In this document: positions 1 through 64,000 of the stretch, in pieces
Layout: every line of letters starts with the position of its first letter
Position numbering within the stretch: the first letter of the stretch is position 1
Origin: Gemmatimonadales bacterium
Lineage (GTDB): Bacteria; Gemmatimonadota; Gemmatimonadetes; Gemmatimonadales; GWC2-71-9
Length of the DNA stretch: 64,000 bases
Reading direction: 5' to 3'
Assembly: GCA_035279705.1 (NCBI GenBank)
Contig: DATEHG010000069.1
Location: 6,091-70,090 of the forward strand
The notes under the pieces: model-generated
What the model was told of the DNA's origin: nothing
Databases searched by the model: none
The model's input: the letters and a program-made list of their open reading frames with translations, nothing else
Position numbers and translations under genes: made by a program

Positions 1-470
1 GTGCGGTTGGTCGGGCCCAGCACCCCGGCCACATACCGCGGGCGACCCGGCTCGCGGGCTTCCCGCGCGTCGCAGGCGGCGCGGGCCAGCCGCACCGCGG
101 CGGCGTTGAGCTCCGGTGCCAGCGCCTCCATGCCGTAGTCGCCCATCGACACGCTGGTGGAGTTGAAGCTGTTGGTCTCCAGGATGTCCGCACCGGCCTC
201 GAGGTATGCCTCGTGGATGGCGGTGATGATCGCCGGCTGGGTGAGCGAGAGAAGGTCGTTGTTGCCCTTGAGATCCCGCGGCCAGTCGCGGAACCGGTCG
301 CCGCGGTACTCGGCCTCGCCGAGCTGGTAGCTCTGGATCATGGTGCCCATGGCACCATCCAGCAGCAGGATGCGTTGGCTCAGCAGCTCGTCCAGGCGCG
401 CCAGGCGTGCCCTGCGCCGCTCGGCGGCCGCCGGATCGAGAGGGGGAACGGAGTAGGGTGCAGTGCTCAT
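1..470 (-). CDS. metH: Cobalamin-dependent methionine synthase, N-terminal fragment (gene continues past the left edge)
   Basis: Not in the ORF track because there is no in-window stop. The reverse strand from ATG 470..468 reads [48 protein letters not shown]...[22 protein letters not shown]. This is typical of the homocysteine S-methyltransferase domain at the MetH N-terminus. Confidence 0.85.
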
Positions 471-479
471 ATCGGGTCC

Positions 480-514
480 AAATGAAAAATCCCGGTGGCC
501 AAAACGGCTCCGGG
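480..514 (-). terminator. Intrinsic-terminator-like hairpin plus U-tract inside the metH leader (candidate attenuator)
   Basis: The minus strand reads CCCGGAGCC-GUUUU-GGCCACCGGG followed by AUUUUUCAUUU. It ends about 10 nt before the metH ATG, which leaves no room for a promoter between hairpin and start codon. Confidence 0.5.
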
Positions 515-651
515 AGCAGCGTTTTAGCGTTTATTTAACGTGGCCGCAAGCAGCGCAAATGACCACGACATCGGACTGTTGTGCTTTCAATATAGCGCCA
601 CGGTACCGGGCCACGCCACCCGAGGCGTCCCATCCGGGCCGGGACCCTGTG

Positions 652-984
652 TCATCGCCTGCCGCCGACCTGCGGATCGGTCCCGCCAGGTCCCGCGATG
701 CCAAGCCGGTCCTCCGCCAGGCGGGCGGTGACTCCCCGGATCAGGACTACCTTGTTCCGTCCCCTCTCCCCGGACCGGATTTCGATCTTCGAAGGCGCCA
801 CGCCGAGCCGGGCGGCAAGGAGCTTGACCAGGGCTTCATTGGCCGCGCCCTCGACCGGCGGTGCCGTGACGCGGATTCGGAGAGCACCATTAACGACGCC
901 CAGGATGCCACTTTGAGCGGCCCGCGGTTGCAGGCGTATGGCGATGACGACGCCGTCTCCACTGCTCGAGAGGACGGTGCTCAC
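652..984 (-). CDS. DUF167 (YggU-like) protein
   Basis: C-terminal 110 aa of ORF 652..1296: VSTVLSSSGDGVVIAIRLQPRAAQSGILGVVNGALRIRVTAPPVEGAANEALVKLLAARLGVAPSKIEIRSGERGRNKVV. The GTG start at 984 overlaps the yggT stop (GTGA). YggT-DUF167 is a known conserved pairing. Confidence 0.75.
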   Translation of the reverse strand: MSTVLSSSGDGVVIAIRLQPRAAQSGILGVVNGALRIRVTAPPVEGAANEALVKLLAARLGVAPSKIEIRSGERGRNKVVLIRGVTARLAEDRLGIAGPGGTDPQVGGRR

Positions 985-1562
985 CCCAGTTGCAGCACGA
1001 GCCGGAGCAGAACCAGCTGCCCCACATACAGGATCACGTACGCCGCAAGCGGGCTCAGATCGAACATGCCGAACGGCGGCAGAATCCGGCGCAGGGGGTC
1101 GACCAGCCAGTTGGTGAGCGCCATGACGGGCCGCATCCACCGGGCGTAAGGCGAGAGCCCCATCCACGACCCCACTACCCGGATGAACAGCGCCACGACC
1201 AGGAGGCTGTAGGCGCCCTGGATAGCCAGGATCAGCACGCCGCTCGGCCCGCTCCGGACGGCGGAGGACAGGCTGAAGAAGGCGCCGATCAGCCACTGGG
1301 TCAGGCCGATCACCAGGAGCCCGCCCAGGAGCGAAATCCAGAACAGCCAGATTGGCGCTTCGCTGGGATTGTGGCCCGACTTCACCATCCGGCGTTCCAG
1401 CGGCAGGATCAGTGGCTGGCTCACCCGGCGCATGAATCTCGGCAGGGGGCCGAACGGCTGCAGATACCGGGAGCGGACTCCCCAGTGGGTCAGCGCGACG
1501 GCGGCCGAGAAGGTGAATCCGCCCAGGACGGTCAGGCGGACGATCGTGATGAGGAGCGGCAT
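981..1562 (-). CDS. yggT: YggT family integral membrane protein
   Basis: ORF 981..1610. Multi-TM protein with a duplicated YGGT-type repeat (…MRRVSQPLILPLER… and …LTNWLVDPLRRILPPFGMFDLSPL…). I prefer the internal ATG at 1562 (MPLLITIV), 10 nt after the upstream stop. Confidence 0.75.
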   Translation of the reverse strand: MPLLITIVRLTVLGGFTFSAAVALTHWGVRSRYLQPFGPLPRFMRRVSQPLILPLERRMVKSGHNPSEAPIWLFWISLLGGLLVIGLTQWLIGAFFSLSSAVRSGPSGVLILAIQGAYSLLVVALFIRVVGSWMGLSPYARWMRPVMALTNWLVDPLRRILPPFGMFDLSPLAAYVILYVGQLVLLRLVLQLG

Positions 1563-1572
1563 GGTGCTGCGG

Positions 1573-1998
1573 CTAGCGGGCGCCCGGAATCTTGAACTGG
1601 GCTGGCTCACCGGTGCGGAGGCCGCAGGTCACGGTGAAGACACCGCCGTTGAGCGAGGCTTCTTCCTGGATGTCTCCCGTGGCGCGGCAGCCGGAGAGCT
1701 GCATGCCATCGGTCGAGCGGAAGACCACCGTGACCTCCGGCGAGCCATCGCGCACTGCCAGGCGGCGGATGGTGTACTTGCTGAGCGAGTCCACCCCGAC
1801 CTGGCGCAGGGTCGCGGGGAGCCGTCCCTGGTGGGCACTCTTGTAGCTCAGCACGGCGTCGATGGTGGCAAAGACGTCCCGGCCCAGCAGGTTGGCTTCG
1901 TCCTGCGCGTTGTTGGCCGGCTTGTCGCTGGCCGGCTTCTTGTGGCAGGCAGCGAGCGCCACCAGCGCCAGCAGCAGGCTATTCCAGCGCAAACTCAC
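1573..1998 (-). CDS. Hypothetical lipoprotein
   Basis: 141-aa ORF with a lipobox-type signal peptide (LLLALVALAAC). I recognise no further domain. Confidence 0.6.
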   Translation of the reverse strand: MSLRWNSLLLALVALAACHKKPASDKPANNAQDEANLLGRDVFATIDAVLSYKSAHQGRLPATLRQVGVDSLSKYTIRRLAVRDGSPEVTVVFRSTDGMQLSGCRATGDIQEEASLNGGVFTVTCGLRTGEPAQFKIPGAR

Positions 1999-2953
1999 GG
2001 TTGAACACCACCTCGAAGCTGAACGTCTTGGCCTTGCTCCGGGCCTCGATGTACTCGGCGATTTTCTGCAGCCGGCTGGGAATTCCCATGATCTTTTCCT
2101 GCGCCTTGCGGCCCAGTTCGTTCAGCCCGCTCAGGCTCTCGATCCTCCAGTACTCGATCTGCTCCTGCACGATCTTGAGGTAATCCCGCGGCCCGTAGAT
2201 CCCGGCCCTCCGGATTACGTCGGCAATGTCCCGGAAGTGCGGCATGCTGTGCCCCGGCATCTCGATGCTGGGAAGAATGAACGAGGCGGAGTGCAGCGCT
2301 TCATCGGGATCGCGCTGCAGGATCTCGTCGAACACCGTGCGGTAGAACTGGAAATGCCGCGCTTCCTCGGTGGCCACGTTGCGCAGCACTTCGCCCAGGG
2401 CCGGCTCGTATTCCGCCGCCAGCCGGCCGGTCTCGCTGTGGGAAGTCTGGGTCGCCCGCTCCTGCACGGTCGTGTACACGAACACCCGGTAGGGGTCCCG
2501 GTCCCACCCGGGGTGGAACCCGTTCCGGATGTAGTTGAACTGCATCTCCTCGAGGTGCCGCTGGTTGAACAGCCGCGTGTCCCGCCCGTAGTTGCTGAGC
2601 ACGGCGCCATGCCGGTCCTCTTCGGCCGTCCACAGGTTGTTCCATTCGCGCCAGTAGCTGTCGTCCCCGAGGTAGACCGAGATGAGGCGGTGGAAATGGG
2701 GCAGCCCCTCCTCCGTGAGGAGGTTGAGCGCCAGCGCCGCGCGGATATGGTCGGGGATGGTCTGGGCCCGCTTGCGCAGGCCTTCGGTGTGCTCATCCGG
2801 CGATTCGCCGGGCTCGGGGCCGAGCAGGTCTTCCGGGAACCAGAGCGTCCGCTTGCGCTCGTGCGCCGCCATCAGCTCCTTGACCCGGGTTTCCATGTCC
2901 CGCAGCACCTCCAGCTTGGAGTGGAACAGCCGTGCCGCTTCGGTGAGGGCCAT
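1979..2953 (-). CDS. Soluble acyl-ACP desaturase (di-iron, DesA1/stearoyl-ACP desaturase family)
   Basis: 324-aa ORF with di-iron ligand motifs typical of the family: LLTEEGLPHF, WTAEEDRHG, TQTSHSETG and ATEEARHFQFY. Confidence 0.85.
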   Translation of the reverse strand: MALTEAARLFHSKLEVLRDMETRVKELMAAHERKRTLWFPEDLLGPEPGESPDEHTEGLRKRAQTIPDHIRAALALNLLTEEGLPHFHRLISVYLGDDSYWREWNNLWTAEEDRHGAVLSNYGRDTRLFNQRHLEEMQFNYIRNGFHPGWDRDPYRVFVYTTVQERATQTSHSETGRLAAEYEPALGEVLRNVATEEARHFQFYRTVFDEILQRDPDEALHSASFILPSIEMPGHSMPHFRDIADVIRRAGIYGPRDYLKIVQEQIEYWRIESLSGLNELGRKAQEKIMGIPSRLQKIAEYIEARSKAKTFSFEVVFNREFALE

Positions 2954-2970
2954 GGTCCGGTCCGGAATCG

Positions 2971-3008
2971 GGAAATAACGCGGGCCGCCGCGAGGTGCCG
3001 CGGCGACC
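2971..3008 (-). terminator. Possible terminator downstream of the GNAT gene
   Basis: Minus strand GGTCGCCGCG-GCACCT-CGCGGCGGCC (one mismatch) followed by CGCGUUAUUUCC. The U-tract is weak. Confidence 0.35.
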
Positions 3009-3062
3009 GTTCAGGTGGCAAATGTGGTGGAAAGGAAGGCGGGAAGGAAGGCCGGGACCTGC

Positions 3063-3494
3063 TCAGCGATCGGCGGCCTCGAACTGCTTCTCCATCAGGT
3101 ACCAGGTCCGCCGCCCGACATAGTCGGAACGGGCGAAGAGGCGGTGCCAGCCCGAAGTCAGCAGCATCGGCTCGGCCCTGAGGTCATCGGTCCAGAATTC
3201 GGCGACGTGGGCACCCAGCTCCCGGGCCCGCGTCTCGAACGCCTGCAGCAGTCGCCAGCCGTGTCCCTGGTGGCGGGCGTCCGGCTCGACCGCGATGTCG
3301 AGGAGCTGCGCCACGCCGCCACGCAGCCCGTAGCGCACTCCGCCGATCCAGTCGCCAATTTCGTTGGTCAGGACCAGGTAGTGCTCGTCTATCGCCTTCG
3401 GCTCGCCCACCCGCTCCTCTTCCCGCTGGAGCAGATCGGTGAACCACTCGGCGAAGTCCTCGCCCCGTTCCATTTCCCGTATCGTCAGACTCAT
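3063..3494 (-). CDS. GNAT family N-acetyltransferase
   Basis: Internal ATG at 3494 of ORF 3063..3695 (MSLTIREMERGEDF…). Acetyl-CoA-binding-like motif IAVEPDARHQGHGWRLLQAFETRARELG. Confidence 0.75.
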   Translation of the reverse strand: MSLTIREMERGEDFAEWFTDLLQREEERVGEPKAIDEHYLVLTNEIGDWIGGVRYGLRGGVAQLLDIAVEPDARHQGHGWRLLQAFETRARELGAHVAEFWTDDLRAEPMLLTSGWHRLFARSDYVGRRTWYLMEKQFEAADR

Positions 3495-3713
3495 CGTGTG
3501 CCTCGGTGACTGCCACTGCTGAAACGTTGCGAACAGCACGGAAGTTCTGCACTGGAGAGAACGGCAAGGTAGGTGCCACCGGCGTACAGTGGCGTGGCCA
3601 TGATTACAAGCTAATACACCACAAGAAGTTCCGGGTTCCTCCCGGTTCGACTCCGGCGGTCCGGCCGTCCGGATCCGGGACGGAGAATTCCGCAAATGTG
3701 TCTATCTGGCGGG

Positions 3714-3989
3714 TCACTGTGTCCGGCAGCTGCGCTCCTCCGGCACGATCCGGCCGCACGCGATCGCGTCATTCATCCCGCTGGTGAGCGGGCCACAGGC
3801 CGTGGTCTGGGCCGACTGCACCGCTTCCCCTTCGGTGGCATGAGACGCGGTGGCACAGTTCCGCTTGCCGTTGTAGGTCACGCACACCTCGCAGGTGACC
3901 TTCTGGGCGCTCAGCGTGTTGTAGAGCAGGAGGCCGACGAAGCCGACCACCACCAGCACGATCACCAGCTTCCGCTGGGCGCGGGTCAT
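3714..3989 (-). CDS. Small membrane-anchored cysteine-rich protein (hypothetical)
   Basis: Internal ATG at 3989 (MTRAQRKLVIVLVVVGFVGLLLY…). One TM helix followed by an approximately 60-aa segment with 6 Cys. The start overlaps the upstream Yip1 stop (ATGA). Confidence 0.55.
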   Translation of the reverse strand: MTRAQRKLVIVLVVVGFVGLLLYNTLSAQKVTCEVCVTYNGKRNCATASHATEGEAVQSAQTTACGPLTSGMNDAIACGRIVPEERSCRTQ

Positions 3990-4705
3990 CCGGCGGCCCG
4001 CACTGCGCCCCACACCCCCCAGAGGCCCGGCAGCAGCCACACGATTCCTGCCCCGATCAGCGCCTTCTTCAGCTCGATCTTGCCGGTGACAGAGAGGCCG
4101 AGCGCGAGCAGCCCCGTGCACCACAGGGTGATCAGGTCGAACCGGCCGAGGATCGTGAGCAGGACGAAATGGGCGTCCGGATCGATGAATCTGGCCGGGC
4201 CGAGTTGCAGGGCATAGCGGGAGGTGAGGGTGTCGGCTGAAACCACCGCTGCCTGGAGCAGGTTGGTCAGGCCCTCGAGCACTCTCGGGAACATGGCGTA
4301 CACGGCGACCATGCAGGCGGCCTCGAGTTCCTGCCGCGCGCCCACGAACTTCCCCGCAATCCAGAGGAAGAACCCGATGACCAGGGGCGCCACGAGGAGC
4401 ACGACGGGAATGATGACGGTGGTGAACTTGGTGGCGATCTGCCGGCCCTTGTCCACCTGCTCCTGCGTCATGGCCGGGTTCTGGCGCTGCTGGACGGCCA
4501 TCGCCCGATCAAACTCGGCGTCGTACATCGGCTGCAGCAGGCCGCGCCCTCCGAAGAACAGGGCGATCGAAACCGCGAACATGATCAGCAGCGGCAGCCA
4601 GAATCCGCTCGTGGCGCGCCGGGTAAAGACCGCGCGCGGCGCGTAGAAGATTTCGAGGAAGTCTTCCCAGATCGGGACCGGGGCAGCGGATACGGGGGCG
4701 GTCAT
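3986..4705 (-). CDS. Yip1 domain membrane protein
   Basis: Internal ATG at 4705 of ORF 3986..5014 (MTAPVSAAPVPIWEDFLEIFYAPRAVFTRR…). Five predicted TM segments, and the N-terminal motif is typical of the Yip1/DUF1282 family. Confidence 0.65.
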   Translation of the reverse strand: MTAPVSAAPVPIWEDFLEIFYAPRAVFTRRATSGFWLPLLIMFAVSIALFFGGRGLLQPMYDAEFDRAMAVQQRQNPAMTQEQVDKGRQIATKFTTVIIPVVLLVAPLVIGFFLWIAGKFVGARQELEAACMVAVYAMFPRVLEGLTNLLQAAVVSADTLTSRYALQLGPARFIDPDAHFVLLTILGRFDLITLWCTGLLALGLSVTGKIELKKALIGAGIVWLLPGLWGVWGAVRAAG

Positions 4706-4939
4706 GGGATTTGGTGATCCTCCGGCAGGTGGGCGTCGTCGGTGCCGAACGACCTGAAGTATCGTGCCATCGTGCCCGATCGGCCACTGGCCGGCGGGCG
4801 GCGCGGCCGTCGGTGACAAATTTCTTACACCCGCAATACTCGAACATTGGAGGCCGTGCCGCAATCGGTTATTTTCAATAGCCCTCCGTACACACCGCCG
4901 ACATTCGCAGCCAACGGAACCTGGTCTAGGAGTCCACGA

Positions 4940-5317
4940 TTGAGAATTCTGATCGTCGAGGACGCCCCCCTCGTCCAGAAGATGTACCGCCTGGTGTTTT
5001 CGCCCCGGGATCACGACCTGGTGATGGCCGCCAACGGCATCGAGGGGCTGCAGCTTCTCGACCAGCCGGGGATCCCCTTCGACCTCATCCTGCTCGATCT
5101 CCGCATGCCGGACATGGATGGCGCCGAGTTCATCGGCCGGGTTCGTGCCGGGCCCTGGTCGTCGGTTCCGGTCATCCTGACGACCGCTGAGCCGGAGGAC
5201 TCGCCGCTGCTGCAGCTGGCCCGGACGCGGGGCGCCTCGGTCACGGTGCGGAAGCCGTGGAAGCCGCAGGAACTGCGCGATGCGGTGGCCGCGCTGCTGG
5301 GGGGAGGCGGCGGATGA
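4940..5317 (+). CDS. cheY: CheY-like single-domain response regulator
   Basis: REC domain: IVEDAP…LILLDLRMPDMDG…VILTTA…VRKPW. I prefer TTG 4940, which is preceded by AGGAG at 4928..4932, over the track start at 4847. Confidence 0.85.
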   Translation: MRILIVEDAPLVQKMYRLVFSPRDHDLVMAANGIEGLQLLDQPGIPFDLILLDLRMPDMDGAEFIGRVRAGPWSSVPVILTTAEPEDSPLLQLARTRGASVTVRKPWKPQELRDAVAALLGGGGG

Positions 5318-5724
5318 GCGGCGCGAGTCCCGGCACCTTTCTGGTGGTCGACGATTCCCGGCTGCACCATCAGATGTACAAGGTCATCTTCTCGCAGGCC
5401 CCGCTCACGGGCAGCACCCTGCTGCACGCCCATAACGGCCGGGAGGGCTACGCCGCGCTCACCACCCGCCCTGACGTGACCCTGGTCTTCCTCGATCTCA
5501 ACATGCCGGAGATGAACGGCCTGGAGTTCCTGGCCCGGCGCCGGGCCGAGGCGCTGCACCCTCACATTCCGGTCGTCCTCGTCACCACGGAAAGCACCGC
5601 GGAGGATGAAGCAAGAGGGCGATCTGCCGGCGCCTGGGAGTACCTGCGCAAGCCGTTCACTCCCGCGGACGTGGTGGGGCTGGTGGCCCGGGCCCAGGCC
5701 GAGGCCCGGGGGCGCGCTCCCTGA
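5314..5724 (+). CDS. cheY: CheY-like single-domain response regulator (second copy)
   Basis: ATG 5314 overlaps the previous stop (ATGA). REC motifs VVDDS…VFLDLNMPEMNG…VLVTTE…LRKPF. Confidence 0.85.
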   Translation: MSGASPGTFLVVDDSRLHHQMYKVIFSQAPLTGSTLLHAHNGREGYAALTTRPDVTLVFLDLNMPEMNGLEFLARRRAEALHPHIPVVLVTTESTAEDEARGRSAGAWEYLRKPFTPADVVGLVARAQAEARGRAP

Positions 5725-5725
5725 A

Positions 5726-7375
5726 ATGACCGATGACAACGCCTTTGCCGAACTGCTTCAGGACTACATCGGTGAGTGTCTGCCGCTGGCCGAAGCGGTA
5801 GCCGACGGCTTCATCGAGCTCGAGCAACGGTGGCAGGCCGGGGACGCGGCCGACGAGCGGATTGCGCCGCTCAAGGGCACCCTCCATACCCTCAAGGGCA
5901 ACTCCGCAATGATGGGCTTTGCCCATCTGCAGGAGCTGGCCCACGCACTCGAAGATCTGCTTGGACGGCTGGGCGCCGAACCGCAACTGCGGGTACCGAG
6001 TGCCGACCTGCTGGTGGCGGGTGGCGGACTTCTGGTCGAGCTGGTGCCGCGGGCGGGAGACAAGGCGGCCGGAAAGGAACGCTCGGCGAGCTATGTCGCC
6101 CGGGTCCGGGAGGCGTTGGCGCAAGCTGGTGCGGCGGCCGCCGGACCTCTCGAACGCCGCTCGGCGGCTCCGGCGCGGGGGCGCCGGGCCGACGACCAGG
6201 TCGAGGCCGGCAGTGAACTCATCCGCATCGAAGCGAGGCGCCTGGACGCGCTGCTGGAAATCTTCGGCGAGGCCGTCATTGCTCACGCCGGGCTGGCCCA
6301 TGCCGCGCGCCGCCTGACCCGGAGGGATCGGGGACGGCCGGAGGTGCTGGAACTCGATCGCGGCCTCTCCGGCCTGGAACAGACGCTGCTGCGCCTCGAG
6401 AGCGCCCTCATGGAGGCACGGCTGGTCCCGATCGGTGGCGTATTCGCCCGTTTCGGGCGGCTGGTGCGGGACCTGGCCCACGGCGAGCACAAGCGGGTCC
6501 GCCTGGTGACGACGGGAGTCGAGACCCGCCTCGACAAGTCGGTGGTGGACCGGATCGGCGAACCGCTGGTTCACCTGGTGACCAACGCGCTCATCCACGG
6601 CGTTGAACCTCCGGCCGAACGGGAGCGGGGGGGCAAGCCCGCCGAGGCCACGCTGACCCTCACCGCCACCCCGCGCAGCGACCGGGTCATCGTGACCGTC
6701 GCGGATGACGGACGCGGACTCGATCCCGGCAGGCTCCTGCTCAAGGCCCAATCACTCGGGCTGGCACCGGCCAATCCCACGCCCGAGGAAATTCTGACGC
6801 TCGCCTTCCTGCCTGGTCTCTCCACCTCGGACCAGGTCGGTGCCATGGCCGGACGCGGTGTCGGGCTGGATGTCGTCGCCGGCAGCATTCGCGCGCTGGG
6901 TGGCAGCGTGGCGGTGGCCAGTACGCCCGGCAAGGGTGCGACGTTCACACTCACCCTGCCGCTCACGGTGGCTGTGGTCCGTTCCCTCATGATCGAATCG
7001 CTGGGAGAGCGCTACGCCATTCCGCTGCACGGCGTGGCGGAAACCGTCCGGTTGGGTGCCGACGACGTCCACGAGATTGAAGGACGCGGGATGCTGCTGT
7101 GGCGGGGTGAACTGATCCCGGTCCAGGACGCCGGCGATCTGCTCCGGAACGGGACCCGGGGCCAGGGGCGCTACTGCGTGGTACTGCAGGCCGAGTCCCG
7201 GCGCCGCGGGCTCTTGGTAGACCGGGTCATCGGGCACCAGGAAATCGTGGCCAAGGGTCTCGACCCGGTGCTGGGCCGGCCGCCGGTGGTGTCGGGAACG
7301 GCCGTGATGGGGGACGGGCGGGTGACCTGCATCCTGGATCCCGCTCGCATCGTCGAACGACGATTCGACTCCTGA
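5726..7375 (+). CDS. cheA: Chemotaxis histidine kinase CheA
   Basis: Internal ATG 5726 (MTDDNAFAELL…). Hpt motif LHTLKGNSAMMG, an HATPase region (…ADDGRGLD…GRGVGLDVV…) and a C-terminal CheW-like domain. Confidence 0.9.
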   Translation: MTDDNAFAELLQDYIGECLPLAEAVADGFIELEQRWQAGDAADERIAPLKGTLHTLKGNSAMMGFAHLQELAHALEDLLGRLGAEPQLRVPSADLLVAGGGLLVELVPRAGDKAAGKERSASYVARVREALAQAGAAAAGPLERRSAAPARGRRADDQVEAGSELIRIEARRLDALLEIFGEAVIAHAGLAHAARRLTRRDRGRPEVLELDRGLSGLEQTLLRLESALMEARLVPIGGVFARFGRLVRDLAHGEHKRVRLVTTGVETRLDKSVVDRIGEPLVHLVTNALIHGVEPPAERERGGKPAEATLTLTATPRSDRVIVTVADDGRGLDPGRLLLKAQSLGLAPANPTPEEILTLAFLPGLSTSDQVGAMAGRGVGLDVVAGSIRALGGSVAVASTPGKGATFTLTLPLTVAVVRSLMIESLGERYAIPLHGVAETVRLGADDVHEIEGRGMLLWRGELIPVQDAGDLLRNGTRGQGRYCVVLQAESRRRGLLVDRVIGHQEIVAKGLDPVLGRPPVVSGTAVMGDGRVTCILDPARIVERRFDS

Positions 7376-7384
7376 GGAGCCAAC

Positions 7385-7945
7385 ATGCCGCCCAAACGAG
7401 CCTCCTCCCGTACCACCGACCCGTCCGTCGCGCCGCCCGCGAGCGAACGGCTTCTCGCTTTCGCCGACGATCTGTCGCGACAGCAGGCCGCGGCCGCACC
7501 CAAGGCACCCGACCCCGAACTCCATCTCGTCACCTTCCGCCTCGAACGCGAGTCGTTTGCCGTACCGATCGAGCGGGTGCGCGAGGTGGTCCGGGTGAGC
7601 GACATCACCCGCGTGCCGGAGGCCCCGCCCCACATTCGCGGAGTCACCAACCTTCGGGGCCGGGTGCTCCCGGTGGTGGAACTTCGCACCCGCCTCGGCC
7701 TGACGGCGGCGGTGATCACTCCGGCCTCCCGCGTTCTCGTCGTCGAGGCACACGGGCGGGTCCTCGGTCTGCTGGTGGACGGCGTGTCGCGCGTGGTCAA
7801 GGTGCCGTCCTCCGCCGTCGTGCCGCCGCCAGAGGAGGTGCTGTCCGATCGCACCGACTACATCCCCGGGGTAGCCCGGACCGGCGATACCCTCCTGATC
7901 CTGCTTGATCTCGACCGTGCCCTGCTGTTGTCCGATGAACGCTGA
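7385..7945 (+). CDS. cheW: Coupling protein CheW
   Basis: 186-aa ORF with GAGGAG upstream. CheW domain: LVTFRLERESFAVPIERVREVVRVSDITRVPEAPPHIRGVTNLRGRVLPVVELR. Confidence 0.9.
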   Translation: MPPKRASSRTTDPSVAPPASERLLAFADDLSRQQAAAAPKAPDPELHLVTFRLERESFAVPIERVREVVRVSDITRVPEAPPHIRGVTNLRGRVLPVVELRTRLGLTAAVITPASRVLVVEAHGRVLGLLVDGVSRVVKVPSSAVVPPPEEVLSDRTDYIPGVARTGDTLLILLDLDRALLLSDER

Positions 7946-7978
7946 CCACCCCACTTCCCTCAGCCCCGTGATGCTCCC

Positions 7979-9475
7979 ATGAGCGATGGACTCGTGCAGC
8001 TGGTGCGTGACTGGACCATCCGCCGGAAGATTCTGACCGGCTTTTCGCTCGTGCTGCTGATTACCGCGCTGCTGGGCTGGATCTCCTGGCGAGAGCTCGA
8101 ACGGATGCGTACCGCGGCCGGCGCCGCCGCGCGCGGCGAGATCACCGGCGCGGTACTGGACCAGTTGAGCCAGGGCAGCAGTCTCTGGATCCTGGCTCTG
8201 GTCGCCACGGCGGTGCTCGTGGGCCTGGCCCTTGCCCTCTTCCTGGCCAGGATCATCGGCGATCCGCTGACCAACCTCGGCATCCTGGCGGAACAGGTCT
8301 CCAAGGGAGACTTGAGCAAGGACATCGTCAGCCGCTCCCGGGACGAGATCGGCTGGCTGGAACACTCGATGCGGACGATGGTCAAGAATCTGCGCCAGAT
8401 CGTCGGCCAGATTGCCGCTTCCTCGGCGGCGGCGGCCACGACGGCCGAGCAGGTCTCGGCCGCGGCCACCCAGATGGCCCGCGGAGCCGAGGCCCAGTCG
8501 AGTTCGACCGAGGAGACGTCCGCCACGATGGTCGAGATGGCCGCGCAGATGCAGGCGCTGGCCCGCAACGCCGAGGCCCTGGCCGCCAACGTGGATGAGA
8601 CCTCGACCTCGATTCACGAGATGAGCACCGTCCTGGGGCAGACTTCGAAGAACGGCGAAGGACTGCTCCAGGCGGTCGAGGAGGCCATGGGCCGTCTCAG
8701 CCAGATGATCGAGAACATGACGCGTATCGCCGCCCGGGTGCACGAGGTCGACGAGGTCTCCAAGCGTTCCGCCGGCGAGGTGCGTGGCGGCGGGGAGCGG
8801 CTGCACAACTCCATCGGCCTGATCGGCGAGCGCTCCGAGGAAATCGGCAAGATCATCCGGGTCATCGACGACATTGCCGATCAGACCAACCTCCTGGCCC
8901 TCAATGCCACGATCGAGGCCGCCCGCGCCGGAGACGCCGGCAAGGGATTCGCCGTCGTGGCCGACGAGGTCCGCCGCCTGGCGGAGCGCTCGGCCCAGGC
9001 CACCCAGGAGATCGGCGACCTGATCGAAACCGTTCAGAAGGAAACCCGCAGCGCGGTGCAGCTGATGGAGCAGGTCCTGTCAGGCATCGTCGGCTCGATC
9101 GATCGGACCTCCACCCTGGTGGGCGAAGTCGCCGGCTCCGCCGAATCGCAGGCCACCGATGCCCGGCAGGTCTTGCAGGCCGCGGGCAACATGTCCGCGC
9201 TGACCCGCCAGATCTCCAACTCGATCCGGGAAAATGCCGCGGGCGCCCGCGAGGTCACCCAGGCGGCGGAGAAGATGAACCAGCTCACCCACCAGATGTC
9301 CGAAGCCGTCGCCGAGCAGCGCCGCGGCGGTGAGATGGTGGTCAAGGCGGTCGAGTCGATCGCCCTGGTGTCCCGGCAGAATCTGGTGGCGGTGGAGCAG
9401 CTCACCGGTGCGGCCAAGTCCCTGGCCTCGGAGTCCGAGGCGCTCAAACAGCGCGTCGGATCCTTCACGATCTGA
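7979..9475 (+). CDS. Methyl-accepting chemotaxis protein (2 TM, approximately 30-aa outer loop, HAMP, signalling domain)
   Basis: 498-aa ORF with a HAMP segment and the conserved signalling hairpin [41 protein letters not shown] see no recognisable periplasmic ligand-binding domain. Confidence 0.9.
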
Positions 9476-11511
9476 TGCTCGAAGAGGAGTCGGCCGCCCT
9501 CGGCCGTCGGCTGGCCGGCCTGGCGGAAGCCTCCGACCTGCCCGCCCGCGATCGCCTGATCCTGTCCGGCCTCGAGGCGTCCGGCGCTCAGGAGCGGGAG
9601 GTGGCGATCGCGTGGGCGGCGCGATGCTTCGAACCGCCCCGGCTGACCGGACTGGTGGCCGACGAGGCCAACGCCGCGCTGCGCAACGGCGCGCTCGAGG
9701 CGTTGCGCCGGCAGGGCCCCTACGCGCTTGAGCACCTGCACAGCCGTCTGGACGGCGACGATCCCGACCTGGTGATGTTCTCGGTCCAGACTCTCGCCCT
9801 GATCGGGTCACCCGCCAGCATTCCCGCCCTGCTGCCCCTGCTTCGCCACACCGCCAGCAATGTGGTGCAGGTATCCGCCGAGGCGCTGGGCGGGCTCAGG
9901 GCCAGGGCGGCGGTGCCTGGTTTGATCGAGCTGCTGCGGGGTGATCTCTGGCTGCAGCTGGCGGCCATCGAAGCCCTCGGTTCGATCGGGGACGCCCGGG
10001 CAGTCGGTCCCCTGCTGAGCCTCTATCCGGACGGGCCGCTGGCTGAGCCGGTCGCGGGGGCGCTGGGCCGGATCGCGGCTCCGGAGGCGGCACCGGCCCT
10101 GGTCGCGGTGCTCGGCCAGGATCGCTGGCGTCCGCTCTGGCCGGCCACGCTGGTGGCCACGGCCGCCTCGATCAGCACCGCCTCCGATCCTGCCAGCGTG
10201 GTGGGGCCGCTGAACCCGCTGCTCGATCAGGGGGAGCTGGCCGATTTCTTCCTGGCTGCCCTCGGGGGACAGTCGCGGGACGCCGGAGATCCGGGCGCGG
10301 CCGCGGGGACCATTCGCGATGACCGCCGCCAGGCCCGTGGAGGTGGTACTCAGCAGCGTGCGGCGGCCTTGCTTGCCCTCGCCTCGGCGGTGCGGAGACA
10401 GGTCCGCGCCGTCATGGCACTGGGTGCCGAGACGGACTGGGCCGATTGGCTCGCCCCCCAAGCAGACCGCTTCGCGAAGGGACTCGGGGTGCTGGCCGGA
10501 CCGCTGCTCACGGATGCCGACCCCCTGGTCAGGGCGGGTGCTCTGCGCGTGCTCCCGGCCGGCGTCTTGAGCACCTCGAAGGTCGAGGCCTGCCTCCAGG
10601 ATCCTCAGCAGGAAGTCCGGACAGCGGCTTGCCTGGCGCTGGGGCGCCTGCAGGATCCGACCGCGGTTCCGGCTTTGCTGGACCGGCTCCGCACTGGTTC
10701 ACCTGCCGAGCGAACCGCCGCCGCGGCCGCGCTGAGTGCGGTGCCCGGGGCCGAGGTTCAGGACGCCCTGGCTTCGTGCCTGGCGCCCGAAACCCCGCGC
10801 GAGGTCATGCTGGCCGCGCTTTCGGCACTCGAACGGGCCGGTGGCCCGTCCATCGAGAGCCGATTGCTCGAATTGGCCCGTTCCCCTGCGGTCGAGGTGC
10901 GCCGCGGTGCGCTGCGCGCGCTGGCACCACTCCCCGGCGGCAAGGGCGAAGTGGCGCTGCTTCGGGCACTGGCCGATCGGGATTCGGGCGTCCAGACCCT
11001 GGCCCTGGACCTGCTCGTGAAACGGGGCGGTGAACATGTGCTCCGCACCTTTCTGATGATGCTGCAGGCAAACGATTCGCTCCGCTATCACGTGATCCGG
11101 GCGCTGGGCCGGCTGGGAGCACCCGAGGCGGCGCCGGCACTGCAGACGCTGTATCCCGGCTGCCAGCTGCACGAGCGGCTGGAAATCCTCACCGCACTGG
11201 GCCGCCTAGGCGCTCCGGGCCGCCAGCAGTTCCTGCGGCAGCAGCTCCACGACAGCGAGATTGATATCAGGCGCGCCGCGGCCTGGGCGGTCGCGGAGAG
11301 TGCCCGGGCCGACGATCTGCCGCTGCTGGAAGAAATGGCCCGGGACGCCGACTGGGCCCTGCGGGGTGAGGCCGCACGTGGACTGGGCCGGAGCGGCGCG
11401 GATGCCGCGCGGCCACTGCTGCTCGATCTGGCCCGTGATCTCGAGCGGGTCGTGGCCGGGGTGGCGGTCCGGGCCCTGGAGGCCGCGTCGCCAGGAAGGA
11501 GCCCCGGGTGA
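9475..11511 (+). CDS. HEAT-repeat (PBS-lyase-like) protein embedded in the che operon
   Basis: 678-aa ORF with many repeats of the type A..ALG.LG...A.P.L..LL.D.d..VR..A. Its start overlaps the mcp stop (TGATG). Confidence 0.8.
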   Translation: MLEEESAALGRRLAGLAEASDLPARDRLILSGLEASGAQEREVAIAWAARCFEPPRLTGLVADEANAALRNGALEALRRQGPYALEHLHSRLDGDDPDLVMFSVQTLALIGSPASIPALLPLLRHTASNVVQVSAEALGGLRARAAVPGLIELLRGDLWLQLAAIEALGSIGDARAVGPLLSLYPDGPLAEPVAGALGRIAAPEAAPALVAVLGQDRWRPLWPATLVATAASISTASDPASVVGPLNPLLDQGELADFFLAALGGQSRDAGDPGAAAGTIRDDRRQARGGGTQQRAAALLALASAVRRQVRAVMALGAETDWADWLAPQADRFAKGLGVLAGPLLTDADPLVRAGALRVLPAGVLSTSKVEACLQDPQQEVRTAACLALGRLQDPTAVPALLDRLRTGSPAERTAAAAALSAVPGAEVQDALASCLAPETPREVMLAALSALERAGGPSIESRLLELARSPAVEVRRGALRALAPLPGGKGEVALLRALADRDSGVQTLALDLLVKRGGEHVLRTFLMMLQANDSLRYHVIRALGRLGAPEAAPALQTLYPGCQLHERLEILTALGRLGAPGRQQFLRQQLHDSEIDIRRAAAWAVAESARADDLPLLEEMARDADWALRGEAARGLGRSGADAARPLLLDLARDLERVVAGVAVRALEAASPGRSPG

Positions 11512-12338
11512 GTCCCGGGGAGGAACTCGAGTGGAAGCTGCTCACCGACCTGCTTGAAGCCCGATACGGGCTGGTCTTTCCCGGAGTCCGGCTCGACATT
11601 CTCCGGGCCCGCCTCAACGCCCGGCTGGCCGCGCTGCACCTCGACACCTTCCTCGACTACTACCACTACCTGCGGTCCCATCCCGATCGTGAAGCCGAGT
11701 TTGTCGAAGTGGTGCGGCGCACCACCAACAACGAGACCTACTTTCTTCGGGAGCCGCACCACTTCGACATCGTGGTGCGCCATGTCATCCCCGCCCTGGG
11801 CACGGCGCTGCGCCAGCGGCCCCTGCGGGTACTCTCGGCCGCCTGTTCCTCCGGCGAAGAGCCGTATTCGCTGGTGATCGCGCTGCAGCACGCCGGCGTG
11901 GAGTTGAACGGAGTGCAGTGGCAGATCGACGCCTGCGATCTCAATGTCGATCGTCTCGAGCAGGCCCGGCGGGCCACGTACGAGGCCGGCTCGCTCCGGG
12001 CCTGCTCCGAGGAGGACAAGGCGAGACTGTTTACGGCCGAGGGCAATCGCTTCGTGCTCAAGGAGCGCTACCGCAAAGGCGTCCGCTTCGTCGAGGCCAA
12101 TCTGGCGCTGCCGTTCAGCGGCCTGGGCGCCCAGTCCTACGATGCGATCTTCTGTCGCAACCTGCTCATCTACCTGAGTGAAATGGCCATCCGGACGCTG
12201 ATCGACCGGTTTGCCAGGCTGCTGCCGCCGGGTGGACTCCTGCTGCTGGGTCACTCGGAGTCTCTCATCGACAAATCGACCGCCTTCGCGCCGGTGGTGC
12301 TCGAGGGCGTTGTGGTCTATCGCCGGGTGGCGGCATGA
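11508..12338 (+). CDS. cheR: Chemotaxis protein methyltransferase CheR
   Basis: 276-aa ORF whose GTG start overlaps the HEAT gene stop (GTGA). CheR motifs: TNNETYFLREPHHF, LRVLSAACSSGEEPYS and IFCRNLLIYL. Confidence 0.9.
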   Translation: MSPGEELEWKLLTDLLEARYGLVFPGVRLDILRARLNARLAALHLDTFLDYYHYLRSHPDREAEFVEVVRRTTNNETYFLREPHHFDIVVRHVIPALGTALRQRPLRVLSAACSSGEEPYSLVIALQHAGVELNGVQWQIDACDLNVDRLEQARRATYEAGSLRACSEEDKARLFTAEGNRFVLKERYRKGVRFVEANLALPFSGLGAQSYDAIFCRNLLIYLSEMAIRTLIDRFARLLPPGGLLLLGHSESLIDKSTAFAPVVLEGVVVYRRVAA

Positions 12339-13369
12339 GTATCCGGGTGTTCGTGGTCGACGACTCCTCGTTCGTGCGCAAGGCGCTGGCCCGGGCGCTC
12401 GCCGGCCGGGGAGACATCGTGGTCGTAGGCGAGGCCGCGACGGGGGCCGAAGCGCTGGCGGCAGTGCCGGCGGCCAACCCCGATGTCGTCACGCTGGACG
12501 TGGCGATGACCGGCATGGACGGGCTGGCCACGCTGCGGGCGTTGCTGGCCTGGCGGCCATCGCTGATCGTCATCATGCTGTCGGCCCATACCCGGGAGGG
12601 TGCCTCGGCCGCCCTGCAGGCGCTCGAGATCGGGGCGGTGGACTTCATCGACAAGACCGCGCTGCGATTGATGGACCTCGATCACGTGGGCCATGAACTG
12701 CAGGAGCGCATCGAGGCCTGGCGTCCCCGGATGAGCGGTCCCGCCCGGCCGCGAGGACAAACGGTCCGGCCGGCAGTGTCCGCGCCGGCCACGGGAGACC
12801 TGACCCGCATCGAGCTGTGTGTGATCGGCGCCAGCACGGGCGGGCCGCCGGCATTGCAGCATCTGCTGGAGCGGCTGCCCGCCGACTTTCCGCTCCCCGT
12901 TGCCATTGTCCAGCACATGCCGGCGGGATTTACCGCGCCCTTTGCGGAGCGGCTCAACGCGCTCTGCCGGCTCACGGTGTCCGAGGCCCGGGAGGGCGAG
13001 GTGCTGAGCCCCGGAAAAGTCCTGATTGCCCCGGCGGGCAGGCACCTCCGGATCGGTACACGTTTGCGCGCGCTGCTCGACGAGGATGGGGCGGGGGCCA
13101 CGCATGTTCCCAGTGTCGACGTGCTCATGCGGTCCGCCAGTGAAGTGCGGCCCGGAGCCACGCTCGGAATTCTGCTCACGGGAATGGGGGACGACGGGGC
13201 GGACGGGATGTGCCGGATCAGGGCGTCCGGAGGTTTCACGGTCGGTGAGAGCGAAGCCTCCTGCGCGGTGTTCGGCATGCCGCGCGCTGCCGCAATGCGG
13301 GGGGGCGTCGACCGGATGCTGAGCCTGCCGGAAATCGGGGAACTGCTGGCCGGCTTCCCCGGCCGCTGA
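12335..13369 (+). CDS. cheB: Protein-glutamate methylesterase CheB (REC plus methylesterase)
   Basis: 344-aa ORF with an ATGA overlap with cheR. N-terminal REC (VVDDS…LDVAMTGMDG) followed by the CheB catalytic domain (IGASTGGPPAL…VQHMPAGFT…LTGMGDDGA). Confidence 0.9.
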   Translation: MSIRVFVVDDSSFVRKALARALAGRGDIVVVGEAATGAEALAAVPAANPDVVTLDVAMTGMDGLATLRALLAWRPSLIVIMLSAHTREGASAALQALEIGAVDFIDKTALRLMDLDHVGHELQERIEAWRPRMSGPARPRGQTVRPAVSAPATGDLTRIELCVIGASTGGPPALQHLLERLPADFPLPVAIVQHMPAGFTAPFAERLNALCRLTVSEAREGEVLSPGKVLIAPAGRHLRIGTRLRALLDEDGAGATHVPSVDVLMRSASEVRPGATLGILLTGMGDDGADGMCRIRASGGFTVGESEASCAVFGMPRAAAMRGGVDRMLSLPEIGELLAGFPGR

Positions 13370-13387
13370 GCAGCGCCCCGCGCCCCG

Positions 13388-14776
13388 TCAGAGCAGGGTG
13401 CCGCGCAGTACCAGGAGGCCGACCGAAAAGAAGATGATCAGCCCTGTGACGTCGACCAGCGTGGCCACGAACGGCGCCGAAGCGCTGGCGGGGTCGAAGC
13501 CGACGCGGCGGAGTACAAAGGGCAGCATCGAGCCCGCCAGCGAACCGAACAGCACCACGCCCACCAGCGCCAGCGCCACCGTCGTGGCGACCAGCCGGTA
13601 GTGATCGCCGTAATCGTACCAGCCCAGGTGCTGCCAGAGGATGATCCGGAAAAAGCCGATGACCCCGAGGATGCAGCCCAGGATGAATCCCGAGGGCAGC
13701 TCGCGGACGGCTACCCGCCACCAGTCCTTGAGCGTCACCTCCTGCAGGGCCATCGCGCGGATGATGAGGGACGTGGCCTGCGAGCCGCTGTTGCCCCCCG
13801 AACTGATGATGAGCGGAATGAACAGCGCCAGCACCACGGCCTTGCTGATCTCGTGCTCGAAATGTCCCATGGCCGTGGCGGTGAGCATTTCGCCCAGGAA
13901 GAGGGCGCAGAGCCAGCCGGCCCGTTTCTGGATCATCTTGCTCAGCCCGATTTCCATGTACGGCTCGTCCAGCGCTTCCATGCCGCCGAACTTCTGCACG
14001 TCTTCCGTCGTCTCGGAAATCAGGGTGTCGATGATGTCGTCTACCGTCACGATGCCGAGTATCTGGCCGCCTTCATTGACCACGGGAATGGCGAGCAGGT
14101 TGTACTTCGAGATCAGCCGGGCCACTTCTTCCCGGTCGATCAGGGGCCGGGTCGTGACCGGCTTGCGCCGCTCGCCGATCTCGAGGACCGGGGTTTCGGA
14201 CGCCACCATGATCACCTCGCGCAGCGAGATGACGTGCTGCAGCCGCTGGTCCTTCTCGTCGACCACGTAGATGGCGTAGACGGTTTCCTTGGCACTGCCG
14301 ACTTCGGTGATGAACTTGCGCACCTGCAGCGCCGTCCAGCTGCCGGGGACGCTCAGAAATTCCGTCGTCATGATGCCGCCCGCGCTGGTGGGCGGATAGT
14401 TGAGCAGCTGGCGGAGCAGGTCCCGGGTCGGAGCGTCGATCAGGTGCCCCAGCCGCTCCCGGTCGGGATCGCCCAGCTCGCGGATGAGGCCGACCTGCTG
14501 GTCGGACGACATCGCCGAGATGATCGGCCCGAGCACCTCGTTGGGGAGATGGGTGACGATGCCGGCCCGGTCGGTCAGCTCCGGCTCGTCGAAGACCTGG
14601 ACCGCGAGGTGGAACGGCAGCGCCCGCACCACCTGCGCCGCGCCCTCGGGCGGCAGCTGGCTCAGCGCCTCGGCGATGTCCGCCGGCTGCATGTTCTGAC
14701 TGGCTTCGAGAAAATCGTCCTCGTCGCCGGACAGGAGATACAGCAGCTCAGGGGTCGGAGCGTCGGAGGTGGGCAT
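13388..14776 (-). CDS. mgtE: Magnesium transporter MgtE
   Basis: 462-aa ORF with the MgtE N-domain, tandem CBS domains and a C-terminal TM domain (…IPLIISSGGNSGSQ…PFVATLVDVTG…). Confidence 0.9.
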   Translation of the reverse strand: MPTSDAPTPELLYLLSGDEDDFLEASQNMQPADIAEALSQLPPEGAAQVVRALPFHLAVQVFDEPELTDRAGIVTHLPNEVLGPIISAMSSDQQVGLIRELGDPDRERLGHLIDAPTRDLLRQLLNYPPTSAGGIMTTEFLSVPGSWTALQVRKFITEVGSAKETVYAIYVVDEKDQRLQHVISLREVIMVASETPVLEIGERRKPVTTRPLIDREEVARLISKYNLLAIPVVNEGGQILGIVTVDDIIDTLISETTEDVQKFGGMEALDEPYMEIGLSKMIQKRAGWLCALFLGEMLTATAMGHFEHEISKAVVLALFIPLIISSGGNSGSQATSLIIRAMALQEVTLKDWWRVAVRELPSGFILGCILGVIGFFRIILWQHLGWYDYGDHYRLVATTVALALVGVVLFGSLAGSMLPFVLRRVGFDPASASAPFVATLVDVTGLIIFFSVGLLVLRGTLL

Positions 14777-14904
14777 GGACGGCCGCGAAGTGGCGGGTGA
14801 CCGATGGTACGACTGCCGGGGAATTCCTTACGCGGCCCGGTGCACCGCGGCACCGGGATGCCGGCCGCCTGGCGGCGGCCGGCCGGTGCGGCCCTGCCTG
14901 TCGG

Positions 14905-15267
14905 CTACTGCGGAATGACGGTTTCGTCTCCCGTCTTGCCATCCCGGATCGGGACGACTCCCGCCCGCCAGCCGCTCTTGAACTGGACCGTCAGGCGGTG
15001 ACCCTGCGAATCGGCCACGATATTGACCACCTCGGGGAACTTCTTCGCATAGGTCATGGCGATCTCGGCCTGGTTGCCGCTGCCCGAGTTGTAGGGCCGG
15101 GCAAACTCGCGGCCGATGGCCACGCTGATCGCCTGCTCCCGCCCGTACCGGGCGAACTGGTCCGGCGGCACCAGCCCGGCCTGATTGCTGACGGGGCCTT
15201 CGTAGTCATAGGAACGGCAGCCAGCCAGCGCCAGAGCCAGAAGCAGGGCGGTCGAAGTACGGATCAT
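14905..15267 (-). CDS. Hypothetical lipoprotein
   Basis: Internal ATG 15267 of ORF 14905..15672: MIRTSTALLLALALAGC (lipobox). 120 aa. Confidence 0.6.
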   Translation of the reverse strand: MIRTSTALLLALALAGCRSYDYEGPVSNQAGLVPPDQFARYGREQAISVAIGREFARPYNSGSGNQAEIAMTYAKKFPEVVNIVADSQGHRLTVQFKSGWRAGVVPIRDGKTGDETVIPQ

Positions 15268-15319
15268 CGGTCTCGACTCATGAATGGGGCCGGCCGGAGC
15301 GGCCGGATGAACTGCCACG

Positions 15320-16312
15320 CTAGCGGATCGACTCGGCACTGGCAAGAGGGGCGTCGTCCGGTCCGCCCGATTCCGCACACTGCAGGTCATGCCCGCTCCG
15401 CACATGCGGCACGAGGACGCTGACCCCGAGGCCCACCGCCAGCCCGGCGAGCGCGTCGACACCGTAATGGATCTGGCTGTAGACCACGCCGAAGAAGATC
15501 CCGATCGTCGGGAAGAGCAGGATCCAGCCCAGCGGCTTGGACCCCCGGAACGCGAAGATGGTCGCCACCACGGAGACGGCGACGTGGCTCGAGGGAAACG
15601 CCGAGCCGTACGCGTCCCCCCGGAGCACGATGCTTTCGGCCCATTGGGCCGGCCAGATCTGGGTCGCGGCATTGTCCGGGAACGGCCAGTAGTAGAGAGG
15701 ACCGGCCACCGGAAAGAGGAGGAATACCGCGTAACAGACGAAGAAACAGAAGGAGGCGGCGAAGATGGCCTGGCGGGCTTCTCCCCTCTTGCGGGTGAAC
15801 CAGAAGCCGAGCGGGGCCGCGATGACCAGGACGTAATAGGAGATGTAGCTGAGATGCAGGATCGCCGAGAGGACGGGATTGGGCATGGCCCGGATCCAGT
15901 CGTAGGCCACCATCCGTCCGAAGATGTCGAGTTCCCATCCCTGCACCAGGCCGTCGAACGTATGGATGGCGCCGGAGGTGCTGTTGAGCAGGCCGATCGT
16001 CGAGTAGAGACTCCCCATTACGATCGCGGGATACCACTCCGCGAGGAAGCTGTGGGTCCGCGCCCGCGCCCGTGAGATCGGCGCCAGGATGGCCAGGGTA
16101 ATGACCAGCAGGTGCGCCACCAGCAGCCACACCGTTTCCGTCGCCGTCGGCGAGGCGCCGCGCCAGCCCATGAAGTGCGCGATGAGAACGATCGTCGCAA
16201 TACAGATGTACCCGACGGTCAGCCGGTCCAGGGAGTCAACCCGAGGCACCCGCCGGCGCTCGACGAAAGGGGAAGCGGCCGCGGCGGTTCCGGCAGAGTC
16301 GTGGGATTCCAT
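15320..16312 (-). CDS. PAP2 superfamily membrane phosphatase
   Basis: Multi-TM ORF with PAP2 motifs AFPSSHVA and SQIHYGVDALAG. The start is ATG 16312 or TTG 16324. Confidence 0.75.
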   Translation of the reverse strand: MESHDSAGTAAAASPFVERRRVPRVDSLDRLTVGYICIATIVLIAHFMGWRGASPTATETVWLLVAHLLVITLAILAPISRARARTHSFLAEWYPAIVMGSLYSTIGLLNSTSGAIHTFDGLVQGWELDIFGRMVAYDWIRAMPNPVLSAILHLSYISYYVLVIAAPLGFWFTRKRGEARQAIFAASFCFFVCYAVFLLFPVAGPLYYWPFPDNAATQIWPAQWAESIVLRGDAYGSAFPSSHVAVSVVATIFAFRGSKPLGWILLFPTIGIFFGVVYSQIHYGVDALAGLAVGLGVSVLVPHVRSGHDLQCAESGGPDDAPLASAESIR

Positions 16313-16444
16313 CGTGCCTAACAATAGAGCGGATTTCGCCGCGGCCCAAGCACCCCCGGCCGGGACCGCTGAATGAAGCCGGGTCGCTGAAACGCCGAGG
16401 GGCGGCCGGCCGGCCGCCCCTCGGCGTGGAAGTTCACGCCGCGG

Positions 16445-17680
16445 TCACGCCGCCAGGGCGCTGCCGGCGAGGGAATGAGGCACCGGATCGATCACTCCGG
16501 TCTGCTCGTCCCGGATGTGCCACGCCATGCCGAACTCGGGCAGGCGCTGGAGGAACGGGTCGGGATTCAGCTCCTCCGGCGAGCGTACCCCCGGCATGAA
16601 CCAGGGCCCCTCGGCCATCAGCACCGCCGCCAGCACGGGCGGGATCCCGGTCTGATAGGCGGTGGCTTGAACCCCCATCTCGCGGTAGACCGTGTCATGG
16701 TCTGCGATGTTGTAGAGGTAGTAGGCCCGCTCGATGCCGTCCTTGATGCCCCGCGCCAGGGTGCCGACGCAGGTCTTGCCGTGCAGCCGGCCCGCCAGGT
16801 CCTTGGGATGCGGCAGCAGGGAAACCACCACGTCCCTGGGTGCCACCTCGACGCCGCCCACCGCCACCTTGTCGGTCCGCGAAATGCCAAGCTGCTTCAT
16901 GACCTTGAGCGTCTGCCAGGTCACCTCATCCATGCAGAGCTTGAAGTCCGCCACTTCGAGGCCGCCGATGAACCGGGGGAGGGTGCGGGCCTCCTCATGG
17001 TCGACGTAGTAGGTGTTGAGGACGCCGAGCTCGGGGAAGTTGAACGGCTCGTAGCCGGAGAGGGCCGGCTCGAGATGGAATTTCCCGTCGCGCCAGGCAA
17101 TCGCGCCGCAGAGGCATTCGTCGATGAATACCCAGGGGCTGAAGGCGGCCAGGAATCCGTCGTGACCCTGGCAGACCGAGTTGTCGCCGTCCCGGATGTG
17201 GAGGTGAGTCACCCGGTCGAGCAGATGCCTGGCGGCATAGGCCGCATAGACATTGCTGGTCCCCGGATCCGCGCCCATGCCGAGCAGCGCCATGCGCCCG
17301 GCCGCCCGGAATTCGGCATCGAGGGCAAACTGGTCATCCAGTTTCGGGATGCCGTCGTCGGCCGCACCGCCGCTCGCCATGTCGATGTAATCGCAGCCGG
17401 CTTCGAGGCAGGCGCGCATGACCACCAGGTTGGTGGCGGGGAGAGCGGCATTGAGGAGGAGCGTCGTTCCGCTGTCACGGATGGCGCGGACCAGTTCGGC
17501 GCCATTGCTGGCGTCGAGCGCCATGGCACGGACCCGGGAATCGTTGACGCGGCTGGCCAGCGCCTCGGCACGGCTGGCGACGAAATCGGCGACGATGAGC
17601 TGCTCCACCTTCGAGATCTGCGCGAACTTCAGGACGGACACGGTACCCACCGCGCCGGAGCCCAGTACCAGGACTTTCAC
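16445..17680 (-). CDS. Saccharopine dehydrogenase family NAD(P)-binding oxidoreductase
   Basis: GTG 17680 is preceded by GAGGAG. N-terminal Rossmann motif VKVLVLGSGAVG, and the Sacchrp_dh-type length and C-terminal half. Confidence 0.8.
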   Translation of the reverse strand: MKVLVLGSGAVGTVSVLKFAQISKVEQLIVADFVASRAEALASRVNDSRVRAMALDASNGAELVRAIRDSGTTLLLNAALPATNLVVMRACLEAGCDYIDMASGGAADDGIPKLDDQFALDAEFRAAGRMALLGMGADPGTSNVYAAYAARHLLDRVTHLHIRDGDNSVCQGHDGFLAAFSPWVFIDECLCGAIAWRDGKFHLEPALSGYEPFNFPELGVLNTYYVDHEEARTLPRFIGGLEVADFKLCMDEVTWQTLKVMKQLGISRTDKVAVGGVEVAPRDVVVSLLPHPKDLAGRLHGKTCVGTLARGIKDGIERAYYLYNIADHDTVYREMGVQATAYQTGIPPVLAAVLMAEGPWFMPGVRSPEELNPDPFLQRLPEFGMAWHIRDEQTGVIDPVPHSLAGSALAA

Positions 17681-18080
17681 AAACTCCTCTTTTCGGGTCT
17701 GGCGGGACTCGGTCTGGTCCCCCCTGCATGGCCCGCCGCGGGCCTGAAGGGTTTGTCCGGGACCTCGCCCCCCCCGCCGTTGGGGGTCGCAGCTCAAGGG
17801 TATAGGTCAGCTGCGAGTGAGGATCCTCCGCGTTGTCGGAGGATGCAAACACGCCACCCGCTTCTGGAGCAGGCGCCGCACAGCCACTCTAACCCACCCC
17901 CCCCACCCTCTGTCCAGCCCCCCTCAGGGTCACGGATTTGGCGTCATTCCGCCAAATTCGGGGGCAAGATGATGGGGCTAGCAGGCTTGACGGGGGTGGA
18001 AGGCGGCCCGTAACAGCCTGAATTATAGGCTGATTATCGGTCACTTTGGGATCTGCGGGGTACTGCGACGACTGCAGGCG

Positions 18081-18584
18081 TCACTGCCGGGCTGGGAGGT
18101 CCACCAGACGGATTGTCGTGACTTGCCAGAGCGATCGGGCGGCACGCCGATCAGCTGGGGCGACAAGCCGGAATGGCCCCTCGTGGCTGTCGAGTGGCGC
18201 GACCCCCTTCCGGTCGGCCAGGACGATAACCGAAGCGCTGATACTCGGATCAAGTTCGGCAATGGCAAACCCCACCCGTTATCCGTCGCTGGCTTCGATG
18301 ACCAGTGACCGGGCCAGGGCGGCGCCACGGAGCGGATTGGAGAGATCGACGCCCGCCCGGGCCAGCACGTCTCTGAGCGGCACGCCCTGGTATGCGGCAG
18401 GGGCCTGGCCGTGGTCGGCCATGGCTACCTCGGTCCGAGGCATGGCCTGAAGCGCCGAATCCGTGAGGATGACCATGGCCGGCACATCGCCGGTGACAGT
18501 GACGGCGCCCTGCGCCGCCGCGGCGCCGGGCAGCAGCGCGGCCGCGATGAGGGCGGTGACCAGCCGGGGCGTGCGGCGCCTCAG
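18081..18584 (-). pseudogene. Secreted molybdopterin-oxidoreductase-like (YedY/SorA-fold) small protein interrupted by one in-frame TAA
   Basis: Track ORFs 18279..18485 and 18081..18275 are in the same frame. The read-through is …LVIEASDG-TAA-RVGFAIAELDPSISASVIVLADRKGVAPLDSHEGPFRLVAPADRRAARSLWQVTTIRLV. The stop (plus-strand tta at 18279..18281) sits where I would expect a sense codon, possibly Tyr (TAY). A signal-peptide-like N-terminus (LRRRTPRLVTALIAAALLPGAAAAQG) lies upstream, but I found no clear canonical start. Confidence 0.6.
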
Positions 18585-19546
18585 AAGCGAGCCTGGAACT
18601 GGGTGATGACGGTTCCGCCGGTCGTGCCCGGGTTGCCGAGGGTGCGGCGGACGTAGTTCACCGTGATGCGGAAGCGCGAGGCGGCGAAGAAGAGGTTGGC
18701 GCCTCCGGTGGTCGCGTGATTCTTGTAGCCGTGAGTGATCGCCTCATTGCGGCGGAAATCTTCCTGCTTGACCACCAGCTGAATCCACGGCACGATCCTG
18801 TACGACAACTGGGCGTACCACCCCTTGTCGGGGGAGTTCTGGAAGTCTCGCGCCAGGGTGATATACTCGCCCTTGAGCCCGATGCCCCGATAGTCGGCGG
18901 CCAGGTCCGCCCCGTACCGGGTGCTGTCCCTCGTGTCGGCGACGTTGGCGGCGATATTGAGGAACGGCAGCGGCCGGATCGAGAGCCGCCCGACCAGGAG
19001 CAAGGTGGTATCGGCGTTGCTGGGGTGGTTCTGTCCCGAGCCGTTGAAGATGCCGAAGGCGAGGTACCCAAGATTTCCGGCGGTATAGTCGCCCATGAGG
19101 CCGATGTCCCGCTTGGGAGCGAGTGAGTCGACCACGGATGCCCGGTCGGCGGTTTCGATCACAGCGATCGAGGTAACGTACTCGAGGGAGAACGGGGTCT
19201 TGTACTGGCCGGCGGTGAGGGCAAATCCGGACCTGCTCCAGCGGACCAGCGCGTCCCTCACGCTGACCGTGGCGACCCCGGCGGCCGGCGCGGTGAGTTC
19301 GGACTGCAGCTTGTAGCCGAAGCCGTCACCCAGGTAGCCGTCTACCGTGGCCCGGGCCCGGTTGAGGCTGAACACGAGTCCCGGTCCGTCGGTATAGGTG
19401 CCACGGGCCTGGATGTAACCGCCCAGCCGGACGGCGGGCCCGCTCGACGGCGCGTAGAGCGAAGGCGTCGGCACCTGCGCGGTGAGCGCTGGCGCTGAAA
19501 GGCACAGGATGAGCAGCCCGCGGGTCGCTACGGCCGATCGGCGCAT
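18581..19546 (-). CDS. Outer-membrane beta-barrel porin, tentatively OprO/P-like (anion-selective family)
   Basis: 321-aa ORF with a signal peptide (LLILCLSAPALTAQ), alternating beta-strand pattern, aromatic girdles and a C-terminal …ITQFQARF. The family assignment is by resemblance only. Confidence 0.6.
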   Translation of the reverse strand: MRRSAVATRGLLILCLSAPALTAQVPTPSLYAPSSGPAVRLGGYIQARGTYTDGPGLVFSLNRARATVDGYLGDGFGYKLQSELTAPAAGVATVSVRDALVRWSRSGFALTAGQYKTPFSLEYVTSIAVIETADRASVVDSLAPKRDIGLMGDYTAGNLGYLAFGIFNGSGQNHPSNADTTLLLVGRLSIRPLPFLNIAANVADTRDSTRYGADLAADYRGIGLKGEYITLARDFQNSPDKGWYAQLSYRIVPWIQLVVKQEDFRRNEAITHGYKNHATTGGANLFFAASRFRITVNYVRRTLGNPGTTGGTVITQFQARF

Positions 19547-19588
19547 GATATTCCAAGTCTTGTATTGAGTAGCATAGAGTCACTTAAT

Positions 19589-19627
19589 GGTATACATTTC
19601 AGCCTGATAGGGGAATATATGGATACC
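19589..19627. promoter_or_regulatory. AT-rich imperfect inverted repeat in the porin / mod-regulator divergent promoter region
   Basis: GGTATACAT (19589..19597) and ATGGATACC (19619..19627) match 8/9 as an inverted repeat. The second arm covers the regulator start codon. The region 19547..19618 is conspicuously AT-rich for this genome. Confidence 0.3.
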
Positions 19628-20005
19628 TTGAGCGCCCAGCAGGCTGCCAAGCTACTCCATCTCAACGTGAAGCGGGTCCAGGCCCTCGCCAGGTCCGGGC
19701 AGCTCCCCGCGGCGCGCGTCGGTCGAAAATGGCTGTTCCGGCGGACCGATCTGGAGCGGATGCTGGGCAACCAGGCCGGCGAGGCGGCCGCCCTCGGCCT
19801 CGAGCTGAGCGCCCGCAACCAGCTCCGGGGGCGGATCACCTTCATCAACCTCGGTACCATGATCGCCGAGGTGAAGATGGATATCGGGGGCCAGGAGCTG
19901 ACCGCGCTGATCACGAAGGACTCGGTCGAGAAGATGGCGCTCAAGATTGACGACGAAGTGCTGGCCATCATCAAGTCCACACAGGTCATCATCGGAAAAG
20001 GCTGA
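19619..20005 (+). CDS. Molybdate-responsive regulator candidate: excisionase-type HTH plus TOBE (Mop) domain
   Basis: ATG 19619 (MDTLSAQQAAKLLHLNVKRVQALARSGQLPAARVGRKWLFRRTDLERML). The C-terminal TOBE domain reads LSARNQLRGRITFINLGTMIAEVKMDIGGQELTALITKDSVEKMALKIDDEVLAIIKSTQVIIGK. Confidence 0.8.
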   Translation: MDTLSAQQAAKLLHLNVKRVQALARSGQLPAARVGRKWLFRRTDLERMLGNQAGEAAALGLELSARNQLRGRITFINLGTMIAEVKMDIGGQELTALITKDSVEKMALKIDDEVLAIIKSTQVIIGKG

Positions 20006-20009
20006 GGCA

Positions 20010-20828
20010 ATGCGTTCCTGGCTCAAGCGGGCAGCACTGGCCGCCGTACTCGTTCTCGGTCTCGTTCTTCCCGCCCGGGCCCAGCAGAAGATCCTCACGG
20101 TGTACGCCGCCGCCTCGCTCACCGAGGCGTTCGAAGACATCGGCAAGATGTACGAGCAGCAGCACCCGGGCACAGCGGTGGAGTTCAATTTCGCCGGCTC
20201 CCAGGCGCTGGTGTTCCAGATGCAGCAGGGGGCCGCCGCCGACGTTTTTGCCTCGGCCGACAACGTCTGGATGCAGGTCGCGGTCGACAGCGGACTCACG
20301 GCGGAGGCCCCCGTGTTCTTCGCCCACAATCGCCTCGTTGTCATCATTCCCAAGTCGAATCCCGGGCGGGTGGACGGTCTCGAGAACCTGGCCCGCCAGG
20401 GCACCAAGGTGGTCCTCGCCGCCGACGCGGCGCCGGTCGGTCGCTACAGCCGCCAGGCCCTGCGCAACCTGGCCAGCCAGCCCGGCTATCCCGCCGACTA
20501 TGTACGCAACGTGCTCCGGAACGTGGTCTCCAACGAGGAGAGCGTGAAGGGCGTGGTGTCCAAGGTCCAGCTGGGAGAAGCGGACGCCGGTATCGTCTAC
20601 CGGTCCGACGTCACGGAGCCGGTGGCCCGCGTCGTCAAGGTTCTGCCGATTCCCGAATCACTCAATGTCCGCGCCGACTACCCGATCGCCGTGCTCAAGG
20701 AGAGCCGCCAGCAGGATCTGGCCCGCGATTTCATCGCCCTGGTCATGTCCGCCGAGGGGCAATCCGTCCTGCGGCGATATAACTTCATCCCGGTCGGTTC
20801 GGCGGTCCCCGCGTCAACGAGTCCCTGA
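20010..20828 (+). CDS. modA: Molybdate ABC transporter substrate-binding protein ModA
   Basis: ATG 20010 with a signal peptide. ModA motifs: LTVYAAASLTEAFEDIGKMYE, NFAGSQALVFQMQQGAAADVFASAD and GEADAGIVYRSD. Confidence 0.9.
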   Translation: MRSWLKRAALAAVLVLGLVLPARAQQKILTVYAAASLTEAFEDIGKMYEQQHPGTAVEFNFAGSQALVFQMQQGAAADVFASADNVWMQVAVDSGLTAEAPVFFAHNRLVVIIPKSNPGRVDGLENLARQGTKVVLAADAAPVGRYSRQALRNLASQPGYPADYVRNVLRNVVSNEESVKGVVSKVQLGEADAGIVYRSDVTEPVARVVKVLPIPESLNVRADYPIAVLKESRQQDLARDFIALVMSAEGQSVLRRYNFIPVGSAVPASTSP

Positions 20829-20846
20829 ACAGGAGCAGTCCTCCCC

Positions 20847-21680
20847 ATGACCGAGCGGCGCCCGGGAGCCGGTGGCATCCTCCTGCGCGCCGCCACGGTG
20901 CTCGGGCCGCTGTTCCTTGCCGTCCTTCTCGGTGTTCCCCTCCTGGCCCTGCTCCTCCGGGTGCCGGCGGCCGATGTCCTTGGCCGGCTCGCTGAGCCCG
21001 AAGTCCTCCGCGCCCTCAGGCTGAGTCTATTCACCAGCGCCGTCGCCACGGGGCTGGTCGTACTGCTCGGCCTGCCGACGGCGTACTTGATGGCCTCCCG
21101 GCGCTTTCCCGGCAAGCGGGTGATCGAAGTGATCCTGGACCTCCCGATGGTCCTGCCGCCCACTGTGGCCGGCTTTGCCCTGCTCCTGGCCTTCGGGCGG
21201 AACGGACTGCTGGGCAGCACCCTGGGCGCCTTCGGCGTTACGCTCCCGTTCACCACGCTGGCGGTGGTCGTGGCGCAGGTGTTCATGGCCGTGCCCTTCT
21301 TCGTGGCGCCAGTAAGGGCGGGATTCGGGGCCGTCGAGCGGCGCTACCTCGACGCCGCGGCCACGCTCCGCGCCGGTGAGGGCTACACCTTCCGTCGCGT
21401 CATGCTGCCCCTCAGCCTGCCGTCGGTACTGGCCGGCACCGGCATGGCCTGGGCGCGCGCGCTCGGCGAGTTCGGCGCGACCATCACGTTCGCGGGCAAC
21501 CTTCCGGGCCGGACCCAGACGATGCCGCTCGCGGTTTACGTCGATCTCCAGGGCGACCTGGACCGCGCCGTCGCGCTGTCGGTGCTGCTGCTCCTCATGT
21601 CCGCCATACTCCTGCTCGCCTTGCGCTACTCGCCGGTCGGCCTCTTCGGCCGGAAAACCGATGCTCCGCTGCACCGTTAG
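20847..21680 (+). CDS. modB: Molybdate ABC transporter permease ModB
   Basis: 277-aa multi-TM ORF with the EAA-type loop YLDAAATLRAGEGYTFRRVMLPLSLP and ARALGEFGATITFAGN. Confidence 0.9.
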   Translation: MTERRPGAGGILLRAATVLGPLFLAVLLGVPLLALLLRVPAADVLGRLAEPEVLRALRLSLFTSAVATGLVVLLGLPTAYLMASRRFPGKRVIEVILDLPMVLPPTVAGFALLLAFGRNGLLGSTLGAFGVTLPFTTLAVVVAQVFMAVPFFVAPVRAGFGAVERRYLDAAATLRAGEGYTFRRVMLPLSLPSVLAGTGMAWARALGEFGATITFAGNLPGRTQTMPLAVYVDLQGDLDRAVALSVLLLLMSAILLLALRYSPVGLFGRKTDAPLHR

Positions 21681-22731
21681 CAAGCGCCTGGGCAACTTCG
21701 TGCTCGACCTGTCGCTCACCGCCGCCGAGGGCGAGACGCTTGTCGTGGTCGGGGAAAGCGGCTCGGGCAAGTCCACCCTCCTCCGCCTCCTGGCCGGTCT
21801 GGAGCGTCCCGATGCGGGCATCATCGCGCTCGATCAGGCCGAGTGGTTCAGCACGGAGTCCGGCGCCTGGTGCCCACCCGCCGAACGTTCGGTCGGGTTG
21901 GTTGCCCAGGACTACTCGCTGTTTCCTCACCTGACGGTGCTCGAGAACGTCTGCTTCGGACTTCGCGCCGCTGGCATGCAGGCGCCCCAGGCGCGGCGCC
22001 AGGCGTTCGACATGCTCGACCGGCTCGGCATCGGAGCCCTGTCCACCCGGCGGCCGGGCGGGCTTTCGGGCGGTCAGCAGCAGAGGGTGGCCCTGGCGCG
22101 CGCGCTGGTGCTCGACCCGGCGCTGCTCCTGCTCGACGAGCCGCTCTCCGCGCTCGACCTCCAGACCCGCCGCGAGGTGCGGGCCGAGCTGCGTGGCATG
22201 CTCGCCGCGCTCTCCTGCGTCACGGTGTATGTGACGCACAGCCCGCTCGAGGCGCTGGCCTTCGGGCGGCACATCGCGGTGCTGGACAACGGCAGCCTGG
22301 CCCAGTGGGGCAGCGGCGGCGAGCTGCTCCGCCATCCGCGCTCGCCGTACGTGGCGGAGTTCATCGGACTCAATTTCTTCCAGGGCACGATCGAGGGGCG
22401 GGGAGGCGGCCTGGCGCGGATTCGCACCGAGGGCGGGGTGCTCAGCGTGGTCGATCCCGGCGGCGAGGACCCCGTGCTCCTCGCGGTGGACCCGCGGGAA
22501 ATCGTCATTCATGCCGATGCGCCGAGCGGAAGTACCCAGAACGTGTTCCGGGGTCCGATTGTCGAGTTGATCCCGGAGCCGCCCCGGGGCGAGCGCGTCC
22601 GCATCGTCCTCGGCACCGAGCCTCCCCTGGTGGCGGAGGTGAGCCGGGCCGCGGTGGAACTGCTCGACTTGCAGGAAGGGAGGACGGTCTTCGCCACGTT
22701 CAAGGCGCTCGGGGTCACTGTTTACCGGTAG
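21661..22731 (+). CDS. modC: Molybdate ABC transporter ATP-binding protein ModC
   Basis: Internal ATG 21661 (MLRCTVSKRL…). Walker A GESGSGKST, signature LSGGQQQRVALARAL, Walker B LLLLDEP and a C-terminal TOBE-like region. Confidence 0.9.
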   Translation: MLRCTVSKRLGNFVLDLSLTAAEGETLVVVGESGSGKSTLLRLLAGLERPDAGIIALDQAEWFSTESGAWCPPAERSVGLVAQDYSLFPHLTVLENVCFGLRAAGMQAPQARRQAFDMLDRLGIGALSTRRPGGLSGGQQQRVALARALVLDPALLLLDEPLSALDLQTRREVRAELRGMLAALSCVTVYVTHSPLEALAFGRHIAVLDNGSLAQWGSGGELLRHPRSPYVAEFIGLNFFQGTIEGRGGGLARIRTEGGVLSVVDPGGEDPVLLAVDPREIVIHADAPSGSTQNVFRGPIVELIPEPPRGERVRIVLGTEPPLVAEVSRAAVELLDLQEGRTVFATFKALGVTVYR

Positions 22732-22804
22732 GTCCCTGGCCGGTGGCCAGACTTGCTCCCGCCCCTCCGAAGCGGCTAATCTCCCCGCCTTCTCGAAGCC
22801 CGGA

Positions 22805-24442
22805 ATGACAGCCATGAGCGGTGTGTTCAGCGTTCCCCAGCCCACCAACGAGCCGGTACTCGGCTATGCCCCCGGATCCGCCGAGCGGACGACGCTCAAG
22901 GCCGAGCTGGCCCGGCAGACCGGGCTGCAGGTGGATATCCCGGTCGTCGTCGGCGGCAAGGAAATCCGCACCGGCAAGACGATCGACGTGGTCTCCCCCC
23001 ACAATCACAAGCGGGTCATCGCCAAGGTGCACCAGGCGGACGCGGCCACGCTCGATGCGGCCATCCGTTCCGCGGTCGAGGCCCAGAAGGAGTGGGCCAG
23101 CTGGCCTTTCGAGCAGCGGGCGGCGGTATTTCTCAAGGCCGCGGATCTCCTGGCGGGCTCCTGGCGGCCGGTGATGAATGCCGCGACGATGCTTGGCCAG
23201 AGCAAGACCTGCTACCAGGCCGAGATCGACAGCGCCTGTGAAGCCATCGACTTCCTGCGGTTCAACGTGCACTTCGCCGAGCGGCTGATGCGGGAGCAGC
23301 CGATCAGCTCGCCGGGAGTGTGGAACCGGATGGAGCACCGGCCGCTCGAGGGGTTCGTCTACGCCATCACGCCGTTCAACTTCACCGCGATCGGCACCAA
23401 CCTGCCGACCACGCCGGCCATCCTCGGCAATGTGGCGCTCTGGAAGCCGGCGGCCACGGCGGCGCTCAGCAACTGGTACTTCATGAAGCTGCTCATGGAG
23501 GCCGGCTTGCCGCCGGGGGTGATCAACTTCGTGCCCGGCGATTCGTCGCTGGTGAGCGAGAAGCTGCTGTCCAACCGCAACCTGGCCGGTATTCATTTCA
23601 CGGGCTCGACCTCGGTCTTCCAGATGCTCTGGCGCAAGGTGGCGGAAAACCTGCCGAACTATGTGAGCTACCCTCGGCTGGTGGGGGAAACCGGCGGCAA
23701 GGACTTCATCTGGGCCCATCCCAGCGCCGACTGGGAAGCGCTCGCGGTGGCCATGGTGCGCGGGGCGTACGAGTACCAGGGACAGAAGTGCAGCGCCGCT
23801 TCGCGCTGCTACATCCCGGCCAGCCTGTGGCCGAAGGTCAAGGAACGGGTGCTGGCGCAGATCGCCGATATCCGGATGGGAGATGTGGCGGATTTCCGCA
23901 ACTTCATGGGTGCCGTCATTGACCGGAAGGCATTCGACCGGATCAAGGGCTACATCGACCAGAGCAAGGGCCAGAAGGGTGTGACGATCCTGGCGGGCGG
24001 CGGGTGCAATGCGGAGACCGGCTATTTCGTCGACCCGACGCTCATCCAGGTCGAGGATCCCGAATATCGCCTGATGTGCGAGGAGATCTTCGGCCCGGTG
24101 CTCACGGTGTACGTCTATCCCGACAACCAGTGGGAGGAGACGCTCGCCCTGGTGGACCGGACGAGCCCGTATGCACTGACCGGGGCGATCTGGGCCCAGG
24201 ACAAGGGGGTGCTGCTCACCGCCACGCGGGCGCTGCGCAACGCCGCCGGCAACTTCTACATCAACGACAAGCCGACCGGCGCCGTGGTAGCCCAGCAGCC
24301 GTTCGGTGGTGCCCGGGCCAGCGGCACCAACGACAAGGCCGGTTCGATCCTGAACCTGCTGCGCTGGATCTCACCGCGGAGCATCAAGGAAACGTTCGCC
24401 CCGCCGAAGGACTACCGGTATCCGTTCATGGGCGCGGAATAG
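22805..24442 (+). CDS. pruA: L-glutamate gamma-semialdehyde (1-pyrroline-5-carboxylate) dehydrogenase
   Basis: 545-aa aldehyde dehydrogenase with the long P5CDH-type N-terminus. Catalytic motifs VGETGGKDF and YQGQKCSAASRCY, with a C-terminal …FAPPKDYRYPFMG. Confidence 0.9.
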   Translation: MTAMSGVFSVPQPTNEPVLGYAPGSAERTTLKAELARQTGLQVDIPVVVGGKEIRTGKTIDVVSPHNHKRVIAKVHQADAATLDAAIRSAVEAQKEWASWPFEQRAAVFLKAADLLAGSWRPVMNAATMLGQSKTCYQAEIDSACEAIDFLRFNVHFAERLMREQPISSPGVWNRMEHRPLEGFVYAITPFNFTAIGTNLPTTPAILGNVALWKPAATAALSNWYFMKLLMEAGLPPGVINFVPGDSSLVSEKLLSNRNLAGIHFTGSTSVFQMLWRKVAENLPNYVSYPRLVGETGGKDFIWAHPSADWEALAVAMVRGAYEYQGQKCSAASRCYIPASLWPKVKERVLAQIADIRMGDVADFRNFMGAVIDRKAFDRIKGYIDQSKGQKGVTILAGGGCNAETGYFVDPTLIQVEDPEYRLMCEEIFGPVLTVYVYPDNQWEETLALVDRTSPYALTGAIWAQDKGVLLTATRALRNAAGNFYINDKPTGAVVAQQPFGGARASGTNDKAGSILNLLRWISPRSIKETFAPPKDYRYPFMGAE

Positions 24443-24451
24443 GCGAAGGGC

Positions 24452-24504
24452 GAAAAGCGAAGGGCGAAAGGGAACCGCTTTTCTCTTTTCGCCTTTCGCT
24501 TTTC
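24452..24504 (+). terminator. Long (about 21-bp) imperfect hairpin built from GGCGAAA-type repeats between convergent pruA and the amidohydrolase gene
   Basis: GAAAAGCGAAGGGCGAAAGGG (24452..24472) pairs with CTCTTTTCGCCTTTCGCTTTTC (24483..24504). There are 18 Watson-Crick pairs plus 3 G-U pairs in the plus-sense RNA. No clean U-tract follows. Confidence 0.5.
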
Positions 24505-24517
24505 TCCCGTTCGCAGC

Positions 24518-25822
24518 TCACTGGCCGCCTTTGTAGACCACGCCGCCTTTCATCACCCAGGTCACCCGCTGCAGCTCCTTGATGTCGGCCAGCGGATCAC
24601 CATCGGTCGCGATCAGGTCCGCCCAGTGGCCCGGCGCCACGGCGCCCAGGTCGTCGGCGTGGTCCAGCAGCGTCGCGGCGACGGAGGTGGCGGAGCGGAT
24701 GGCCTGCATCGGCGTCATGCCGTAGCGCACCATGTAGTCGAGTTCCTGGGCCTGGTTCTCGGTCCAGGCGTACCCGCCCGCGTCGGTGCCGTAGGAGATC
24801 ATCGCGCCGCGCTTGAGCGCCTCGCCGAACGCCTTGCGTTCGATCTCGACCATCTGGGGCCAGATCCCCCCGCGTCCTTCCGCCACGTAGGCGCCGACGA
24901 AGATCGTCGGGCACCAGTAGACGCCCTGCCTGTTCATCCGGTCGATCAGGTCAGGGGTCAGGCCGTCGCCGTGCTCGATACTGTTGACGCCGGCGCGAAG
25001 CGCCGCGTCGATGCCGTCCCAGCCGATCGCGTGGGATGCCACCTTGCGCCCCAGCCGGTGGGCCTCATCCACGAAGGCCTTGAACTCCTCGTCGGTGTAG
25101 TTGACCCAGCTCCGGAGCCGTCCGTCCTTGGCGATGTAGTAGCGGCGGTCCGAGTAGACCTTGATCCAGTCGGCACCGTACTTCACCTGCTCCCGGACCG
25201 CCTTGCGGATGGCATCCACGCCATCGACGATCTCCACTCCCTCCGGCACCTTGAGCTCCCAGGAGTACCCCGACAGCGGATACATCCCGGTGGGCGCAAA
25301 GGCGCGGGTGGCCACGTAGAGGCGCGGGCCGGGAACGATGCCCCGTTCGATGGCCCGCTTCAGATCCACGTCGGCGTACATGGCGCCTTCGGTTTCGAGA
25401 TCCCGCATGGTGGTAAAGCCATTGAGCAGCGCGGTGCGCGCCGCAGCGGTGGCCCGGATCGTCCGATAGGGAATGGATTCCTTGAGGAGCTGGTTGTCGT
25501 AGTCTTCGGCGGTGATGTCGCCCTGCAGGAGGAGGTGGGTATGGGCGTCGATCATACCGGGCAGCACGGTGCGGTTGCCCAGGTCGATGAGCCTGGCCTG
25601 TCCGGCGGTCTTCTGGATGTCGGCAAAGGCGCCCACGGCGGTGATCCGGTCGCCCTCGATCAGGATGCCCTGGTCAGTCCGGACCCGGTCACTCGTCCCG
25701 TCGATCAGGCGGGAGGCGTGGATCAGGATCCGGGCCGGGGCGGCCTGGCCGGCCAGGGCCCTTGCCGCGACGAGACCCATGACGAGGAAGGCGGCGGGCC
25801 ACCGGGAGTGGAGTCGGCGCAT
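24518..25822 (-). CDS. Secreted metal-dependent amidohydrolase (Xaa-Pro dipeptidase / imidazolonepropionase-like superfamily)
   Basis: 434-aa ORF with a signal peptide. Metal ligands MIDAHTHL near the N-terminus, …SHAIG…, …SIEHG… and …YGTDAG…. Confidence 0.8.
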   Translation of the reverse strand: MRRLHSRWPAAFLVMGLVAARALAGQAAPARILIHASRLIDGTSDRVRTDQGILIEGDRITAVGAFADIQKTAGQARLIDLGNRTVLPGMIDAHTHLLLQGDITAEDYDNQLLKESIPYRTIRATAAARTALLNGFTTMRDLETEGAMYADVDLKRAIERGIVPGPRLYVATRAFAPTGMYPLSGYSWELKVPEGVEIVDGVDAIRKAVREQVKYGADWIKVYSDRRYYIAKDGRLRSWVNYTDEEFKAFVDEAHRLGRKVASHAIGWDGIDAALRAGVNSIEHGDGLTPDLIDRMNRQGVYWCPTIFVGAYVAEGRGGIWPQMVEIERKAFGEALKRGAMISYGTDAGGYAWTENQAQELDYMVRYGMTPMQAIRSATSVAATLLDHADDLGAVAPGHWADLIATDGDPLADIKELQRVTWVMKGGVVYKGGQ

Positions 25823-25940
25823 GGTTGCTCCAGGGATGTGGTAAGGAGAGTGCGCTGGAAGTTGAGCCGGCCGTCCGGCGCCGCAAGGGTGGGCCGGTCT
25901 ACGCTACCTTTGTCGTGCCATTTCCAGTGAGATCGCCCGC

Positions 25941-26744
25941 GTGACCGTTCGCCCATCGGCCCTGCTGCTGCTCTGCCTTCCGGTCGCGGTCCTCCGCGCC
26001 CAGTCACCGGTCTACAACCCGGCGATGCTGGATGGCGCCCGCTTCCAGCAGACGATCCGCAGCCAGATCCGGACCGAGGCGGGCAACAAGGTGAGCCAGG
26101 AGCGCAGCGGCCGCGAGGGGACGATCGACATGCGGGCCGTCATGGGAGACAGCGGCATCCAGCTCGAGTCCTGGTTCGAGTCCCTGAATCTCTGGCGGGA
26201 AAGCGGCGACGAACGATACGCCCCGGATACCGACGGCCTGATCGGCGGACGGTACCGGGGCCGCCTTTCCCCCGACGGCCGGTACCAGTGGCTGGATCAG
26301 CCCTTCATTCCCGACCAGCTCTCCGAGCTGGCCGAGCTGGGTTCGGCGCTCGACGATCTTCTCCCTCCGGTACCTGCCGCCGACCTGAAGGTCGGCGCCG
26401 CGGTGTCCTCGGCGGACGGCTGGAGGATCGAGCGTCAGCCCGACAGCTCGGCGGAGGGTCGGGTCCTCCGCCGCTATCTCATTGCCGGGGAGCGGCGCCG
26501 GGCCGAGGTCGGCGCGCCGATCGATTCGCTCCCGGTCGAAGCCAGTACGTACGAGAAGGAAACCGGCACCATGATCTGGGACCCCGAGCAGGGGCCGCTG
26601 CGCTGGCTGCGGCAGATCACGCTCACCGCCGCGCTGCCGGCCAAGGGTGCCATCCGCCGACCGGTGCGGACCCAGATCGAGCAGTCCGTGCTGCTGGAGC
26701 GGCTGGGGCCGGGCGAGTCTCAGTCTCGGACAGGTCCGCCGTAG
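25941..26744 (+). CDS. Hypothetical secreted protein
   Basis: GTG start and signal peptide MTVRPSALLLLCLPVAVLRAQ. I recognise no domain. Confidence 0.5.
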   Translation: MTVRPSALLLLCLPVAVLRAQSPVYNPAMLDGARFQQTIRSQIRTEAGNKVSQERSGREGTIDMRAVMGDSGIQLESWFESLNLWRESGDERYAPDTDGLIGGRYRGRLSPDGRYQWLDQPFIPDQLSELAELGSALDDLLPPVPAADLKVGAAVSSADGWRIERQPDSSAEGRVLRRYLIAGERRRAEVGAPIDSLPVEASTYEKETGTMIWDPEQGPLRWLRQITLTAALPAKGAIRRPVRTQIEQSVLLERLGPGESQSRTGPP

Positions 26745-26794
26745 GCGCCGGGCGCGGGCCCGGTCCGGGCCGCGCGGCGGAGAGCGCGGGCAAG

Positions 26795-26823
26795 ATATAT
26801 AGGTATGCGGCATACATATATTT
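26795..26823. promoter_or_regulatory. AT-rich extended palindrome 3' of marR (core GTATGC-G-GCATAC)
   Basis: ATATATAG-GTATGC-G-GCATAC-ATATATTT. The 6-bp arms are perfect and the flanks are imperfect. It shares the CATATAT motif with the palindrome at 27358..27382. Confidence 0.35.
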
Positions 26824-26843
26824 GACTCCTTTGAGAGTGGCGG

Positions 26844-27353
26844 TCAGTGGATGGCGCATTCCACCGGGCAGCGCGCCGTCGGGCAGGTGCCCTCGTCGCA
26901 CAGCCGGCAGTAGCGGTCGGCCTGTTCCCGGGTCCGCGTCATGGCGGCGAGCAGCTTTTCGGTGAGCAGTTCCAGCTGGCGGCGTTCGCGGCCGGTCAGG
27001 GAGGCCAGGGGGCCTTCGATCACCTTGCGCCGCTCGGCGAGCAGCGCGCGCATGGCCTGGCGCCCGGCCGTGGTGAGCTGAAGGCTCACCGACCGGGCGT
27101 CGGCGCCGGCAGCCCGGACCACCAGGCCGTCGGCTTCCAGCCGGTCGACCAGCCGGACCGTGCCCGAATGCGACAGCGACAGGGCGGGGCGGAGCGCATC
27201 GATCGTAAGGCCGGGATAAGTGCCGATGACGACCAGCGCCGCGGGCGCCGATGCGCCATGGGCGGCGGCGTTTTCGGTGGCCAGGCGGAGCTCATCCCCC
27301 AGGGCGAGGGCCAGGGCTCCGAGCAGGTTGGCGGAACGGGCGTCAGCACTCAT
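26844..27353 (-). CDS. MarR family transcriptional regulator with C-terminal Cys-rich tail
   Basis: 169-aa ORF with a winged-HTH region (LSLSHSGTVRLVDRLEADGLVVR). The tail is RYCRLCDEGTCPTARCPVECAIH (5 Cys). Confidence 0.8.
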   Translation of the reverse strand: MSADARSANLLGALALALGDELRLATENAAAHGASAPAALVVIGTYPGLTIDALRPALSLSHSGTVRLVDRLEADGLVVRAAGADARSVSLQLTTAGRQAMRALLAERRKVIEGPLASLTGRERRQLELLTEKLLAAMTRTREQADRYCRLCDEGTCPTARCPVECAIH

Positions 27354-27357
27354 GTCT

Positions 27358-27382
27358 CAATATATGAGGCGCGCATATATTG
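27358..27382. promoter_or_regulatory. Perfect 9-bp inverted repeat between the pqqE stop and the marR start (candidate MarR operator or RNA hairpin)
   Basis: CAATATATG-aggcgcg-CATATATTG, located 5 nt upstream of the marR ATG (27353). It is strongly AT-rich in a GC-rich context. Confidence 0.5.
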
Positions 27383-27395
27383 GCAAGAGGCGGGG

Positions 27396-28487
27396 TCAGG
27401 CGGGCTGCGGTTCCCCCTTCACGGTGCGGTAGACGTACGCGGGGAGCTGCTCCGGCACCTGGAGCGCGCCGGTGATGAGATCGTGGCGCGGGGAAAGAGT
27501 GCAGACAGGGTCGGTCGCCGCGGCGTCGCCGGTCAGGGCAAAGGCCTGGCAGCGGCAGCCGCCGAAGTCGGTGTGCTTCCGGGGACAGGAGCGGCAGGGC
27601 TCCTGCATCCACGCGTCGCCTCGGAAGGCATTGAAAATGGGTGATTCCCGCCAGATGGCGCCAAGGCTCTGTTCCCGCACATTGACGAACTGCAGGTGGG
27701 AAATCTGCGTGGCGCCGTGGCACGGCAGCGCCTTGCCGTCCGGCGTGACCAGGATGTAGACCCTGCCCCATCCCGCATAGCAGGCCTTGGGGTAGGTCTC
27801 GTAGTAATCCGGCAGCACGTAGAGAATCTGCATCTGGCCCCGGTACCGCTCGATCGCCGCCGCGGCGATCGGCCGCGACCGCTCGACCTGCTCCCGCGTC
27901 GGCATCAGCGCCGCCCGGTTGGTGAGCGCCCAGCCGTAGTACTGGGTGTTGGCCAGCTCCAGCCGGTCCGCGCCGAACTCGGCGGCCATCGCGATGATCG
28001 CCTCGAGATGATCGAGATTGCCGCGGTGCAGCACTACGTTCACCGAAAAGGCGAGACCCAGTTCCCGCACCAGCGCCGCCGCCTCCCGTTTCTGCTTCAC
28101 CGACCGGATGCCCGCGATCTTCTCGGCATTGGCGGTGTCGGCGTCCTGGAACGAGATCTGGATATGGTCGAGCCCGGCGGTCTTGAGCCGCTCGGCCCGC
28201 GCCCGGGTCAGGCCGAGGCCCGAGGTCACCAGAGTGGTGTACAGCCCCTCGGAGCGGGCGTGCCCGACCAGTTCCTCCAGGTCCTTCCGCACCAGCGGTT
28301 CCCCGCCAGACAGCCCAAGCTGCAGCACACCAAGCTCCCGCGCCTCGGTCAGCACCCGCTTCCACTGCTCGGTGGTGAGTTCGGCCTCGGCGCGGCTCAT
28401 CTCCAGTGGATTGGAGCAGTAGGGACAGTGCAGCGGGCAGCGGTACGTCAGCTCCGCCAGCAGCGTGGTGGGCAGCAGGTCAGCCAC
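27396..28487 (-). CDS. pqqE: PQQ biosynthesis radical SAM/SPASM protein PqqE
   Basis: 363 aa. CPLHCPYCSN radical-SAM cluster motif and a C-terminal SPASM cysteine set (…CRSCPRKHTDFGGCRCQA…). The GTG start overlaps the pqqD stop by 8 nt. Confidence 0.95.
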   Translation of the reverse strand: MADLLPTTLLAELTYRCPLHCPYCSNPLEMSRAEAELTTEQWKRVLTEARELGVLQLGLSGGEPLVRKDLEELVGHARSEGLYTTLVTSGLGLTRARAERLKTAGLDHIQISFQDADTANAEKIAGIRSVKQKREAAALVRELGLAFSVNVVLHRGNLDHLEAIIAMAAEFGADRLELANTQYYGWALTNRAALMPTREQVERSRPIAAAAIERYRGQMQILYVLPDYYETYPKACYAGWGRVYILVTPDGKALPCHGATQISHLQFVNVREQSLGAIWRESPIFNAFRGDAWMQEPCRSCPRKHTDFGGCRCQAFALTGDAAATDPVCTLSPRHDLITGALQVPEQLPAYVYRTVKGEPQPA

Positions 28488-28753
28488 GGCTGGTCACCAG
28501 ATCGCGGCGGGACAGGTCGTTGAGATACTCGATCACGTCGGCCGAGACGTCGGTCCCGTACTGCTCGGCAAGGGTGCCTGAAATTTCGCGCACCGTCCGC
28601 TGCCCGTCGCACAACTCGAGGATCGCGGCGCCCGTGTCGTTGATGAACATCGCGCCCTCCGGATAGAGCAGGACCCGGCGCTGGCGGACCCGGTCGAAGT
28701 CGATCCGCGCCAGGCGCCAGAGGCTGGGCCGTGAATCGGGGCCGATATTCACG
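28480..28753 (-). CDS. pqqD: PQQ biosynthesis peptide chaperone PqqD
   Basis: GTG 28753 overlaps the pqqC stop (GTGA). 91 aa: …RVLLYPEGAMFINDTGAAILELCDGQRTVREISGTLAEQYG…. Confidence 0.85.
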
Positions 28754-29510
28754 CCTGTCCGGGCTCCAGGTAGGCGTGATGAATGTTGTCGATCAGGGCC
28801 CAGAGCATTTCCAGCTTGAACGCGAGTGCCCCGAACGCCTTTCGCTGGCTGTCCACCGTGGTGCAGTGCTGCTGCACGATCGACAGGCCGTGCTTGACGT
28901 CTCTCGGCGCCTGGACCAGCCGGCTCTTGAAGTAGTCCAGCGCTTCCGGCGGGATCCAAGGGTAATGGCGGGGAAAGGCTTCGATGCGCTCGCCGTGGAT
29001 GCGGGGCGCGAACAGTTCGGTGAGTGACGAAGCGCAGGCGGTGACCCAGTCGTTGTTGCGGCAGAAGGTGACGTAGGACTCGCAGATGAGGCGCACTCCA
29101 GGGAGGACGTGGCGCTCGTCCTCCATCTCCTCGCGCGGCACGCCGAGGGCCACACCGAGACGGATCCACAGTTCGATGCCGCCGGTGCCCGGGGCTCTGC
29201 CATCGTGGTCCACGATCCGCTGGATCCACTCCCGGCGCACTTCGGGGTCAGGGCAGTTGCTGAGGATCGCCGCGTCCTTCCGCGGCACGACCCGCTGGTA
29301 GGCGAGGCGGTTGGCGACCCACCCCTGGAACTGGCGCTGGGTGAGTTTGCCTTCGTACATCAGGCGGTGGAATGGATGGCTGACGTAGTACGACCCGCTG
29401 AATGAGCGGAGCGCCGCCTCCAGGGCTTCGGGGGAAAGAGGCCGGTCCAGCGTCGGTATTGGAGGCGCGGGTGGCGCCGCCAGGAGTGAGGCGTTGAGGG
29501 TGGCCGTCAT
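28749..29510 (-). CDS. pqqC: Pyrroloquinoline-quinone synthase PqqC
   Basis: 253 aa with family-typical strings: YYVSHPFHRLMYEGKLTQRQFQGWVANR, ILSNCPDPEVRREWIQRIVDHDG and YFKSRLVQAPRDV. Confidence 0.95.
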   Translation of the reverse strand: MTATLNASLLAAPPAPPIPTLDRPLSPEALEAALRSFSGSYYVSHPFHRLMYEGKLTQRQFQGWVANRLAYQRVVPRKDAAILSNCPDPEVRREWIQRIVDHDGRAPGTGGIELWIRLGVALGVPREEMEDERHVLPGVRLICESYVTFCRNNDWVTACASSLTELFAPRIHGERIEAFPRHYPWIPPEALDYFKSRLVQAPRDVKHGLSIVQQHCTTVDSQRKAFGALAFKLEMLWALIDNIHHAYLEPGQA

Positions 29511-29558
29511 CCGTCGGTTCCGGGAAAGTTGCGCCGGAGCAATGTGGCGCTGGAGGCT

Positions 29559-29594
29559 GAAAATACGAACGGGGCCCGCCAGTCAGCGGGCCCC
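29559..29594 (-). terminator. Strong hairpin plus U-tract immediately after pqqA (attenuator between pqqA and pqqC)
   Basis: Minus strand GGGGCCCGC-UGACUG-GCGGGCCCC followed by GUUCGUAUUUUC. It begins 19 nt after the pqqA stop. Confidence 0.7.
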
Positions 29595-29612
29595 GCTCGG
29601 TGTGGCTTCTGC

Positions 29613-29687
29613 TTAGAGCGTGGCCACGTAGGCGGTGACTTCCATCGTTACCGCGACCACTTCGGCTTCGGGCTTCGTCCAGGTCAT
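29613..29687 (-). CDS. pqqA: PQQ precursor peptide PqqA (24 aa; not listed as its own entry, buried in track ORF 29613..29855)
   Basis: MTWTKPEAEVVAVTMEVTAYVATL carries the conserved E-x-x-x-Y (EVTAY) crosslink motif. GGAGG lies 7 nt upstream of the ATG. Confidence 0.85.
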   Translation of the reverse strand: MTWTKPEAEVVAVTMEVTAYVATL

Positions 29688-29795
29688 CGTGTTGCCTCCG
29701 AGTTGAGCCAGAAAGTTCGGGGAATCCCCGTGGTGTCCATACCAGGGCGGATCTCCCCGGCGAAGCCTGTGGGATGTCCGCAGGCGTATGGCAGG

Positions 29796-29813
29796 ATGCA
29801 CGTCGTGTGCCCG
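29796..29813 (-). promoter_or_regulatory. Candidate sigma-54 (-24/-12) promoter upstream of pqqA
   Basis: The minus strand reads cGGGCAC-ACGAC-GTGCAT, against the consensus TGGCAC-N5-TTGCA(T). GG and GC are at the correct 10-nt spacing. The element is about 110 nt upstream of the pqqA ATG. Confidence 0.6.
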
Positions 29814-29907
29814 GGTGATGACCTCCGGATGGAATTTCAAGCCGTTGCAATACAACAGCTTGAAGTCCAGCCAATCACTCGATAGAAAGCCCGGGGGTGG
29901 GGCAGAT

Positions 29908-29944
29908 GGGTGAAATCACCCAGCGACTGGGTCATCTCACCCAG
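29908..29944. promoter_or_regulatory. Three overlapping palindromes (candidate enhancer/UAS for the adjacent bEBP)
   Basis: GGGTGA-AA-TCACCC (29908..29921), ACCCAG-CGA-CTGGGT (29918..29932) and CTGGGT-CATCTC-ACCCAG (29927..29944). They lie about 100-150 bp upstream of the -24/-12 element and directly after the regulator stop codon. Confidence 0.45.
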
Positions 29945-29947
29945 TGG

Positions 29948-31345
29948 TCAACCCTGCAGCCCGTACTTCTTGAGGCGATAGCGCAGCGTGTCCCGGCTGA
30001 TGCCGAGTCGCTGGGCGGCCCTGGTCTGGTTGCCGGCGGCGTCGCGGAGTGCGCGCTCCAGCATGCTCTTCTCGAGTTCGGCCAGGTCCATCCCCTCGGT
30101 CACCACATCCCACTCCGCCGTGGCCGAGATCCCCGCGGGGGGTGCACCACCAACGGCGGGTCCCGCGGCCGGCATGTTGAGCGAGAGGTGGTCCACCCCG
30201 ACGAGCTCGCCCTGGCTCCAGAGCACCGCGCGCTCGATGACATGGCTGAGTTCGCGCACGTTCCCGGGCCAGGGGTACCGCTTGAGCTGCAACTCGGCGT
30301 CGCTGTCGAGCCGCCGCGCCGGTTTGCCGTACTTGGTGCTGAACTGCCTCAGGTAGTGCTGAGCCAGGGCCAGGACATCATCGCCGCGCTCCCGCAGGGG
30401 CGGCAGGCGCAGCAGGATGACCGCCAGACGGAAATAGAGATCCTTGCGGAACTGCCCGCCCTTCGATTCGTGCTCGATGTCCCGGTTAGTGGCGGCCAGG
30501 ATCCTCACGTCGATCTTGCGGTCCCGGATGCCGCCCACGCGGCGCACGGTCCGCTCCTCGATGGCGCGGAGCAGCTTCCCCTGCAGCGCCAGTTCGAGGT
30601 CGCCGATTTCATCGAGGAAGATGAATCCTCCCTCGGCGGCCTCGAACAGGCCGAGCTTCGACTCCTTGGCGTCGGTAAAGGCGCCGCGCTCGTAGCCGAA
30701 CAGCTCGGCCTCCATCAGGTTGGCGGGAAGGGCGGTGCAGTTGACATCGATGAAGGGCTTCGCGCTGCGGGGCCCTGACGTGTGGATGGTCCGGGCCACC
30801 AGACCCTTCCCGGTGCCCGTTTCACCCGTGATGAGCACGGGTGGCGTTTCCGCCAGGGCGGCCACCTCGCGGGCCCGTTCCAGCACGGCCTTCATGGCCG
30901 GCGAGCTGCCCAGCACGCTGCCGAAGGATTCTTCTTGCGAGGCACGCCGCCGGTAGAACGACAACTCCTGCTTGAGCTGGCTCGTCTCACGGGCCCGGTC
31001 GGCCAGCAGCTTGAGCTCCTCCAGGTCCACCGGCTTCTTGAGATAGTCGAAGGCGCCGAGCTTGACCGCCTCGACCGCGCCTTCGATGGTGCCGAACGCC
31101 GTCATGACCACCACCGGCGTGGCGGCGTCGAACTCCCGGACCCGTTTGAGCAGGTCGATGCCGCTCATGCCCGGCAGCCGCAGGTCGGTGAACACCACGT
31201 CGGGCCGCAGCCGGTCGAGCAGCTCGACGGCTTGCTCCGCGGAGGAGGCGACCTCCGCCTCGTAACCCGAGGCCTCGAGAAAGGCCTTGATGGCCTTGGC
31301 AAGATTTCGCTCGTCGTCGACGACGAGGACGGTCGGGCCACTCAT
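29948..31345 (-). CDS. NtrC-family sigma-54-dependent response regulator (REC-AAA+-Fis HTH)
   Basis: 465 aa. REC (VVDDE…VFTDLRLPGMSG…KKPV), Walker A GETGTGKG, GAFTDA loop (a GAFTGA variant), Walker B FLDEIG, WPGNVREL, and a C-terminal HTH QTRAAQRLGISRDTLRYRLKKYG. Confidence 0.9.
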   Translation of the reverse strand: MSGPTVLVVDDERNLAKAIKAFLEASGYEAEVASSAEQAVELLDRLRPDVVFTDLRLPGMSGIDLLKRVREFDAATPVVVMTAFGTIEGAVEAVKLGAFDYLKKPVDLEELKLLADRARETSQLKQELSFYRRRASQEESFGSVLGSSPAMKAVLERAREVAALAETPPVLITGETGTGKGLVARTIHTSGPRSAKPFIDVNCTALPANLMEAELFGYERGAFTDAKESKLGLFEAAEGGFIFLDEIGDLELALQGKLLRAIEERTVRRVGGIRDRKIDVRILAATNRDIEHESKGGQFRKDLYFRLAVILLRLPPLRERGDDVLALAQHYLRQFSTKYGKPARRLDSDAELQLKRYPWPGNVRELSHVIERAVLWSQGELVGVDHLSLNMPAAGPAVGGAPPAGISATAEWDVVTEGMDLAELEKSMLERALRDAAGNQTRAAQRLGISRDTLRYRLKKYGLQG

Positions 31346-32892
31346 GCGGTTCTCGACTCCAAGGGTTCGGCCTCCGGTGCCGTCGCGGCGGGGAAATACA
31401 GTCGCGCGGTCGTGCCCTGGCCCGGCCGGCTCGACAGTTCGAGGCGGCCGCCATTCTGCTCGACGAAGCGCCTTGCCATCGTGAGCCCGAGTCCGGTGCC
31501 GTCCGGCCGAGTGGTAAAGAACGGGTCGAACACCGACTGCATCACCGATTCGGGAATGCCGGGGCCGCTGTCCGCGATGGCGATGACAACTTCACCTCCG
31601 CCCCCGGGCAGCTCCACCTCGCCGACCGAAACCCGGAGTGTTCCGCCACCTGGCATCGCCCCCAGCGAATTGGCCACGATCTCGGTGATGGCCTGATCGA
31701 GGCGGACGGGATCGACGGCGATCTCGGCGACTCCGTCCGGCAGGTCGATCTCGAGCTTCACCCGGCGCTCGGTAAGCAGCTGAGCCAGCGAGTTCAGCAG
31801 GCTGTGCACCAGAACTCCCGGGCGTTCCCGGAGTGGATGTACCGGCGCCGGACTCGAGAAGGCCAGCAGGTGGGTAATCCGCCGATCCAGCCGGTCCACC
31901 TCGTCGATCATCGAGCGGAGTTGCTCGCCGGCCGCCGGACTTTCCGGGTGCCGGAGCACGAGCTGCGCCGAGGCCCGGAGGCTGGCCAGTGGATTGCGGA
32001 GGCCATGCGCCACTCCAGCTGCCATCTCGCCGATCGAGGCAAGTTTTTCGGACTGCACCAGGCGGGCCTGGGCCTGCTGCAAGTCCGTCAGGCGTGCCTC
32101 GAGTTGCGTGTTCAGGCTCTCGAGGTCCGCCCTCGACCGGCTGAGCCGGTCGGTCATGCCGGCAAAGGCGCGGGCCAGGTCACCGATCTCGTCTCTGGCC
32201 TCGACTCCGACCGGCCGCTCCATCCCTCCCGATCCCGCGGCGGCCATGGCGCCCTGCAGCTCGGTGAGCGGCTGCACCAGGCTGCGGGAAATCATCCAGG
32301 CCGCGAGCGGTCCGAGCACCAGGGTGAGGGTCAGGATCCAGAGCAGCGCCCGACGCTCGCCGTCGACGATCTCCTGGACTCTGGTGAACGCGGTGTGCAG
32401 GCTGTACTCCCGGGCCCGCCGGTAGATCTCGTGATTCACCTCGGTCAGCGCGGGCTGCAGTTTGAACTTGAGTTCCTGTCGCGCCAGCTCGTAGGCCTCG
32501 GCGTTGCGGTGCTTGTCCATGAGGGTGAACACGCTGTCGCCCACTTCCTGGAAATGCTTCTGGATGACCCGCACGCCGTCGGCCAGTCCCTTCTCGTCCG
32601 GCCGCAGTTCGGCCGTCCAGCGGTCAAACCAGTAGTCCACTACCTCGCCATGCGTCTTGAACTCGGCCCGCGCGTTTGGTTCGTGTCCGGAGAGCGCCTG
32701 CCAGAGCACTTCGCCCTGGTTGAACATGGCGGTCTCGACCTCCGCGTAAGTCCGGGTGCGCCCGAGACTCACACCCAGGGCGTCGAGGGCGTGCCGTTCG
32801 AGCGCGTTGCTGCGGATCGCCGCCGCCGCCACCAGGGCCACGGGCAGGGTCATCAGGGCAAAGCCCAGCAGCAGGCGACGGCGGAACGTCAT
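31342..32892 (-). CDS. HAMP-domain sensor histidine kinase
   Basis: I prefer ATG 32892 (MTFRRRLLLGF…), which overlaps the upstream stop (ATGA). Two TM segments flank an approximately 170-aa outer domain, followed by HAMP, the H-box EMAAGVAHGLRNPL and HATPase (…DSGPGIP…GTGLGL…). Its stop overlaps the RR start (ATGA). Confidence 0.9.
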   Translation of the reverse strand: MTFRRRLLLGFALMTLPVALVAAAAIRSNALERHALDALGVSLGRTRTYAEVETAMFNQGEVLWQALSGHEPNARAEFKTHGEVVDYWFDRWTAELRPDEKGLADGVRVIQKHFQEVGDSVFTLMDKHRNAEAYELARQELKFKLQPALTEVNHEIYRRAREYSLHTAFTRVQEIVDGERRALLWILTLTLVLGPLAAWMISRSLVQPLTELQGAMAAAGSGGMERPVGVEARDEIGDLARAFAGMTDRLSRSRADLESLNTQLEARLTDLQQAQARLVQSEKLASIGEMAAGVAHGLRNPLASLRASAQLVLRHPESPAAGEQLRSMIDEVDRLDRRITHLLAFSSPAPVHPLRERPGVLVHSLLNSLAQLLTERRVKLEIDLPDGVAEIAVDPVRLDQAITEIVANSLGAMPGGGTLRVSVGEVELPGGGGEVVIAIADSGPGIPESVMQSVFDPFFTTRPDGTGLGLTMARRFVEQNGGRLELSSRPGQGTTARLYFPAATAPEAEPLESRTA

Positions 32893-34274
32893 GCGCGTCC
32901 GGGGAAGGTGCCGAGCCCGGCATCCTTCCACCAGCGATAGAACGTGGCCCGGCCGATGCCCAGCGTTCGCGCCGCCGCGCTGCGATTGCCACCATGACCG
33001 GCCAGGGCCCGGAGCAGCAGCATCCGCCGCTCGGCCTGACCCGGTTCACCGATCACCAGCGGCACATGGGCCTCGGACTGCCGCACCTCGGCCGGAAAAC
33101 TTTCCGGTCCCAGCTGCGCCGGCCGCGAGATCCGGCCGCGCCGGCGGAGCGCCAGCGCGTGCCGCACGGCGCTCTCGAGCTCACGCACGTTGCCCGGCCA
33201 GCCGTACGCGGTCAGCATCGCGAGGGCCGCCGCGGAAATGGTCACGCCGGAGTCGGCGGCGTGCAGGGCGAGGAAATGCTCGACCAGGCGAGGCAGGTCC
33301 GACAGCCGCTCGCGGAGCGGCGGCACCGCGATCCGCACCACCTTGAGCCGGTAGTAGAGTTCCTCGCGCATCCGTCCGGCCTTCACTTCGCTCTCGAGGG
33401 GGCGGCGCGAGGTGGCGAGCAGGCGCACGTCCACCGCCCGGGGCCGGCTTTCCCCCATGCGGCGGAGCGAGCCGCTCTGCAGGACTTCGATGAGGCGGCT
33501 CTGGGATGCCGCCGGCAGGAGCGCGGGCTCCTCGATCACGAGGGTTCCGTCACGCGCTGCCTCGATCCGCCCGGGCACGCGGCCATGGCCGAACAGCTCC
33601 CCCTCCAGATCTCCATGCTCAAGACTGCCGCAGTTGAACACGATGAGCGGGTGCTGCGCGCGCCCGCTGCCGGCGTGAATCAGCTGGGCCACCAGCTCCT
33701 TGCCGGTGCCCGGCTCGCCTTCGATCACAACGGGGGCATCGCTGGGGGAGACGAGGCCGATGAGATCGTACAGGGCCAGCATCAGCGGATGGGCACCGAT
33801 CAGGTTGCCGAAGCCGCTCCGGCTGCCCACGGCGGTCTGCTGCCGACAGAGCACGGCCAGGTCACGGATGATGACCAGGATGCCGGCGCGCTTCGACTCA
33901 TCCTGCCACGAGGTCACCATGATTTCGGTGGCCCGGCGGTTGCCCTGGGCGCAGAGGACCTCGGTCACCAGTCTGGCGGGAACACCGGTATCGCGTACCC
34001 GCCAGGCATCGCGATTGAGGGCTGGCTCGAGACGCAGCACGTCCCGCCAGTGGCGGCCGATCGCGGTCTCGGGGGAGAGGCCGGTCACCCGGCTCGCGGC
34101 CGGGTTGTGCAGCACCACGAGCCCGTCGGCATCGACCGCGATCGCGCCGTCGTCGGTGGCGCCGATCCAGGCCTGCAGGATTCCGGGGTCCGCCGGCCGT
34201 GGGGCAGACGCGGTCCCGCCGCCCGGCGCGGCAGGATCCCCGGAACCGCCGTGCGACCCTTGCCGCAGCATCAC
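32889..34274 (-). CDS. PAS-AAA+-Fis HTH regulator lacking the GAFTGA sigma-54 contact loop
   Basis: 461 aa. PAS (…DDGAIAVDADGLVVLHNPAASRVTGLS…), Walker A GEPGTGKE, then ELFGH-GRVPGRIEAARDGTLVIEE where canonical bEBPs have ELFGHEKGAFTGA…GGTLFLDEI. WPGNVRELE follows, and the HTH is RSAAARTLGIGRATFYRWW. The start (GTG 34274 or ATG 34271) overlaps the pqqB stop. Confidence 0.85.
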   Translation of the reverse strand: MMLRQGSHGGSGDPAAPGGGTASAPRPADPGILQAWIGATDDGAIAVDADGLVVLHNPAASRVTGLSPETAIGRHWRDVLRLEPALNRDAWRVRDTGVPARLVTEVLCAQGNRRATEIMVTSWQDESKRAGILVIIRDLAVLCRQQTAVGSRSGFGNLIGAHPLMLALYDLIGLVSPSDAPVVIEGEPGTGKELVAQLIHAGSGRAQHPLIVFNCGSLEHGDLEGELFGHGRVPGRIEAARDGTLVIEEPALLPAASQSRLIEVLQSGSLRRMGESRPRAVDVRLLATSRRPLESEVKAGRMREELYYRLKVVRIAVPPLRERLSDLPRLVEHFLALHAADSGVTISAAALAMLTAYGWPGNVRELESAVRHALALRRRGRISRPAQLGPESFPAEVRQSEAHVPLVIGEPGQAERRMLLLRALAGHGGNRSAAARTLGIGRATFYRWWKDAGLGTFPGRA

Positions 34275-35176
34275 GCCTCGAACCGCATGCCGTCATCCCC
34301 CACGACCCAGCCGGCAGCCTCGACTGCCGTGCGTTCCTGCGACCGCTCGACCAGGACCGGATTGCTGTTGTTGATGTGAGTGTAGACCCGCCGGGACGGC
34401 GCGAGCGGTGTCACGATATCGAGGCTTCCACCGGTGCCACTCATCGGCAGATGCCCCATGGCAGCCGCGGGACGGTCACTGATGCCGAGATCCATCAGCT
34501 CGCGCTCGGACCAGAAGGTGCCGTCGAAGAGGAGCAGCGTCGCATTCCCGAGGCGCTCACGCAAATCGGCGTCGACACCGCCGCACCCCGGCACGAACAG
34601 GAGCCGGGCCCGGTTCGGGCCGCGGACGTCGAGGCCCACCGTGTGGCCGGGCAGATCACGACGGGCAAAGCGGGGCGGATCGCCCGGAACCCCGAACGCC
34701 TCCGCGATAAGACCGCTGGGCGCGCCGTCGCGCAGCAGCAGTGGTACCGCCTGGCCGAGGCCAAGCTCGTGCCAGCGGACCGCCGCAAAGGCGCTGGTGA
34801 CCGGCAGCAGCCGCGAATCCTCCTCGAGCACCGCCTTGACCGCGCCGGTCGACCACAGCTGGAGGGTTCTCGCTTCGCGCAGCAGCGCCAGGCCCATCGT
34901 GTGGTCGAGCTCGGCGTCGGTGGTGACAACGCCTTCGAACCCCGCGTGCCGGACACCCTCGGGGATTCCGTTCTGCAGGCGCCCGAGCTGGTCGCGGACA
35001 TCCGGTGAGGCGTTGAGCAGGAACCAGTGACGGCCGTCGGCGCTCACCGCCGCCGACGACTGGCTGCGGGGGTGGGCGCGCGCAGGATCGGCCCGGCCGA
35101 TGCGGCAGACCGGGCACCAGCAATTCCACTGGGGAAATCCGCCGCCTGCCGCGGTTCCGAGCAGGATGACGTGCAT
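34271..35176 (-). CDS. pqqB: PQQ biosynthesis protein PqqB (metallo-beta-lactamase fold)
   Basis: 301 aa: MHVILLGTAAGGGFPQWNCWCPVCR… , …SAAVSADGRHWFLLNASPD… and …YTHINNSNPVL…, all typical of PqqB. Confidence 0.9.
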   Translation of the reverse strand: MHVILLGTAAGGGFPQWNCWCPVCRIGRADPARAHPRSQSSAAVSADGRHWFLLNASPDVRDQLGRLQNGIPEGVRHAGFEGVVTTDAELDHTMGLALLREARTLQLWSTGAVKAVLEEDSRLLPVTSAFAAVRWHELGLGQAVPLLLRDGAPSGLIAEAFGVPGDPPRFARRDLPGHTVGLDVRGPNRARLLFVPGCGGVDADLRERLGNATLLLFDGTFWSERELMDLGISDRPAAAMGHLPMSGTGGSLDIVTPLAPSRRVYTHINNSNPVLVERSQERTAVEAAGWVVGDDGMRFEA

Positions 35177-35179
35177 GGC

Positions 35180-35208
35180 TGAAGAAAGGGGCCGCCCCGC
35201 GCGGGGCG
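35180..35208 (-). terminator. GC hairpin plus pyrimidine tract in the 36-nt gap between the hybrid kinase and pqqB
   Basis: Minus strand CGCCCC-GCGC-GGGGCG followed by GCCCCUUUCUUCAGCC-AUG(pqqB). Confidence 0.4.
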
Positions 35209-35212
35209 CAAG

Positions 35213-38209
35213 TCAATCCCGGATGGTCTGGTGCGGCGCGCTGGTGCGAGACTGCGGACTGCCGGGGGGGCCGTTGAGCAGTTCGCGCACCTTGAGGCGG
35301 AGCGACTCGGGCGTGAACGGCTTCTGCATGAAACCATACCCCGCACGATCCTCCCGGCGCACCAGGTCATCGGGGCTGTAACCCGAGATGAAGAGCACTC
35401 GCAGCCCGGGAAGCGTGGTGGAGAGCTCCGCCGCGAGGTCGGGTCCACGAAGGCCCGGCATCACCACGTCGGTCACGAGCAGCGCGATCGATTCCCGATG
35501 CACCGTGGCGAGACGCCGGGCTTCGGATGCTTCAGCGGCTTCGAGAACGCGATAGCCTGCCGAACTCAGGGTGCGCTGGGCCACGGCGCGAACCGGTGCC
35601 TCGTCTTCCACCAGCAGGATGGTTTCGTGGCCGCCCTGGATCCGCGGCGCCTCGACCGGCCGGTCGCCGGACTCTTCGGGTCCGGTCGCGGGAAGACGGA
35701 CTCGTACGATCGTGCCGCTGCCCGGGCTGCTCTCCAGTTCGATGGAGCCGCCCGCCTGCTGCACGATGCCGTAGACGGTGGCTAGGCCGAGGCCCGTGCC
35801 GCGGCCCAGCTCCTTGGTCGTGAAGAAGGGCTCGAACGCCCGGGCCTGGACCTCCGGTCCCATGCCGACGCCGGTGTCCTCCACCGTGAGGAGCACGGCG
35901 GGCTGGGTTTCGGCGCCGACCGTGCGCGTGTGACTGGTCCGGATGGTCAGGGTCCCGCCCCGTGGCATCGCGTCGCGCGAGTTGACCGCCAGATTCATCA
36001 CGACCTGTTCCAGGTGTCCCGGGTCGGCCAGGACCCAGGCGCCGGAGCGTTCCAGGTGCGTCACCAGCTTGATCTCCTCGCCCAGCAGGCGACGGAGCAG
36101 GTGCGACATCTGGGTGAGCAGGGCGTTGAGTTCCACCGGCCGCGGCTGCGCCGACTGGCGGCGGCTGAAGGTGAGCAGCTGCCGGGTGAGGCTCGCTCCC
36201 CGCTGCGCCGCGGTCTCGATCTCGCGGGCCTCGTTCCGCAGCGGCGAGCCGTCGGGCAGGTCCTCGGCCAGCAGCGCCGCCGTGCCCAGGATCGCGGTGA
36301 GGAGGTTGTTGAAGTCGTGCGCGATTCCGCCCGCAAGGAGGCCCACCGCCTCCAGCTTCTGTGACTGGCGCAGCTGATCCTCCAGCCGGCGGCGCTCGAC
36401 TTCCGCCGCCAGTCGCTCGGTGATGTCGCGCATGTGGCAGATGACGCCGGCGCCTGCCGGCGTGGGCTCGAGCGAAGAACCCACCAGCTCGGTGACCGCC
36501 CATCCGCCGTCCTGCCGGTGGATCCGCATGATCGCGGTGACCGCGCCGTTCGCTTCCCGCGTGGCCCGCGACAGCGCCGCCGCCGCGGTCTTGCGATCCT
36601 CGATGTGAACAAGATCCAGCACCGGACGCCCCTTGAGCGTTTCGGGGGCGTAACCGGTGAGGCGCTGCGTGGAGGGGCTGGCGAACTGGATCACCAGTCC
36701 GGGATCCAGCAGGACGATGGCATCGCTGGCGTGCTGCACGATCGAGCGGAAATACGCCTCGCTTCGGGCCAGCGCCTGCTCCGAGGCTACGCGGTTCGAA
36801 ATGTCAGTGAACGCGATGACCGCTCCCTCGGACCGGCCGTCGCGGACCAGCGGCGTGGCCTGGAACTCGATCGGAAAACCTCGGCCGGCGCGATCCCAGA
36901 ACCAGTCACGGCCCGACAGCACACTTCCCTCGGTACGGACCTGCACCATGGGGCAGGTCTCCGGCGGATAGGGCGACCCGTCCGCATGCGAATGGTGGAA
37001 CAGGGCGTGCGCATCGTGACCGATCAGCTCCTGGGGGGCCCGGAAGCCCAGCATCTGTGCCGCCGCCGGATTGGCAAACATGATCCGCCCCGCTGCGTCG
37101 AGCCCGTAGATCCCCTCCGCGGTGGAATCGAGCAGGCTCCGCACCTGGCCCTCCGAGGTGCGTACCTGGTGCAGCAGTTCCGTCAGCGTCTGCCGGTTCC
37201 ACCACTCGAGGCCCCAGGTGAGTCCCACCAGCACCACGGCCTGGATCACCAGGTACGGCCACAGGTCGACGGCGAGATTGTCCCGCAGCAACCACCCCGC
37301 GACCACGACCGCCAGCATGGCCAGGGCCGGGATCGTGAGCTCGAACGCCCGGGGGCGCTCGCGACGGATCGGGTATTCCGCGCCCGCTGCCGCCGGCTCA
37401 GGTTGCGTCGCCGCATCGGCCCAGGCCGCCCAGAACGTGCACGCCAGCAGCACCAGCCAGAGGGGGGCTGTGACGTAGTTGGGAATCTTGGTGGGGGAGA
37501 GCAGCTGGATCGGATAGGTCGAGCGGGCCAGGAAGTCGACGGCGACTCCGGCGACAAGCACCCGGAGCGGAAGCCCCGGCGTGCGGTCCTCGAGCCAGAT
37601 GGTGAGCAGTCCGAAGATCAGCGCGGTGACGGCCAGCGCCGGATACAGAATGGCGGCGCCGATCTGGAGCGGATCGAAGCCGCGCTGGCTCATCGGCGCG
37701 GCGAACACGAAGGTGTTCACCATGCCCGCCGAGCAGACCAGGATGCCGAGATAGTACAGCTGCCGGACCGTGACGCGGCGGGATGGCGCGGCGGGCCGGA
37801 AGGCGACGAAGCCCGCGATGTAGCAGGCGGGCACGAGCAGATAGAAGAAGTCGGCGGCGGTGGGAAAGGGCCAGTAGCGGTGCTGGACGAGCTCGAACCA
37901 GTCCCACACGAGCATGCCCAGGCCGAACACCGCACTGCCGGCGCCGAAGCAGCTCCAGGCAAATCGGAGATGCGGAGTCGTGTGCTGGCGGGCGGTCAGC
38001 CAGGCCCGGGTGGCCGCGGCGATGGCGGCCAGGGTCCAGAAGAGATCGACCCAGAGAGAAAACCGGGACCGCGTGTCCCACAGGAAGTAGCCGCCGACGG
38101 TGAAGGCGGCCACATAGATCAGCGAGCCGGCTGCGACCAGCCACCGGGTCCGCCTCGGGTCCACCCCCATTGCCGCAGTCCTCCCCCGCTCCGGGTTCGA
38201 CCTCGACAC
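35213..38209 (-). CDS. Hybrid sensor histidine kinase: approximately 10-TM N-terminal domain, 3 PAS, HisKA-HATPase, C-terminal REC
   Basis: 998-aa ORF (alternative start at 38170). About 330 aa of membrane domain, then PAS repeats, the H-box LAGGIAHDFNNLL, the HATPase motif GVGMG…GTGLGL, and REC (LLVEDE…LVTDVVMPGLRG…QKPF). Confidence 0.9.
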   Translation of the reverse strand: MSRSNPERGRTAAMGVDPRRTRWLVAAGSLIYVAAFTVGGYFLWDTRSRFSLWVDLFWTLAAIAAATRAWLTARQHTTPHLRFAWSCFGAGSAVFGLGMLVWDWFELVQHRYWPFPTAADFFYLLVPACYIAGFVAFRPAAPSRRVTVRQLYYLGILVCSAGMVNTFVFAAPMSQRGFDPLQIGAAILYPALAVTALIFGLLTIWLEDRTPGLPLRVLVAGVAVDFLARSTYPIQLLSPTKIPNYVTAPLWLVLLACTFWAAWADAATQPEPAAAGAEYPIRRERPRAFELTIPALAMLAVVVAGWLLRDNLAVDLWPYLVIQAVVLVGLTWGLEWWNRQTLTELLHQVRTSEGQVRSLLDSTAEGIYGLDAAGRIMFANPAAAQMLGFRAPQELIGHDAHALFHHSHADGSPYPPETCPMVQVRTEGSVLSGRDWFWDRAGRGFPIEFQATPLVRDGRSEGAVIAFTDISNRVASEQALARSEAYFRSIVQHASDAIVLLDPGLVIQFASPSTQRLTGYAPETLKGRPVLDLVHIEDRKTAAAALSRATREANGAVTAIMRIHRQDGGWAVTELVGSSLEPTPAGAGVICHMRDITERLAAEVERRRLEDQLRQSQKLEAVGLLAGGIAHDFNNLLTAILGTAALLAEDLPDGSPLRNEAREIETAAQRGASLTRQLLTFSRRQSAQPRPVELNALLTQMSHLLRRLLGEEIKLVTHLERSGAWVLADPGHLEQVVMNLAVNSRDAMPRGGTLTIRTSHTRTVGAETQPAVLLTVEDTGVGMGPEVQARAFEPFFTTKELGRGTGLGLATVYGIVQQAGGSIELESSPGSGTIVRVRLPATGPEESGDRPVEAPRIQGGHETILLVEDEAPVRAVAQRTLSSAGYRVLEAAEASEARRLATVHRESIALLVTDVVMPGLRGPDLAAELSTTLPGLRVLFISGYSPDDLVRREDRAGYGFMQKPFTPESLRLKVRELLNGPPGSPQSRTSAPHQTIRD

Positions 38210-38257
38210 TCCGACTGATCCTACCGCGCCCGCGGCGCGGCGCCAGCCCCGGAGGTC

Positions 38258-39844
38258 CTAGTGGGCCGCACCCCCGCCGCTGCGGACGCGCCCGGTCTTG
38301 AAGAGCAGCAGCAGCGGAAGCGAGAGGATGAAGGTGGCACCCATGATCAGGAAGACCTTTTCGAACGCGATCATCGAGGCCTGGCGCTCGACCCGGAAGT
38401 CGAGCACCGCCATGGCCCGCTGATGCGCCAGCGAAATATCCGCCCCGAGGGCCTGGAACCGGCGGGTCAGCCCGTCGACCAGCGGCTGGACCTGCGGAGC
38501 CGCGGTTTCGACGTGGGTCCTGAGCGCCTCGCGGGCATTCTCCCGGAACCGGGTGATGAGCGTGGCCGAGATGGCGATCCCGAAACTGCCGCCGAGCTGG
38601 CGGCTCAGGTTGTAGAGGCCCGTGCCCTGCGGAATCCGCCCCGGCGCGAGGTTGGCCACCGCGACGCCGGTGAGCGGAACGAAGATGAACCCGAGGCCGG
38701 TGCCGCGGAGAATCATCGGCAGCAGGAGATCGGCCGTACCCGAGTCCGTGGTGAGGTGGGCGTGCAGCCACATCGACCAGCCGAACAGTCCCACGCCGAA
38801 CACGATCATGGCCCGGGCGTCCACCTTGTTCCCCAGCCGGCCGACCACGGCCATCGTCACGGCGCTCGCAATGGCGCCCGGCAGGATGACCCGGCCGGTG
38901 TCCCAGGCTCCGAAGCCGAGCAATGACTGCAGGAACACCGGCAGGACGAACACGCTGGAATAGAGCGCAAAGCCCAGGACGGCGCCGAAGATGACGGCGG
39001 CCGCAAGCTGCCGGTCCTTGAGGATGTGAAGGTCCACCACCGGGTGCTCGGTGCGGAGCTCGTGCCAGATGAACAGCACGATGCTGGCGCCCGCCACGAT
39101 CGTCTCGGCCAGGATTTCCTTCGACGCAAACCAGTCCTTCGACTCACCCCGCTCGAGCAGGATCTGCAGCGCGCCGATGCCCAGGATGAGGAGCCCCAGG
39201 CCGATCCAGTCGACCGACTCGCCCCGTTCCACCTGGTGCGCCGGCTCCGGCACATAGCGCCAGGTCATCATGGCGGCCAGGGCGCCGAGCGGAAGATTGA
39301 TGTAGAAGATCCAGGGCCAGGAAAAGTTGTCGGTCAGCCAGCCGCCGAGCGTGGGGCCCAGCGTGGGGCCGACCATCACGCCCATGCCGAAGATGGCCAT
39401 GGCCTCTCCGCGCTCCTCGACCGGGAAGACGTCGAACAGAATGGCCTGGGCCGTCGAGATCAGGGCTCCGCCCCCCAGCCCCTGGATGACCCGCCACCCC
39501 ACCAACCCTTCGAGGGTGTGCGCGTGACCGCAGAAGAAGGAGGCGGTGGTGAAGAGAATGATCGAGCCGGTGTAGTAGTTCCGCCGGCCGAACCGGTCGG
39601 CGAACCAGCTGGTCACCGGCAGCACGATCACGTTGGCCACGATGTAGCCGGTACTCACCCAGGCGATCTCGTCCAGCGTGGCGCCGAGATTCCCCATCAT
39701 GTGCGGGATGGCGACGTTCACGATGCTGGTGTCCACCAGCTCGAGCACGCTCGCCATCACCACCGCAATGGCGATGATGTAGCGGGCCTGGTAGACCGCG
39801 TCGCGATCGACGACGCGTCGGGCGGGGAGGACCAGCGTGGCCAC
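38258..39844 (-). CDS. MFS efflux transporter, DHA2 (EmrB/QacA) family, 14 TMS
   Basis: 528 aa: …LDTSIVNVAIPHMMGNLGA…WVSTGYIVANVIVLPVTSWFADRFGRR…. Confidence 0.9.
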   Translation of the reverse strand: MATLVLPARRVVDRDAVYQARYIIAIAVVMASVLELVDTSIVNVAIPHMMGNLGATLDEIAWVSTGYIVANVIVLPVTSWFADRFGRRNYYTGSIILFTTASFFCGHAHTLEGLVGWRVIQGLGGGALISTAQAILFDVFPVEERGEAMAIFGMGVMVGPTLGPTLGGWLTDNFSWPWIFYINLPLGALAAMMTWRYVPEPAHQVERGESVDWIGLGLLILGIGALQILLERGESKDWFASKEILAETIVAGASIVLFIWHELRTEHPVVDLHILKDRQLAAAVIFGAVLGFALYSSVFVLPVFLQSLLGFGAWDTGRVILPGAIASAVTMAVVGRLGNKVDARAMIVFGVGLFGWSMWLHAHLTTDSGTADLLLPMILRGTGLGFIFVPLTGVAVANLAPGRIPQGTGLYNLSRQLGGSFGIAISATLITRFRENAREALRTHVETAAPQVQPLVDGLTRRFQALGADISLAHQRAMAVLDFRVERQASMIAFEKVFLIMGATFILSLPLLLLFKTGRVRSGGGAAH

Positions 39845-39848
39845 GGAA

Positions 39849-40961
39849 CTACCGGGTCTTGATGGTCACGACCACGGACATGCCGGGCCGGAGCGGGAAC
39901 CTGGGATCGGCATGATCCACCGCGATCCGCACCGGCACCCGCTGCACCACCTTGGTGAAGTTGCCGGTGGCGTTGTCGGGCGGCAGCAGCGCGAAGCGGG
40001 CGCCGGTCGCCGGGCTGATGCTCTCGACGTGCCCCTGGAACTCCTTGTCGGGGTACGCGTCCACCTTGAACGTGGCCGCGTCCCCCGGGGTCACGTTCTC
40101 GATCTCGGTTTCCTTCAGGTTGGCCGTGACCCAGATGGTGTCCGCCGGCAGCAGCGACATCATCGTCTGACCCGGTGAAACCAGTCCGCCCACTTCCACC
40201 GTGCGCCGGGCCACGACACCGTTGGCCGGCGCCGTGACCACCGCGAAGCTGAGCTGGAGTCTGGCATTCGCCACGTTGGCCTCGGCCGCAACCAGGCGGG
40301 CATCCGCCACCCGGGCCCCCGCGGAGTAGGCGGTGACCTGCTGCTGGCTCGCGGCCGCGCTCTTCTTGATCGCCTCGAGATTGGCCGCGGCCGCGTCGGC
40401 CGTGGCCTGGGCCCCGTCGAGCTGCTGCGCCGAAATGATCTGGCGCGCGGCCAGCGTCTTGTACCGCTCCAGGTCCGCCTGCGCCTTGCGCGAGTTGGCC
40501 TCGGCGGCGGCGATGGAGCTCTGCATGCTGGCGGCCTGGGCCTCGCTCGCCCCGAGCTGCGCCGCGGCCTGCCCCGTGCCCTTGCCATGTCCGGCCTGCG
40601 CCGCGGCGAGTTCGGCCTCCGCCTGGCGGAGCTTCACCTCGAGATCACGGTGATCGAGCACGACGAGCGTATCGCCCTGCTTGACCGGCTGGTTGTCGTC
40701 CACCCGTACCTCGGCCACGAAGGCCTGGATCCGGGCGGCGACCGGGGTGACGTGACCCTCGATCTGCGCGTTGTCGCTGGAGACCCGGTTCCGGGAAGCG
40801 AGGTACTGGCGCAGGCCCCATCCGGCGACGGCGAGGGCGAGCAGGCCGGCGATCAGAGCGGCCGGTGGCTTGCGCCGGGCCTTGGGCGCCGCCGGTACGG
40901 CGTCGCCCGCGGACTCGACGGTCAGCGGCTGGGGACGGGAAAGGGGAGTGGCCATGGTCAT
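39849..40961 (-). CDS. HlyD/EmrA-family membrane fusion protein
   Basis: ATG 40961 or 40955. N-terminal TM anchor, a long coiled-coil (…LRQAEAELAAAQA…), a barrel-sandwich region and a C-terminal …NFTKVVQRVPVRI…. Confidence 0.9.
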   Translation of the reverse strand: MTMATPLSRPQPLTVESAGDAVPAAPKARRKPPAALIAGLLALAVAGWGLRQYLASRNRVSSDNAQIEGHVTPVAARIQAFVAEVRVDDNQPVKQGDTLVVLDHRDLEVKLRQAEAELAAAQAGHGKGTGQAAAQLGASEAQAASMQSSIAAAEANSRKAQADLERYKTLAARQIISAQQLDGAQATADAAAANLEAIKKSAAASQQQVTAYSAGARVADARLVAAEANVANARLQLSFAVVTAPANGVVARRTVEVGGLVSPGQTMMSLLPADTIWVTANLKETEIENVTPGDAATFKVDAYPDKEFQGHVESISPATGARFALLPPDNATGNFTKVVQRVPVRIAVDHADPRFPLRPGMSVVVTIKTR

Positions 40962-40974
40962 TCTCTCTTTCGTG

Positions 40975-42291
40975 CTATTGCAGGTCATCCAGGATGCCGA
41001 GCGCCCGGTAGGCACTCAGACGGGCGACACCGAGCGCGACTCGGGCCTGAATCAGAACGTCTCGCGACACCACCACACTTACCTGCGCGTTGCTGGTCTC
41101 GATGCTGCTGGCGATGCCGGCCTTGAACCGCTCGCCGGCCTGGTCCAGTTCCAGCGCTGCCAGGCGCAAACGATCCTGGGCCAGCCCCACCTGCTGCCGC
41201 GCCGCCTGCAGGTCCAGCAGCGCCTGGCGGGTTTCCGTTTCCACCTGGCGCTCGGCGTCATGCAGGCGCAACCGCTGGGCGTCCACCTTGGCATCCTGCT
41301 CGGAGGCGCGGGTCTGCCGCTTGAGTCCGTCGAAGATCGGCACCGACACCTGGACCCCTACGGCGTACGTCCCGCTCAGCCGGTCGAGCGTGTTGCCGCT
41401 CTGGGTGTACTGACCCATGGCGCCGATGCTGGGAAGGTTCTCGTACTTGATGGCCTTGAGGCTTCGCTCGGTGACTTCGAGCCGCTGCTGCTCGGCCATG
41501 ACCTCGGTGCGATGCGCCAGCGCAAAGGCGACGGCACTGTCCGGATCGGACAGCACCGCATCGCCCGACGGCGCCAGCGAATCGGTCAATTCCACGGAGG
41601 CCGACGGCGGGAGGTCGAGCGCCCGGGCCAGTTCGAGCCTGCTCCGGTCCTTCAGGTTGCGGGCGATGACCAGCTGGGTCTTCACCGCGGCAAAGTTCAC
41701 GCTGCTCCGGGTCGAATCGATCGGCGGGCTCACCCCGGTAAGCACCAGCTGGCGGGACTGATCCAGCAGGTCCGCCGCGATCACGCTGTCCGCCAGACGC
41801 GCCGTGACTGCCTCGGCGGAGCCCAGCGCACGGATGTAGGCGATGCCGGCAGTCACGGCGCCCTGCTCACCGGCGGTGCGGGCATCGAGACCGGCGGCCT
41901 TGACCGAGTCCGACGCCGCGTGATTCCGGGCCCAGAGGCTCGCGTTGTAGATCGACTGCGTGGCCTGGACCTGGAAGGACCAGACATCGAACGGGTCGGT
42001 GATGCCCGTGACGCCGGGGAAACCGAACTCGTCGAAGTTGAGCGTCTGGTGCGCCACACGGGCATAGCCCCCGACCGTGGGCAGCAGGTCGCCCCGCTTC
42101 TGGCCCTGGCGGGCCTCGGCGATCTGCACATTGATCTGCGCCAGTTCGGCGCCGATGGCCTGCGTGCGTCCCAGCTTCACGGCCTCGATCAGCGACAGGC
42201 GCGAGGGCGTCAGGCTCGCGACCGGCACCTGCGCGGACAACGGCGCGGCGAGGAGCAGCGCGGAGAGAGCGAACTTCAACGGGCGGTGCAT
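40975..42291 (-). CDS. TolC-family outer membrane efflux protein
   Basis: 438 aa with a signal peptide and the duplicated OEP repeat architecture. Confidence 0.85.
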   Translation of the reverse strand: MHRPLKFALSALLLAAPLSAQVPVASLTPSRLSLIEAVKLGRTQAIGAELAQINVQIAEARQGQKRGDLLPTVGGYARVAHQTLNFDEFGFPGVTGITDPFDVWSFQVQATQSIYNASLWARNHAASDSVKAAGLDARTAGEQGAVTAGIAYIRALGSAEAVTARLADSVIAADLLDQSRQLVLTGVSPPIDSTRSSVNFAAVKTQLVIARNLKDRSRLELARALDLPPSASVELTDSLAPSGDAVLSDPDSAVAFALAHRTEVMAEQQRLEVTERSLKAIKYENLPSIGAMGQYTQSGNTLDRLSGTYAVGVQVSVPIFDGLKRQTRASEQDAKVDAQRLRLHDAERQVETETRQALLDLQAARQQVGLAQDRLRLAALELDQAGERFKAGIASSIETSNAQVSVVVSRDVLIQARVALGVARLSAYRALGILDDLQ

Positions 42292-42292
42292 G

Positions 42293-42967
42293 TCACTCCT
42301 TCGGGGCGCCGGGAGCGCCCGCCTTCAGTCCACGCAGCATGAGCTCGGAGACTCCATCGAATACCTCGGCGTCGCTGAACGTCACGCTGTCGAATTCCTT
42401 GAGGAACCGCTGATTGCTGGCCCACTGCACCAGGGCGACGCAGATGGTCCGGCCGACCAGATCGGGATTCACCGGGGCGAATTCCCCGCTGCGGATGCCG
42501 CGCGAAATGACCTGGGAGACGATTTCCCGGGCGGGGATGACGACTTCACCGAAGTAGAAGCGGGCCAGCTCGGGAAAGTTGGTGATCTCCGAGTGCACCA
42601 GCCTGGACAGCCGGACCTTGCTCTCGTCCCGCATCCCGCGCCACAGCATGGCGATGATCTGGCGGAGCAGTGCTTCGCTCGTTCCCGTATGCTGCCGCAC
42701 CGTTTCGCGGAACTGCGTGATCGCGGCGCCAACCTTGTTGCGCACCATCTCCTGGAAGAGCGCTTCCTTCGAATCGAAATAGAGGTAGACCGTTCCCTTG
42801 CTCACTCCCGCCTGGCGGGCCACATCCTCGAGCCGCGTCCCCGCATAGCCACGCTCGCCGAAGACGAGCAGAGCCGCCTCGAGTATCTCGGTGGGCCGCT
42901 CATCGGGACGCCGCTGCCAGCGCGGCGAGCCCTCGTCGGTGGAGTTCAATTCGGTTTCGGCACTCAT
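42293..42967 (-). CDS. TetR/AcrR family transcriptional regulator
   Basis: 224 aa with the N-terminal HTH …FGERGYAGTRLEDVARQAGVSKGTVYLYFDSKEALF…. Confidence 0.9.
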   Translation of the reverse strand: MSAETELNSTDEGSPRWQRRPDERPTEILEAALLVFGERGYAGTRLEDVARQAGVSKGTVYLYFDSKEALFQEMVRNKVGAAITQFRETVRQHTGTSEALLRQIIAMLWRGMRDESKVRLSRLVHSEITNFPELARFYFGEVVIPAREIVSQVISRGIRSGEFAPVNPDLVGRTICVALVQWASNQRFLKEFDSVTFSDAEVFDGVSELMLRGLKAGAPGAPKE

Positions 42968-42981
42968 CTCAGTCGCCTTTG

Positions 42982-42999
42982 TTACTGACGGGTCAGTAA
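42982..42999. promoter_or_regulatory. Perfect 18-bp palindrome, candidate TetR operator
   Basis: TTACTGAC-GG-GTCAGTAA lies 15 nt upstream of the tetR ATG. An extra half-site GGTCAGTAA occurs at 43032..43040. Confidence 0.65.
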
Positions 43000-43456
43000 G
43001 TTAACGAGCCGGATTTCCTTGTCAACCCGCCGGTCAGTAACGGCAATGTATTGTGCTGTAACGGCTTAGTGTGGGTAGAATTCGGACAGACGAGCTAGGC
43101 TGAGGGGCTGGAGTCAGAAATCGAGAGACAGGCGGGCTCGAACGAAGGCGGGTCGAGAGCTACCTGAGCGTCGAACGGCCGGTGCGGGTGCAAAGACAGT
43201 GAGGATGGGAAACCGGACGCGCACCAGCTGGATCGATCGTGCCCGGAGGGAGCCCTGTTCCTGACGCCGATCCGACCTGGCGACGCCGGCGGTTTGCGCC
43301 GCCGGACCGGCTCATTCCGCCCGTGTCGATTTGCGGCGCCGTTCGTCAACCCACTCCAGCAGCAGGGGTTGGCGCGCAGCTCGTGACGTGCAGTCTCTTG
43401 CTTGAGGGCTCGACAGTTCATATGTTGAGAGAACTCGCCGCCGGAGGCGCCGCTGC

Positions 43457-44575
43457 ATGATGGATCATTTCCTCAGCTCCGACGACTACGATGAACAAGC
43501 CCACCAGCTCTACAATGAAGGTCGCTACGACGAAGCCCTCGCTCTCCTGAAGGAGGGCGCCTCCCTCTACCCCAACGCGATCGAAATCCATGTCGGGATG
43601 GCGTATGCCTACCTGGCGCGGGAGGAATTCGCCTGGGCGCTGCGCAGCTTCGACCTCGCGCTGGGTCTGGACGATTGCCACGAGGACGCGCTCGCTGGAC
43701 AGGGTGAGGTGCTGCTCAAGCTCGGCCGCCAGGCGCCGGGACTGCAGGCCTTTCAGAAGGTCCTGACGCTCGGCTTCAAGGAGGACGCCGACCTGATGCT
43801 CCAGATCGGGCGGGCGCTGTTCCGGGAGGGCCTGCTGCACCACGCGCAGCGGTTCTTCGAGTATGCCGTGGCGGCGCGCCCCGACTCGCCGGACGCGGCC
43901 GCCTGCGTCGGCTACGCCGCGCACCGGCTGGGCGATGAGGGCACGGCGCTCTACTGGCTCCGGCGCGCGCTGGAGATCGATACCCAGTACAGCGAAGCCC
44001 GGATCTATCTCAGCAACATGCTGTACGACCGGGGCGAATCCGAGGCGGCGCTATTCCAGCTCGAGCGGACGGTTCCCGACGACCACTACGACGAGCTGGC
44101 GCTCTGGCGCTACATCGAGCTCAAGAAGTCGCTCTACCGCCTGCGGGACGACGATCCCGAGCTCACCCCCTGGCTGGCCCGACTGGGTGAGGTGGCCGGC
44201 GAGCCCGACACCGTGGACATGCTGCTCGCGGAGGTCGAGTCCCAGCAGCCCGACGGCAGCGTGCGGGACCCGAGACAGCTCGAGCTCTTCGGCACGCTGC
44301 TCACCGAACTCCAGGCGATGCAGAAGCGGCCGAATACCACCGAGCACCACCAGGTCGCGTCGCTCTCGGGCAAGCTGTTCCGGGGGACGTGGGACGAGAT
44401 TCTCGTGGAGATGAAGGCGGCGGACCGGGAATGGTCGGCGGCCTCCATGCAGGAGTACATGCTCGACCTGGCGCGGCGCGGCGCGACCGAAACCGGCGTG
44501 GTTATCCCCGTGACGGATGCCGAGGCCTTCATCCGGGGCAGTGCCGCTGCGGGAGTGGTGCGCATCATCCAGTAG
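43457..44575 (+). CDS. Tetratricopeptide (TPR) repeat protein
   Basis: 372 aa with several TPR-like units in the N-terminal 220 aa (…AHQLYNEGRYDEALALLKEGASLYPN…). Confidence 0.7.
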   Translation: MMDHFLSSDDYDEQAHQLYNEGRYDEALALLKEGASLYPNAIEIHVGMAYAYLAREEFAWALRSFDLALGLDDCHEDALAGQGEVLLKLGRQAPGLQAFQKVLTLGFKEDADLMLQIGRALFREGLLHHAQRFFEYAVAARPDSPDAAACVGYAAHRLGDEGTALYWLRRALEIDTQYSEARIYLSNMLYDRGESEAALFQLERTVPDDHYDELALWRYIELKKSLYRLRDDDPELTPWLARLGEVAGEPDTVDMLLAEVESQQPDGSVRDPRQLELFGTLLTELQAMQKRPNTTEHHQVASLSGKLFRGTWDEILVEMKAADREWSAASMQEYMLDLARRGATETGVVIPVTDAEAFIRGSAAAGVVRIIQ

Positions 44576-44675
44576 GCGCGTTGCCGCAGCATTCGCGGAG
44601 GGCGGGAGGCGGCTCTGGCCGGCTCCCGCCCTCCGTTCCCTTTTCCGGCCACCCGGTCCGCCTTACGCTTCAGCC

Positions 44676-47300
44676 ATGACTGCCGACAACCGACGGACCT
44701 GGACCGCTGGCGTCCACCGCGAAGTGCTGCCCAACGGCCTGACCCTGCTGATCCAGGAAGACGCCGAAGCGCCGGCCGTGGCGGTCGTGACGCACGTGAA
44801 AGCGGGTTTCTTCGATGAGCCTGACCGCTGGACGGGGATTTCCCACGTCCTCGAGCACATGTTCTTCAAGGGCACGCCCAGCCGTGGCGTGGGCGCCATC
44901 GCCAGGGAAACGAAGGCGGTCGGCGGCTACCTCAACGCCAGCACCAGCTACGACCAGACCAACTACTACACGGTACTTCCCGCCAGCGGCCTGGCCAGCG
45001 CGCTCGATATCCAGGCCGACGCACTCCGCAATTCCCTGATCGATGCCGATGAGCTTGCCCGGGAGCTTCAGGTCATCATCCAGGAAGCCAGGCGGAAGCT
45101 CGACACTCCGTCCGCCGTGACTCACGAGACCCTGCACGAGGTGATGTTCGACCACCACCGGATCCGTCGCTGGCGGATCGGCTACGAGAAAGACCTGGCC
45201 CGCCTCACCAGGGACGACCTCTGGCAATACTACCGATCACGCTATGTGCCGGAGCGGACGGTGGTCGCCATCGTCGGGGCGCTGGAGCCGGCGGCGGCGG
45301 CCGCCCTCGCTCGGCAGGCGTACGGCGGCTGGGCCCCCGCCCCCGGTGCCGTGGATCGTTCGCCCGCGGAACCACCTCGCACCGGGGTGAGGGCGCGCAC
45401 CCTGCGGGCCGACGTAGCCCAGGCCGAACTGGTGCTGGGCTGGCGCGGCGTTCCGCCTCTTCACCCGGCCGCGCCGGCGCTGGACATGGCGGCCGCCGTT
45501 CTCGCGACCGGCCGCGGCAGCCGTCTTTACCGCGCCCTGCGCGAACCCGGGCTGGCCACCTACGTCTACGCCCATCACTACAGCCCGACCGAACTCGGCG
45601 TGATGAGCCTGGGCGCCGAGCTTGCCCCCGAGAACACCGATTCCACGCTCGGTCTCATCGCGGAATCGATTACCGCGCTGGCCATGTCGGGCCCGACGCC
45701 GGCGGAACTCGAGCGGGCCCGAACCCTGGTTCTGGCGCGATGGGTCCGGGGCATCGAAACCACTGATGGAAAGGCGAGTGCGCTGGCGGCGGCGGAAGCG
45801 CTCGACGGGATCGAGGCGATGGATCGCGAGTACGCCGCCCTCGAGCAAGTCACGGGGGATGAGGTTCGGGAGGCAGTCTCCCGCTATCTGCGGCCGGAGG
45901 ACGTCTCCGCCGTCCTGACGCTGCCAGGCGATCGCGGCGTCCCGCTCACGCCGGAGCAGGTCGAACGGGCCTTTGCCGTGACCCGCCTGCAGCCGGCGCC
46001 CGACGTTGCGGTCCTGGCTTCGCCAACGATCCGCCCGATTCGAACTCCGGTCCGGAAGGAGGCCGGTGTCCTGCACGCCAGCCTCCCCGGGGTGGATCTC
46101 CTGGTGCGCCGCAAGGCGGGAATACCGACCGCGGCAGTGGGGCTGTACCTGCGGCGGACGCGATTCGACCCGCCGGAATCCGCCGGCATCGGGGCTCTGG
46201 TTGTCCGGAGTGCGCTGCGCGGTGTCGCCGGTGGTGATGCGAGTGAACTCGCCTTTGCCGTCGAGCAGCTGGGCGGCACGCTGTTGCCCGGTCTCGCGCT
46301 TGATTGGGTTGGATGGTCAACCTCGGTGCTGGCGCAGCATCTGCCGACGGCCGCGGCGATTCTCGCCCGTCTGCTGACCGAGCCGACGCTCGCCGACGGT
46401 TCCGTGGCGGCCGAGCGTGATCTCCTCGTTGAAGAGACCCGGCAGGCCGCAGACGACATGTTCCGCTACCCGTTCCAGCTCGCCTTCCGCGAGGCGTTCG
46501 GTCCCAGGGGATACGGCCTTCCGGCGCTCGGACTCCCGGATGGGCTCGCCAGCATTGCACCGGATGCCGCTCGCCGCTGGCATCGCGAGGCATTCCTCGG
46601 GCAGCGGGCCACCGTCCTCGTCGTGGGTGAGGTAGACCCGGAGGCGGCAATCGATACTCTGGCCGGAATCTTCGGTGGGATGCCCGCGGCGCCCCCGCAC
46701 GCCGGAGTGGCGCCAGAAACGTGGCTGCCCTTGGCGGGCGCGCGGGAGACCCGGCTCCAACGTCAGAAGGCTCAGTCGGCGTTTGCGATGGTGTTTCCGG
46801 GCCCGGCCCGCGGCGACGCCGAATACCCCGCCGCCGAGGTCTGGGCCGCCATCGCCAGCGGTCTGGGCGGCCGGCTCTTCGAGTCGCTGCGGGACAAGCG
46901 GTCCCTTGCCTACACTGTTATGGCACTGTCCTGGGCGCGCGGGCGAGCAGGCTCGCTGGCGACCTACATCGCGACCTCACCCGATCGAGAAGCCGAGGCG
47001 CGAGAGGCCATGCTCGTCGAGCTGGCCCGCTTTGCGTCGGAGCCCCCCGGCGAAACGGAGCTGCACCAGGCGGTGAATTACCTGGCCGGACAGGCTCAGG
47101 TCGATCGCCAGAGCAATCCGATGATCCTGGCGGAGCTGCTTGAGTCATGGATGATCGGCGGTGGATTGGCGGAGTTCGCCGATCCGGCGGCGCGGTTCCG
47201 TGCGGTCACTGCAGATCAGGTGATGAGGCTGGCAGCGAGGTGCTTGAACCCCAGCCGCAGGGCCGAGGGGGTCATCGAGGGAAGCGGTGGTGGGAGGTAG
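44676..47300 (+). CDS. M16 (pitrilysin) family zinc peptidase, two fused M16 units
   Basis: Internal ATG 44676 (MTADNRRTW…). Inverted zinc motif HVLEHMFFKG and a downstream E in the first unit. The second unit lacks the motif, which is the usual non-catalytic half. Confidence 0.85.
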   Translation: MTADNRRTWTAGVHREVLPNGLTLLIQEDAEAPAVAVVTHVKAGFFDEPDRWTGISHVLEHMFFKGTPSRGVGAIARETKAVGGYLNASTSYDQTNYYTVLPASGLASALDIQADALRNSLIDADELARELQVIIQEARRKLDTPSAVTHETLHEVMFDHHRIRRWRIGYEKDLARLTRDDLWQYYRSRYVPERTVVAIVGALEPAAAAALARQAYGGWAPAPGAVDRSPAEPPRTGVRARTLRADVAQAELVLGWRGVPPLHPAAPALDMAAAVLATGRGSRLYRALREPGLATYVYAHHYSPTELGVMSLGAELAPENTDSTLGLIAESITALAMSGPTPAELERARTLVLARWVRGIETTDGKASALAAAEALDGIEAMDREYAALEQVTGDEVREAVSRYLRPEDVSAVLTLPGDRGVPLTPEQVERAFAVTRLQPAPDVAVLASPTIRPIRTPVRKEAGVLHASLPGVDLLVRRKAGIPTAAVGLYLRRTRFDPPESAGIGALVVRSALRGVAGGDASELAFAVEQLGGTLLPGLALDWVGWSTSVLAQHLPTAAAILARLLTEPTLADGSVAAERDLLVEETRQAADDMFRYPFQLAFREAFGPRGYGLPALGLPDGLASIAPDAARRWHREAFLGQRATVLVVGEVDPEAAIDTLAGIFGGMPAAPPHAGVAPETWLPLAGARETRLQRQKAQSAFAMVFPGPARGDAEYPAAEVWAAIASGLGGRLFESLRDKRSLAYTVMALSWARGRAGSLATYIATSPDREAEAREAMLVELARFASEPPGETELHQAVNYLAGQAQVDRQSNPMILAELLESWMIGGGLAEFADPAARFRAVTADQVMRLAARCLNPSRRAEGVIEGSGGGR

Positions 47301-47375
47301 GACAAGGCCTTTGCGAGGGCGCGCTCACACCAGGCGAATGTGAGCGGCCGCTCGCCAAGGCCGTGCTGGGCCCGG

Positions 47376-47813
47376 TCAGCTGCTCGCCTTGAGACGTGCC
47401 GCCACCCGGTTCCGGAATGATTCCAGGGTTTGAGCTCCCATCTCGGTGTTCCGTGCCACCCACTCGGCATTGCGCATCGTGCGTGGCGAGGTCGCCTTCC
47501 GCAGGGCTTCCAGGTAGGGCTCCACTTTGGCAAAGAGCAGCAGGCCCTCGCCGTTGTTCTCGACGAGAAAGTCGCCGTTGATGATACCGTGGCGGGCCAT
47601 GCTGTAGACCATCTCCCAGTAGCCCGCCACCTGGCGCCAGGCGGTGTTGAGGGGGTGATCGCCCTTGAGCACGGCCAGCGCCTCTTCGGCCGACCGGGGC
47701 CAGAACTCGGCGCCCAGCTTCTTGCGGGCCTCGCGCATGACGCTCTCGCGGCGCAGGTCGTACAGCTTGATGATCAGATCGGCATCGAGGTGGTCGGGGC
47801 TTTCCTTCAGCAT
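47376..47813 (-). CDS. Hypothetical protein (145 aa, helical, no domain recognised)
   Basis: ORF with plausible composition, 17 nt downstream of the AdoMetDC-like gene on the same strand. Confidence 0.5.
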   Translation of the reverse strand: MLKESPDHLDADLIIKLYDLRRESVMREARKKLGAEFWPRSAEEALAVLKGDHPLNTAWRQVAGYWEMVYSMARHGIINGDFLVENNGEGLLLFAKVEPYLEALRKATSPRTMRNAEWVARNTEMGAQTLESFRNRVAARLKASS

Positions 47814-47830
47814 CGGGTCTCCGTGGTGGT

Positions 47831-48151
47831 TCAGGGTCGGGCGCCGAGACGGCGGGTCATGACTTCGATGCCGCGCTCGGGTGAGGAATTGCCGGGGAGG
47901 AGAATGTCGACCAGGCAGCGACCTGCGGCCGGGTCGGTGTGCAGCACCAGGTGCCCGCGATGGGCCAGCAGGACGACCGCGGTCCCCATGGGGCCTTCAC
48001 GGACGATGGGCGTGCCGTATGCCGCGAGCCCCAGTGCCGCACCCGCCGAGATCACCGCGGCGCTGAGGGCGGCGGTGTCGGTCAATCGGGCGGCGGGCAG
48101 GTCGGTCAGTTCGGTGAGAAGGTGGCCGGGTCCGGAGGGGGTGGAGCTCAT
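47831..48151 (-). CDS. S-adenosylmethionine decarboxylase-like (PF02675-type) protein lacking the self-processing Ser
   Basis: 106 aa. …GTAVVLLAHRGHLVLHTDPAAGRCLVDILLPG… aligns by eye to the family core …[28 protein letters not shown]…. The Glu-Ser cleavage/pyruvoyl site is replaced by Arg-Gly. Confidence 0.6.
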   Translation of the reverse strand: MSSTPSGPGHLLTELTDLPAARLTDTAALSAAVISAGAALGLAAYGTPIVREGPMGTAVVLLAHRGHLVLHTDPAAGRCLVDILLPGNSSPERGIEVMTRRLGARP

Positions 48152-48162
48152 CGCACCTGCGG

Positions 48163-48621
48163 TCAGAACATCGACATCGCGAGAAACGAACGGAGGTTGT
48201 CATTGGTGGTCCGAAGCCGGGCGGACAACAGGCGGACCATGGCCCAGAGCACCTTGTAGCCCAGTTCCCGGTTGAAGTCGAGCAGCATCTCGAAATCGGG
48301 ACGGGTTATGGTGAGGCACACCGCCGGATTGTTGACGACCGCGTCGGTGCTGCGCTCGGAGCGGTCGAAGACCGACATCTCGCCGAAGCAGGTCCCCGGC
48401 TTGAGCACGGCCAGCGCCTCCTCACCTGAACCGGGGATGTTGCGGCTGATGCGCACATCTCCCGAAACGATGATGTAGAAGCGGTTGCCCGGTTCGCCTT
48501 CCTTGAAGATCGTCTGCCCGCCCTTGAACGACTGCTCTTTGCAAATCTCGGCGACCTGGGCAAGTTCCTCGTCGTCGAGATCGGAAAAAATCGCGATGTT
48601 CTTGAGGAGAGCGAGATCCAT
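48163..48621 (-). CDS. Stand-alone cyclic-nucleotide-binding domain protein
   Basis: Internal ATG 48621 of ORF 48163..49170 (MDLALLKNIAIFSDLDDEEL…). cNMP-binding core: GEPGNRFYIIVSGDVRI…GTCFGEMSVFD…RSTDAV. Confidence 0.8.
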   Translation of the reverse strand: MDLALLKNIAIFSDLDDEELAQVAEICKEQSFKGGQTIFKEGEPGNRFYIIVSGDVRISRNIPGSGEEALAVLKPGTCFGEMSVFDRSERSTDAVVNNPAVCLTITRPDFEMLLDFNRELGYKVLWAMVRLLSARLRTTNDNLRSFLAMSMF

Positions 48622-48651
48622 ATCGGAGCCTCGGCGCGGGCCAGGAGCCTG

Positions 48652-49200
48652 ATGCCCGAAGGTAAGGCTGGCCCGGAACGCGAGCAAGCGCGGCCGGGTT
48701 TCTCGGTTGCCGATGCGCTGACCCTGATCCGCCTTCCGCTGGCCGCCGGGTTCGTGATCTTTCCGGAGACCGAAGTCCGGCTGGTGATCCTGGTGGTGGC
48801 CGGAGTCACCGATCTGCTCGACGGCTTCATCGCGCGGCGATTCGGCGGTTCGCGGCTGGGTGCTTTTCTCGATCCTGTCACTGACAAGCTTTTCATGGCG
48901 GCGGCCTTCGGAGTGGTCGCCTTTTCGGGCCGGCTGGCCTGGTACGAAATCGCCGGCGTACTGGCCCGGGATGCCGTCGCCACAATCGCGTTTGTCGTCA
49001 CGGCATTCTCGGGGCGGCCGAGCGCCATCCCCGCCCGTCTCGGCGGCAAGGCCGTTACCGTCTGCCAGATGCTCACCCTGCTCGCCTTTCTGGCGGAATC
49101 GCCATTCCTGCGGCAGCTGGCCTGGGCCACCGGCGCCATCGCCCTCTATGCCATCTGGGATTACAGCCATGCCGCCGCGCGAAGCCGGCGGCCGCTCTAG
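48652..49200 (+). CDS. CDP-alcohol phosphatidyltransferase family protein
   Basis: 182 aa with the signature D-x2-DG-x2-AR-x8-G-x3-D-x3-D, present as DLLDGFIARRFGGSRLGAFLDPVTD. Confidence 0.85.
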   Translation: MPEGKAGPEREQARPGFSVADALTLIRLPLAAGFVIFPETEVRLVILVVAGVTDLLDGFIARRFGGSRLGAFLDPVTDKLFMAAAFGVVAFSGRLAWYEIAGVLARDAVATIAFVVTAFSGRPSAIPARLGGKAVTVCQMLTLLAFLAESPFLRQLAWATGAIALYAIWDYSHAAARSRRPL

Positions 49201-49236
49201 TTTCCAGCCAGCCTCTTCCCCTCATTGGGGCGTTTG

Positions 49237-49674
49237 ATGAGCGACAACATCCGGCAGGTCAGTCTCTCCTGGCAGGGCGGGCTCCGGTTCCGCGGTGGCA
49301 AGCCCGGCGGCCCGACCGTAGACACGGACGGAGATGTGGTCACCGCGCCCGGCCCGATGCATCAGCTCCTGGTGGCCGTGGGAAGCTGCAGCGGGTCGGA
49401 CGTCGTGCTGATTCTCGAGAAGATGCGCGTCCAGCTCCGCAAGTTCGAAATGGAGGTCGAGGGGGTGCGTCGGACCGAGGATCCCAAGCGCTATACCTCG
49501 ATACATCTCCAGTACCGCCTTGCCGGTGAAGGTCTCGATGAGGCCAAGGCGCGCCGCGCGATCGATCTGTCCATCGAGCGCTACTGCTCGGTCATCCATT
49601 CACTCAATCCGGACATCCCGATCACCTATGGGCTCGTGATCGAACCTGTCCAGCCGGGAGTGCCGGCGTCCTGA
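49237..49674 (+). CDS. OsmC/Ohr family protein
   Basis: ATG 49237 (the track has TTG 49225). Typical paired Cys (…VGSCSGSD… and …RYCSVIHSL…) and typical size. Confidence 0.75.
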   Translation: MSDNIRQVSLSWQGGLRFRGGKPGGPTVDTDGDVVTAPGPMHQLLVAVGSCSGSDVVLILEKMRVQLRKFEMEVEGVRRTEDPKRYTSIHLQYRLAGEGLDEAKARRAIDLSIERYCSVIHSLNPDIPITYGLVIEPVQPGVPAS

Positions 49675-49676
49675 GT

Positions 49677-50138
49677 GTGACCCGGAGACTGGCCGCACTG
49701 GCGCTGGTCGCGGCCTGGCCGGCCCAAGCCCAGACCAGTCCTCCGAGATTCGAGGCCGGGCTCCAGGCGCTGGGGGTGCTGGCGGAGCCGGATTATGGCG
49801 GTGCGGGGCCTTGGCTTGCCTGGCGGCCGGCACCCTCGCTGCGACTGGGCCTGCTGGCTACCGCAGGCGCCTCGGCCGGCAGCACCGCCGGGCGGGTCGA
49901 GGGCACCGGTCACCTGCTGCTCGAACCAGGGCGGATGACGGGTGCCGGGGTCTATTTCCTGGCGGGCGTGGCGTGGAGGATCACTCACGAGGACCGGGCG
50001 TTTCTGCTGGCCGGAATCGGAGTCGAGTCGGCCCCCGGGCGTCGGAGCGGATGGGTGGTCGAACTGGGGGTGGGAGGCGGCTGGCGGGCGACTGCCGGTT
50101 ACCGGTGGCGCTGGGGGGGGCGGCCCCCTTCACGCTAA
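49677..50138 (+). CDS. Hypothetical secreted protein, possibly a small beta-barrel
   Basis: GTG start and signal peptide LAALALVAAWPAQAQ. Gly/aromatic-rich alternating pattern. Confidence 0.45.
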   Translation: MTRRLAALALVAAWPAQAQTSPPRFEAGLQALGVLAEPDYGGAGPWLAWRPAPSLRLGLLATAGASAGSTAGRVEGTGHLLLEPGRMTGAGVYFLAGVAWRITHEDRAFLLAGIGVESAPGRRSGWVVELGVGGGWRATAGYRWRWGGRPPSR

Positions 50139-50144
50139 ACAGAA

Positions 50145-50166
50145 GGGCCGCCCCGCAGGGCGGCCC
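50145..50166. terminator. Bidirectional terminator hairpin between convergent genes
   Basis: GGGCCGCCC-CGCA-GGGCGGCCC (perfect 9-bp stem). The plus side is followed by CCATTTCAT and the minus side by TTCTGTTTAG. Confidence 0.65.
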
Positions 50167-50191
50167 CCATTTCATCCGGTGCCGGTCCGAC

Positions 50192-50464
50192 TCAGTTGAC
50201 CGATGCGGCAGCGGGAGCGGAATTGCGCGCCACGACGGGCTGGCAGAATCGCTCACCCAACTGCCTCAACTGCTGGACCTGCTCCTCGGCGAGATCTTCG
50301 TACCGCTCGCCGATGTACTGCATGGTATCGTCAAACCATTCCTTCTGGTGCTCCGGCAAGGCTTCCAGCACCTGGCACCGGAGGATATGGCTGAAAAGTT
50401 CGTCTCGGGCCTGATCAAAGCTGCTGGTGGTAGCGGTTTCTCGACGTGTCTTCTTTTTCGACAT
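50192..50464 (-). CDS. Hypothetical small protein (90 aa)
   Basis: Internal ATG 50464 (MSKKKTRRETATTSSFDQARDELFSHILRCQVLEALPEHQKEW…). The composition is protein-like. Confidence 0.45.
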   Translation of the reverse strand: MSKKKTRRETATTSSFDQARDELFSHILRCQVLEALPEHQKEWFDDTMQYIGERYEDLAEEQVQQLRQLGERFCQPVVARNSAPAAASVN

Positions 50465-50606
50465 TCTGGGTGCCCCCTTCTGGGCCGTTGATTGCACAAA
50501 TATAGCTGACTTGCACCATTCGTTGCAAACCCGGTCCCCGCCGTATCCTCCCTCCATTACATTTGCCCTCCGGAGTGCCGGGGCTCGAACCCGGTCAGGA
50601 GGCGCC

Positions 50607-50912
50607 ATGAGCGATCACGATGAAGTCTATGGGCAGCGACGGCTCGAAAAGCTGCAGGAGATGCTGCGGTCACTGGCCGAGCGGATCCGCGAGCTGGACG
50701 GGCAGGACGCGCTGCTGAGCAATGTGCCGGAGCTGCAACGGCGGCTGGGTGACCTCCGTTCGGAGCTCTTTCACTACGAAGTGCGGGCGACCTACGACAC
50801 CCCGGAGGTCGCCGCTCACCGCCGGCTGATTGAAGAGGCGGAACAGAGCGATCCCTTCCTTTACGATGACCCCGAGGACGATCAGCCATGGCGGAGCAGA
50901 CCGGCGGACTGA
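50607..50912 (+). CDS. Hypothetical acidic coiled-coil protein (101 aa)
   Basis: Internal ATG 50607 (MSDHDEVYGQRRLEKLQEMLRSLAERIRELDG…). Confidence 0.45.
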   Translation: MSDHDEVYGQRRLEKLQEMLRSLAERIRELDGQDALLSNVPELQRRLGDLRSELFHYEVRATYDTPEVAAHRRLIEEAEQSDPFLYDDPEDDQPWRSRPAD

Positions 50913-51571
50913 AGCCTTTCTACACCCTGATTGCCGTGGTGGCCGTACTCGGCGTCGGGGTCCTCGGATGGCTGATGAGCCAGCAGAAGCACGTGAGCCT
51001 GCCGGTGGACGTCACCGTGCAGGTGGCCGACACCGCCGGTTTCCGCGGCTATCTCCTCGGCTCCGATTCCGCCAAGGTCGAGATCACGGAATACGCCGAC
51101 TATCAGTGCTCCCACTGCGGCCAGTTTGCCGTGGTGCAGTTTCCCGATGTGCGCGCCCGGCTGATTGCCACCGGCAAGCTCCGGTGGCGGTTCCGTGATT
51201 ACCCCCTGAATGGTCACCCGCTGTCGCGGCTGGCCGCGCACTCGGCGGCCTGCGCCAATGACCAGGGCAAGTTCTGGGAGCAGAACGCCGCCATCTTCGA
51301 CGGCCAGGGGAACTGGGCCGTGCAGTCGAGCGGCGCCGACGACGTCTTCCGCGACTACGCCAAGGCCAACGGTCTCGACCTCAAGGCCTACGACGCCTGC
51401 ATGACCTCCGCCAAGTACGCGGGCCGGATCCAGGCCGACTACGAATCGGGGAACCGGCTGGGCGTCAATGCCACGCCGACCTTCCTGATCGCCGGGCGGT
51501 TGTATCCCGGCGGCCTCGCCGCCGACGATATCAAGCACATGGTCGACTCTCTCTCCGCCGTCGCCCACTGA
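50888..51571 (+). CDS. DsbA-family thiol:disulfide oxidoreductase, membrane-anchored
   Basis: 227 aa with an N-terminal TM helix. Thioredoxin fold with active site CSHC (…EYADYQCSHCGQF…) and …GVNATPTFLI…. Confidence 0.85.
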   Translation: MAEQTGGLKPFYTLIAVVAVLGVGVLGWLMSQQKHVSLPVDVTVQVADTAGFRGYLLGSDSAKVEITEYADYQCSHCGQFAVVQFPDVRARLIATGKLRWRFRDYPLNGHPLSRLAAHSAACANDQGKFWEQNAAIFDGQGNWAVQSSGADDVFRDYAKANGLDLKAYDACMTSAKYAGRIQADYESGNRLGVNATPTFLIAGRLYPGGLAADDIKHMVDSLSAVAH

Positions 51572-51572
51572 C

Positions 51573-51995
51573 ATGAAATACCGGATGGCCAGCACCCTGC
51601 TCAGTCTGTGCGGGGTGCTGCTGGCGGCCTATCTCTACCTGTACAAGACCGGGCGGATCGGCACCCTGGCCTGCGGCACCGGCTCCTGCGAGGCGGTGCA
51701 GTTCAGTCCGTACGCGCAGGTGTTCGGCGTCGAAGTATCGCTGATCGGCTTACTCGGCTACCTGGTGCTCGTGGCCTGTTCCATCGGAGCGGTGCAGGCA
51801 GCTCCCGGCCAGCGGACCGCTCCGGTCCGGGCGCTCTTCGTCCTCTCGGGGCTGGGGGTAGCCTTCAGCCTCTATCTCACGGGCATCGAGCTGTTCGTGT
51901 TGCACGCGATCTGCCGCTGGTGCGTGGGCTCGGCCCTGATCATCACCCTGATCTTCCTCTGCGCCCTCCTGGACCGGCGGCGCACGGCTCGATGA
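51573..51995 (+). CDS. Vitamin K epoxide reductase (VKOR) family protein
   Basis: 140 aa with 4 TM segments, loop cysteines (LACGTGSC) and the CRWC active-site motif in the last helix. Confidence 0.85.
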   Translation: MKYRMASTLLSLCGVLLAAYLYLYKTGRIGTLACGTGSCEAVQFSPYAQVFGVEVSLIGLLGYLVLVACSIGAVQAAPGQRTAPVRALFVLSGLGVAFSLYLTGIELFVLHAICRWCVGSALIITLIFLCALLDRRRTAR

Positions 51996-53953
51996 GCCTG
52001 ACACTCCAGGCCAACACCGGCAGCATGCCCGCCGGCGCAGTCCACGAGCCGAAGGCGAGCCCGCGGGGGATGGCCCTCGCGGGCCTTTCGCTGGCCGCCC
52101 TCGGTGTGGTGTACGGCGACATCGGCACCAGTCCGCTCTACGCCATCAAGGAGTGTTTCGGCGCCGCGCACGGGGTCGAACCGACTCCCGAAAATGTGCT
52201 GGGGATTCTGTCGGTCGTGCTCTGGGCGATGAACTTCGTGATCTCCTACAAGTACATCGCGCAGGTCATGCGGGCGGACAACCAGGGAGAAGGCGGCATC
52301 CTCGCGCTGCTGGCGCTGGTCCGGCCGCAGGGTGAGCCGACCCGCTGGGGCCGGCTGCTGATCATGCTGGGGGTGTTCGGGGCGGCGCTGCTCTACGGCG
52401 ACGGTGTGATCACGCCGGCCATCTCGGTGCTGGGCGCCACGGAAGGCCTCAAGGTCACCACCGAGCGGTTCGAACCGTTCGTGGTGCCGATCACCGTCGT
52501 AATCCTGATCCTGCTCTTCTGGTTCCAGAAGCAGGGCACGGCCGGCATCGGCCGGATCTTCGGACCGGTGATGGTGGTCTGGTTCGCGTGCATTGCGCTG
52601 CTGGGCGTGGGCGGCATCGTGCGCGAGCCTTCGGTGCTCAAGGCCATCAACCCGATGTACGCCGTGGATTTCTTCCGCCGGGACGGGCTGCAGGGGTTCC
52701 TGATCCTCGGCGCCGTCGTGCTGGTGCTTACCGGCGGGGAAGCGCTGTACGCCGACATGGGTCATTTCGGCAAGCGGCCCATCCGGCTGGCGTGGTTCGG
52801 CATGGTGCTGCCGGCACTGATGCTCAACTACTTCGGCCAGGGGGCGCTGCTGCTGGACGATCCTTCCGCGGCGGTCAACCCCTTTTACCTGCTGGTGCCC
52901 GAATGGGGCCGCTATCCGATGATCGCCATTGCGACTGCCGCGGCGATCGTGGCTTCCCAGGCGCTGATCTCGGGCGCATTCTCCCTGACCCGCCAGGCCA
53001 TCCAGCTGGGCTTTTCCCCGCGGGTGACGGTGACTCATACCTCCGCCACCGAGCAGGGCCAGATCTACGTGCCGGAGGTCAACTGGGCGCTGATGGTCAG
53101 CTGTGTCGGCCTGGTGCTGGCCTTCCGCTCGTCGAGCAACCTGGCGGCGGCGTACGGCATCGCGGTGACCGGAACGATGGCGATCACCACCGTGCTGTTT
53201 GCCCGGGTGACTCGGATCCACTGGCACTGGCCGGTCTGGCGCACGATCATCGTCGCCGGACTGTTCCTGGTCGTGGACCTGGCCTTCTTCGGCGCCAACC
53301 TGGTCAAGGTGCATCAGGGAGGATGGTTTCCGCTGGTAATCGGCGCGCTGATCTACCTGCTGATGAGTACCTGGAAACGGGGGAGGGTGCTGCTGTCGCG
53401 GGTCATGGAAGAGAACAGCCTGCCGATCCAGATCTTTCTCAGCGACGTGGCCCGCCGGCTGCCGACCCGGGTGCCCGGCACCGCCGTGTTCATGACTTCG
53501 AGGGCCGGGGGCGCGCCGCCGGTGCTGCTGCACCACGTCAAGCACAACAAGGTGCTGCACGAGCGGGTAATCCTGATGTCGGTCAAGGCGCTCGGGGTGC
53601 CGATGATCGACGAGGCCCAGCGGGTGGCGCTCGAGTCGCTGGGCGACGGGTTCTACGCCGTCGAGGCGCGCTACGGGTTCATGGAATCACCGGATGTGCC
53701 GGCGGCGCTCCGGGCCCTGGTGCAGTTCGGCATCACGGTGAAGCCGATGGAGACCACCTTCTACCTCGGGCGCGAGACGCTGATCGTCACCATGCCCAAG
53801 CGCGGCGTCGAACCGCCGCCCCTCGAGCGCCGCATGTGGCGCTGGCGCAAACTGCTCTTCGTGGTGATGGCCAGGAATGCGCAATCGGCCACGGCGTTCT
53901 TCAACCTGCCGCCGAACCGGGTCGTGGAAATGGGGGCGCAGATACAATTCTAG
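51992..53953 (+). CDS. kup: KUP/HAK/KT potassium uptake protein
   Basis: Internal ATG 51992 overlaps the VKOR stop (ATGA). …LGVVYGDIGTSPLYA…NQGEGGILAL…GDGVITPAISVL… and a C-terminal cytoplasmic domain. Confidence 0.9.
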   Translation: MSLTLQANTGSMPAGAVHEPKASPRGMALAGLSLAALGVVYGDIGTSPLYAIKECFGAAHGVEPTPENVLGILSVVLWAMNFVISYKYIAQVMRADNQGEGGILALLALVRPQGEPTRWGRLLIMLGVFGAALLYGDGVITPAISVLGATEGLKVTTERFEPFVVPITVVILILLFWFQKQGTAGIGRIFGPVMVVWFACIALLGVGGIVREPSVLKAINPMYAVDFFRRDGLQGFLILGAVVLVLTGGEALYADMGHFGKRPIRLAWFGMVLPALMLNYFGQGALLLDDPSAAVNPFYLLVPEWGRYPMIAIATAAAIVASQALISGAFSLTRQAIQLGFSPRVTVTHTSATEQGQIYVPEVNWALMVSCVGLVLAFRSSSNLAAAYGIAVTGTMAITTVLFARVTRIHWHWPVWRTIIVAGLFLVVDLAFFGANLVKVHQGGWFPLVIGALIYLLMSTWKRGRVLLSRVMEENSLPIQIFLSDVARRLPTRVPGTAVFMTSRAGGAPPVLLHHVKHNKVLHERVILMSVKALGVPMIDEAQRVALESLGDGFYAVEARYGFMESPDVPAALRALVQFGITVKPMETTFYLGRETLIVTMPKRGVEPPPLERRMWRWRKLLFVVMARNAQSATAFFNLPPNRVVEMGAQIQF

Positions 53954-54021
53954 CCGTTAGCCGTTGGCCGCCAGCAGGTCAATGGTCATCGGTCGCCGGC
54001 CCCTTGGTTAAGTCCGCTTGA

Positions 54022-54050
54022 CTCTCTCCTCTCTCCTCTCTCCTCTCTCC

Positions 54051-54051
<1 letters not shown>
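54022..54051. repeat. Tandem heptamer microsatellite (CTCTCCT)x4 abutting the acs stop codon
   Basis: ct-CTCTCCT-CTCTCCT-CTCTCCT-CTCTCCT on the plus strand, which is (AGGAGAG)n on the acs strand immediately after its TGA. Confidence 0.85.
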
Positions 54052-56006
<1,955 letters not shown>

Positions 56007-56143
56007 GCCGGAATCCTGACGGGAGTAGGCAAACCCTTCGGGCTTGCAGATTTAGAACGATGCCGCGGAGTGCCATCCGAAGTAAGCGAATCGGGGCCAG
56101 TTCCGCAATGCTAACTCATTGATTCGCTTTCAGTTACCTCCAC

Positions 56144-56159
56144 TGGCACCGCTCTCGCA
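56144..56159 (+). promoter_or_regulatory. Sigma-54-like -24/-12 element upstream of the STAS-REC-ccm genes
   Basis: TGGCAC-CGCTC-TCGCA against TGGCAC-N5-TTGCA, with one mismatch in the -12 box. It lies about 230 nt upstream of the STAS ATG. Confidence 0.4.
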
Positions 56160-56376
56160 CTATACCCTGGCACGGGCCACCTGGCCCACCACAATTGATC
56201 CGCCCGATAGAGCACACCCGGAGTGATCCGGGGCCGCAAAACTAGAGGTCTCTCCAGTTCCAGCGGGGAGATAGCTCGGTGCCGAAGGCGGGATGCACCG
56301 CGAATGCGAGTGAACGTCCCGTTGCGCCTCACGGCGATGAGACCTCGTGTACGCGGAATCGGGCGTGGGAGGATGG

Positions 56377-56691
56377 ATGCTGACCACGCAACCGAACTCG
56401 AAGAACCTGGTAGCCCCGGATCACCTGGGGCTCGAATCGCGAACCGAGTTCCGCCAGCAGGCCACTGCCCTGCTCGACACCTTGCCCGATCGCACCGGCT
56501 GTCTGGTCATCGACCTGGCCGGCACCCGCCAGGTGGATTCGGCGGGACTCGGGGCCCTGATGCTGGTCCAGCGCCGCGCCGCCGAGCGCAAGCAGGTGGT
56601 GGTGCTGCGGAACGTGAACGAGGAGCTCCGCTTCCTGCTGGTGCTCACGAAGCTGGACGATCTCTTCCAGCTCGAATCCGGTCAGGTTTGA
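56377..56691 (+). CDS. STAS-domain protein (anti-sigma-factor-antagonist-like)
   Basis: ATG 56377 is preceded by GGAGG (the track has GTG 56347). …LVIDLAGTRQVDSAGLGALMLVQRRAAERKQVVVLRNVNEELRFLLVLTKLDDLF…. Confidence 0.8.
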   Translation: MLTTQPNSKNLVAPDHLGLESRTEFRQQATALLDTLPDRTGCLVIDLAGTRQVDSAGLGALMLVQRRAAERKQVVVLRNVNEELRFLLVLTKLDDLFQLESGQV

Positions 56692-56704
56692 TTACAGGGG
56701 TCGC

Positions 56705-57094
56705 ATGACCGCTACGGTCGCACCGCTCCGGGTCCTGTTCATCGAGGACGAGGCCGCCCTCCAGCTGAGCTACCGGCGGTATTTCGCCAGCCGGTACGAG
56801 GTGGCCACCGCGGCGAGCGGCGCCGACGCCTTGCGGCAGCTTGTGGCCCATCCTCCCGAAGTGGCCGTGCTGGACATGCGGCTGCCGGATACGGACGGGA
56901 TCGATCTCCTGCGCCGGCTGCGGGCTGAACTGCCCGATCTGCCGGTCGTGATTACCACGGCCTATCTGAGTGTCGAGCCCCAACTCCGAGTCCTCAACCT
57001 TTCCTACCACGGCTACATCGTCAAGCCGTTCGATCTCGACGAGCTCGGTCGAGCCATCGAACAGGCCGGATCCGCGGTGGCTGCTCGCCGCTGA
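56705..57094 (+). CDS. Single-domain response regulator (REC)
   Basis: 129 aa: VLFIEDE…VAVLDMRLPDTDG…VVITTAY…YIVKPF. Confidence 0.85.
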   Translation: MTATVAPLRVLFIEDEAALQLSYRRYFASRYEVATAASGADALRQLVAHPPEVAVLDMRLPDTDGIDLLRRLRAELPDLPVVITTAYLSVEPQLRVLNLSYHGYIVKPFDLDELGRAIEQAGSAVAARR

Positions 57095-57776
57095 AGGGCT
57101 GGTCCGCCGCTACGGCGCCCGCCGGGTGCTGAACGGCCTCTCGCTGTCTCTCGCTCCCCACGACTGTCTGCTGGTGCTGGGTCCCAACGGGGCCGGCAAG
57201 TCCACGCTCCTGCGCCTGCTGGCGGGCCTGATCCGTCCGCACGCCGGATCGGTGCATGTCGCCGGCCGGCGTCTCGCGGCGGATGATCCCGGGTCTCGCG
57301 CCTCCCTCGGGCTGGTCGCCCACCAGACGATGCTCTATGACGACCTCACCCTGCGCGAGAACCTGCTCTTTGCCGCGCGCCTCTATGACCTGCCCGATGG
57401 CGCAGGCGCTGTGGCCCAGGCGCTGGCGGAGGCGGGACTCACTGGCCGTGCGGAGGACCGGCCCCGGGACCTGTCGCGAGGCATGCAGCAGCGCGCCGCG
57501 ATCGCGCGGGCGCTGCTCCACCGCCCCCGGGTGCTGCTGCTCGACGAGGCGTTCACCGGGCTCGATGCGGCCTCGGGCGACCGGCTGCGGACCCGGCTCG
57601 CGGAGGAACGCTCCCGGGGCGCCGCCCTGGTGGTCGTGAGCCATCACCCGGATGAGGCCTGGGCGCTCGCGACCCACGTCGGATTCCTGAACGACGGCCG
57701 CTGGGCGCGGCTGGAGCCTCGGCCCTCTCACCTGTCGACCGCCGAGGGGTGGTTGCGGGAGGCGGCGCATGGCTGA
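56970..57776 (+). CDS. ccmA: Heme exporter ATP-binding protein CcmA (start uncertain)
   Basis: Walker A GPNGAGKST, signature LSRGMQQRAAIARAL and Walker B LLLDEA. The conserved domain begins near 57078 (LLAAEGLVRRYG), but the only ATG/GTG/TTG in frame upstream is GTG 56970, which would overlap the REC gene by 125 nt. Confidence 0.75.
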   Translation: MSSPNSESSTFPTTATSSSRSISTSSVEPSNRPDPRWLLAAEGLVRRYGARRVLNGLSLSLAPHDCLLVLGPNGAGKSTLLRLLAGLIRPHAGSVHVAGRRLAADDPGSRASLGLVAHQTMLYDDLTLRENLLFAARLYDLPDGAGAVAQALAEAGLTGRAEDRPRDLSRGMQQRAAIARALLHRPRVLLLDEAFTGLDAASGDRLRTRLAEERSRGAALVVVSHHPDEAWALATHVGFLNDGRWARLEPRPSHLSTAEGWLREAAHG

Positions 57777-58449
57777 GGCCGTCCGCGCCGCGCTCGCCAT
57801 CGCGGGCAAGGATCTGCGCCTCGAATGGCGCAGCCGGAGTGCGCTGCTCTCGGCCGTCGTGTTCGCCGCGCTGGTGCTGGTGATCTTCAATTTCGCCCGC
57901 GACCCCACGGCTGTTTCCACCCTCGATCTGGCCCCGAGCATCCTGTGGGTCACGTTCGGCTTCGCGGCGATCGTGGCCCTGAACCGGGCCTTCACGGTGG
58001 AGCGCCAGCACGGGGCGCTCGCCAGCCTGCTGCTCGCGCCGGTGCCGCGGAGCGCCATCTTTGCCGGGAAGTATCTGGCCAACCTGGTGTTCGTCGGTGT
58101 GGTGGAACTGGTCACGCTGCCGCTCTTCGTGCTGTTCTTCAATGTCGATCTGAGCGGGGCACTGGCGGGCCTGCTGGCGGTGATCGTGCTGGCGACGATC
58201 GGTTTCGTGGCGGTGGGGACCGTGTTCAGCGCCATGGCGGTGCGCACCCGGTTCGCCGAACTGATGCTGCCGGTGCTGCTGCTGCCATTCATGATGCCGC
58301 CGCTCATGACGGCGGCCCAGGCCACTAGCCGGCTGCTCGGGGGTCGTCCGTTGAGCGAACTGATGGGGTGGCTTAGGTTGCTTTCACTCTATGACGTCGC
58401 CTTTGTGACGCTTTCCTTCCTGATCTTTCCGGCGGTGGTCGACGAATGA
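57769..58449 (+). CDS. ccmB: Heme exporter permease CcmB
   Basis: 226-aa 6-TM ORF: …AGKDLRLEWRSRSALLSAVVF…FTVERQHGALASLLLAP…. Confidence 0.85.
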   Translation: MAEAVRAALAIAGKDLRLEWRSRSALLSAVVFAALVLVIFNFARDPTAVSTLDLAPSILWVTFGFAAIVALNRAFTVERQHGALASLLLAPVPRSAIFAGKYLANLVFVGVVELVTLPLFVLFFNVDLSGALAGLLAVIVLATIGFVAVGTVFSAMAVRTRFAELMLPVLLLPFMMPPLMTAAQATSRLLGGRPLSELMGWLRLLSLYDVAFVTLSFLIFPAVVDE

Positions 58450-59147
58450 GTTCCGTTCTGGCGGCGGCCGGTCGCGTGATGCAGCGAGGCCGCCTCATCA
58501 CCCTCGCGGGGCTGGCACTGCTGGCCGCCGTGGTGGTGCGGGCCCAGTGGTTCACTCCGGTGGAGGAGCGCCAGGGCCTCGCCCAGAAGATCTTCTACCT
58601 GCACGCCCCCTCGGCCTGGTCGGCCCTCTTCCTCGGGTTCGGCCTCGTCGGCATCAGTTCGGCACTCTATCTCTGGCTCGAGGATCCGCGGCTCGACCGG
58701 TTCGCCGCGAGCTCGGCCGAGGTGGGCGTGGCCTTCAGTTCCGTCATGCTCACGACCGGCCCGATCTGGGCCAAGCCGATCTGGGGCACGTACTGGAGCT
58801 GGGACATGCGGCTCTCGATGACGCTGCTGCTGGTGCTCCTGTTCCTCGGGTACCTGGCGCTCCGCAGCGCGCTTGACGACCGCAGCGAGCGGGCGCGGTA
58901 CAGCGCGGTCATCGGGGTGATGGCCCTGGTGCTGGTGCCGTTCATCCACCTTACCGTGTACCTGTTCCGCACCCTGCATCCGCAGCCGATCGTGCTCAAA
59001 CCCAGCGCTCCGTCGCTGCCGCCGGAGATGCTGTACACACTGCTGCTGGGGTTCGTGGCGACCAGCGTGATGTACCTGGGATTCGTGACCCTGCGCTACG
59101 GTATCGCGCTGGCGCGGGAAGCGCAGGAGGATGACCGCCATGATTGA
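58446..59147 (+). CDS. ccmC: Heme exporter/heme lyase subunit CcmC
   Basis: 233 aa with the WWD-type tryptophan-rich motif WAKPIWGTYWSWDMRL. ATGA overlap with ccmB. Confidence 0.9.
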   Translation: MSSVLAAAGRVMQRGRLITLAGLALLAAVVVRAQWFTPVEERQGLAQKIFYLHAPSAWSALFLGFGLVGISSALYLWLEDPRLDRFAASSAEVGVAFSSVMLTTGPIWAKPIWGTYWSWDMRLSMTLLLVLLFLGYLALRSALDDRSERARYSAVIGVMALVLVPFIHLTVYLFRTLHPQPIVLKPSAPSLPPEMLYTLLLGFVATSVMYLGFVTLRYGIALAREAQEDDRHD

Positions 59148-59265
59148 CCCGCCCGACAACCGCGGGTTCATGGTGGCCGGCTACACGGTCGCGCTGACCC
59201 TCTACCTGCTGTACACGATCTCCCTCTGGATCCGCGCCAGGAAGGCGGAGCGCGGAGAACGGTAG
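59140..59265 (+). CDS. ccmD: CcmD-like small membrane protein (41 aa; below the ORF-track size cut-off)
   Basis: ATG 59140 overlaps the ccmC end. MIDPPDNRGFMVAGYTVALTLYLLYTISLWIRARKAERGER has one TM helix and a basic tail, in the position and of the size expected for CcmD. Confidence 0.6.
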   Translation: MIDPPDNRGFMVAGYTVALTLYLLYTISLWIRARKAERGER

Positions 59266-59289
59266 ACCCGGGCTTCGCCCGGGTCTACC
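59261..59289. terminator. Perfect 12-bp-stem hairpin between convergent ccmD and aqpZ
   Basis: GGTAGACCCGGG-CTTCG-CCCGGGTCTACC. The ccmD TAG lies inside the 5' arm. There is no U-tract on either side. Confidence 0.55.
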
Positions 59290-59298
59290 GCGGCGGGA

Positions 59299-59967
59299 TT
59301 ACTCGCCCTTGAGCAGCACCCGGTCCCACAGCAGGCCGGCCACCACCCCACCCACCAGCGGACCGATCCACCACACCGCATGCGCGCTCCACACACCCGC
59401 GACGGCCGCCGGGCCGAACGCGCGCGCGGGGTTCATCGCCGCGCCGGTCAGCGCGCCGCCCATCAGGATATCGAACAGCAGCACCAGCCCGATGGCAAAG
59501 CCGCCCACCTTGGGGGCGTTCTTCGCGACTGCCGTCCCGTAGACCGCACTGACCAGGAAGAAGGTCAGTATCGCCTCCAGTGCCACCGCCTGGCCGAAGC
59601 CCATTCCCGGCGCGAGGGTCGGCAGGCCGAGTGAGGTCACCTTCTCGATGGCCACCGGCAGCACGAGCTTGAGCGCCAGCGCGCCGGCGACGCCGCCCAC
59701 GAGCTGCGTCACGATGTAGGCACCGGCCGTCCGGGCATCGATCCGGCGCCCGACGAGCAGCCCCGTGGTGACCGCCGGGTTGAAGTGACCGCCCGAGATG
59801 TTCATCAGCGCGGTGACCATGACGCCGAGCACCAGCGCGTGAGCCAGGGCGATGCCGAGCAGCCCGAAACGGGCGTAGCTGTCGGCGATGACGCTGCCGC
59901 AGCCGATGAAGATCAGGGCAAATGTGCCCAGGAACTCCGCAACCAGACGACGGGACAGCGGGACCAT
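59299..59967 (-). CDS. aqpZ: Aquaporin Z / MIP family channel
   Basis: 222 aa with two NPA boxes (GGHFNPAVT and GAAMNPARAFG). Confidence 0.9.
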   Translation of the reverse strand: MVPLSRRLVAEFLGTFALIFIGCGSVIADSYARFGLLGIALAHALVLGVMVTALMNISGGHFNPAVTTGLLVGRRIDARTAGAYIVTQLVGGVAGALALKLVLPVAIEKVTSLGLPTLAPGMGFGQAVALEAILTFFLVSAVYGTAVAKNAPKVGGFAIGLVLLFDILMGGALTGAAMNPARAFGPAAVAGVWSAHAVWWIGPLVGGVVAGLLWDRVLLKGE

Positions 59968-60028
59968 GCCGAAGCCTCAGCGAACGGGGAGATTGGCGGG
60001 AGGAAAACCGGGGCCGAATCTAGAAACA

Positions 60029-60051
60029 GGGGGGGAAGGGGGGAAGGGGGG
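60029..60051 (+). repeat. G-tract array G7-AA-G6-AA-G6 (potential G-quadruplex with the GGG at 60063)
   Basis: gggggggaaggggggaagggggg, located in the aqpZ upstream / KS-operon downstream intergenic region. Confidence 0.8.
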
Positions 60052-60062
60052 ACGACAACTGC

Positions 60063-60139
60063 GGGATTGTGGGAATGTGGGAGTATGGGATTAGGGCACC
60101 TGAGCCTCCAATCCCATACTCCCACAATCCCCCATTCCT
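60063..60139. repeat. 77-nt inverted repeat made of TGTGGGA/TATGGGA octamer-like units (17-bp perfect stem, 17-nt loop)
   Basis: TGTGGGAGTATGGGATT (60076..60092) pairs perfectly with AATCCCATACTCCCACA (60110..60126). The arms extend imperfectly to about 30 nt each. The element starts 2 nt after the KS-gene stop. Confidence 0.75.
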
Positions 60140-60140
60140 C

Positions 60141-61385
60141 TCATTCGTTTCTGCGGAACACCAGGCAGGCATTCACGCCGCCGAACCCGAACGAATTGCT
60201 GACGATCACTCCCGGAGTGGCGTCCTGCCCGGCGCCTGTGATGTAGCCGAGGTCACAGGCGGGATCGGGCGTCGCCAGGTTGACGGTGGGGGGAAGCCAG
60301 CCGCGGGCGCTCGCCAGCGCGCAGATGGCCGCCTCGATGGCCCCGCTCGCCCCGAGGGCGTGACCATAGTAGCCCTTGGTGCCGCTCACCGGCAGGCGGG
60401 CAGTGTGACCGTTGAAGACCTGCCGGATGGCCCCGGACTCGGTCGGATCGTTGAGCGGAGTGGACGAGCCGTGGGCGTTGAGATAACCAACGTCCCCCGG
60501 AGCCACGTGCGCATCCGCGAGGGCCAGCCGCATGGCGCGCGCCGCCTGCCGGCCGTCCGGACGCGGTGCGGTCATGTGATGGGCGTCGTTGGTGAGGCCA
60601 TAGCCGCAGAGTTCGAGATAGATCGGGGCACCGCGGGCGATGGCCCGCTGCCGCTCCTCCAGCACGAGGACCGCCGCACCCTCTCCCATCACGAAACCGT
60701 CGCGTCCCGAATCGAAGGGACGGCTGGCGGTGGCGGGGTCGTCGTTGCGGGTGGACATGGCGCGGATGATCGCGAACGAGCCGAAGCAGAGCGGAGCGAG
60801 TGGCGCCTCCGCCCCGCCGGCCAGCATGACATCGGCCTCGCCGCGGCGGATCGCGCGCAGGCCCTCTCCGATTCCGATGGTGCCCGAGGCGCAGCTCATC
60901 CCGTTGGTGCTGTTCGGGCCGGTGACGCCGAACTCGATGGCGATGTTGCAGCTGGCCGCGCCGGCGAAGACCGAGAGCGCCAGGGCGGGATCCACGGCCC
61001 GCATGCCGCCGGTCACGTAGTGGCCATGCTCCTCCTCGGCGCGACCGATGCCGCCGAGCGCAGTGCCCATCATGACGCCGATGCGGTCGGGATCCTCGAC
61101 GGACAGGTCCAGATGGGCGTCGGCCAGGGCCAGCCGGGTGGCGGCCACGCTGAACTGGGAGTAGCGGTCGAACCGCCGGGCCCGCCGCTCCTCCAGGTGG
61201 TCGGTTGCGAAGAAGTCGTTCACCTGGGCCGCGATCTTCGATCGGAATGGCGCCGGATCGAACCGGGTGATGCCCTGCACCACGGAGCGCCCGGAGCGCA
61301 GTCCCTGCCAGAGTCCTTCCACGCCCACACCGATGGGCGTGATCGCTCCGATTCCCGTCACTACTACCCGCCGCTCGTCCATCAT
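60141..61385 (-). CDS. Beta-ketoacyl synthase, KAS II (FabF)-like
   Basis: Internal ATG 61385 (MMDERRVVVTGIG…). Active-site Cys in NGMSCASGTIG, and the two His residues in NAHGSSTPLND and GYYGHALGASG. Confidence 0.9.
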   Translation of the reverse strand: MMDERRVVVTGIGAITPIGVGVEGLWQGLRSGRSVVQGITRFDPAPFRSKIAAQVNDFFATDHLEERRARRFDRYSQFSVAATRLALADAHLDLSVEDPDRIGVMMGTALGGIGRAEEEHGHYVTGGMRAVDPALALSVFAGAASCNIAIEFGVTGPNSTNGMSCASGTIGIGEGLRAIRRGEADVMLAGGAEAPLAPLCFGSFAIIRAMSTRNDDPATASRPFDSGRDGFVMGEGAAVLVLEERQRAIARGAPIYLELCGYGLTNDAHHMTAPRPDGRQAARAMRLALADAHVAPGDVGYLNAHGSSTPLNDPTESGAIRQVFNGHTARLPVSGTKGYYGHALGASGAIEAAICALASARGWLPPTVNLATPDPACDLGYITGAGQDATPGVIVSNSFGFGGVNACLVFRRNE

Positions 61386-61837
61386 ACCTGCTCCACGCGT
61401 TGCCGTATCCCCGCCAGCGTCCTCGAGGCAATACCATGAACAAACACCGGCCCGATGACCCATCTCGCCGCCGCCGTACCGATCAGCGGCCAGCGTGGCC
61501 CGGGCCACTCGTGCACGATTTCGGCGTCACTGCCGCCTTCGCTTTCGCGCACCGTCCACCAGACGTCCATACCGCGGGTGATTCCCCGGATGTGACGGTA
61601 GCGCACTTCCCGGCGGACCGGGTCGACCGACATTTCCGAGACCCACCAGGTGGGCCAGCGGAATCCAGGGAAGGGACGCCAGGCGGCCATCTCCACCACA
61701 CGCATGCCCGCGTCACGCTTGAGCTCCCTGACCCATCGATAATGCGACAGGAACTCCGGCCACTGCTCCACCTCGCTGGCCGCTGCGAACACCCGATCCG
61801 CAGGGGCCGCCATGTGCAACCGGTCGATGATTCGCAT
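61382..61837 (-). CDS. SRPBCC (polyketide cyclase/dehydrase, START-like) protein
   Basis: Internal ATG 61837 (MRIIDRLHMAAPADRVFAAASEVEQWPEFLSHYRWV…). 151 aa, with ATGA overlaps at both ends. Confidence 0.7.
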   Translation of the reverse strand: MRIIDRLHMAAPADRVFAAASEVEQWPEFLSHYRWVRELKRDAGMRVVEMAAWRPFPGFRWPTWWVSEMSVDPVRREVRYRHIRGITRGMDVWWTVRESEGGSDAEIVHEWPGPRWPLIGTAAARWVIGPVFVHGIASRTLAGIRQRVEQV

Positions 61838-62533
61838 CAGCCGACCGGCTGCCAGGCCGCGACCAGCCGGAACATCGGATGGCGCCAGACGTGGCCCCTG
61901 ATGCCGGCTCCCTCCAGCGCCGCGATGAGCTCCGGTGCCGAAAAACCCCGGCGGATCGAGCGCAACCCGTCGCTCCGGGTGTCGGGATCGAACCGGAGGA
62001 GATGGGCGCCGATCCAGAAGCCTGCCTGGGCGAAGCGGCTGCGTCGCAGGTCGGTGACTATCACGCCTCGCCGGGCGACTCTGTCGCACTCGGTCAGCAG
62101 CGCGGCCAGGACCTCCGCCTCGAGATGATGCGCCACCTGGCTCACCGTGATCAGGTCGACGCTGCGGGAGCGGAGCGGCAGTGCGGCGCCGCAGCCCAGC
62201 AGGGTCGGGAGGCCGGCCGCGAACGCCAGCCGAGCGGCCGCCGGATGCCGCTCGAGGCCGAACGGCTGGATCACCAGGCCGCGCCGCTCTCCCCAGGCTA
62301 CGGCCGCCCTGGGGAGGTCGCCCAGTCCGGTACCGACGTCGAGAAGGGTGAAGCGGTCGCCCTGCCGCGCGTCGGCGAGGAGTTTCCGGAGTGCACTCGC
62401 CACCGCCGACCGCCCACCGAACCACCGGTTGGAGCGGGCAATGTTCTGGAGCGACAGCGCCACACGGTCCGGGTCGGCAGCCAAGTCATCCAGCAGCTCG
62501 GCGCCCGCGGGCGGTCGCAGTGCTCCGTTCACG
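61837..62533 (-). CDS. Class I SAM-dependent methyltransferase
   Basis: GTG 62533 overlaps the flavin reductase stop (GTGA). Motif I is LLDVGTGLGDL. 232 aa. Confidence 0.75.
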
Positions 62534-63014
62534 GTGTGAGATCGGCGTAGCCGCCGCGGTAATACAGCAACGGGTGTCCCTCCGTCGTGCTCCCCCCGGT
62601 GACCCGACCGACGAACAGGGTGTGGTCGCCCAGCTCGTGGGCGGCGAAGTACTCGCATTCGATGTGGGCCAGCACCCCTTCGAGTACGGGGAGCTGGCCC
62701 GCCGTCATCCGGTATCCTACTCCGGCAAACCGGTCCGCTGTTTGTTCCCCGGCGAAACGGCGGGACAACCCTTCCTGGCCGGCCGAGAGGAGGTTGACGA
62801 CGAACGGACGGCGGTCGGCCAGGACCCGGTGAGTCTCCGCCTGGCGATCGATGCAGACGGACAGCAGCGGCGGTGCCAGCGACACCGAGGAGAGGGAGTT
62901 GGCCGTCATGCCCACCGGTGCCCCATCCATGCCGCGTGCCGTGATGACCGCGACGCCGGTGGGGAAGTGGCCAAGCAGCTGGCGGAAGAGCGCGGTGTCG
63001 ACGTCGGTGGTCAT
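62529..63014 (-). CDS. Flavin reductase (FMN-binding split-barrel) family protein
   Basis: 161 aa: …LFRQLLGHFPTGVAVITARGMDGAPVGMTANSLSSVSLAPPLL…. Confidence 0.85.
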   Translation of the reverse strand: MTTDVDTALFRQLLGHFPTGVAVITARGMDGAPVGMTANSLSSVSLAPPLLSVCIDRQAETHRVLADRRPFVVNLLSAGQEGLSRRFAGEQTADRFAGVGYRMTAGQLPVLEGVLAHIECEYFAAHELGDHTLFVGRVTGGSTTEGHPLLYYRGGYADLTP

Positions 63015-64000
63015 CAGAGCAGCATGCGCGCGAGGAAGACCGGATTGAGCACGGCCGCAGCCGGGAGGCAGTCACCGGTGACGCCGATCAGGGTGTCCGC
63101 CATTCCCGCCCGCTGGCCAAGCCGCCGGACGGCGTGATTGAAGAGTGCGGGCCAGAGCATCGCATAGCCAATGAGCCGCTCGACTCCCCACGTACCGAGG
63201 AACTCCTGGCGCCGCCGCGCCGCGTAGGGGGCCAGATGCCGGGCCGTGATCCGCTCCGACCGTTCGAACAGCGGGATCAGGCATTCCGCTGCCAGCTCGG
63301 CACCCCGCAGCGCGCGATAGATCCCCTCACCAGTGAAGGGATCGAAGAAGTCCGCGGCATCGCCCACGAGGAGAGCCCCGTCGCGAACGACGGGACGCGT
63401 CCGCGCCGCGAAGGGACCCGTCACCAGGATTTCCCGAACCACCCGATCGGGAGAGATGCGGCCCCGGACGTCCGGCAGGTCATCGAGCGCGGCGAAGAAG
63501 AAATCGGCCACGCGGCCGCCGGCCAGCGTGGCCCGGTGCGCCGGCACGACGAGAGCGACATTCGTCACGCCCCCGCCGATCGGATTGAGACCCGCGTATC
63601 CCTCCGGGCCCACATGCAGTTCGGCAGACCCTCCGAGACCCGAGACGTCCTCGACATGGGCGACGAACGCCATGCGGGACGGTGTGCCGAGCGTGCGGCG
63701 TCCCGCCCGGCGCGCCACCACGGAGCGGAGACCATCGGCGCCAACCGTGATCCGGGCCCTCACCTCATGGTGAGCGCCGTCTTCGCCGCGGAGCTTCGCT
63801 CCCTGCACTTCGCCGCCGTTCTCGATCAATTCGACGACGGAAACGCCCTCGACCACCAGGGCGCCGGCGCGGCGAGCGGCGTGGACCAGCTCGGCGTCCA
63901 GAATCCGGCGCGCGACCGAGAGGCCGGTGGACCGCCAGGCCGGGGTGGTAAGGCGGGCGAACTCCCCGCTCAGGCGCGCGCCGCCGGATGCGGTCACGGT
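63014..64000 (-). CDS. FAD-dependent oxidoreductase, geranylgeranyl-reductase/aromatic-hydroxylase-like (C-terminal part; N-terminus beyond the right edge)
   Basis: …ITVGADGLRSVVARR… and …LVGDAADFFDPFTGEGIYRAL… (the GD motif of flavoprotein monooxygenases/reductases). The N-terminal GxGxxG region is not in the window, so the track start at 63997 is not the true start. Confidence 0.8.
   Translation of the reverse strand, partial: TVTASGGARLSGEFARLTTPAWRSTGLSVARRILDAELVHAARRAGALVVEGVSVVELIENGGEVQGAKLRGEDGAHHEVRARITVGADGLRSVVARRAGRRTLGTPSRMAFVAHVEDVSGLGGSAELHVGPEGYAGLNPIGGGVTNVALVVPAHRATLAGGRVADFFFAALDDLPDVRGRISPDRVVREILVTGPFAARTRPVVRDGALLVGDAADFFDPFTGEGIYRALRGAELAAECLIPLFERSERITARHLAPYAARRRQEFLGTWGVERLIGYAMLWPALFNHAVRRLGQRAGMADTLIGVTGDCLPAAAVLNPVFLARMLL

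Follow-up and report, generated by a model that had tools for sequence, protein, structure and literature searches.

A complete chemosensory operon of an uncultured Gemmatimonadales bacterium with a HEAT-repeat protein as its probable output partner

A chemosensory gene cluster in the order cheY-cheY-cheA-cheW-mcp-HEAT-cheR-cheB lies on the forward strand (4940-13369) of the 64-kb stretch of DNA analysed here (the window), which belongs to the MAG of an uncultured Gemmatimonadales bacterium, and its HEAT-repeat protein is probably the output partner of the pathway, as in the Che7 system of Myxococcus. On balance, we favour the explanation that the eight genes form a single co-transcribed chemosensory pathway in which the phosphorylated second CheY-like receiver (RR2~P) would deliver its output to the HEAT protein. 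For most non-flagellar chemosensory systems the output is not known; to our knowledge, Che7 of M. xanthus is the only bacterial system in which the action of a CheY on a HEAT-repeat protein has been studied experimentally, with nothing known downstream of it.

The gene order was recovered both by Pfam and by independent gene calls on the identical public contig (Table 1). The junctions are tight, with spacings of -4 between the first receiver (RR1) and RR2 (ATGA), +1 between RR2 and CheA, +9 between CheA and CheW, +33 between CheW and the MCP, -1 between the MCP and the HEAT protein (TGATG), -4 between the HEAT protein and CheR (GTGA) and -4 between CheR and CheB (ATGA), suggesting translational coupling across the cluster. 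The promoter-like site upstream of the first gene is the sole match in positions 4500-13800, with 0.4 expected from shuffles, and counts as weak evidence. No terminator-like sites were found on the forward strand inside the operon. Chance does not account for the arrangement: some 40 genome loci from Gemmatimonadales show this same gene order, with HEAT proteins sharing 39-49% identity with that of the window. All six core chemosensory protein types are present in the cluster, each with its diagnostic domains above the Pfam gathering cut-offs, and inspection of the translations shows the phospho-acceptor and catalytic motifs. As read from these predicted proteins, the cluster is a complete canonical pathway, comprising MCP-CheW-CheA-CheY signalling and CheR/CheB adaptation. 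A Pfam survey of selected ORFs across the whole window detected no genes for flagella, pili or gliding. The original prediction, which had described this gene order with its overlapping or near-abutting junctions, a chemosensory cluster with an in-operon HEAT-repeat gene between mcp and cheR, and no flagellar or pilus genes nearby, was thus sustained on all these points.

Table 1 Features of the chemosensory cluster and its upstream region in the window.
Feature	Position	Strand	Length	Characteristics	Evidence
Soluble acyl-ACP desaturase	1979-2953	-			FA_desaturase_2, 4e-96
Promoter-like site	4813..4840	+		GTGACA-16-AATACT; ~100 bp 5' of first gene	Consensus scan
RR1	4940..5317	+	125 aa	Single-domain CheY-like receiver; TTG start	Pfam Response_reg 1.6e-19; gene call
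RR2	5314..5724	+	136 aa	Single-domain receiver	Pfam Response_reg 6e-19; gene call
CheA	5726..7375	+	549 aa	Histidine kinase; P1 (Hpt), P3, P4, P5	Pfam Hpt, H-kinase_dim, HATPase_c, CheW
CheW	7385..7945	+	186 aa	Coupling protein; N-terminal extension of ~45 aa	Pfam CheW 3.5e-36
MCP	7979..9475	+	498 aa		Pfam HAMP, MCPsignal
HEAT-repeat protein	9475..11511	+	678 aa		Pfam HEAT_2 3.7e-57, 9 stretches
CheR	11508..12338	+	276 aa	Methyltransferase; GTG start	Pfam CheR 1.2e-43, CheR_N 7.1e-11
CheB	12335..13369	+	344 aa	Methylesterase with N-terminal receiver	Pfam CheB_methylest 6.1e-61, Response_reg

Neither a P2 domain nor a fused receiver (REC) gave a Pfam match in CheA. CheB exceeds the cut-off of the NCBIfam model PRK00742 (356.7 bits vs 293), and the NCBIfam matches of CheA, CheW and CheR, including those to the CheA models, are generic similarities below the cut-offs that give no class-level call. 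Linkage to flagellar genes, considered as a mark of the F class in the Wuichet-Zhulin scheme, was not found within the 64-kb window in the Pfam survey. The marks considered for the Tfp class (Chp/Pix type), namely PATAN- or PilG/PilH-type receivers, a hybrid CheA and linked pil genes, were not found: CheA has no receiver domain, PATAN is lacking in the window and the Gemmatimonadales loci, and pil genes are lacking in the window.

The MCP has two hydrophobic segments (TM1, residues ~18-36; TM2, ~68-91) followed by a HAMP domain (88-140), and the loop between them is about 31 aa long, in agreement with the predicted pair of TM helices some 30 aa apart with no periplasmic sensor domain. Across 30 MCP orthologues this loop is only 28% identical to that of the window, as against 66-76% for the HAMP domain and the bundle. 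The signalling hairpin, with its tip at D319 and arms of 179 + 179 aa, spans about 51 heptads; its N-arm has 56 residues more than that of the 36H receptor Tsr, and the MCP has an EE motif of the methylation type that lines up with Tsr. A literature search for a 52H receptor class found nothing.

Evidence for the output comes from the distribution of the HEAT protein. Its family, of about 630-690 aa and conserved end to end, with H-x3-N-V-A-Q and D-x-W-L-Q-L-A-A motifs and an invariant N-terminal block (residues ~60-215), was seen in no organisms other than uncultured Gemmatimonadales, Acidobacteriota and Myxococcota, and a genome scan with the family alignment yielded 62 loci, all of them in MAGs. 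Orthologous clusters retain the HEAT gene, a lack of which had been named with the original prediction as refuting it. An RR2-type receiver gene lies upstream of the HEAT gene in all 38 loci with enough upstream flank, while CheA is found in only 29 of them. In Gemmatimonadales and Acidobacteriota the HEAT gene follows the MCP gene and precedes cheR, in two Myxococcota loci it comes after cheW, and in a further variant a receiver gene stands immediately 5' of it. Thirteen Myxococcota MAG loci have only an RR2-type receiver, GAF, PATAN-GAF and HEAT genes, their operons lacking che genes altogether. In the closest sampled relatives of the window CheA, the HEAT gene comes straight after the MCP gene, even in clusters without CheR/CheB, and the HEAT protein there matches the family profile with a probability of 100% (E 3.7e-47). 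The sensors differ between groups, with none in the window MCP, dCache in Acidobacteriota and MCPs of 786-838 aa in Myxococcota, and the CheA/CheW/MCP set, the CheR/CheB set and a GAF+PATAN pair are variably present, while RR2 and the HEAT protein stay constant. Because the HEAT protein accompanies one CheY-type receiver in three phyla, it is the probable output partner, and the original proposal of a protein-protein output finds its best reading in a CheY-to-HEAT step, the HEAT family accompanying the RR2-type receiver even in loci without other che genes.

Uncultured Myxococcota contain many divergent members of the HEAT family, and two protein searches, one from a Polyangia CheA and the other from a divergent HEAT protein of Polyangia, returned metagenomic proteins only. 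Giant HEAT proteins dominated an exhaustive representative search (8447 matches at E<=1e-30); HEAT matches of 1088 aa were rejected as family members, the one checked having no che context. Gemmatimonadales loci contain no additional conserved operon gene that would point to an output. MgtE, a convergent downstream neighbour, is confined to many Gemmatimonadales loci and was therefore treated as inherited synteny, its functional link being rejected.

The HEAT protein was modelled as a 42-helix alpha-solenoid (AF2 pLDDT 90.2, pTM 0.82) with a disordered loop at residues 267-286. Foldseek searches with this model returned only generic solenoids, namely CAND1, karyopherin-beta2, SF3B1 and PP2A-A (TM ~0.35), and detected no enzyme-like or catalytic fold. 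These matches give no hint of function; as modelled, the protein is purely a scaffold for protein interactions.

RR1 and RR2 are 37% identical to each other. RR1 does not occur in 7-8 of the Gemmatimonadales loci or in the locus groups of Acidobacteriota and Myxococcota (groups B, C and D), and it is, by these comparisons, a diverged paralogue of RR2 specific to Gemmatimonadales. RR2 carries the signature TE....D..RG..AGA..Y..KPF, and its orthologues across locus groups A to E share 38-78% identity. The conserved positions are mostly the usual active-site residues and the TE....D..RG motif; in the orthologue alignment the alpha4-beta5-alpha5 face shows no extra conservation, with a segment identity no higher than elsewhere, which was counted against the pathway favoured here.

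In the proposed mechanism, the membrane-anchored MCP, which has no periplasmic sensor, would control CheA by way of CheW. Its probable role is to sense a membrane-proximal or cytoplasmic cue via the TM/HAMP region, or else to act as an array scaffold. For adaptation, the MCP would be methylated by CheR and demethylated by CheB. CheA would phosphorylate RR2 as the dedicated output receiver, and RR1 may be a phosphate sink or a second branch. By analogy with CheY7 and Cpc7 of M. xanthus, RR2~P would then bind the HEAT solenoid, which could serve as an output adaptor that recruits or releases a partner. In that precedent, binding of CheY7 to the HEAT protein Cpc7 depends on phosphorylation, as summarised in PMC11514114 and PMC9040617. 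The pairing of RR2 with HEAT in 38 of 38 loci amid variable other parts makes signalling from the MCP through CheA and RR2~P to a HEAT scaffold the most likely mechanism, and we hold this full pathway reading, which draws on comparative genomics and analogy, with slightly more belief than doubt.

An unlikely alternative is that the final target is a motility machine, either type IV pili or a flagellum, with the HEAT protein as an adaptor between receiver and motor and with taxis, not an alternative cellular function, as the output. The HEAT/RR2 pair is accompanied by a PATAN (DUF4388) protein as well as GAF genes in the sister clusters of Acidobacteriota and Myxococcota, and PATAN is a known chemosensory output domain; if anything, these partners may hint at type IV pilus control. 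Yet no PATAN gene is present in the window or within 10 kb of any Gemmatimonadales locus, and the flagellar and pilus genes are absent from the window. Myxococcota, a phylum that as a whole is not known to have flagella, carry the cluster as well. In Halobacterium, a HEAT_PBS protein from the che region has CheY, CheD and CheC2 as binding partners, and flagellar switching depends on it (PMC2666748). Receivers in pairs like RR1 and RR2 are a typical feature of chemosensory systems that control pili. Cultured Gemmatimonas species have flagella and CheA (PMC9862903), but the genome scan, which covered 185,579 species genomes with a one-motif pattern and misses divergent family members, did not find the HEAT family in them.

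It is improbable that the HEAT protein instead serves the receptor array as a structural or adaptation accessory, such as a CheR/CheB tether or a CheY~P phosphatase-like partner. The position of its gene between mcp and cheR, with stop and start codons overlapping at both ends, also fits such an accessory and was counted against the RR2-HEAT reading; in addition, the MCP ends in ...GSFTI without a C-terminal NWETF-type tether, and the haloarchaeal HEAT_PBS protein binds adaptation proteins, CheD and CheC2, as well as CheY (PMC2666748). Against this, the HEAT protein and the receiver are retained in the 13 loci without MCP, CheR and CheB, the HEAT protein is retained in MCP/CheA/CheW clusters without CheR/CheB, and no catalytic fold was found for it.

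The desaturase gene does lie about 2 kb upstream on the other strand, as had been noted, but control of membrane lipid unsaturation through this enzyme, as proposed for che7/des7, is highly improbable: its synteny with the cluster in 12 Gemmatimonadales loci, an MCP without an external sensor that could read membrane state and the importance of Che7 for temperature-stress resistance reported in PMC9040617 are outweighed by its opposite orientation, by three unrelated intervening genes (encoding a GNAT acetyltransferase, a 91-aa protein and Yip1), and by its absence within reach in 12 other of the ~24 Gemmatimonadales loci with enough flank and from all loci of groups B, C and D. The genes around the desaturase and the operon differ between loci, which is a pattern of inherited synteny, not of functional linkage, and the tempting lipid-desaturation link of the original prediction was removed as unsupported.

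Returning to the RR2-HEAT pathway, we tentatively suggest a broader interpretation, which is possible but doubtful. RR2 and a HEAT solenoid of 630-690 aa may constitute a self-contained and previously unrecognised output module in a distinct chemosensory lineage of three phyla (Gemmatimonadota, Acidobacteriota and Myxococcota), with receptors of about 51 heptads, a CheA without a detectable P2 domain and no cultured representative. In this tentative scheme, CheA/CheW/MCP, CheR/CheB and GAF+PATAN would be modular additions, the system would not be a Che7 orthologue, and the target would be neither the flagellum nor lipid desaturation. Apart from this scheme, the comparisons show that the HEAT solenoid and its one specific receiver family form a module that is conserved and abundant among uncultured soil lineages from the three phyla, with interchangeable parts around it. 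The defined RR2/HEAT pair and several natural 'deletion variants' are thereby available for testing such pathways.

Several known systems bear comparison with the window cluster. Like CpcE/F and NblB, the HEAT protein has HEAT repeats of the PBS-lyase type (Pfam HEAT_PBS 1.7e-15), but it is three times longer, phycobilisome genes are absent from the window, and the NCBIfam likeness to NblB is confined to one repeat block. An identity as a bilin lyase or NblB was rejected on NCBIfam scores (NblB 87.3 bits vs a cut-off of 300; CpcE 36.9 vs 330), and the resemblance to these phycobilisome lyase and degradation proteins is, judging from the profile matches, at the repeat level only. The haloarchaeal protein OE2401F of Halobacterium salinarum (Schlesner et al. 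2009, PMC2666748), compared here by description, likewise has HEAT/PBS repeats and is encoded in a che region; it binds CheY and is needed for signal relay, as would be predicted for the window protein. It differs in being archaeal and limited to haloarchaea, where its partners are DUF439 (CheF) proteins and the archaellum, and repeat proteins are noted to give unreliable sequence matches (PMC2666748). The cyanobacterial Tax/Pix systems, which control type IV pili, resemble the sister clusters of Acidobacteriota and Myxococcota in having PATAN and GAF beside RR2/HEAT. In contrast, the PATAN of these clusters is not fused to a receiver and has no pil genes nearby, and the window operon and all Gemmatimonadales loci are without PATAN and GAF genes.

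The closest comparison is with Che7 of M. xanthus, which, reportedly as described by Darnell et al. in 2014, consists of CheY7, CheA7, CheW7, Mcp7, Cpc7, CheR7, CheB7 and Des7, the fatty-acid desaturase gene des7 being said to be part of the cluster. MXAN_6961, the untabulated gene between those of Mcp7 and CheR7, is presumably cpc7. The predicted resemblance stands for the gene order and fails for the receptor type, the second CheY and a desaturase within the cluster. Mcp7 is an 821-aa receptor of class 40H without TM or HAMP (PMC3945109), whereas the window MCP is shorter, with two TM segments, HAMP and about 51 heptads. Che7 has one receiver where the window has two, the window CheW has an N-terminal extension, the window desaturase is outside the operon and not conserved, and Cpc7 is described with 27 helices in PMC11514114, compared with 42 in the window model. 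On the other hand, the locus tags of CheY7 (MXAN_6965), CheA7 (6964), CheW7 (6963), Mcp7 (6962), a gap (6961), CheR7 (6960) and CheB7 (6959) give the same order, cheY-cheA-cheW-mcp-[HEAT]-cheR-cheB (PMC3945109), with the HEAT protein and Cpc7 compared by description only. Both CheA proteins combine Hpt, dimerisation, ATPase and CheW domains and lack a fused receiver (PMC3945109), and CheR and CheB are of similar size (273 and 348 aa in Che7, 276 and 344 aa in the window). The output of Che7 is a single-domain CheY acting on a HEAT-repeat protein, and comparative genomics favours the same kind of output for the window cluster.

The eight genes from RR1 to CheB, in which RR1 and RR2 are the first and second single-domain CheY-type receivers, match exactly the gene list and order of the original prediction, as shown by Pfam and by independent gene calls taken from a public contig identical to the window. 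The overlapping or near-abutting ATGA, TGATG and GTGA junctions were also confirmed in the sequence, the successive spacings being -4 (ATGA), +1, +9, +33, -1 (TGATG), -4 (GTGA) and -4 (ATGA). Because the junctions are tight, only one promoter-like site was found (~100 bp upstream) and the scan detected no + strand terminator-like site inside, the eight genes are read as one operon. By Pfam, CheA has no fused receiver and no match to a P2 domain.

Features of the window and of relative loci (L-numbers); each of the eight operon genes is supported by Pfam and independent gene calls.
Feature	Position	Strand	Remarks
RR1	4940-5317	+	TTG start
RR2	5314-5724	+	
CheA	5726-7375	+	Hpt, dimerisation, ATPase and CheW-like domains
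CheW	7385-7945	+	
MCP	7979-9475	+	
HEAT	9475-11511	+	678 aa
CheR	11508-12338	+	
CheB	12335-13369	+	
Acyl-ACP desaturase	1979-2953	-	soluble; Pfam 4e-96
MgtE magnesium transporter	13388-14776	-	converges on cheB, 18-bp gap
Radical SAM/SPASM and TENA/PqqC-family proteins	27396-29582	-	adjoining
Regulatory block	29948-38257	-	densely packed
Radical SAM/TENA cluster in relatives	L001 21050-22010; L004 20452-21977		PqqD-like protein and ABC-2 transporter also present
GAF+PATAN pair	L002 14041-16127; L029 7668-9954; L070 6525-8986; L071 6512-9004		
RR-GAF-PATAN-HEAT and second che cluster	L036 12428-19865		same strand

The HEAT-repeat protein matches Pfam HEAT_2 in nine stretches (3.7e-57), and its AlphaFold2 model (pLDDT 90.2, pTM 0.82; alignment of 22 sequences) predicts an unbroken 42-helix solenoid with a single disordered loop at residues 267-286. 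A structure search with this model returned only generic HEAT scaffolds (CAND1, karyopherin-beta2, SF3B1 and PP2A-A; TM ~0.35), which marks the protein as a protein-binding scaffold rather than an enzyme. Identities as NblB or CpcE were rejected, the NCBIfam scores lying far under cut-off and covering single repeat blocks only. Homologues form ~100 clusters of 640-685 aa whose alignments cover the full length at 39-72% identity, with a further set at 32-35%. Invariant residues fall in two blocks, one N-terminal (H125, N129, Q132, W159 and others) and one C-terminal (R599, R600, D626, W627 and R630). The disordered loop (window 10273-10332) contains the short motif [RG]DDR..(x)RGG. The closest relatives (P0002, P0004, P0005, P0012 and P0019) keep this motif, whereas it is deleted from most of the rest of the family; it may represent either a linear motif or an insertion specific to the lineage. 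The HEAT ORF fails a simple codon-position filter, and on the - strand long ORFs whose third codon positions are rich in G+C (9034-9807, 9808-10698, 10699-11205 and 11206-11541) run antisense to the end of the MCP gene and to HEAT. These were rejected as artefacts of Ala/Arg/Leu-rich repeats, since the + strand HEAT gene is secured by Pfam and the ~100 homologue clusters.

The family's most conserved motif was scanned against a single genome from each of 185,579 species, yielding 62 loci, all in MAGs: ~40 from Gemmatimonadales, ~15 labelled Myxococcota or Deltaproteobacteria, ~8 from Acidobacteriota (Thermoanaerobaculia, Holophagales and Polarisedimenticolaceae) and one short contig labelled Solirubrobacterales. 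Cluster variants were defined by mapping the window proteins onto these loci, with Pfam on selected loci. The order is RR1-RR2-CheA-CheW-MCP-HEAT-CheR-CheB in Gemmatimonadales (variant A; RR1 absent in 7-8 loci), RR2-CheA-CheW-MCP(dCache)-HEAT-CheR-CheB followed by GAF and PATAN (DUF4388) genes in Acidobacteriota (variant B), and RR2-CheA-CheW-HEAT-CheR-CheB-MCP in two Polyangia/Deltaproteobacteria MAGs (variant C). Thirteen Myxococcota MAG loci carry an RR2-type receiver, GAF, PATAN-GAF and HEAT in an operon without che genes (variant D). Variant E, detected through the closest CheA relatives rather than the motif scan and abundant in Polyangia MAGs, comprises an RR2-type receiver, GAF, PATAN, CheA, CheW, MCP and HEAT without CheR/CheB; its HEAT protein lacks the scan motif, yet its match to the family profile spans 626 columns (probability 100%, E 3.7e-47). 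Two single loci have CheA divergent from HEAT and the order RR-GAF-CheD-CheA-CheR-CheB-RR-HEAT, respectively. The HEAT gene is thus conserved in orthologous clusters, the same che/HEAT order recurring in ~40 Gemmatimonadales loci and in Acidobacteriota.

Several arrangements around this core were also observed. The GAF then PATAN (DUF4388/PatA_N) gene pair recurs beside RR2/HEAT in MAGs of Acidobacteriota and Myxococcota, whether or not che genes are present, and was found neither in the Gemmatimonadales loci nor in the window. In an Anaeromyxobacteraceae MAG (L036, variant D), RR-GAF-PATAN-HEAT is directly followed by a different che cluster (CheA, 4HB-MCP, CheR, sCache-MCP, CheW, CheB) with ~33% identity to the window proteins (CheB 42%), which may supply the kinase for the stand-alone module. 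The Gemmatimonadales MAG SMAG_U15214 carries two full variant A clusters, on contigs DATIWD010000010 (L012) and DATIWD010000025 (L019), representing either paralogues or strain heterogeneity in the bin.

A non-motility role, as originally proposed, is unproven. As anticipated, no flagellar, pilus or gliding genes turned up when selected ORFs from the whole 64 kb (G+C ~68%) were surveyed with Pfam; the motif scan placed the family in no cultured genome, flagellated Gemmatimonas species included, and its frequency in Myxococcota also counts against flagellar control. However, PATAN proteins, whose domain is an output domain binding the type IV pilus motor in Synechocystis, accompany the RR2/HEAT module in three variants, and a haloarchaeal HEAT protein serves a motility switch (PMC2666748).

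An RR2-type receiver lies upstream on the same strand in all 38 genome loci whose upstream flank is 5.2 kb or longer, CheA in 29 of these 38, and CheR and CheB in 36/46 and 37/46 loci with at least 2.2 kb downstream. The RR2 family, 38-49% identical between phyla, keeps the signature L.VDDS.L.H.M ... HA..G ... LD.NMP.M.GLEFL ... TE....D..RG..AGA..Y..KPF; RR1, a Gemmatimonadales-only paralogue, is 37% identical to RR2. The constant unit is therefore the RR2-type receiver plus the HEAT solenoid, with sensors, kinase module, adaptation enzymes and GAF/PATAN pair as exchangeable parts around it, the pattern expected if the receiver acts on HEAT. HEAT persists in loci that lack the receptor or CheR/CheB, which fits poorly with the alternative that it serves these as an accessory. 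This constancy and persistence best support a model in which MCP would signal to CheW/CheA, CheA would phosphorylate RR2, and RR2~P would bind the HEAT scaffold, which in turn would act on a further partner; CheR and CheB would provide adaptation, and RR1 may be a lineage-specific sink or side branch. The predicted CheY-to-HEAT output is thus the best reading of the locus. The analysis establishes the gene content, the structure of the operon, the solenoid fold and the co-occurrence, whereas phosphotransfer, binding and the target are inferred.

The MCP has the two predicted transmembrane helices (~18-36 and ~68-91) separated by a 31-aa loop (~30 aa expected) and followed by HAMP. Its hairpin tip, D319, aligns to E391 of E. 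coli Tsr, and its arms are 179 residues each (~51 heptads). As the N-arm exceeds that of the 36H receptor Tsr by 56 residues and each arm exceeds those of the 44H receptor TM1143 by ~25, the receptor belongs to the 48H-52H range, not 40H. In 30 orthologues from Gemmatimonadales, identity to the window is only 28% in the periplasmic loop but 66-76% in HAMP and in the entire bundle as far as the C terminus, so the loop is not read as a ligand site. Input would then come through the membrane/HAMP region or from other receptors.

A lipid link, proposed from the acyl-ACP desaturase on the other strand, was not supported. Although present, the desaturase has three genes between it and the operon, encoding a GNAT acetyltransferase, a 91-aa protein and Yip1; among Gemmatimonadales loci with at least ~5 kb upstream it is present in 12, always on the opposite strand, and absent in 12, and it was found in no variant B, C or D locus. 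Its proximity thus probably reflects inherited synteny within a subclade without functional association. MgtE, the downstream neighbour in most Gemmatimonadales loci, is also treated as synteny because it is absent in other phyla. The survey further identified transporters, two-component and sigma-54 regulators, a radical-SAM cluster, and cytochrome c maturation and fatty-acid synthesis genes. The radical SAM/TENA genes, whose synteny with the che operon is shared by several Gemmatimonadales, look like a small RiPP- or PQQ-like peptide-modification cluster. The regulatory block encodes a receiver-sigma54 activator, a HAMP-HisKA kinase, a PAS-sigma54 activator, a metallo-beta-lactamase-fold protein and a 1014-aa multi-PAS hybrid kinase with receiver.

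The cluster represents a large family of chemosensory clusters with no cultured member, in which a specific receiver and a HEAT solenoid form the constant core. The two make up a widespread module and offer a clear, testable protein pair for work on non-canonical chemosensory systems, the outputs of which are poorly understood. Among studied systems, Che7 of Myxococcus xanthus is the closest, and a Che7-like architecture is the best reading, although the cluster shares only part of the features of Che7. The locus tags (CheY7 MXAN_6965, CheA7 6964, CheW7 6963, Mcp7 6962, CheR7 6960, CheB7 6959; PMC3945109) follow the gene order of the window, the tables leaving out one gene that lies between mcp and cheR. 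CheA7 (683 aa) lacks a receiver (PMC3945109). According to secondary sources, CheY7 binds the 27-helix HEAT-repeat protein Cpc7, and Che7 affects temperature-stress resistance and sporulation (PMC11514114; PMC9040617). The comparison with Che7 was therefore sound as a lead, and given Che7 the cluster comes as no surprise in principle. In contrast, Mcp7 (821 aa, class 40H, without TM or HAMP; PMC3945109) differs from the window MCP in topology and heptad class, and the window has a second receiver, a desaturase outside the operon and a HEAT protein larger than Cpc7. A second precedent for a CheY-binding HEAT-type protein is the haloarchaeal HEAT_PBS protein, which has CheY, CheD and CheC2 as binding partners and on which flagellar switching depends (PMC2666748).

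Follow-up and report, generated by a model that had tools for sequence, protein, structure and literature searches.

The closest described counterparts of the locus studied here are the classical pqqABCDE(F/G) operons (e.g., those of Klebsiella, Methylorubrum and Pseudomonas), in which the precursor peptide is in excess over the enzymes. We analysed a window of 64,000 nucleotides from a Gemmatimonadales bacterium (i.e., the whole stretch of DNA under study), whose pqq locus resembles these operons in its products (PqqA to PqqE), in the hairpin that follows pqqA and in its tight overlaps. By contrast, in the window pqqB lies 4.6 kb upstream with three regulator genes between pqqB and pqqA, pqqA has a sigma-54-type promoter, and the operon is without pqqF; a 927-aa M16 peptidase 9 kb away scored only 76 bits against a PqqF cut-off of 320.

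With regard to regulation, the pqq genes of Pseudomonas are co-regulated with the ped/exa cluster, probably via the LuxR-type AgmR/ErbR (PMC12997753). The likeness to the window is that PQQ synthesis is, or here would be, under a signal cascade with sensor kinases and response regulators. The Pseudomonas regulator, however, acts in trans, comes from another family and does not activate through sigma-54, whereas the window has an NtrC-type pair in cis, and the candidate enhancer dyads and -24/-12 promoter sit at pqqA itself. The two members of this pair have the architectures known from NtrB/NtrC, AtoS/AtoC and ZraS/ZraR (i.e., a response regulator with REC, AAA+ and Fis-type HTH domains, and a HisKA/HATPase kinase) and, as in the NtrB/NtrC family, a -24/-12 promoter has tandem dyad enhancers (predicted here) some 100-130 bp further upstream. 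Unlike AtoSC, ZraSR and NtrBC, the pair is not orthologous to any named system: all scores fell below the equivalog cut-offs, given here in brackets, both for the response regulator (AtoC 454 (714), NtrC 413 (559) and ZraR 351 (760) bits) and for the kinase (AtoS 204 (646) and ZraS 173 (479)). It also differs from them in a sensor without a Pfam family, confined to Gemmatimonadota, and in its proposed target, the gene of a cofactor precursor peptide. The remaining regulator gene encodes a PAS-AAA+-HTH protein, henceforth EBP1, which resembles TyrR, DhaR, HupR and VpsR (sigma-70-dependent; PMC3162934) in having kept PAS, AAA+ and HTH domains and lost the sigma-54 contact loop. Unlike these proteins, it shares an operon with an intact EBP, and it is not their orthologue (TyrR 171 bits, cut-off 576; DhaR 187 bits, cut-off 551).

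Gene content and junctions of the locus

Pfam and TIGRFAM/NCBIfam profiles placed all genes of the locus on the minus strand in the 5' to 3' order pqqB-EBP1-HK-RR-pqqA-pqqC-D-E, where HK is the sensor kinase and RR the NtrC-type response regulator (Table 1). Profile scores and direct reading of the sequence bore out the genes, order, coordinates and overlapping junctions claimed in a first-pass annotation of the same DNA. PqqB, PqqC, PqqD and PqqE are equivalogs, each above the curated cut-off, and PqqA passed both of its profiles (PF08042, 22.2 bits, cut-off 21.1; TIGR02107, 21.1 bits, cut-off 20); the peptide has the conserved Glu-X3-Tyr (E-X3-Y) and is near-identical across about 70 loci. 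At the pqqB/EBP1 junction (GTGATG) the pqqB stop overlaps the EBP1 start (GTGA), an overlap kept in the two closest relatives, while the EBP1/kinase and kinase/RR junctions each read ATGA, and the pqqC stop overlaps the GTG start of pqqD (GTGA; this start was inferred from the reading frame). The gap between pqqA and pqqC is 102 nt, too small to hold pqqB, and the contiguous pqqA-B-C-D-E order, a feature that defines the canonical layout and not the pathway, is absent from the window. A search of the window for a promoter of the pqqB-EBP1-HK-RR unit found none.

The hybrid kinase and the marR-family gene on either side are neighbours and not conserved parts of the pqq module. The hybrid kinase, which the first-pass annotation had proposed as a possible signal input, is found beside the locus in the window and, among 80 Gemmatimonadota loci, in L003 alone, which does not bear that role out; the 36-nt spacer after it holds only a weak hairpin (z = 0.03). 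The marR gene has its own sigma-70-like promoter candidate at 27386-27359 and gave no tblastn match across the 80 pqq loci.

Table 1 Features of the pqq locus and its neighbours, in window coordinates.
Feature	Position	Strand	Basis or remark
Hybrid PAS-PAS-HisKA-HATPase-REC kinase, neighbour	35213-38209	-	Pfam
pqqB (moved to head of regulator genes)	34271-35176	-	TIGR02108 330 bits, cut-off 245
EBP1, PAS-AAA+-HTH protein	32889-34274	-	Pfam PAS, Sigma54_activat, AAA_lid_14, HTH_8
HK, HAMP/HisKA/HATPase sensor kinase	31342-32892	-	Pfam, hydropathy, AF2 model
RR, NtrC-type, REC-AAA+-HTH_8, proposed activator of pqqA promoter	29948-31345	-	Pfam, NCBIfam
Putative upstream activating dyad 1, TGGGTCATCTCACCCA on + strand	29928-29943	.	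Starts 132 nt upstream of -24 GG
Putative upstream activating dyad 2, TGGGTGAAATCACCCA, perfect consensus match	29907-29922	.	Starts 111 nt upstream of -24 GG
IHF-like core CAA-N4-TTG, weak candidate, inferred	29838-29847	-	Partly conserved 'aa....tT' columns, promoter-anchored alignment
Sigma-54-type -24/-12 element GGGCACacgacgTGCA, GGGCAC-acgacg-TGCA	29797-29812	-	Starts 125 nt upstream of pqqA ATG
pqqA, 24-aa precursor peptide MTWTKPEAEVVAVTMEVTAYVATL	29613-29687	-	PF08042, TIGR02107 above cut-off
Strong hairpin + T-rich tail after pqqA, putative attenuator/terminator before pqqC	29566-29599	-	Folding
pqqC	28749-29510	-	TIGR02111 309 bits, cut-off 240
pqqD	28480-28752	-	TIGR03859 73.5 bits, cut-off 46
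pqqE, radical SAM/SPASM	27396-28487	-	TIGR02109 542 bits, cut-off 381
marR-family gene, neighbour	26844-27353	-	Pfam

The signalling pair and the upstream region of pqqA

We compared the window with the 80 Gemmatimonadota pqq loci, 76 of which were informative (the other 4 were truncated and uninformative). HK and an NtrC-type RR directly adjoin the pqq genes in 74 of the 76. Upstream of pqqA, GGCA[CT]-N6-TGC was found at 71-127 nt in 69 of 73 copies, against a background of 0.011 per 200 nt, and a sigma-54-type motif also precedes pqqA where this gene is sited between pqqD and pqqE. The window element reads GGGCAC vs. TGGCAC at -24 and GTGCA vs. TTGCA at -12. By itself, GGCAC-N6-TGC is no more frequent in the window than expected (4 occurrences vs. 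4.7), hence the significance of the pqqA element rests on its position and conservation. The promoter that the first-pass annotation had placed before pqqA corresponds to this sigma-54-type -24/-12 element.

Further upstream, the two putative dyads (16-bp consensus TGGGTGA-N2-TCACCCA) lie 21 bp from each other and begin 5 nt past the RR stop codon; they have 0 and 1 mismatch, and no other match as good occurs in the 64 kb. Of 68 loci, 64 have one dyad or more at a distance of 102-139 nt ahead of the -24 GG, within otherwise unconserved intergenic sequence, and 45 have a third dyad within the transcribed leader. Promoter and dyads stay with pqqA when it lies between pqqD and pqqE. The dyads also follow the RR: they are missing in L083 and L086, which have a PAS regulator without the HK-RR pair, and where GAGAC repeats take their place upstream of pqqA. 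Between dyads and promoter sits the candidate IHF-like core, a motif of little information. The hairpin after pqqA has a 15-bp stem with 12 GC pairs (-34.1 kcal/mol, z = -5.0), and equally strong hairpins were found 3' of pqqA in L003 and L005. On one divergent contig (L089), RR, dyad and promoter are followed by an amidase fragment where pqqA would be expected.

The RR itself has the features of the NtrC family, namely the REC phospho-acceptor Asp (in VVFTDLRLPG, with the Lys in DYLKKP; both read in the sequence), an AAA+ domain whose loop is of a functional GAFTGA type, and HTH_8. Its loop reads GAFTDA, conserved in 69 of 70 orthologues alongside a Walker A (GETGTGK) found in all 70; in FlgR, GAFTDA is known to work as a variant of GAFTGA (PMC3162934). 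The target promoter likewise is of the -24 GG / -12 GC type, with candidate enhancer sites upstream. Neither the window nor any of 88 fetched loci gave an RpoN box; the single Gemmatimonadetes genome in a 2011 survey, the first of the phylum, carries RpoN (PMC3372290 Table 1). The tie between the HAMP kinase, the NtrC-type RR and pqqA, as first proposed from this DNA, is upheld by adjacency, by the promoter and by dyads at fixed distances.

The kinase is laid out as TM1, a roughly 155-aa periplasmic helical domain, TM2, HAMP, HisKA and HATPase (Pfam, hydropathy). The AF2 model of the sensor is all helical, with four long helices (pLDDT 80.8); set against NarX/NarQ and Tar-like four-helix-bundle sensors, its fold matches are weak, the best in Foldseek being NarQ sensor-TM-HAMP fragments and chemoreceptors (E at best 1.8e-3, TMq 0.34-0.66). 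A profile search for a ligand-binding family in the outer domain, a check suggested in the first-pass annotation, gave no Pfam match. Homologues of the sensor were found only in Gemmatimonadota and, in a reverse check, more divergent ones were likewise at pqq loci. The sensor may thus be a four-helix bundle confined to this phylum.

Relocation of pqqB and alternative readings

The order (EBP1-)HK-RR-pqqA-B-C-D-E was found in 57 of the 80 loci (contig-truncated loci included in the count), HK-RR-pqqB-C-D-pqqA-E in 14, the window layout in 2 and an intermediate layout in 1, while in 2 the HK-RR pair is absent within 1.3-1.5 kb. HK-RR-pqqABCDE is the ancestral and dominant gene order, and having the HK-RR pair next to pqq genes is an ancestral trait of the whole taxonomic order. 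Given this usual order, the regulators were not inserted into a pqq operon, and the earlier description of a pqq locus interrupted by a cassette is replaced by a local rearrangement in which pqqB, probably as part of a pqqA-pqqB block, came to stand ahead of the regulators. The small clade concerned comprises the window and two MAGs, plus another MAG whose layout is intermediate. In the clade of the window, pqqB would now share a transcript with the regulator genes, probably with coupled translation, and would be uncoupled from the sigma-54 promoter. One could still propose that a recent lineage-specific cassette split a canonical pqqABCDE operon, its adjacency being incidental and without a dedicated PQQ role, given that no locus but the window, L001 and L002 has pqqB ahead of the regulators in the exact order pqqB-EBP1-HK-RR-pqqA-pqqCDE. 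We consider this reading very unlikely, as the synteny contradicts it: the pair adjoins the pqq genes in nearly all informative loci under several layouts, the sigma-54 promoter and dyads travel with pqqA, and the conserved upstream neighbour (an MFS efflux operon) identifies pqqB, and not the cassette, as the mover. Lineage-specific insertion without conservation, which the first-pass annotation had weighed against its own interpretation, describes the position of pqqB and not the signalling module.

The other two alternatives concern which regulator acts on pqqA and what the pair controls. EBP1 had been taken for a second sigma-54 activator, i.e., a real or co-equal activator of pqqA that integrates a cytoplasmic PAS signal. 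Its homologues were at pqq loci in 7 of 7 cases looked up, so that in every case checked it belongs to a pqq-locus-specific regulator family, and in L083 and L086 members that keep GAFTGA sit directly upstream of a pqqA with a sigma-54 promoter and GAGAC-repeat sites, without HK-RR. The window, however, has no GAGAC dyad upstream of pqqA, and when its EBP1 was aligned against the RR and 120 homologues, a deletion of 9 residues, GAFTGA among them, became apparent by comparison with the RR and with GAFTGA-keeping members (the loop region reads ELFGHGR---------VPGRIEAARDGTLVIEE). With Walker B altered to VIEE, EBP1 does not combine an intact GAFTGA with a Walker B of the form hhhhDE; the L002 protein has a degenerate loop and Walker B Asp changed to Ala, and only about 10 of the 120 family members keep GAFTGA. 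TyrR, DhaR and HupR, which are EBP paralogues without GAFTGA, do not work through sigma-54 (PMC3162934). Because its sigma-54 contact loop is deleted, EBP1 would be unable to activate the pqqA promoter, and we regard an activator role as very unlikely; most likely it is a DNA-binding modulator, a repressor or a sigma-70-type regulator. Sister lineages of the family keep GAFTGA, and the decay of the loop is therefore recent and patchy. As for the HK-RR pair, its main target could be something else, such as a distant regulon or the TetR-OEP-MFP-MFS efflux operon, with the dyads serving another protein as binding sites or forming hairpins (RNA or terminator) that belong to the RR gene. The efflux operon is the persistent upstream neighbour of the pair (L089 keeps HK-RR beside efflux genes without pqqA), the window dyads start just after the RR stop codon, and the third dyad inside the transcribed leader makes a role as RNA conceivable. 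This reading is nevertheless unlikely, as the efflux operon comes with a TetR of its own, is located upstream in the same orientation and is preceded in the window by neither a dyad nor a -24/-12 element. Moreover, conservation in the dyad half-sites extends to the letters themselves and not just to their pairing, and a 7+7 palindrome is poorly suited as a terminator when its spacer is 2 nt and it lacks a T-tract. The dyads also stand at fixed helical distances to the -24 element, and they go with pqqA even where it is sited 2.3 kb from the RR gene (the HK-RR-pqqB-C-D-pqqA-E layout).

Proposed regulation of pqqA

We thus favour, as the likely reading, a PQQ biosynthesis locus with a dedicated signalling module beside it, in which the RR and sigma-54 would drive pqqA with partial read-through to pqqCDE. 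Specifically, the membrane kinase, with its predicted four-helix-bundle periplasmic sensor, HAMP and HisKA, would sense a periplasmic signal and phosphorylate the adjacent NtrC-type RR. The RR would then bind the two tandem dyads upstream of the -24/-12 promoter and spend ATP to open the sigma-54 holoenzyme complex, leading to transcription of pqqA. The hairpin after pqqA may pass only part of the transcripts to pqqCDE, which would leave the precursor peptide in excess over the enzymes. Taken as a prediction from sequence, the analysis strongly supports a locus in which transcription of pqqA, and of pqqCDE by hairpin read-through, would be signal-gated and sigma-54-dependent.

Gene content and order of the pqq loci

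Curated models (Pfam and TIGRFAM) confirmed the gene identities in the window (G+C content 65-71%); both the gene order and the junctions are as the first-pass annotation had stated. Specifically, overlapping junctions read GTGATG between pqqB and the gene for EBP1 (a PAS-AAA+-HTH protein) and ATGA at each of the next two. We consider this observation confirmed because the junctions read as described and pqqB overlaps EBP1 by GTGA in the two closest relatives too. No PQQ-dependent dehydrogenase gene is encoded in the 64-kb window, which also holds a chemotaxis cluster unrelated to the pqq finding.

Features of the window and of numbered pqq-bearing loci of relatives (L001 onwards), with strand where given
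Locus	Feature	Position	Strand	Details
Window	Chemotaxis cluster	5606-13369		CheA, MCP with HAMP, HEAT-repeat protein, others
Window	marR promoter	27386-27359		sigma-70-like
Window	marR-family gene		-	after pqqE
Window	pqqC, pqqD, pqqE		-	each exceeds its cut-off
Window	pqqA	29613-29687	-	24 aa, E-X3-Y motif; exceeds Pfam and TIGRFAM cut-offs
Window	-24/-12 element	29797-29812		GGGCACacgacgTGCA
Window	Stretch just upstream of -24	29813-29826		GGAGGTCATCACCC
Window	Dyad	29907-29922		perfect match
Window	Dyad	29928-29943		one mismatch
Window	RR (REC-AAA+-HTH_8 regulator)	29948-31345	-
Window	HK (HAMP/HisKA/HATPase kinase)	31342-32892	-
Window	EBP1 (PAS-AAA+-HTH protein)	32889-34274	-
Window	pqqB	34271-35176	-	TIGR02108, 330 bits, cut-off 245
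Window	Hybrid PAS kinase	35213-38209	-
Window	Efflux operon	38258-42967	-	TetR, outer-membrane factor, HlyD-type adaptor, MFS
Window	M16 peptidase	44517-47300	+	927 aa, tandem; beside TPR protein
L001	-24/-12-like sequence	9165-9195		TGGCACccgaaTCGC
L003	pqqA copies	9872-9946; 14035-14109		two residues differ
L005	~500-aa gene	5156-6748
L038	Third dyad	9822-9837
L054	Third dyad	9822-9837
L081	ABC transporter beside pqqE	15768-17317
L083	Locus without HK-RR, GAFTGA-retaining PAS-EBP	9353-9576		sigma-54 promoter of pqqA GGGTACgccgcTTGC; clustered GAGAC repeats upstream
L083	ABC transporter beside pqqE	10926-12541
L086	Locus without HK-RR, GAFTGA-retaining PAS-EBP	~9341-9596
L090	ABC transporter beside pqqE	13649-14951

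The closest relatives of the window are all Gemmatimonadota MAGs, mostly Gemmatimonadales. Scanning one genome per species yielded 80 Gemmatimonadota loci with a PqqB identity of 59-76%, whose layouts we mapped by tblastn of the window proteins and a search for PqqA-like peptides. The pair formed by the kinase HK and the NtrC-type regulator RR adjoins pqq genes in 74 of the 76 informative loci, and a TetR-OEP-MFP-MFS efflux operon is an upstream neighbour kept across layouts.

Layouts among the 80 loci
Layout	Loci
HK-RR-pqqA-pqqB-pqqC-pqqD-pqqE	50, plus 5 contig-truncated
EBP1 homologue ahead of HK-RR-pqqA-pqqB-pqqC-pqqD-pqqE	2
HK-RR-pqqB-pqqC-pqqD-pqqA-pqqE	14, truncated ones counted
pqqABCDE, no regulator within 1.3-1.5 kb	2
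Window order (PqqB 75-76% identical)	2 (L001, L002)
hybridHK-pqqA'-pqqB-HK-RR-pqqA-pqqCDE (PqqB 73%; EBP1 absent, two pqqA copies)	1 (L003)
Uninformative, truncated at pqqB	4

The window order had been read as a pqq operon interrupted by inserted regulators. On the evidence of the relatives, no such insertion took place. The simplest history is that, in a single small clade, pqqB was carried to a position ahead of the regulators, and the layout of L003 suggests that it probably travelled together with pqqA, as a pqqA-pqqB block. The gene order that first drew attention is a clade-specific rearrangement. Short stretches of the spacer ahead of pqqB are common to the window, L001 and L003; in the 36-nt spacer of the window these are the CTTTCTT..GCCATG tail and GACTTGCGCC. 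We rejected the idea that this spacer is an intact copy of the terminator that follows pqqA (no significant fold, z = 0.03); at most it may be a decayed remnant. A role had also been proposed for the hybrid kinase upstream of pqqB, but neither it nor marR is a conserved neighbour, and we thus excluded both from the module.

Several other features of these loci were recorded. The extra pqqA of L003, which precedes the relocated pqqB, comes with a strong hairpin of its own and lacks a -24/-12 element. The L001 sequence resembling such an element lies ~215 nt ahead of the relocated pqqB, with correct spacing and a weak -12, and its window counterpart is hybrid kinase coding sequence. Many Gemmatimonadales loci have the efflux operon as a conserved neighbour upstream of the HK-RR/pqq module. 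Where the window has marR, several relatives encode an ABC transporter (ATPase and ABC-2 permease) that directly follows or overlaps pqqE. Many loci of the dominant layout carry, between the MFS gene and the kinase, a ~500-aa gene that by eye looks like a PLP-dependent group II decarboxylase (HVDGAHG...DPHK motif). The M16 peptidase of the window is a candidate PqqA-processing protease, with a sub-threshold score against PqqF (76 bits, cut-off 320); the same TPR/M16 pair is also found close to the pqq genes of L081, L082, L084, L085 and L087-L090.

Conserved promoter and dyads upstream of pqqA

For motif comparison we anchored the upstream sequence of each pqqA copy. A sigma-54-type -24/-12 element (GGCA[CT]-N6-TGC) lies 71-127 nt ahead of the ATG in 69 of 73 copies; the background frequency in these loci is 0.011 per 200 nt. 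Across the window the bare motif shows no enrichment; the element carries weight because of its position and its conservation amid otherwise unconserved intergenic DNA. Further upstream, 64 of 68 loci carry a 16-bp dyad (TGGGTGA-N2-TCACCCA) whose start is 102-139 nt away from the -24 GG, with two copies ~18-22 bp apart in 29 loci, and the two dyads of the window are its sole matches of that quality in 64 kb. Promoter and dyads stay with pqqA even where it is placed between pqqD and pqqE, at a distance of 2.3 kb from the RR gene, which argues that pqqA is the controlled gene. In the divergent contig L089, RR, a dyad and a -24/-12 promoter precede an amidase fragment, after which the contig stops.

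Between dyads and promoter, a partly conserved CAA-N4-TTR is a weak candidate for an IHF site. A third dyad copy occurs in 45 of the 68 loci (among L003-L079; absent from the window, L001 and L002), inside the transcribed pqqA leader. Counted from the -24 GG it sits at a nearly constant +50 to +53 nt, with a variable spacing to the ATG, and it could serve as a downstream site for the regulator or form a stem in the 5' RNA. An Rfam search of the leader returned nothing credible (sX6, 14 bits, cut-off 40). Downstream of pqqA the sequence forms a strong hairpin with a T-rich tail (z = -5.0), which has equivalents in relatives; a hairpin after pqqA is the classical pqq-operon arrangement, in which the pqqA transcript exceeds that of pqqCDE.

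The HK-RR pair and the PAS-EBP family

RR has the receiver Asp, a Walker A motif (GETGTGK) and GAFTDA instead of GAFTGA, a substitution kept in 69 of 70 orthologues and found in the functional activator FlgR (PMC3162934). Since its scores for AtoC, NtrC and ZraR are all below cut-offs, RR is not an orthologue of any of these. HK has a ~155-residue periplasmic domain, residues 27-181, flanked by two transmembrane helices, which had no match in Pfam even at E = 10, and whose homologues were found in Gemmatimonadota only, at pqq loci where the context was checked. An AlphaFold model is all helical (pLDDT 80.8), and the nearest folds, matched weakly, were NarQ and chemoreceptor four-helix-bundle sensors; with no Pfam match and weak fold matches, no ligand family can be named. 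A search for the RpoN box found none in the window or any fetched locus; rpoN is present in the sole Gemmatimonadetes genome of a 2011 survey (PMC3372290).

EBP1 had been proposed as a second sigma-54 activator, which its sequence does not support: a nine-residue deletion removes GAFTGA, and the Walker B motif is VIEE. In the lineage of the window EBP1 can no longer contact sigma-54. Only ~10 of 120 homologues (50-100% identity) retain GAFTGA, and in most the loop is degenerate and the Walker B DE has become DR. The HTH is almost invariant and distinct from that of RR. Enhancer-binding paralogues without GAFTGA (TyrR, DhaR, HupR) act with sigma-70 (PMC3162934), and EBP1 probably modulates expression through DNA binding. 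All seven family contexts looked up were at pqq loci, placing EBP1 in a family of regulators specific to these loci. Five of the seven members lie ahead of HK-RR-(pqqA)-pqqBCDE, and two, both with GAFTGA, lie between pqqD and pqqA in loci without the pair (L083 and L086). In these two, the sigma-54 promoter of pqqA has GAGAC repeats upstream and not TGGGTGA dyads; the dyads therefore belong to RR. GAGAC-N7-GTCTC is likely the site type of the PAS-EBP family in such loci; in the window this dyad is not enriched (22 found, 43 expected).

EBP1 stands beside the HK-RR pair in eleven loci. At 6-13 nt ahead of the -24 GG, five of these carry TTGTCTCA and three CTGTATCA; the window and L002 have GGTCATCA at this promoter-abutting position. 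A stretch just upstream of -24 was likewise noted in L065, L084, L085, L087 and L088. Among 65 loci without a nearby EBP1, one has GTCTC at that position. This GTCTC-type element may be an EBP1 site.

Proposed control of pqqA and its significance

Control of pqqA by the HK-RR pair, the part of the first-pass interpretation that stands, is strongly supported by synteny, promoter and dyads. We infer that an external signal would act on HK, which would phosphorylate RR; RR would then assemble on the two dyads and activate the sigma-54 promoter of pqqA, some transcripts reading through the hairpin into pqqCDE. In this scheme pqqB would be expressed together with the regulator genes and would not depend on the sigma-54 switch.

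A broader reading, doubtful as a whole, is that Gemmatimonadales devote a phylum-specific control module of three parts to a redox cofactor derived from a RiPP. Here the four-helix-bundle kinase would sense an external PQQ-enzyme cue (e.g., lanthanides, PQQ, or alcohol or sugar substrates), the NtrC-type activator would drive the sigma-54 pqqA promoter, and the PAS-EBP would be, depending on lineage, the sole activator (GAFTGA intact, without HK-RR) or a decayed pseudo-EBP that binds the GTCTC-type site abutting the -24 element as an anti-activator. If so, placing pqqB in the regulator operon would make PqqB constitutive and available before induction or, alternatively, PqqB would take on a further function, regulatory or moonlighting.

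Control of PQQ production is poorly understood beyond a few Proteobacteria, where it works in trans and is linked to clusters for alcohol oxidation. The Pseudomonas pqq operon, for instance, shares its trans regulation with the ped cluster, the LuxR-type AgmR being the probable regulator (PMC12997753). In open-access papers we found no published description of a cis NtrC-type pair, a sigma-54 promoter on pqqA or the Gemmatimonadota arrangement; each component is of a known kind, and the combination and its target are new. The odd placement of pqqB is by itself a minor evolutionary rearrangement. Gemmatimonadales are abundant soil bacteria. They have been reported with lanthanide-dependent PQQ enzymes (PMC10875860). 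Across this order, kinase, regulator, enhancer dyads, sigma-54 promoter and precursor gene form a compact unit legible from sequence, which opens pqqA control to direct tests by reporters, EMSA and ligand screens of a small sensor domain, and the 16-bp motif can serve as a query for delimiting the regulon across complete genomes. The PAS-EBP family, in turn, offers a natural series of an enhancer-binding protein losing its sigma-54 function while keeping the same locus.

Follow-up and report, generated by a model that had tools for sequence, protein, structure and literature searches.

In the soil bacterium studied here, a member of the order Gemmatimonadales, the gene of the PQQ precursor peptide, pqqA, is probably activated by a dedicated two-component system that acts through a sigma-54 promoter and an enhancer made up of two palindromes; a predicted leader and an attenuator lie further downstream. 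As far as can be judged from sequence, the kinase, the regulator, the palindromes, the predicted sigma-54 promoter, pqqA and the terminator constitute a module conserved across the Gemmatimonadota. The analysis started from a GC-rich stretch of DNA of 64 kb (hereafter the window), for which a sigma-54 promoter with upstream sites for a bEBP had been proposed in front of pqqA, and this reading is supported by the presence of the promoter in 30 of 30 intergenic regions, by the positions of the dyads and by the domains of the regulator. Periplasmic alcohol, sugar and (lanthanide-dependent) methanol dehydrogenases use PQQ as their cofactor, and the Gemmatimonadota are abundant, poorly cultured soil bacteria; to our knowledge, the regulation of PQQ synthesis has been established for only a few Proteobacteria.

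The pqq gene cluster and the adjacent two-component system

The genes concerned all lie on the minus strand and are given below in the order of transcription.

38209-35213, minus: hybrid PAS histidine kinase gene, first in transcription order
35176-34271, minus: pqqB (NCBIfam TIGR02108, above cut-off)
32889-34274, minus: gene of a PAS-AAA+-HTH_8 protein, between pqqB and the HAMP kinase gene
31342..32931, minus: sensor histidine kinase gene (Pfam HAMP, HisKA, HATPase_c)
29948..31345, minus: NtrC-type response regulator/bEBP gene (Pfam Response_reg, Sigma54_activat, HTH_8)
29950-29948, minus: stop codon TGA of the regulator, followed by a regulator-pqqA intergenic gap of 260 nt
29687-29685, minus: pqqA ATG, 111 nt downstream of the promoter GC
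29613..29687, minus: pqqA, 24-aa PQQ precursor MTWTKPEAEVVAVTMEVTAYVATL with an E-X3-Y motif (TIGR02107)
28749-29510, minus: pqqC (NCBIfam TIGR02111, above cut-off)
28480-28752, minus: pqqD (NCBIfam TIGR03859, above cut-off)
27396-28487, minus: pqqE (NCBIfam TIGR02109, above cut-off)
minus, after pqqCDE (29510-27396) in transcription order: MarR-family gene

The proteins PqqA, PqqB, PqqC, PqqD and PqqE form a pqq operon set in which every member clears its NCBIfam equivalog cut-off, PqqA (which carries the E-X3-Y motif) with 21.1 bits against a cut-off of 20. Proteins identical to the regulator are encoded on MAG contigs (e.g., GCA_037025665.1), and its homologues are labelled as Gemmatimonadales.

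The comparative set was obtained by scanning the regulator protein against one genome per species, which yielded 29 orthologous loci from the Gemmatimonadota (64–78% identity) and 51 paralogous loci of the NtrC family from other phyla. In all 29 orthologous loci pqqA is located directly 3' of the regulator gene and encodes a peptide with the pattern M.WTKPE.E.V.VTMEVTAYVA.., while the kinase gene is found immediately 5' of the regulator gene in 26 of them, the contigs of the remaining three ending at this point. The kinase and the regulator are the only regulatory genes conserved across these loci.

The kinase is arranged as a transmembrane segment, an extracytoplasmic region, a second transmembrane segment and the HAMP, HisKA and HATPase_c domains, and its stop codon overlaps the start of the regulator gene. 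Residues 1–218 of the kinase matched no Pfam family and therefore give no hint as to the signal. The regulator consists of a receiver (Response_reg, PF00072, 1.5e-31) with D54 as the phospho-acceptor residue according to the translation, a sigma-54 activation domain (Sigma54_activat, PF00158, 4e-63) and a C-terminal Fis-type HTH (HTH_8, PF02954, 1e-15). Its sigma-54-contact loop reads GAFTDA, as it does in each of its 120 best homologues, and this G5 to D loop variant is that of the functional activator FlgR (Francke et al., PMC3162934, Fig. 3 legend). Among the same 120 homologues the HTH is near-invariant (NQT[RK]AAQRLGI[ST]RDTLRYRLKK), which fits a conserved DNA target. By its predicted domain content the protein is a genuine sigma-54 enhancer-binding response regulator, and it clears no NCBIfam equivalog cut-off, the top-scoring model being AtoC with 454 bits vs 714.

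No RpoN box was found within the 64-kb window, and among the 83 loci L001-L083 the sole match to it lies in an unrelated locus of the Bryobacterales. For Gemmatimonas aurantiaca T-27, the type strain of the phylum, a sigma-54 homologue is listed (PMC3162934, additional file 1), and the entry of this strain carries a count of 12, taken here as the number of enhancer-binding proteins (PMC3162934).

Other genes of the cluster have a narrower distribution. The PAS-AAA+-HTH_8 protein (32889-34274) has a sigma-54-interaction domain without the GAFTGA loop (ELFGH-GRVPGRIEAA) and reads EE at the position of the regulator's Walker B DE, features suggesting that it probably works independently of sigma-54, as TyrR and DhaR do. 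It is confined to the sub-lineage of the window, the MarR gene being likewise lineage-specific, and in this sub-lineage pqqB has moved upstream of the regulatory genes, the order elsewhere being kinase-regulator-pqqABCDE.

The predicted sigma-54 promoter

The promoter occupies the following positions in the gap between the regulator gene and pqqA.

29796..29812, minus: predicted sigma-54 promoter (GG-N10-GC; conserved GGCA[CT]-N6-TGC)
29812-29807, minus: -24 element GGGCAC
29806-29802, minus: spacer ACGAC
29801-29796, minus: -12 element GTGCAT

The original prediction was that the invariant GG and GC are present with the right spacing on the pqqA strand, about 110 nt upstream of the pqqA ATG. 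The strings are indeed found at 29812-29796, with exactly 10 nt between the GG (29811/29810) and the GC (29799/29798), and the distance from the GC to the start codon amounts to 111 nt.

By itself, this match does not exceed what chance would yield in the window. The site departs from TGGCAC-N5-TTGC at both flanking T positions (two mismatches), and the window contains 20 matches to TGGCAC-N5-TTGCW with at most two mismatches vs 23.8 expected, and two matches to the strict core GGCAC-N6-TGCW vs 1.5 expected. With a generic PWM (approximate, built from frequencies that we estimated ourselves) the promoter ranks 7th of 128,000 window positions, and with a PWM derived from the sites of the relatives it ranks 1st, narrowly (11.5 vs 11.4 bits). 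Single-genome motif statistics (mismatch consensus, strict core and both PWMs) were thus rejected as proof, the site not being separable from background; the significance of the promoter derives from its position, on the pqqA strand and in the gap between the bEBP gene and pqqA, and from its conservation.

The pattern GGCA[CT]-N6-TGC is found in 30 of 30 intergenic regions (the 29 orthologous loci and the window), the chance level determined with dinucleotide-preserving shuffles being 0.41 of 30 with a maximum of three. In an ungapped alignment anchored at the GG, information peaks only at GGCAC(g) and at TGC, while the 6-nt spacer, both flanks and the 30 nt upstream are scrambled; conserved GGCAC and TGC separated by a free spacer are the expected footprint of a -24/-12 promoter. 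The consensus of the relatives is (T/C)GGCAC(G/A)-N4-(C)TGC, its GG being situated 51–127 nt before the pqqA ATG, and this -24/-12 element is the only block upstream of pqqA that is conserved in all 30 orthologous regions.

The chance-level counts obtained from the single sequence are one of the observations favouring the explanation that there is no functional sigma-54 promoter here, pqqA being reached by read-through transcription of the kinase-regulator operon or served by an unrecognised promoter of the sigma-70 type, and GGCAC...TGC being a site for something else, e.g., a GGCA-N7-TGCC operator; another is that about 10 of the 26 distinct sites do read as the symmetric GGCA-N7-TGCC. The conserved letters are, however, asymmetric, GGCAC(G/A) being invariant while the base after TGC may be C, T, A or G, and the base before TGC is mostly C where symmetry would need G, which argues against a palindromic operator. 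In addition, the GG-N10-GC pattern, its spacing and its orientation towards pqqA are kept in 30 of 30 regions, the only known mode of action of the protein encoded by the neighbouring gene requires sigma-54, and a scan of the 260-nt gap for sigma-70-type promoters returned none. We therefore regard this explanation as highly improbable and retain the sigma-54 promoter.

The upstream palindromes

Two putative activating sites are located between the regulator gene and the promoter.

29907..29922: proximal putative activating site, a perfect palindrome that reads TGGGTGATTTCACCCA on the minus strand, with its centre at about -128
29928..29943: distal putative activating site, palindrome TGGGTGAGATGACCCA (minus strand) with one mismatch, centred at about -150

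A repeat search recovered the same 16/17-bp palindrome twice, once at 29907-29922 (TGGGTGAAATCACCCA(G)) and once at 29928-29943 (TGGGTCATCTCACCCA(G)); its consensus is TGGGTGA-NN-TCACCCA, and the distance of 21 bp from start to start corresponds to two helical turns. Two matches with at most one mismatch are present in the 64 kb vs 0.00 in 100 shuffles. Three overlapping dyads had been described at this place, and the strings are present as quoted, but they really represent two palindromes, the middle dyad being a by-product of their adjacency. The locations put forward for the dyads hold: the first begins five bases past the TGA of the regulator, and the palindromes lie 95–132 nt before the GG of the promoter. 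In an enhancer of an NtrC-class regulator one looks for two or more dyad sites some 80–200 bp ahead of the promoter that are co-conserved with the regulator, and the two palindromes agree with this. A palindrome-like match with two mismatches at 41402-41417, inside an outer-membrane efflux gene, and another in L005 at about 833, in what is apparently (though not firmly) coding sequence, both look like chance and were set aside.

The core TGGGT-N6-ACCCA occurs in 27 of the 30 regions, in a total of 45 copies, vs 0.003 in shuffles, and neither the palindrome nor pqqA is found in the 51 paralogous NtrC loci of other phyla (about 0.5 Mb). In most orthologous loci the upstream copy starts 123–139 nt before the GG, the sequence between them not being conserved. 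The spacing of the upstream copies in the relatives is 18–22 bp, so that an argument based on the same helical face is good for the window and not universal. In most orthologues the regulator ends in GGT GGG TGA, which is itself the left half-site TGGGTGA (e.g., L008:6410-6430); in the window the upstream palindrome lies just past the regulator stop, unlike the stop-overlapping site of most orthologues.

Closer relatives are represented by four loci, L084, L085, L086 and L087, whose regulators are 82–83% identical to that of the window. The first three, which are the closest (82% regulator identity) and comprise two distinct sequences, share the gene order of the window; their leader, their promoter and both palindromes (spaced by 21–22 bp, the distal one invariant) are retained, while the stretch that separates palindromes from promoter has diverged. 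In L087 a gene of 226 aa is inserted after the regulator, and the palindromes and promoter still adjoin pqqA with the usual spacing, the palindromes being 740 nt from the regulator stop; as they stay with pqqA, they are part of the pqqA promoter rather than of the 3' terminus of the regulator gene.

The assignment of the palindromes to the regulator is based on their co-occurrence and on the regulator being the sole DNA-binding protein conserved in the locus. It is improbable, though less so than the absence of a functional promoter, that the sigma-54 promoter is real and the palindromes are not the enhancer of the adjacent regulator but sites of another factor (in this lineage one candidate would be the GAFTGA-less PAS-AAA+-HTH protein, 32889-34274) or RNA hairpins, e.g., ones that terminate the regulator mRNA or stabilise its 3' end. 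The first version may draw on the second HTH_8 protein being encoded two genes upstream in the window; however, this PAS protein and MarR are missing from nearly all the orthologous loci, and the palindromes are present there. The second may draw on the ability of the palindromes to form 6-bp RNA hairpins and on the overlap of the left half-site with the last codons and stop of the regulator in most relatives. Yet the outer 5 bp of the palindromes never covary, whereas a neighbouring leader helix shows compensation in five of seven pairs at the same divergence, which points to sequence-specific recognition rather than a mere hairpin. Also against the alternative are the lack of a T-run after the palindromes, the near-constant distance between palindromes and promoter while the sequence between them is free, and the L087 palindromes that remain with pqqA, 740 nt away from the regulator stop. 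We accordingly prefer the palindromes as putative binding sites of the adjacent regulator.

Further elements were noted between the putative enhancer and the promoter.

29836..29864: 12+12 perfect palindrome TTCAAGCYGTTG-N5-CAACRGCTTGAA (about -50 to -78), found only once in the 64 kb
29835-29847: IHF-consensus-like match, overlapping the 12+12 palindrome
29872-29884: IHF-consensus-like match

The 12+12 palindrome forms a 13-bp stem as RNA and is conserved neither in the distant relatives nor in the close ones (82% regulator identity); it could be the terminator of the regulator gene or a recent acquisition. Its interpretation as a site of the PAS-AAA+-HTH protein was rejected, because L084 and L086 keep this protein and do not have the palindrome. 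IHF-like matches occur in 5 of 28 relatives vs 0.8 expected, a weak enrichment without conservation, and a role of IHF at the pqqA promoter is only hinted at by such matches.

Leader, attenuator and proposed mechanism

Downstream of the promoter the following elements are predicted.

29688..29786, minus: predicted 5' leader, about 100 nt between the inferred start and the ATG
29699-29695, minus: Shine-Dalgarno sequence GGAGG at the end of the predicted leader
29556..29599, minus: predicted intrinsic terminator/attenuator, a 15-bp GC-rich stem followed by TATTTT (z = -4.8)

The start near 29786 was deduced from the usual 11–13 nt between the -12 GC and +1. The predicted leader folds with a minimum free energy of -42.9 kcal/mol (z = -2.9) and is about 80% conserved in close relatives, and no Rfam family was matched in the gap or the leader, either of the window or of L008. 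A hairpin equivalent to the one after pqqA is found in 29 of 29 relatives, often with a T-run. The hairpin after pqqA in pqq operons is regarded as a means of keeping pqqA transcripts more abundant than those of the enzymes, and the predicted structure agrees with attenuation at the junction of pqqA and the enzyme genes.

The sequence of events which we consider most plausible is as follows. The membrane kinase would sense an extracytoplasmic signal and phosphorylate D54 of the regulator, as its domains indicate, and regulator dimers would bind the two 16-bp palindromes (at about -150 and -128) through the Fis-type HTH, as suggested by conservation. Activation by looping and ATP hydrolysis is the mechanism of the bEBP family; by analogy with it, the AAA+ ring would loop to the sigma-54 holoenzyme, held in a closed complex on GG (-24) and GC (-12), and ATP together with the GAFTDA loop would open the promoter. 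Transcription would proceed from near 29786 through the structured leader of about 100 nt into pqqA, and the terminator, which is evident as a hairpin, would pass only part of the transcripts into pqqCDE; partial read-through of this kind would leave the precursor peptide in excess over the enzymes.

The leader of the relatives contains further elements. In about 20 of the 29 relatives (L004-L034) an extra TGGGT-N6-ACCCA is present at GG+50 to +52 (e.g., L008:6593-6608), that is, at a fixed position of about +26 to +41 of the transcript, inside the pqqA leader. This extra copy is 175–180 bp (about 17 helical turns) away from the upstream copy, so that the promoter is framed by putative regulator sites. 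Neither the window, in which a decayed remnant is left at 29760-29742, nor its closest relatives have this copy; the lineage of the window has lost it and has two upstream copies instead. The leader of the relatives also has a 5'-proximal helix, GUCGGG...CCCGRC, at GG+29 to +51 (alignment A1, columns 33-55), with compensatory changes in five of seven pairs in addition to G-U wobbles, features that suggest an RNA stem right where the pqqA transcript begins; it matches no Rfam family. The palindrome copy in the leader never covaries and so points to a protein site, while the helix preceding it covaries, as is expected of an RNA stem.

It is conceivable, though on balance we doubt it, that in these relatives the bEBP sites bracket the promoter in a functional sense, the regulator activating transcription once phosphorylated and otherwise forming a loop, a clamp or a roadblock. 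If both flanking sites were true, this would be an unusual case of a promoter bracketed by an enhancer-binding protein, and it would provide a built-in brake on the synthesis of the PQQ precursor under the control of a dedicated kinase (with a substrate, a metal or PQQ itself as the possible ligand). Natural enhancer sites can lie downstream of the start site, as in the FlbD/ftr system of Caulobacter, and the leader copy of the relatives is reminiscent of this arrangement. Unlike the ftr sites, the downstream copy of the relatives is at the fixed position +26 to +41, just past the polymerase footprint, and has an upstream partner at a distance of about 178 bp; the window has no downstream copy.

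The arrangement proposed for pqqA resembles that of NtrB/NtrC and glnAp2 of enteric bacteria in having a two-component kinase and a REC-AAA+-Fis-HTH regulator with the receiver Asp at position 54, and in having a GG-N10-GC promoter with two dyad sites located over 100 bp ahead of it. It differs in the site, which is TGGGTGA-N2-TCACCCA and not the TGCACC-N5-GGTGCA of NtrC, in the target, a cofactor precursor peptide, and in the kinase, a membrane sensor with an extracytoplasmic domain; the regulator also scores below the NtrC equivalog cut-off (413 bits vs 559). The best-scoring characterised relatives are AtoS/AtoC and ZraS/ZraR of E. coli (AtoC 454, AtoS 204 and ZraS 173 bits), which are likewise dedicated systems adjoining a single operon activated from a sigma-54 promoter, although the target pathway and the signal differ, and the scores are so far below the equivalog cut-offs (714 and 646) that the present proteins are not orthologues. 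FlgR, which controls flagellar genes, either has no DNA-binding domain or does not require one; the present regulator, unlike FlgR, has an intact, highly conserved HTH accompanied by conserved palindromes. The GAFTDA variant loop is shared with FlgS/FlgR of Campylobacter and Helicobacter (PMC3162934, Fig. 3 legend).

With known pqq operons (pqqFABCDE of Pseudomonas with AgmR/ErbR, and those of methylotrophs) the cluster of the window shares the first position of pqqA and the hairpin after it. In a review of the ped/pqq genes of Pseudomonas the pqq operon is placed under the LuxR-type regulator AgmR (PMC12997753), and the sole sigma-54 entry in the same review is CbrB, listed as a global regulator whose gene is not part of the cluster (PMC12997753). 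A full-text literature search returned no report of sigma-54, RpoN, NtrC or a bEBP acting at pqqA; publications matching pqq together with sigma-54, RpoN, NtrC or bEBP were discarded, as both terms occurred only in unrelated places. The view that sigma-54 control of the PQQ precursor is not textbook knowledge thus agrees with the searchable literature, in which no such promoter is described.

Judged by its predicted components, the system would extend a classical mechanism to a new target and a new subfamily of regulators; it is assembled from standard parts and is not a new mechanism. With it, an operon for cofactor biosynthesis would join the functions under sigma-54 control, and the system offers a testable module composed of a kinase, a bEBP with a defined 16-bp palindrome, a sigma-54 promoter, a structured leader and an attenuator, whose conservation throughout the phylum would open a direct route to the signal that turns on PQQ production.

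Elsewhere in the window a second good sigma-54-like site, TGGCAC-CGCTC-TCGCA, was noted on the plus strand at 56144-56159, with a perfect match to the IHF consensus (56112-56124) 20 bp upstream of it. A c-di-GMP-I riboswitch (56201-56286, plus) follows this site at a distance of 42 nt, and the genes after the riboswitch encode STAS, receiver-domain, ABC-type ATPase, CcmB-family and cytochrome c assembly (CcmC-type) proteins. A match to the SAM_alpha (SAM-II) riboswitch is located at 504-576 on the minus strand (Rfam, 40.4 bits vs a gathering threshold of 36); this family has been described for the Alphaproteobacteria, and the match in the window belongs to a Gemmatimonadales genome.
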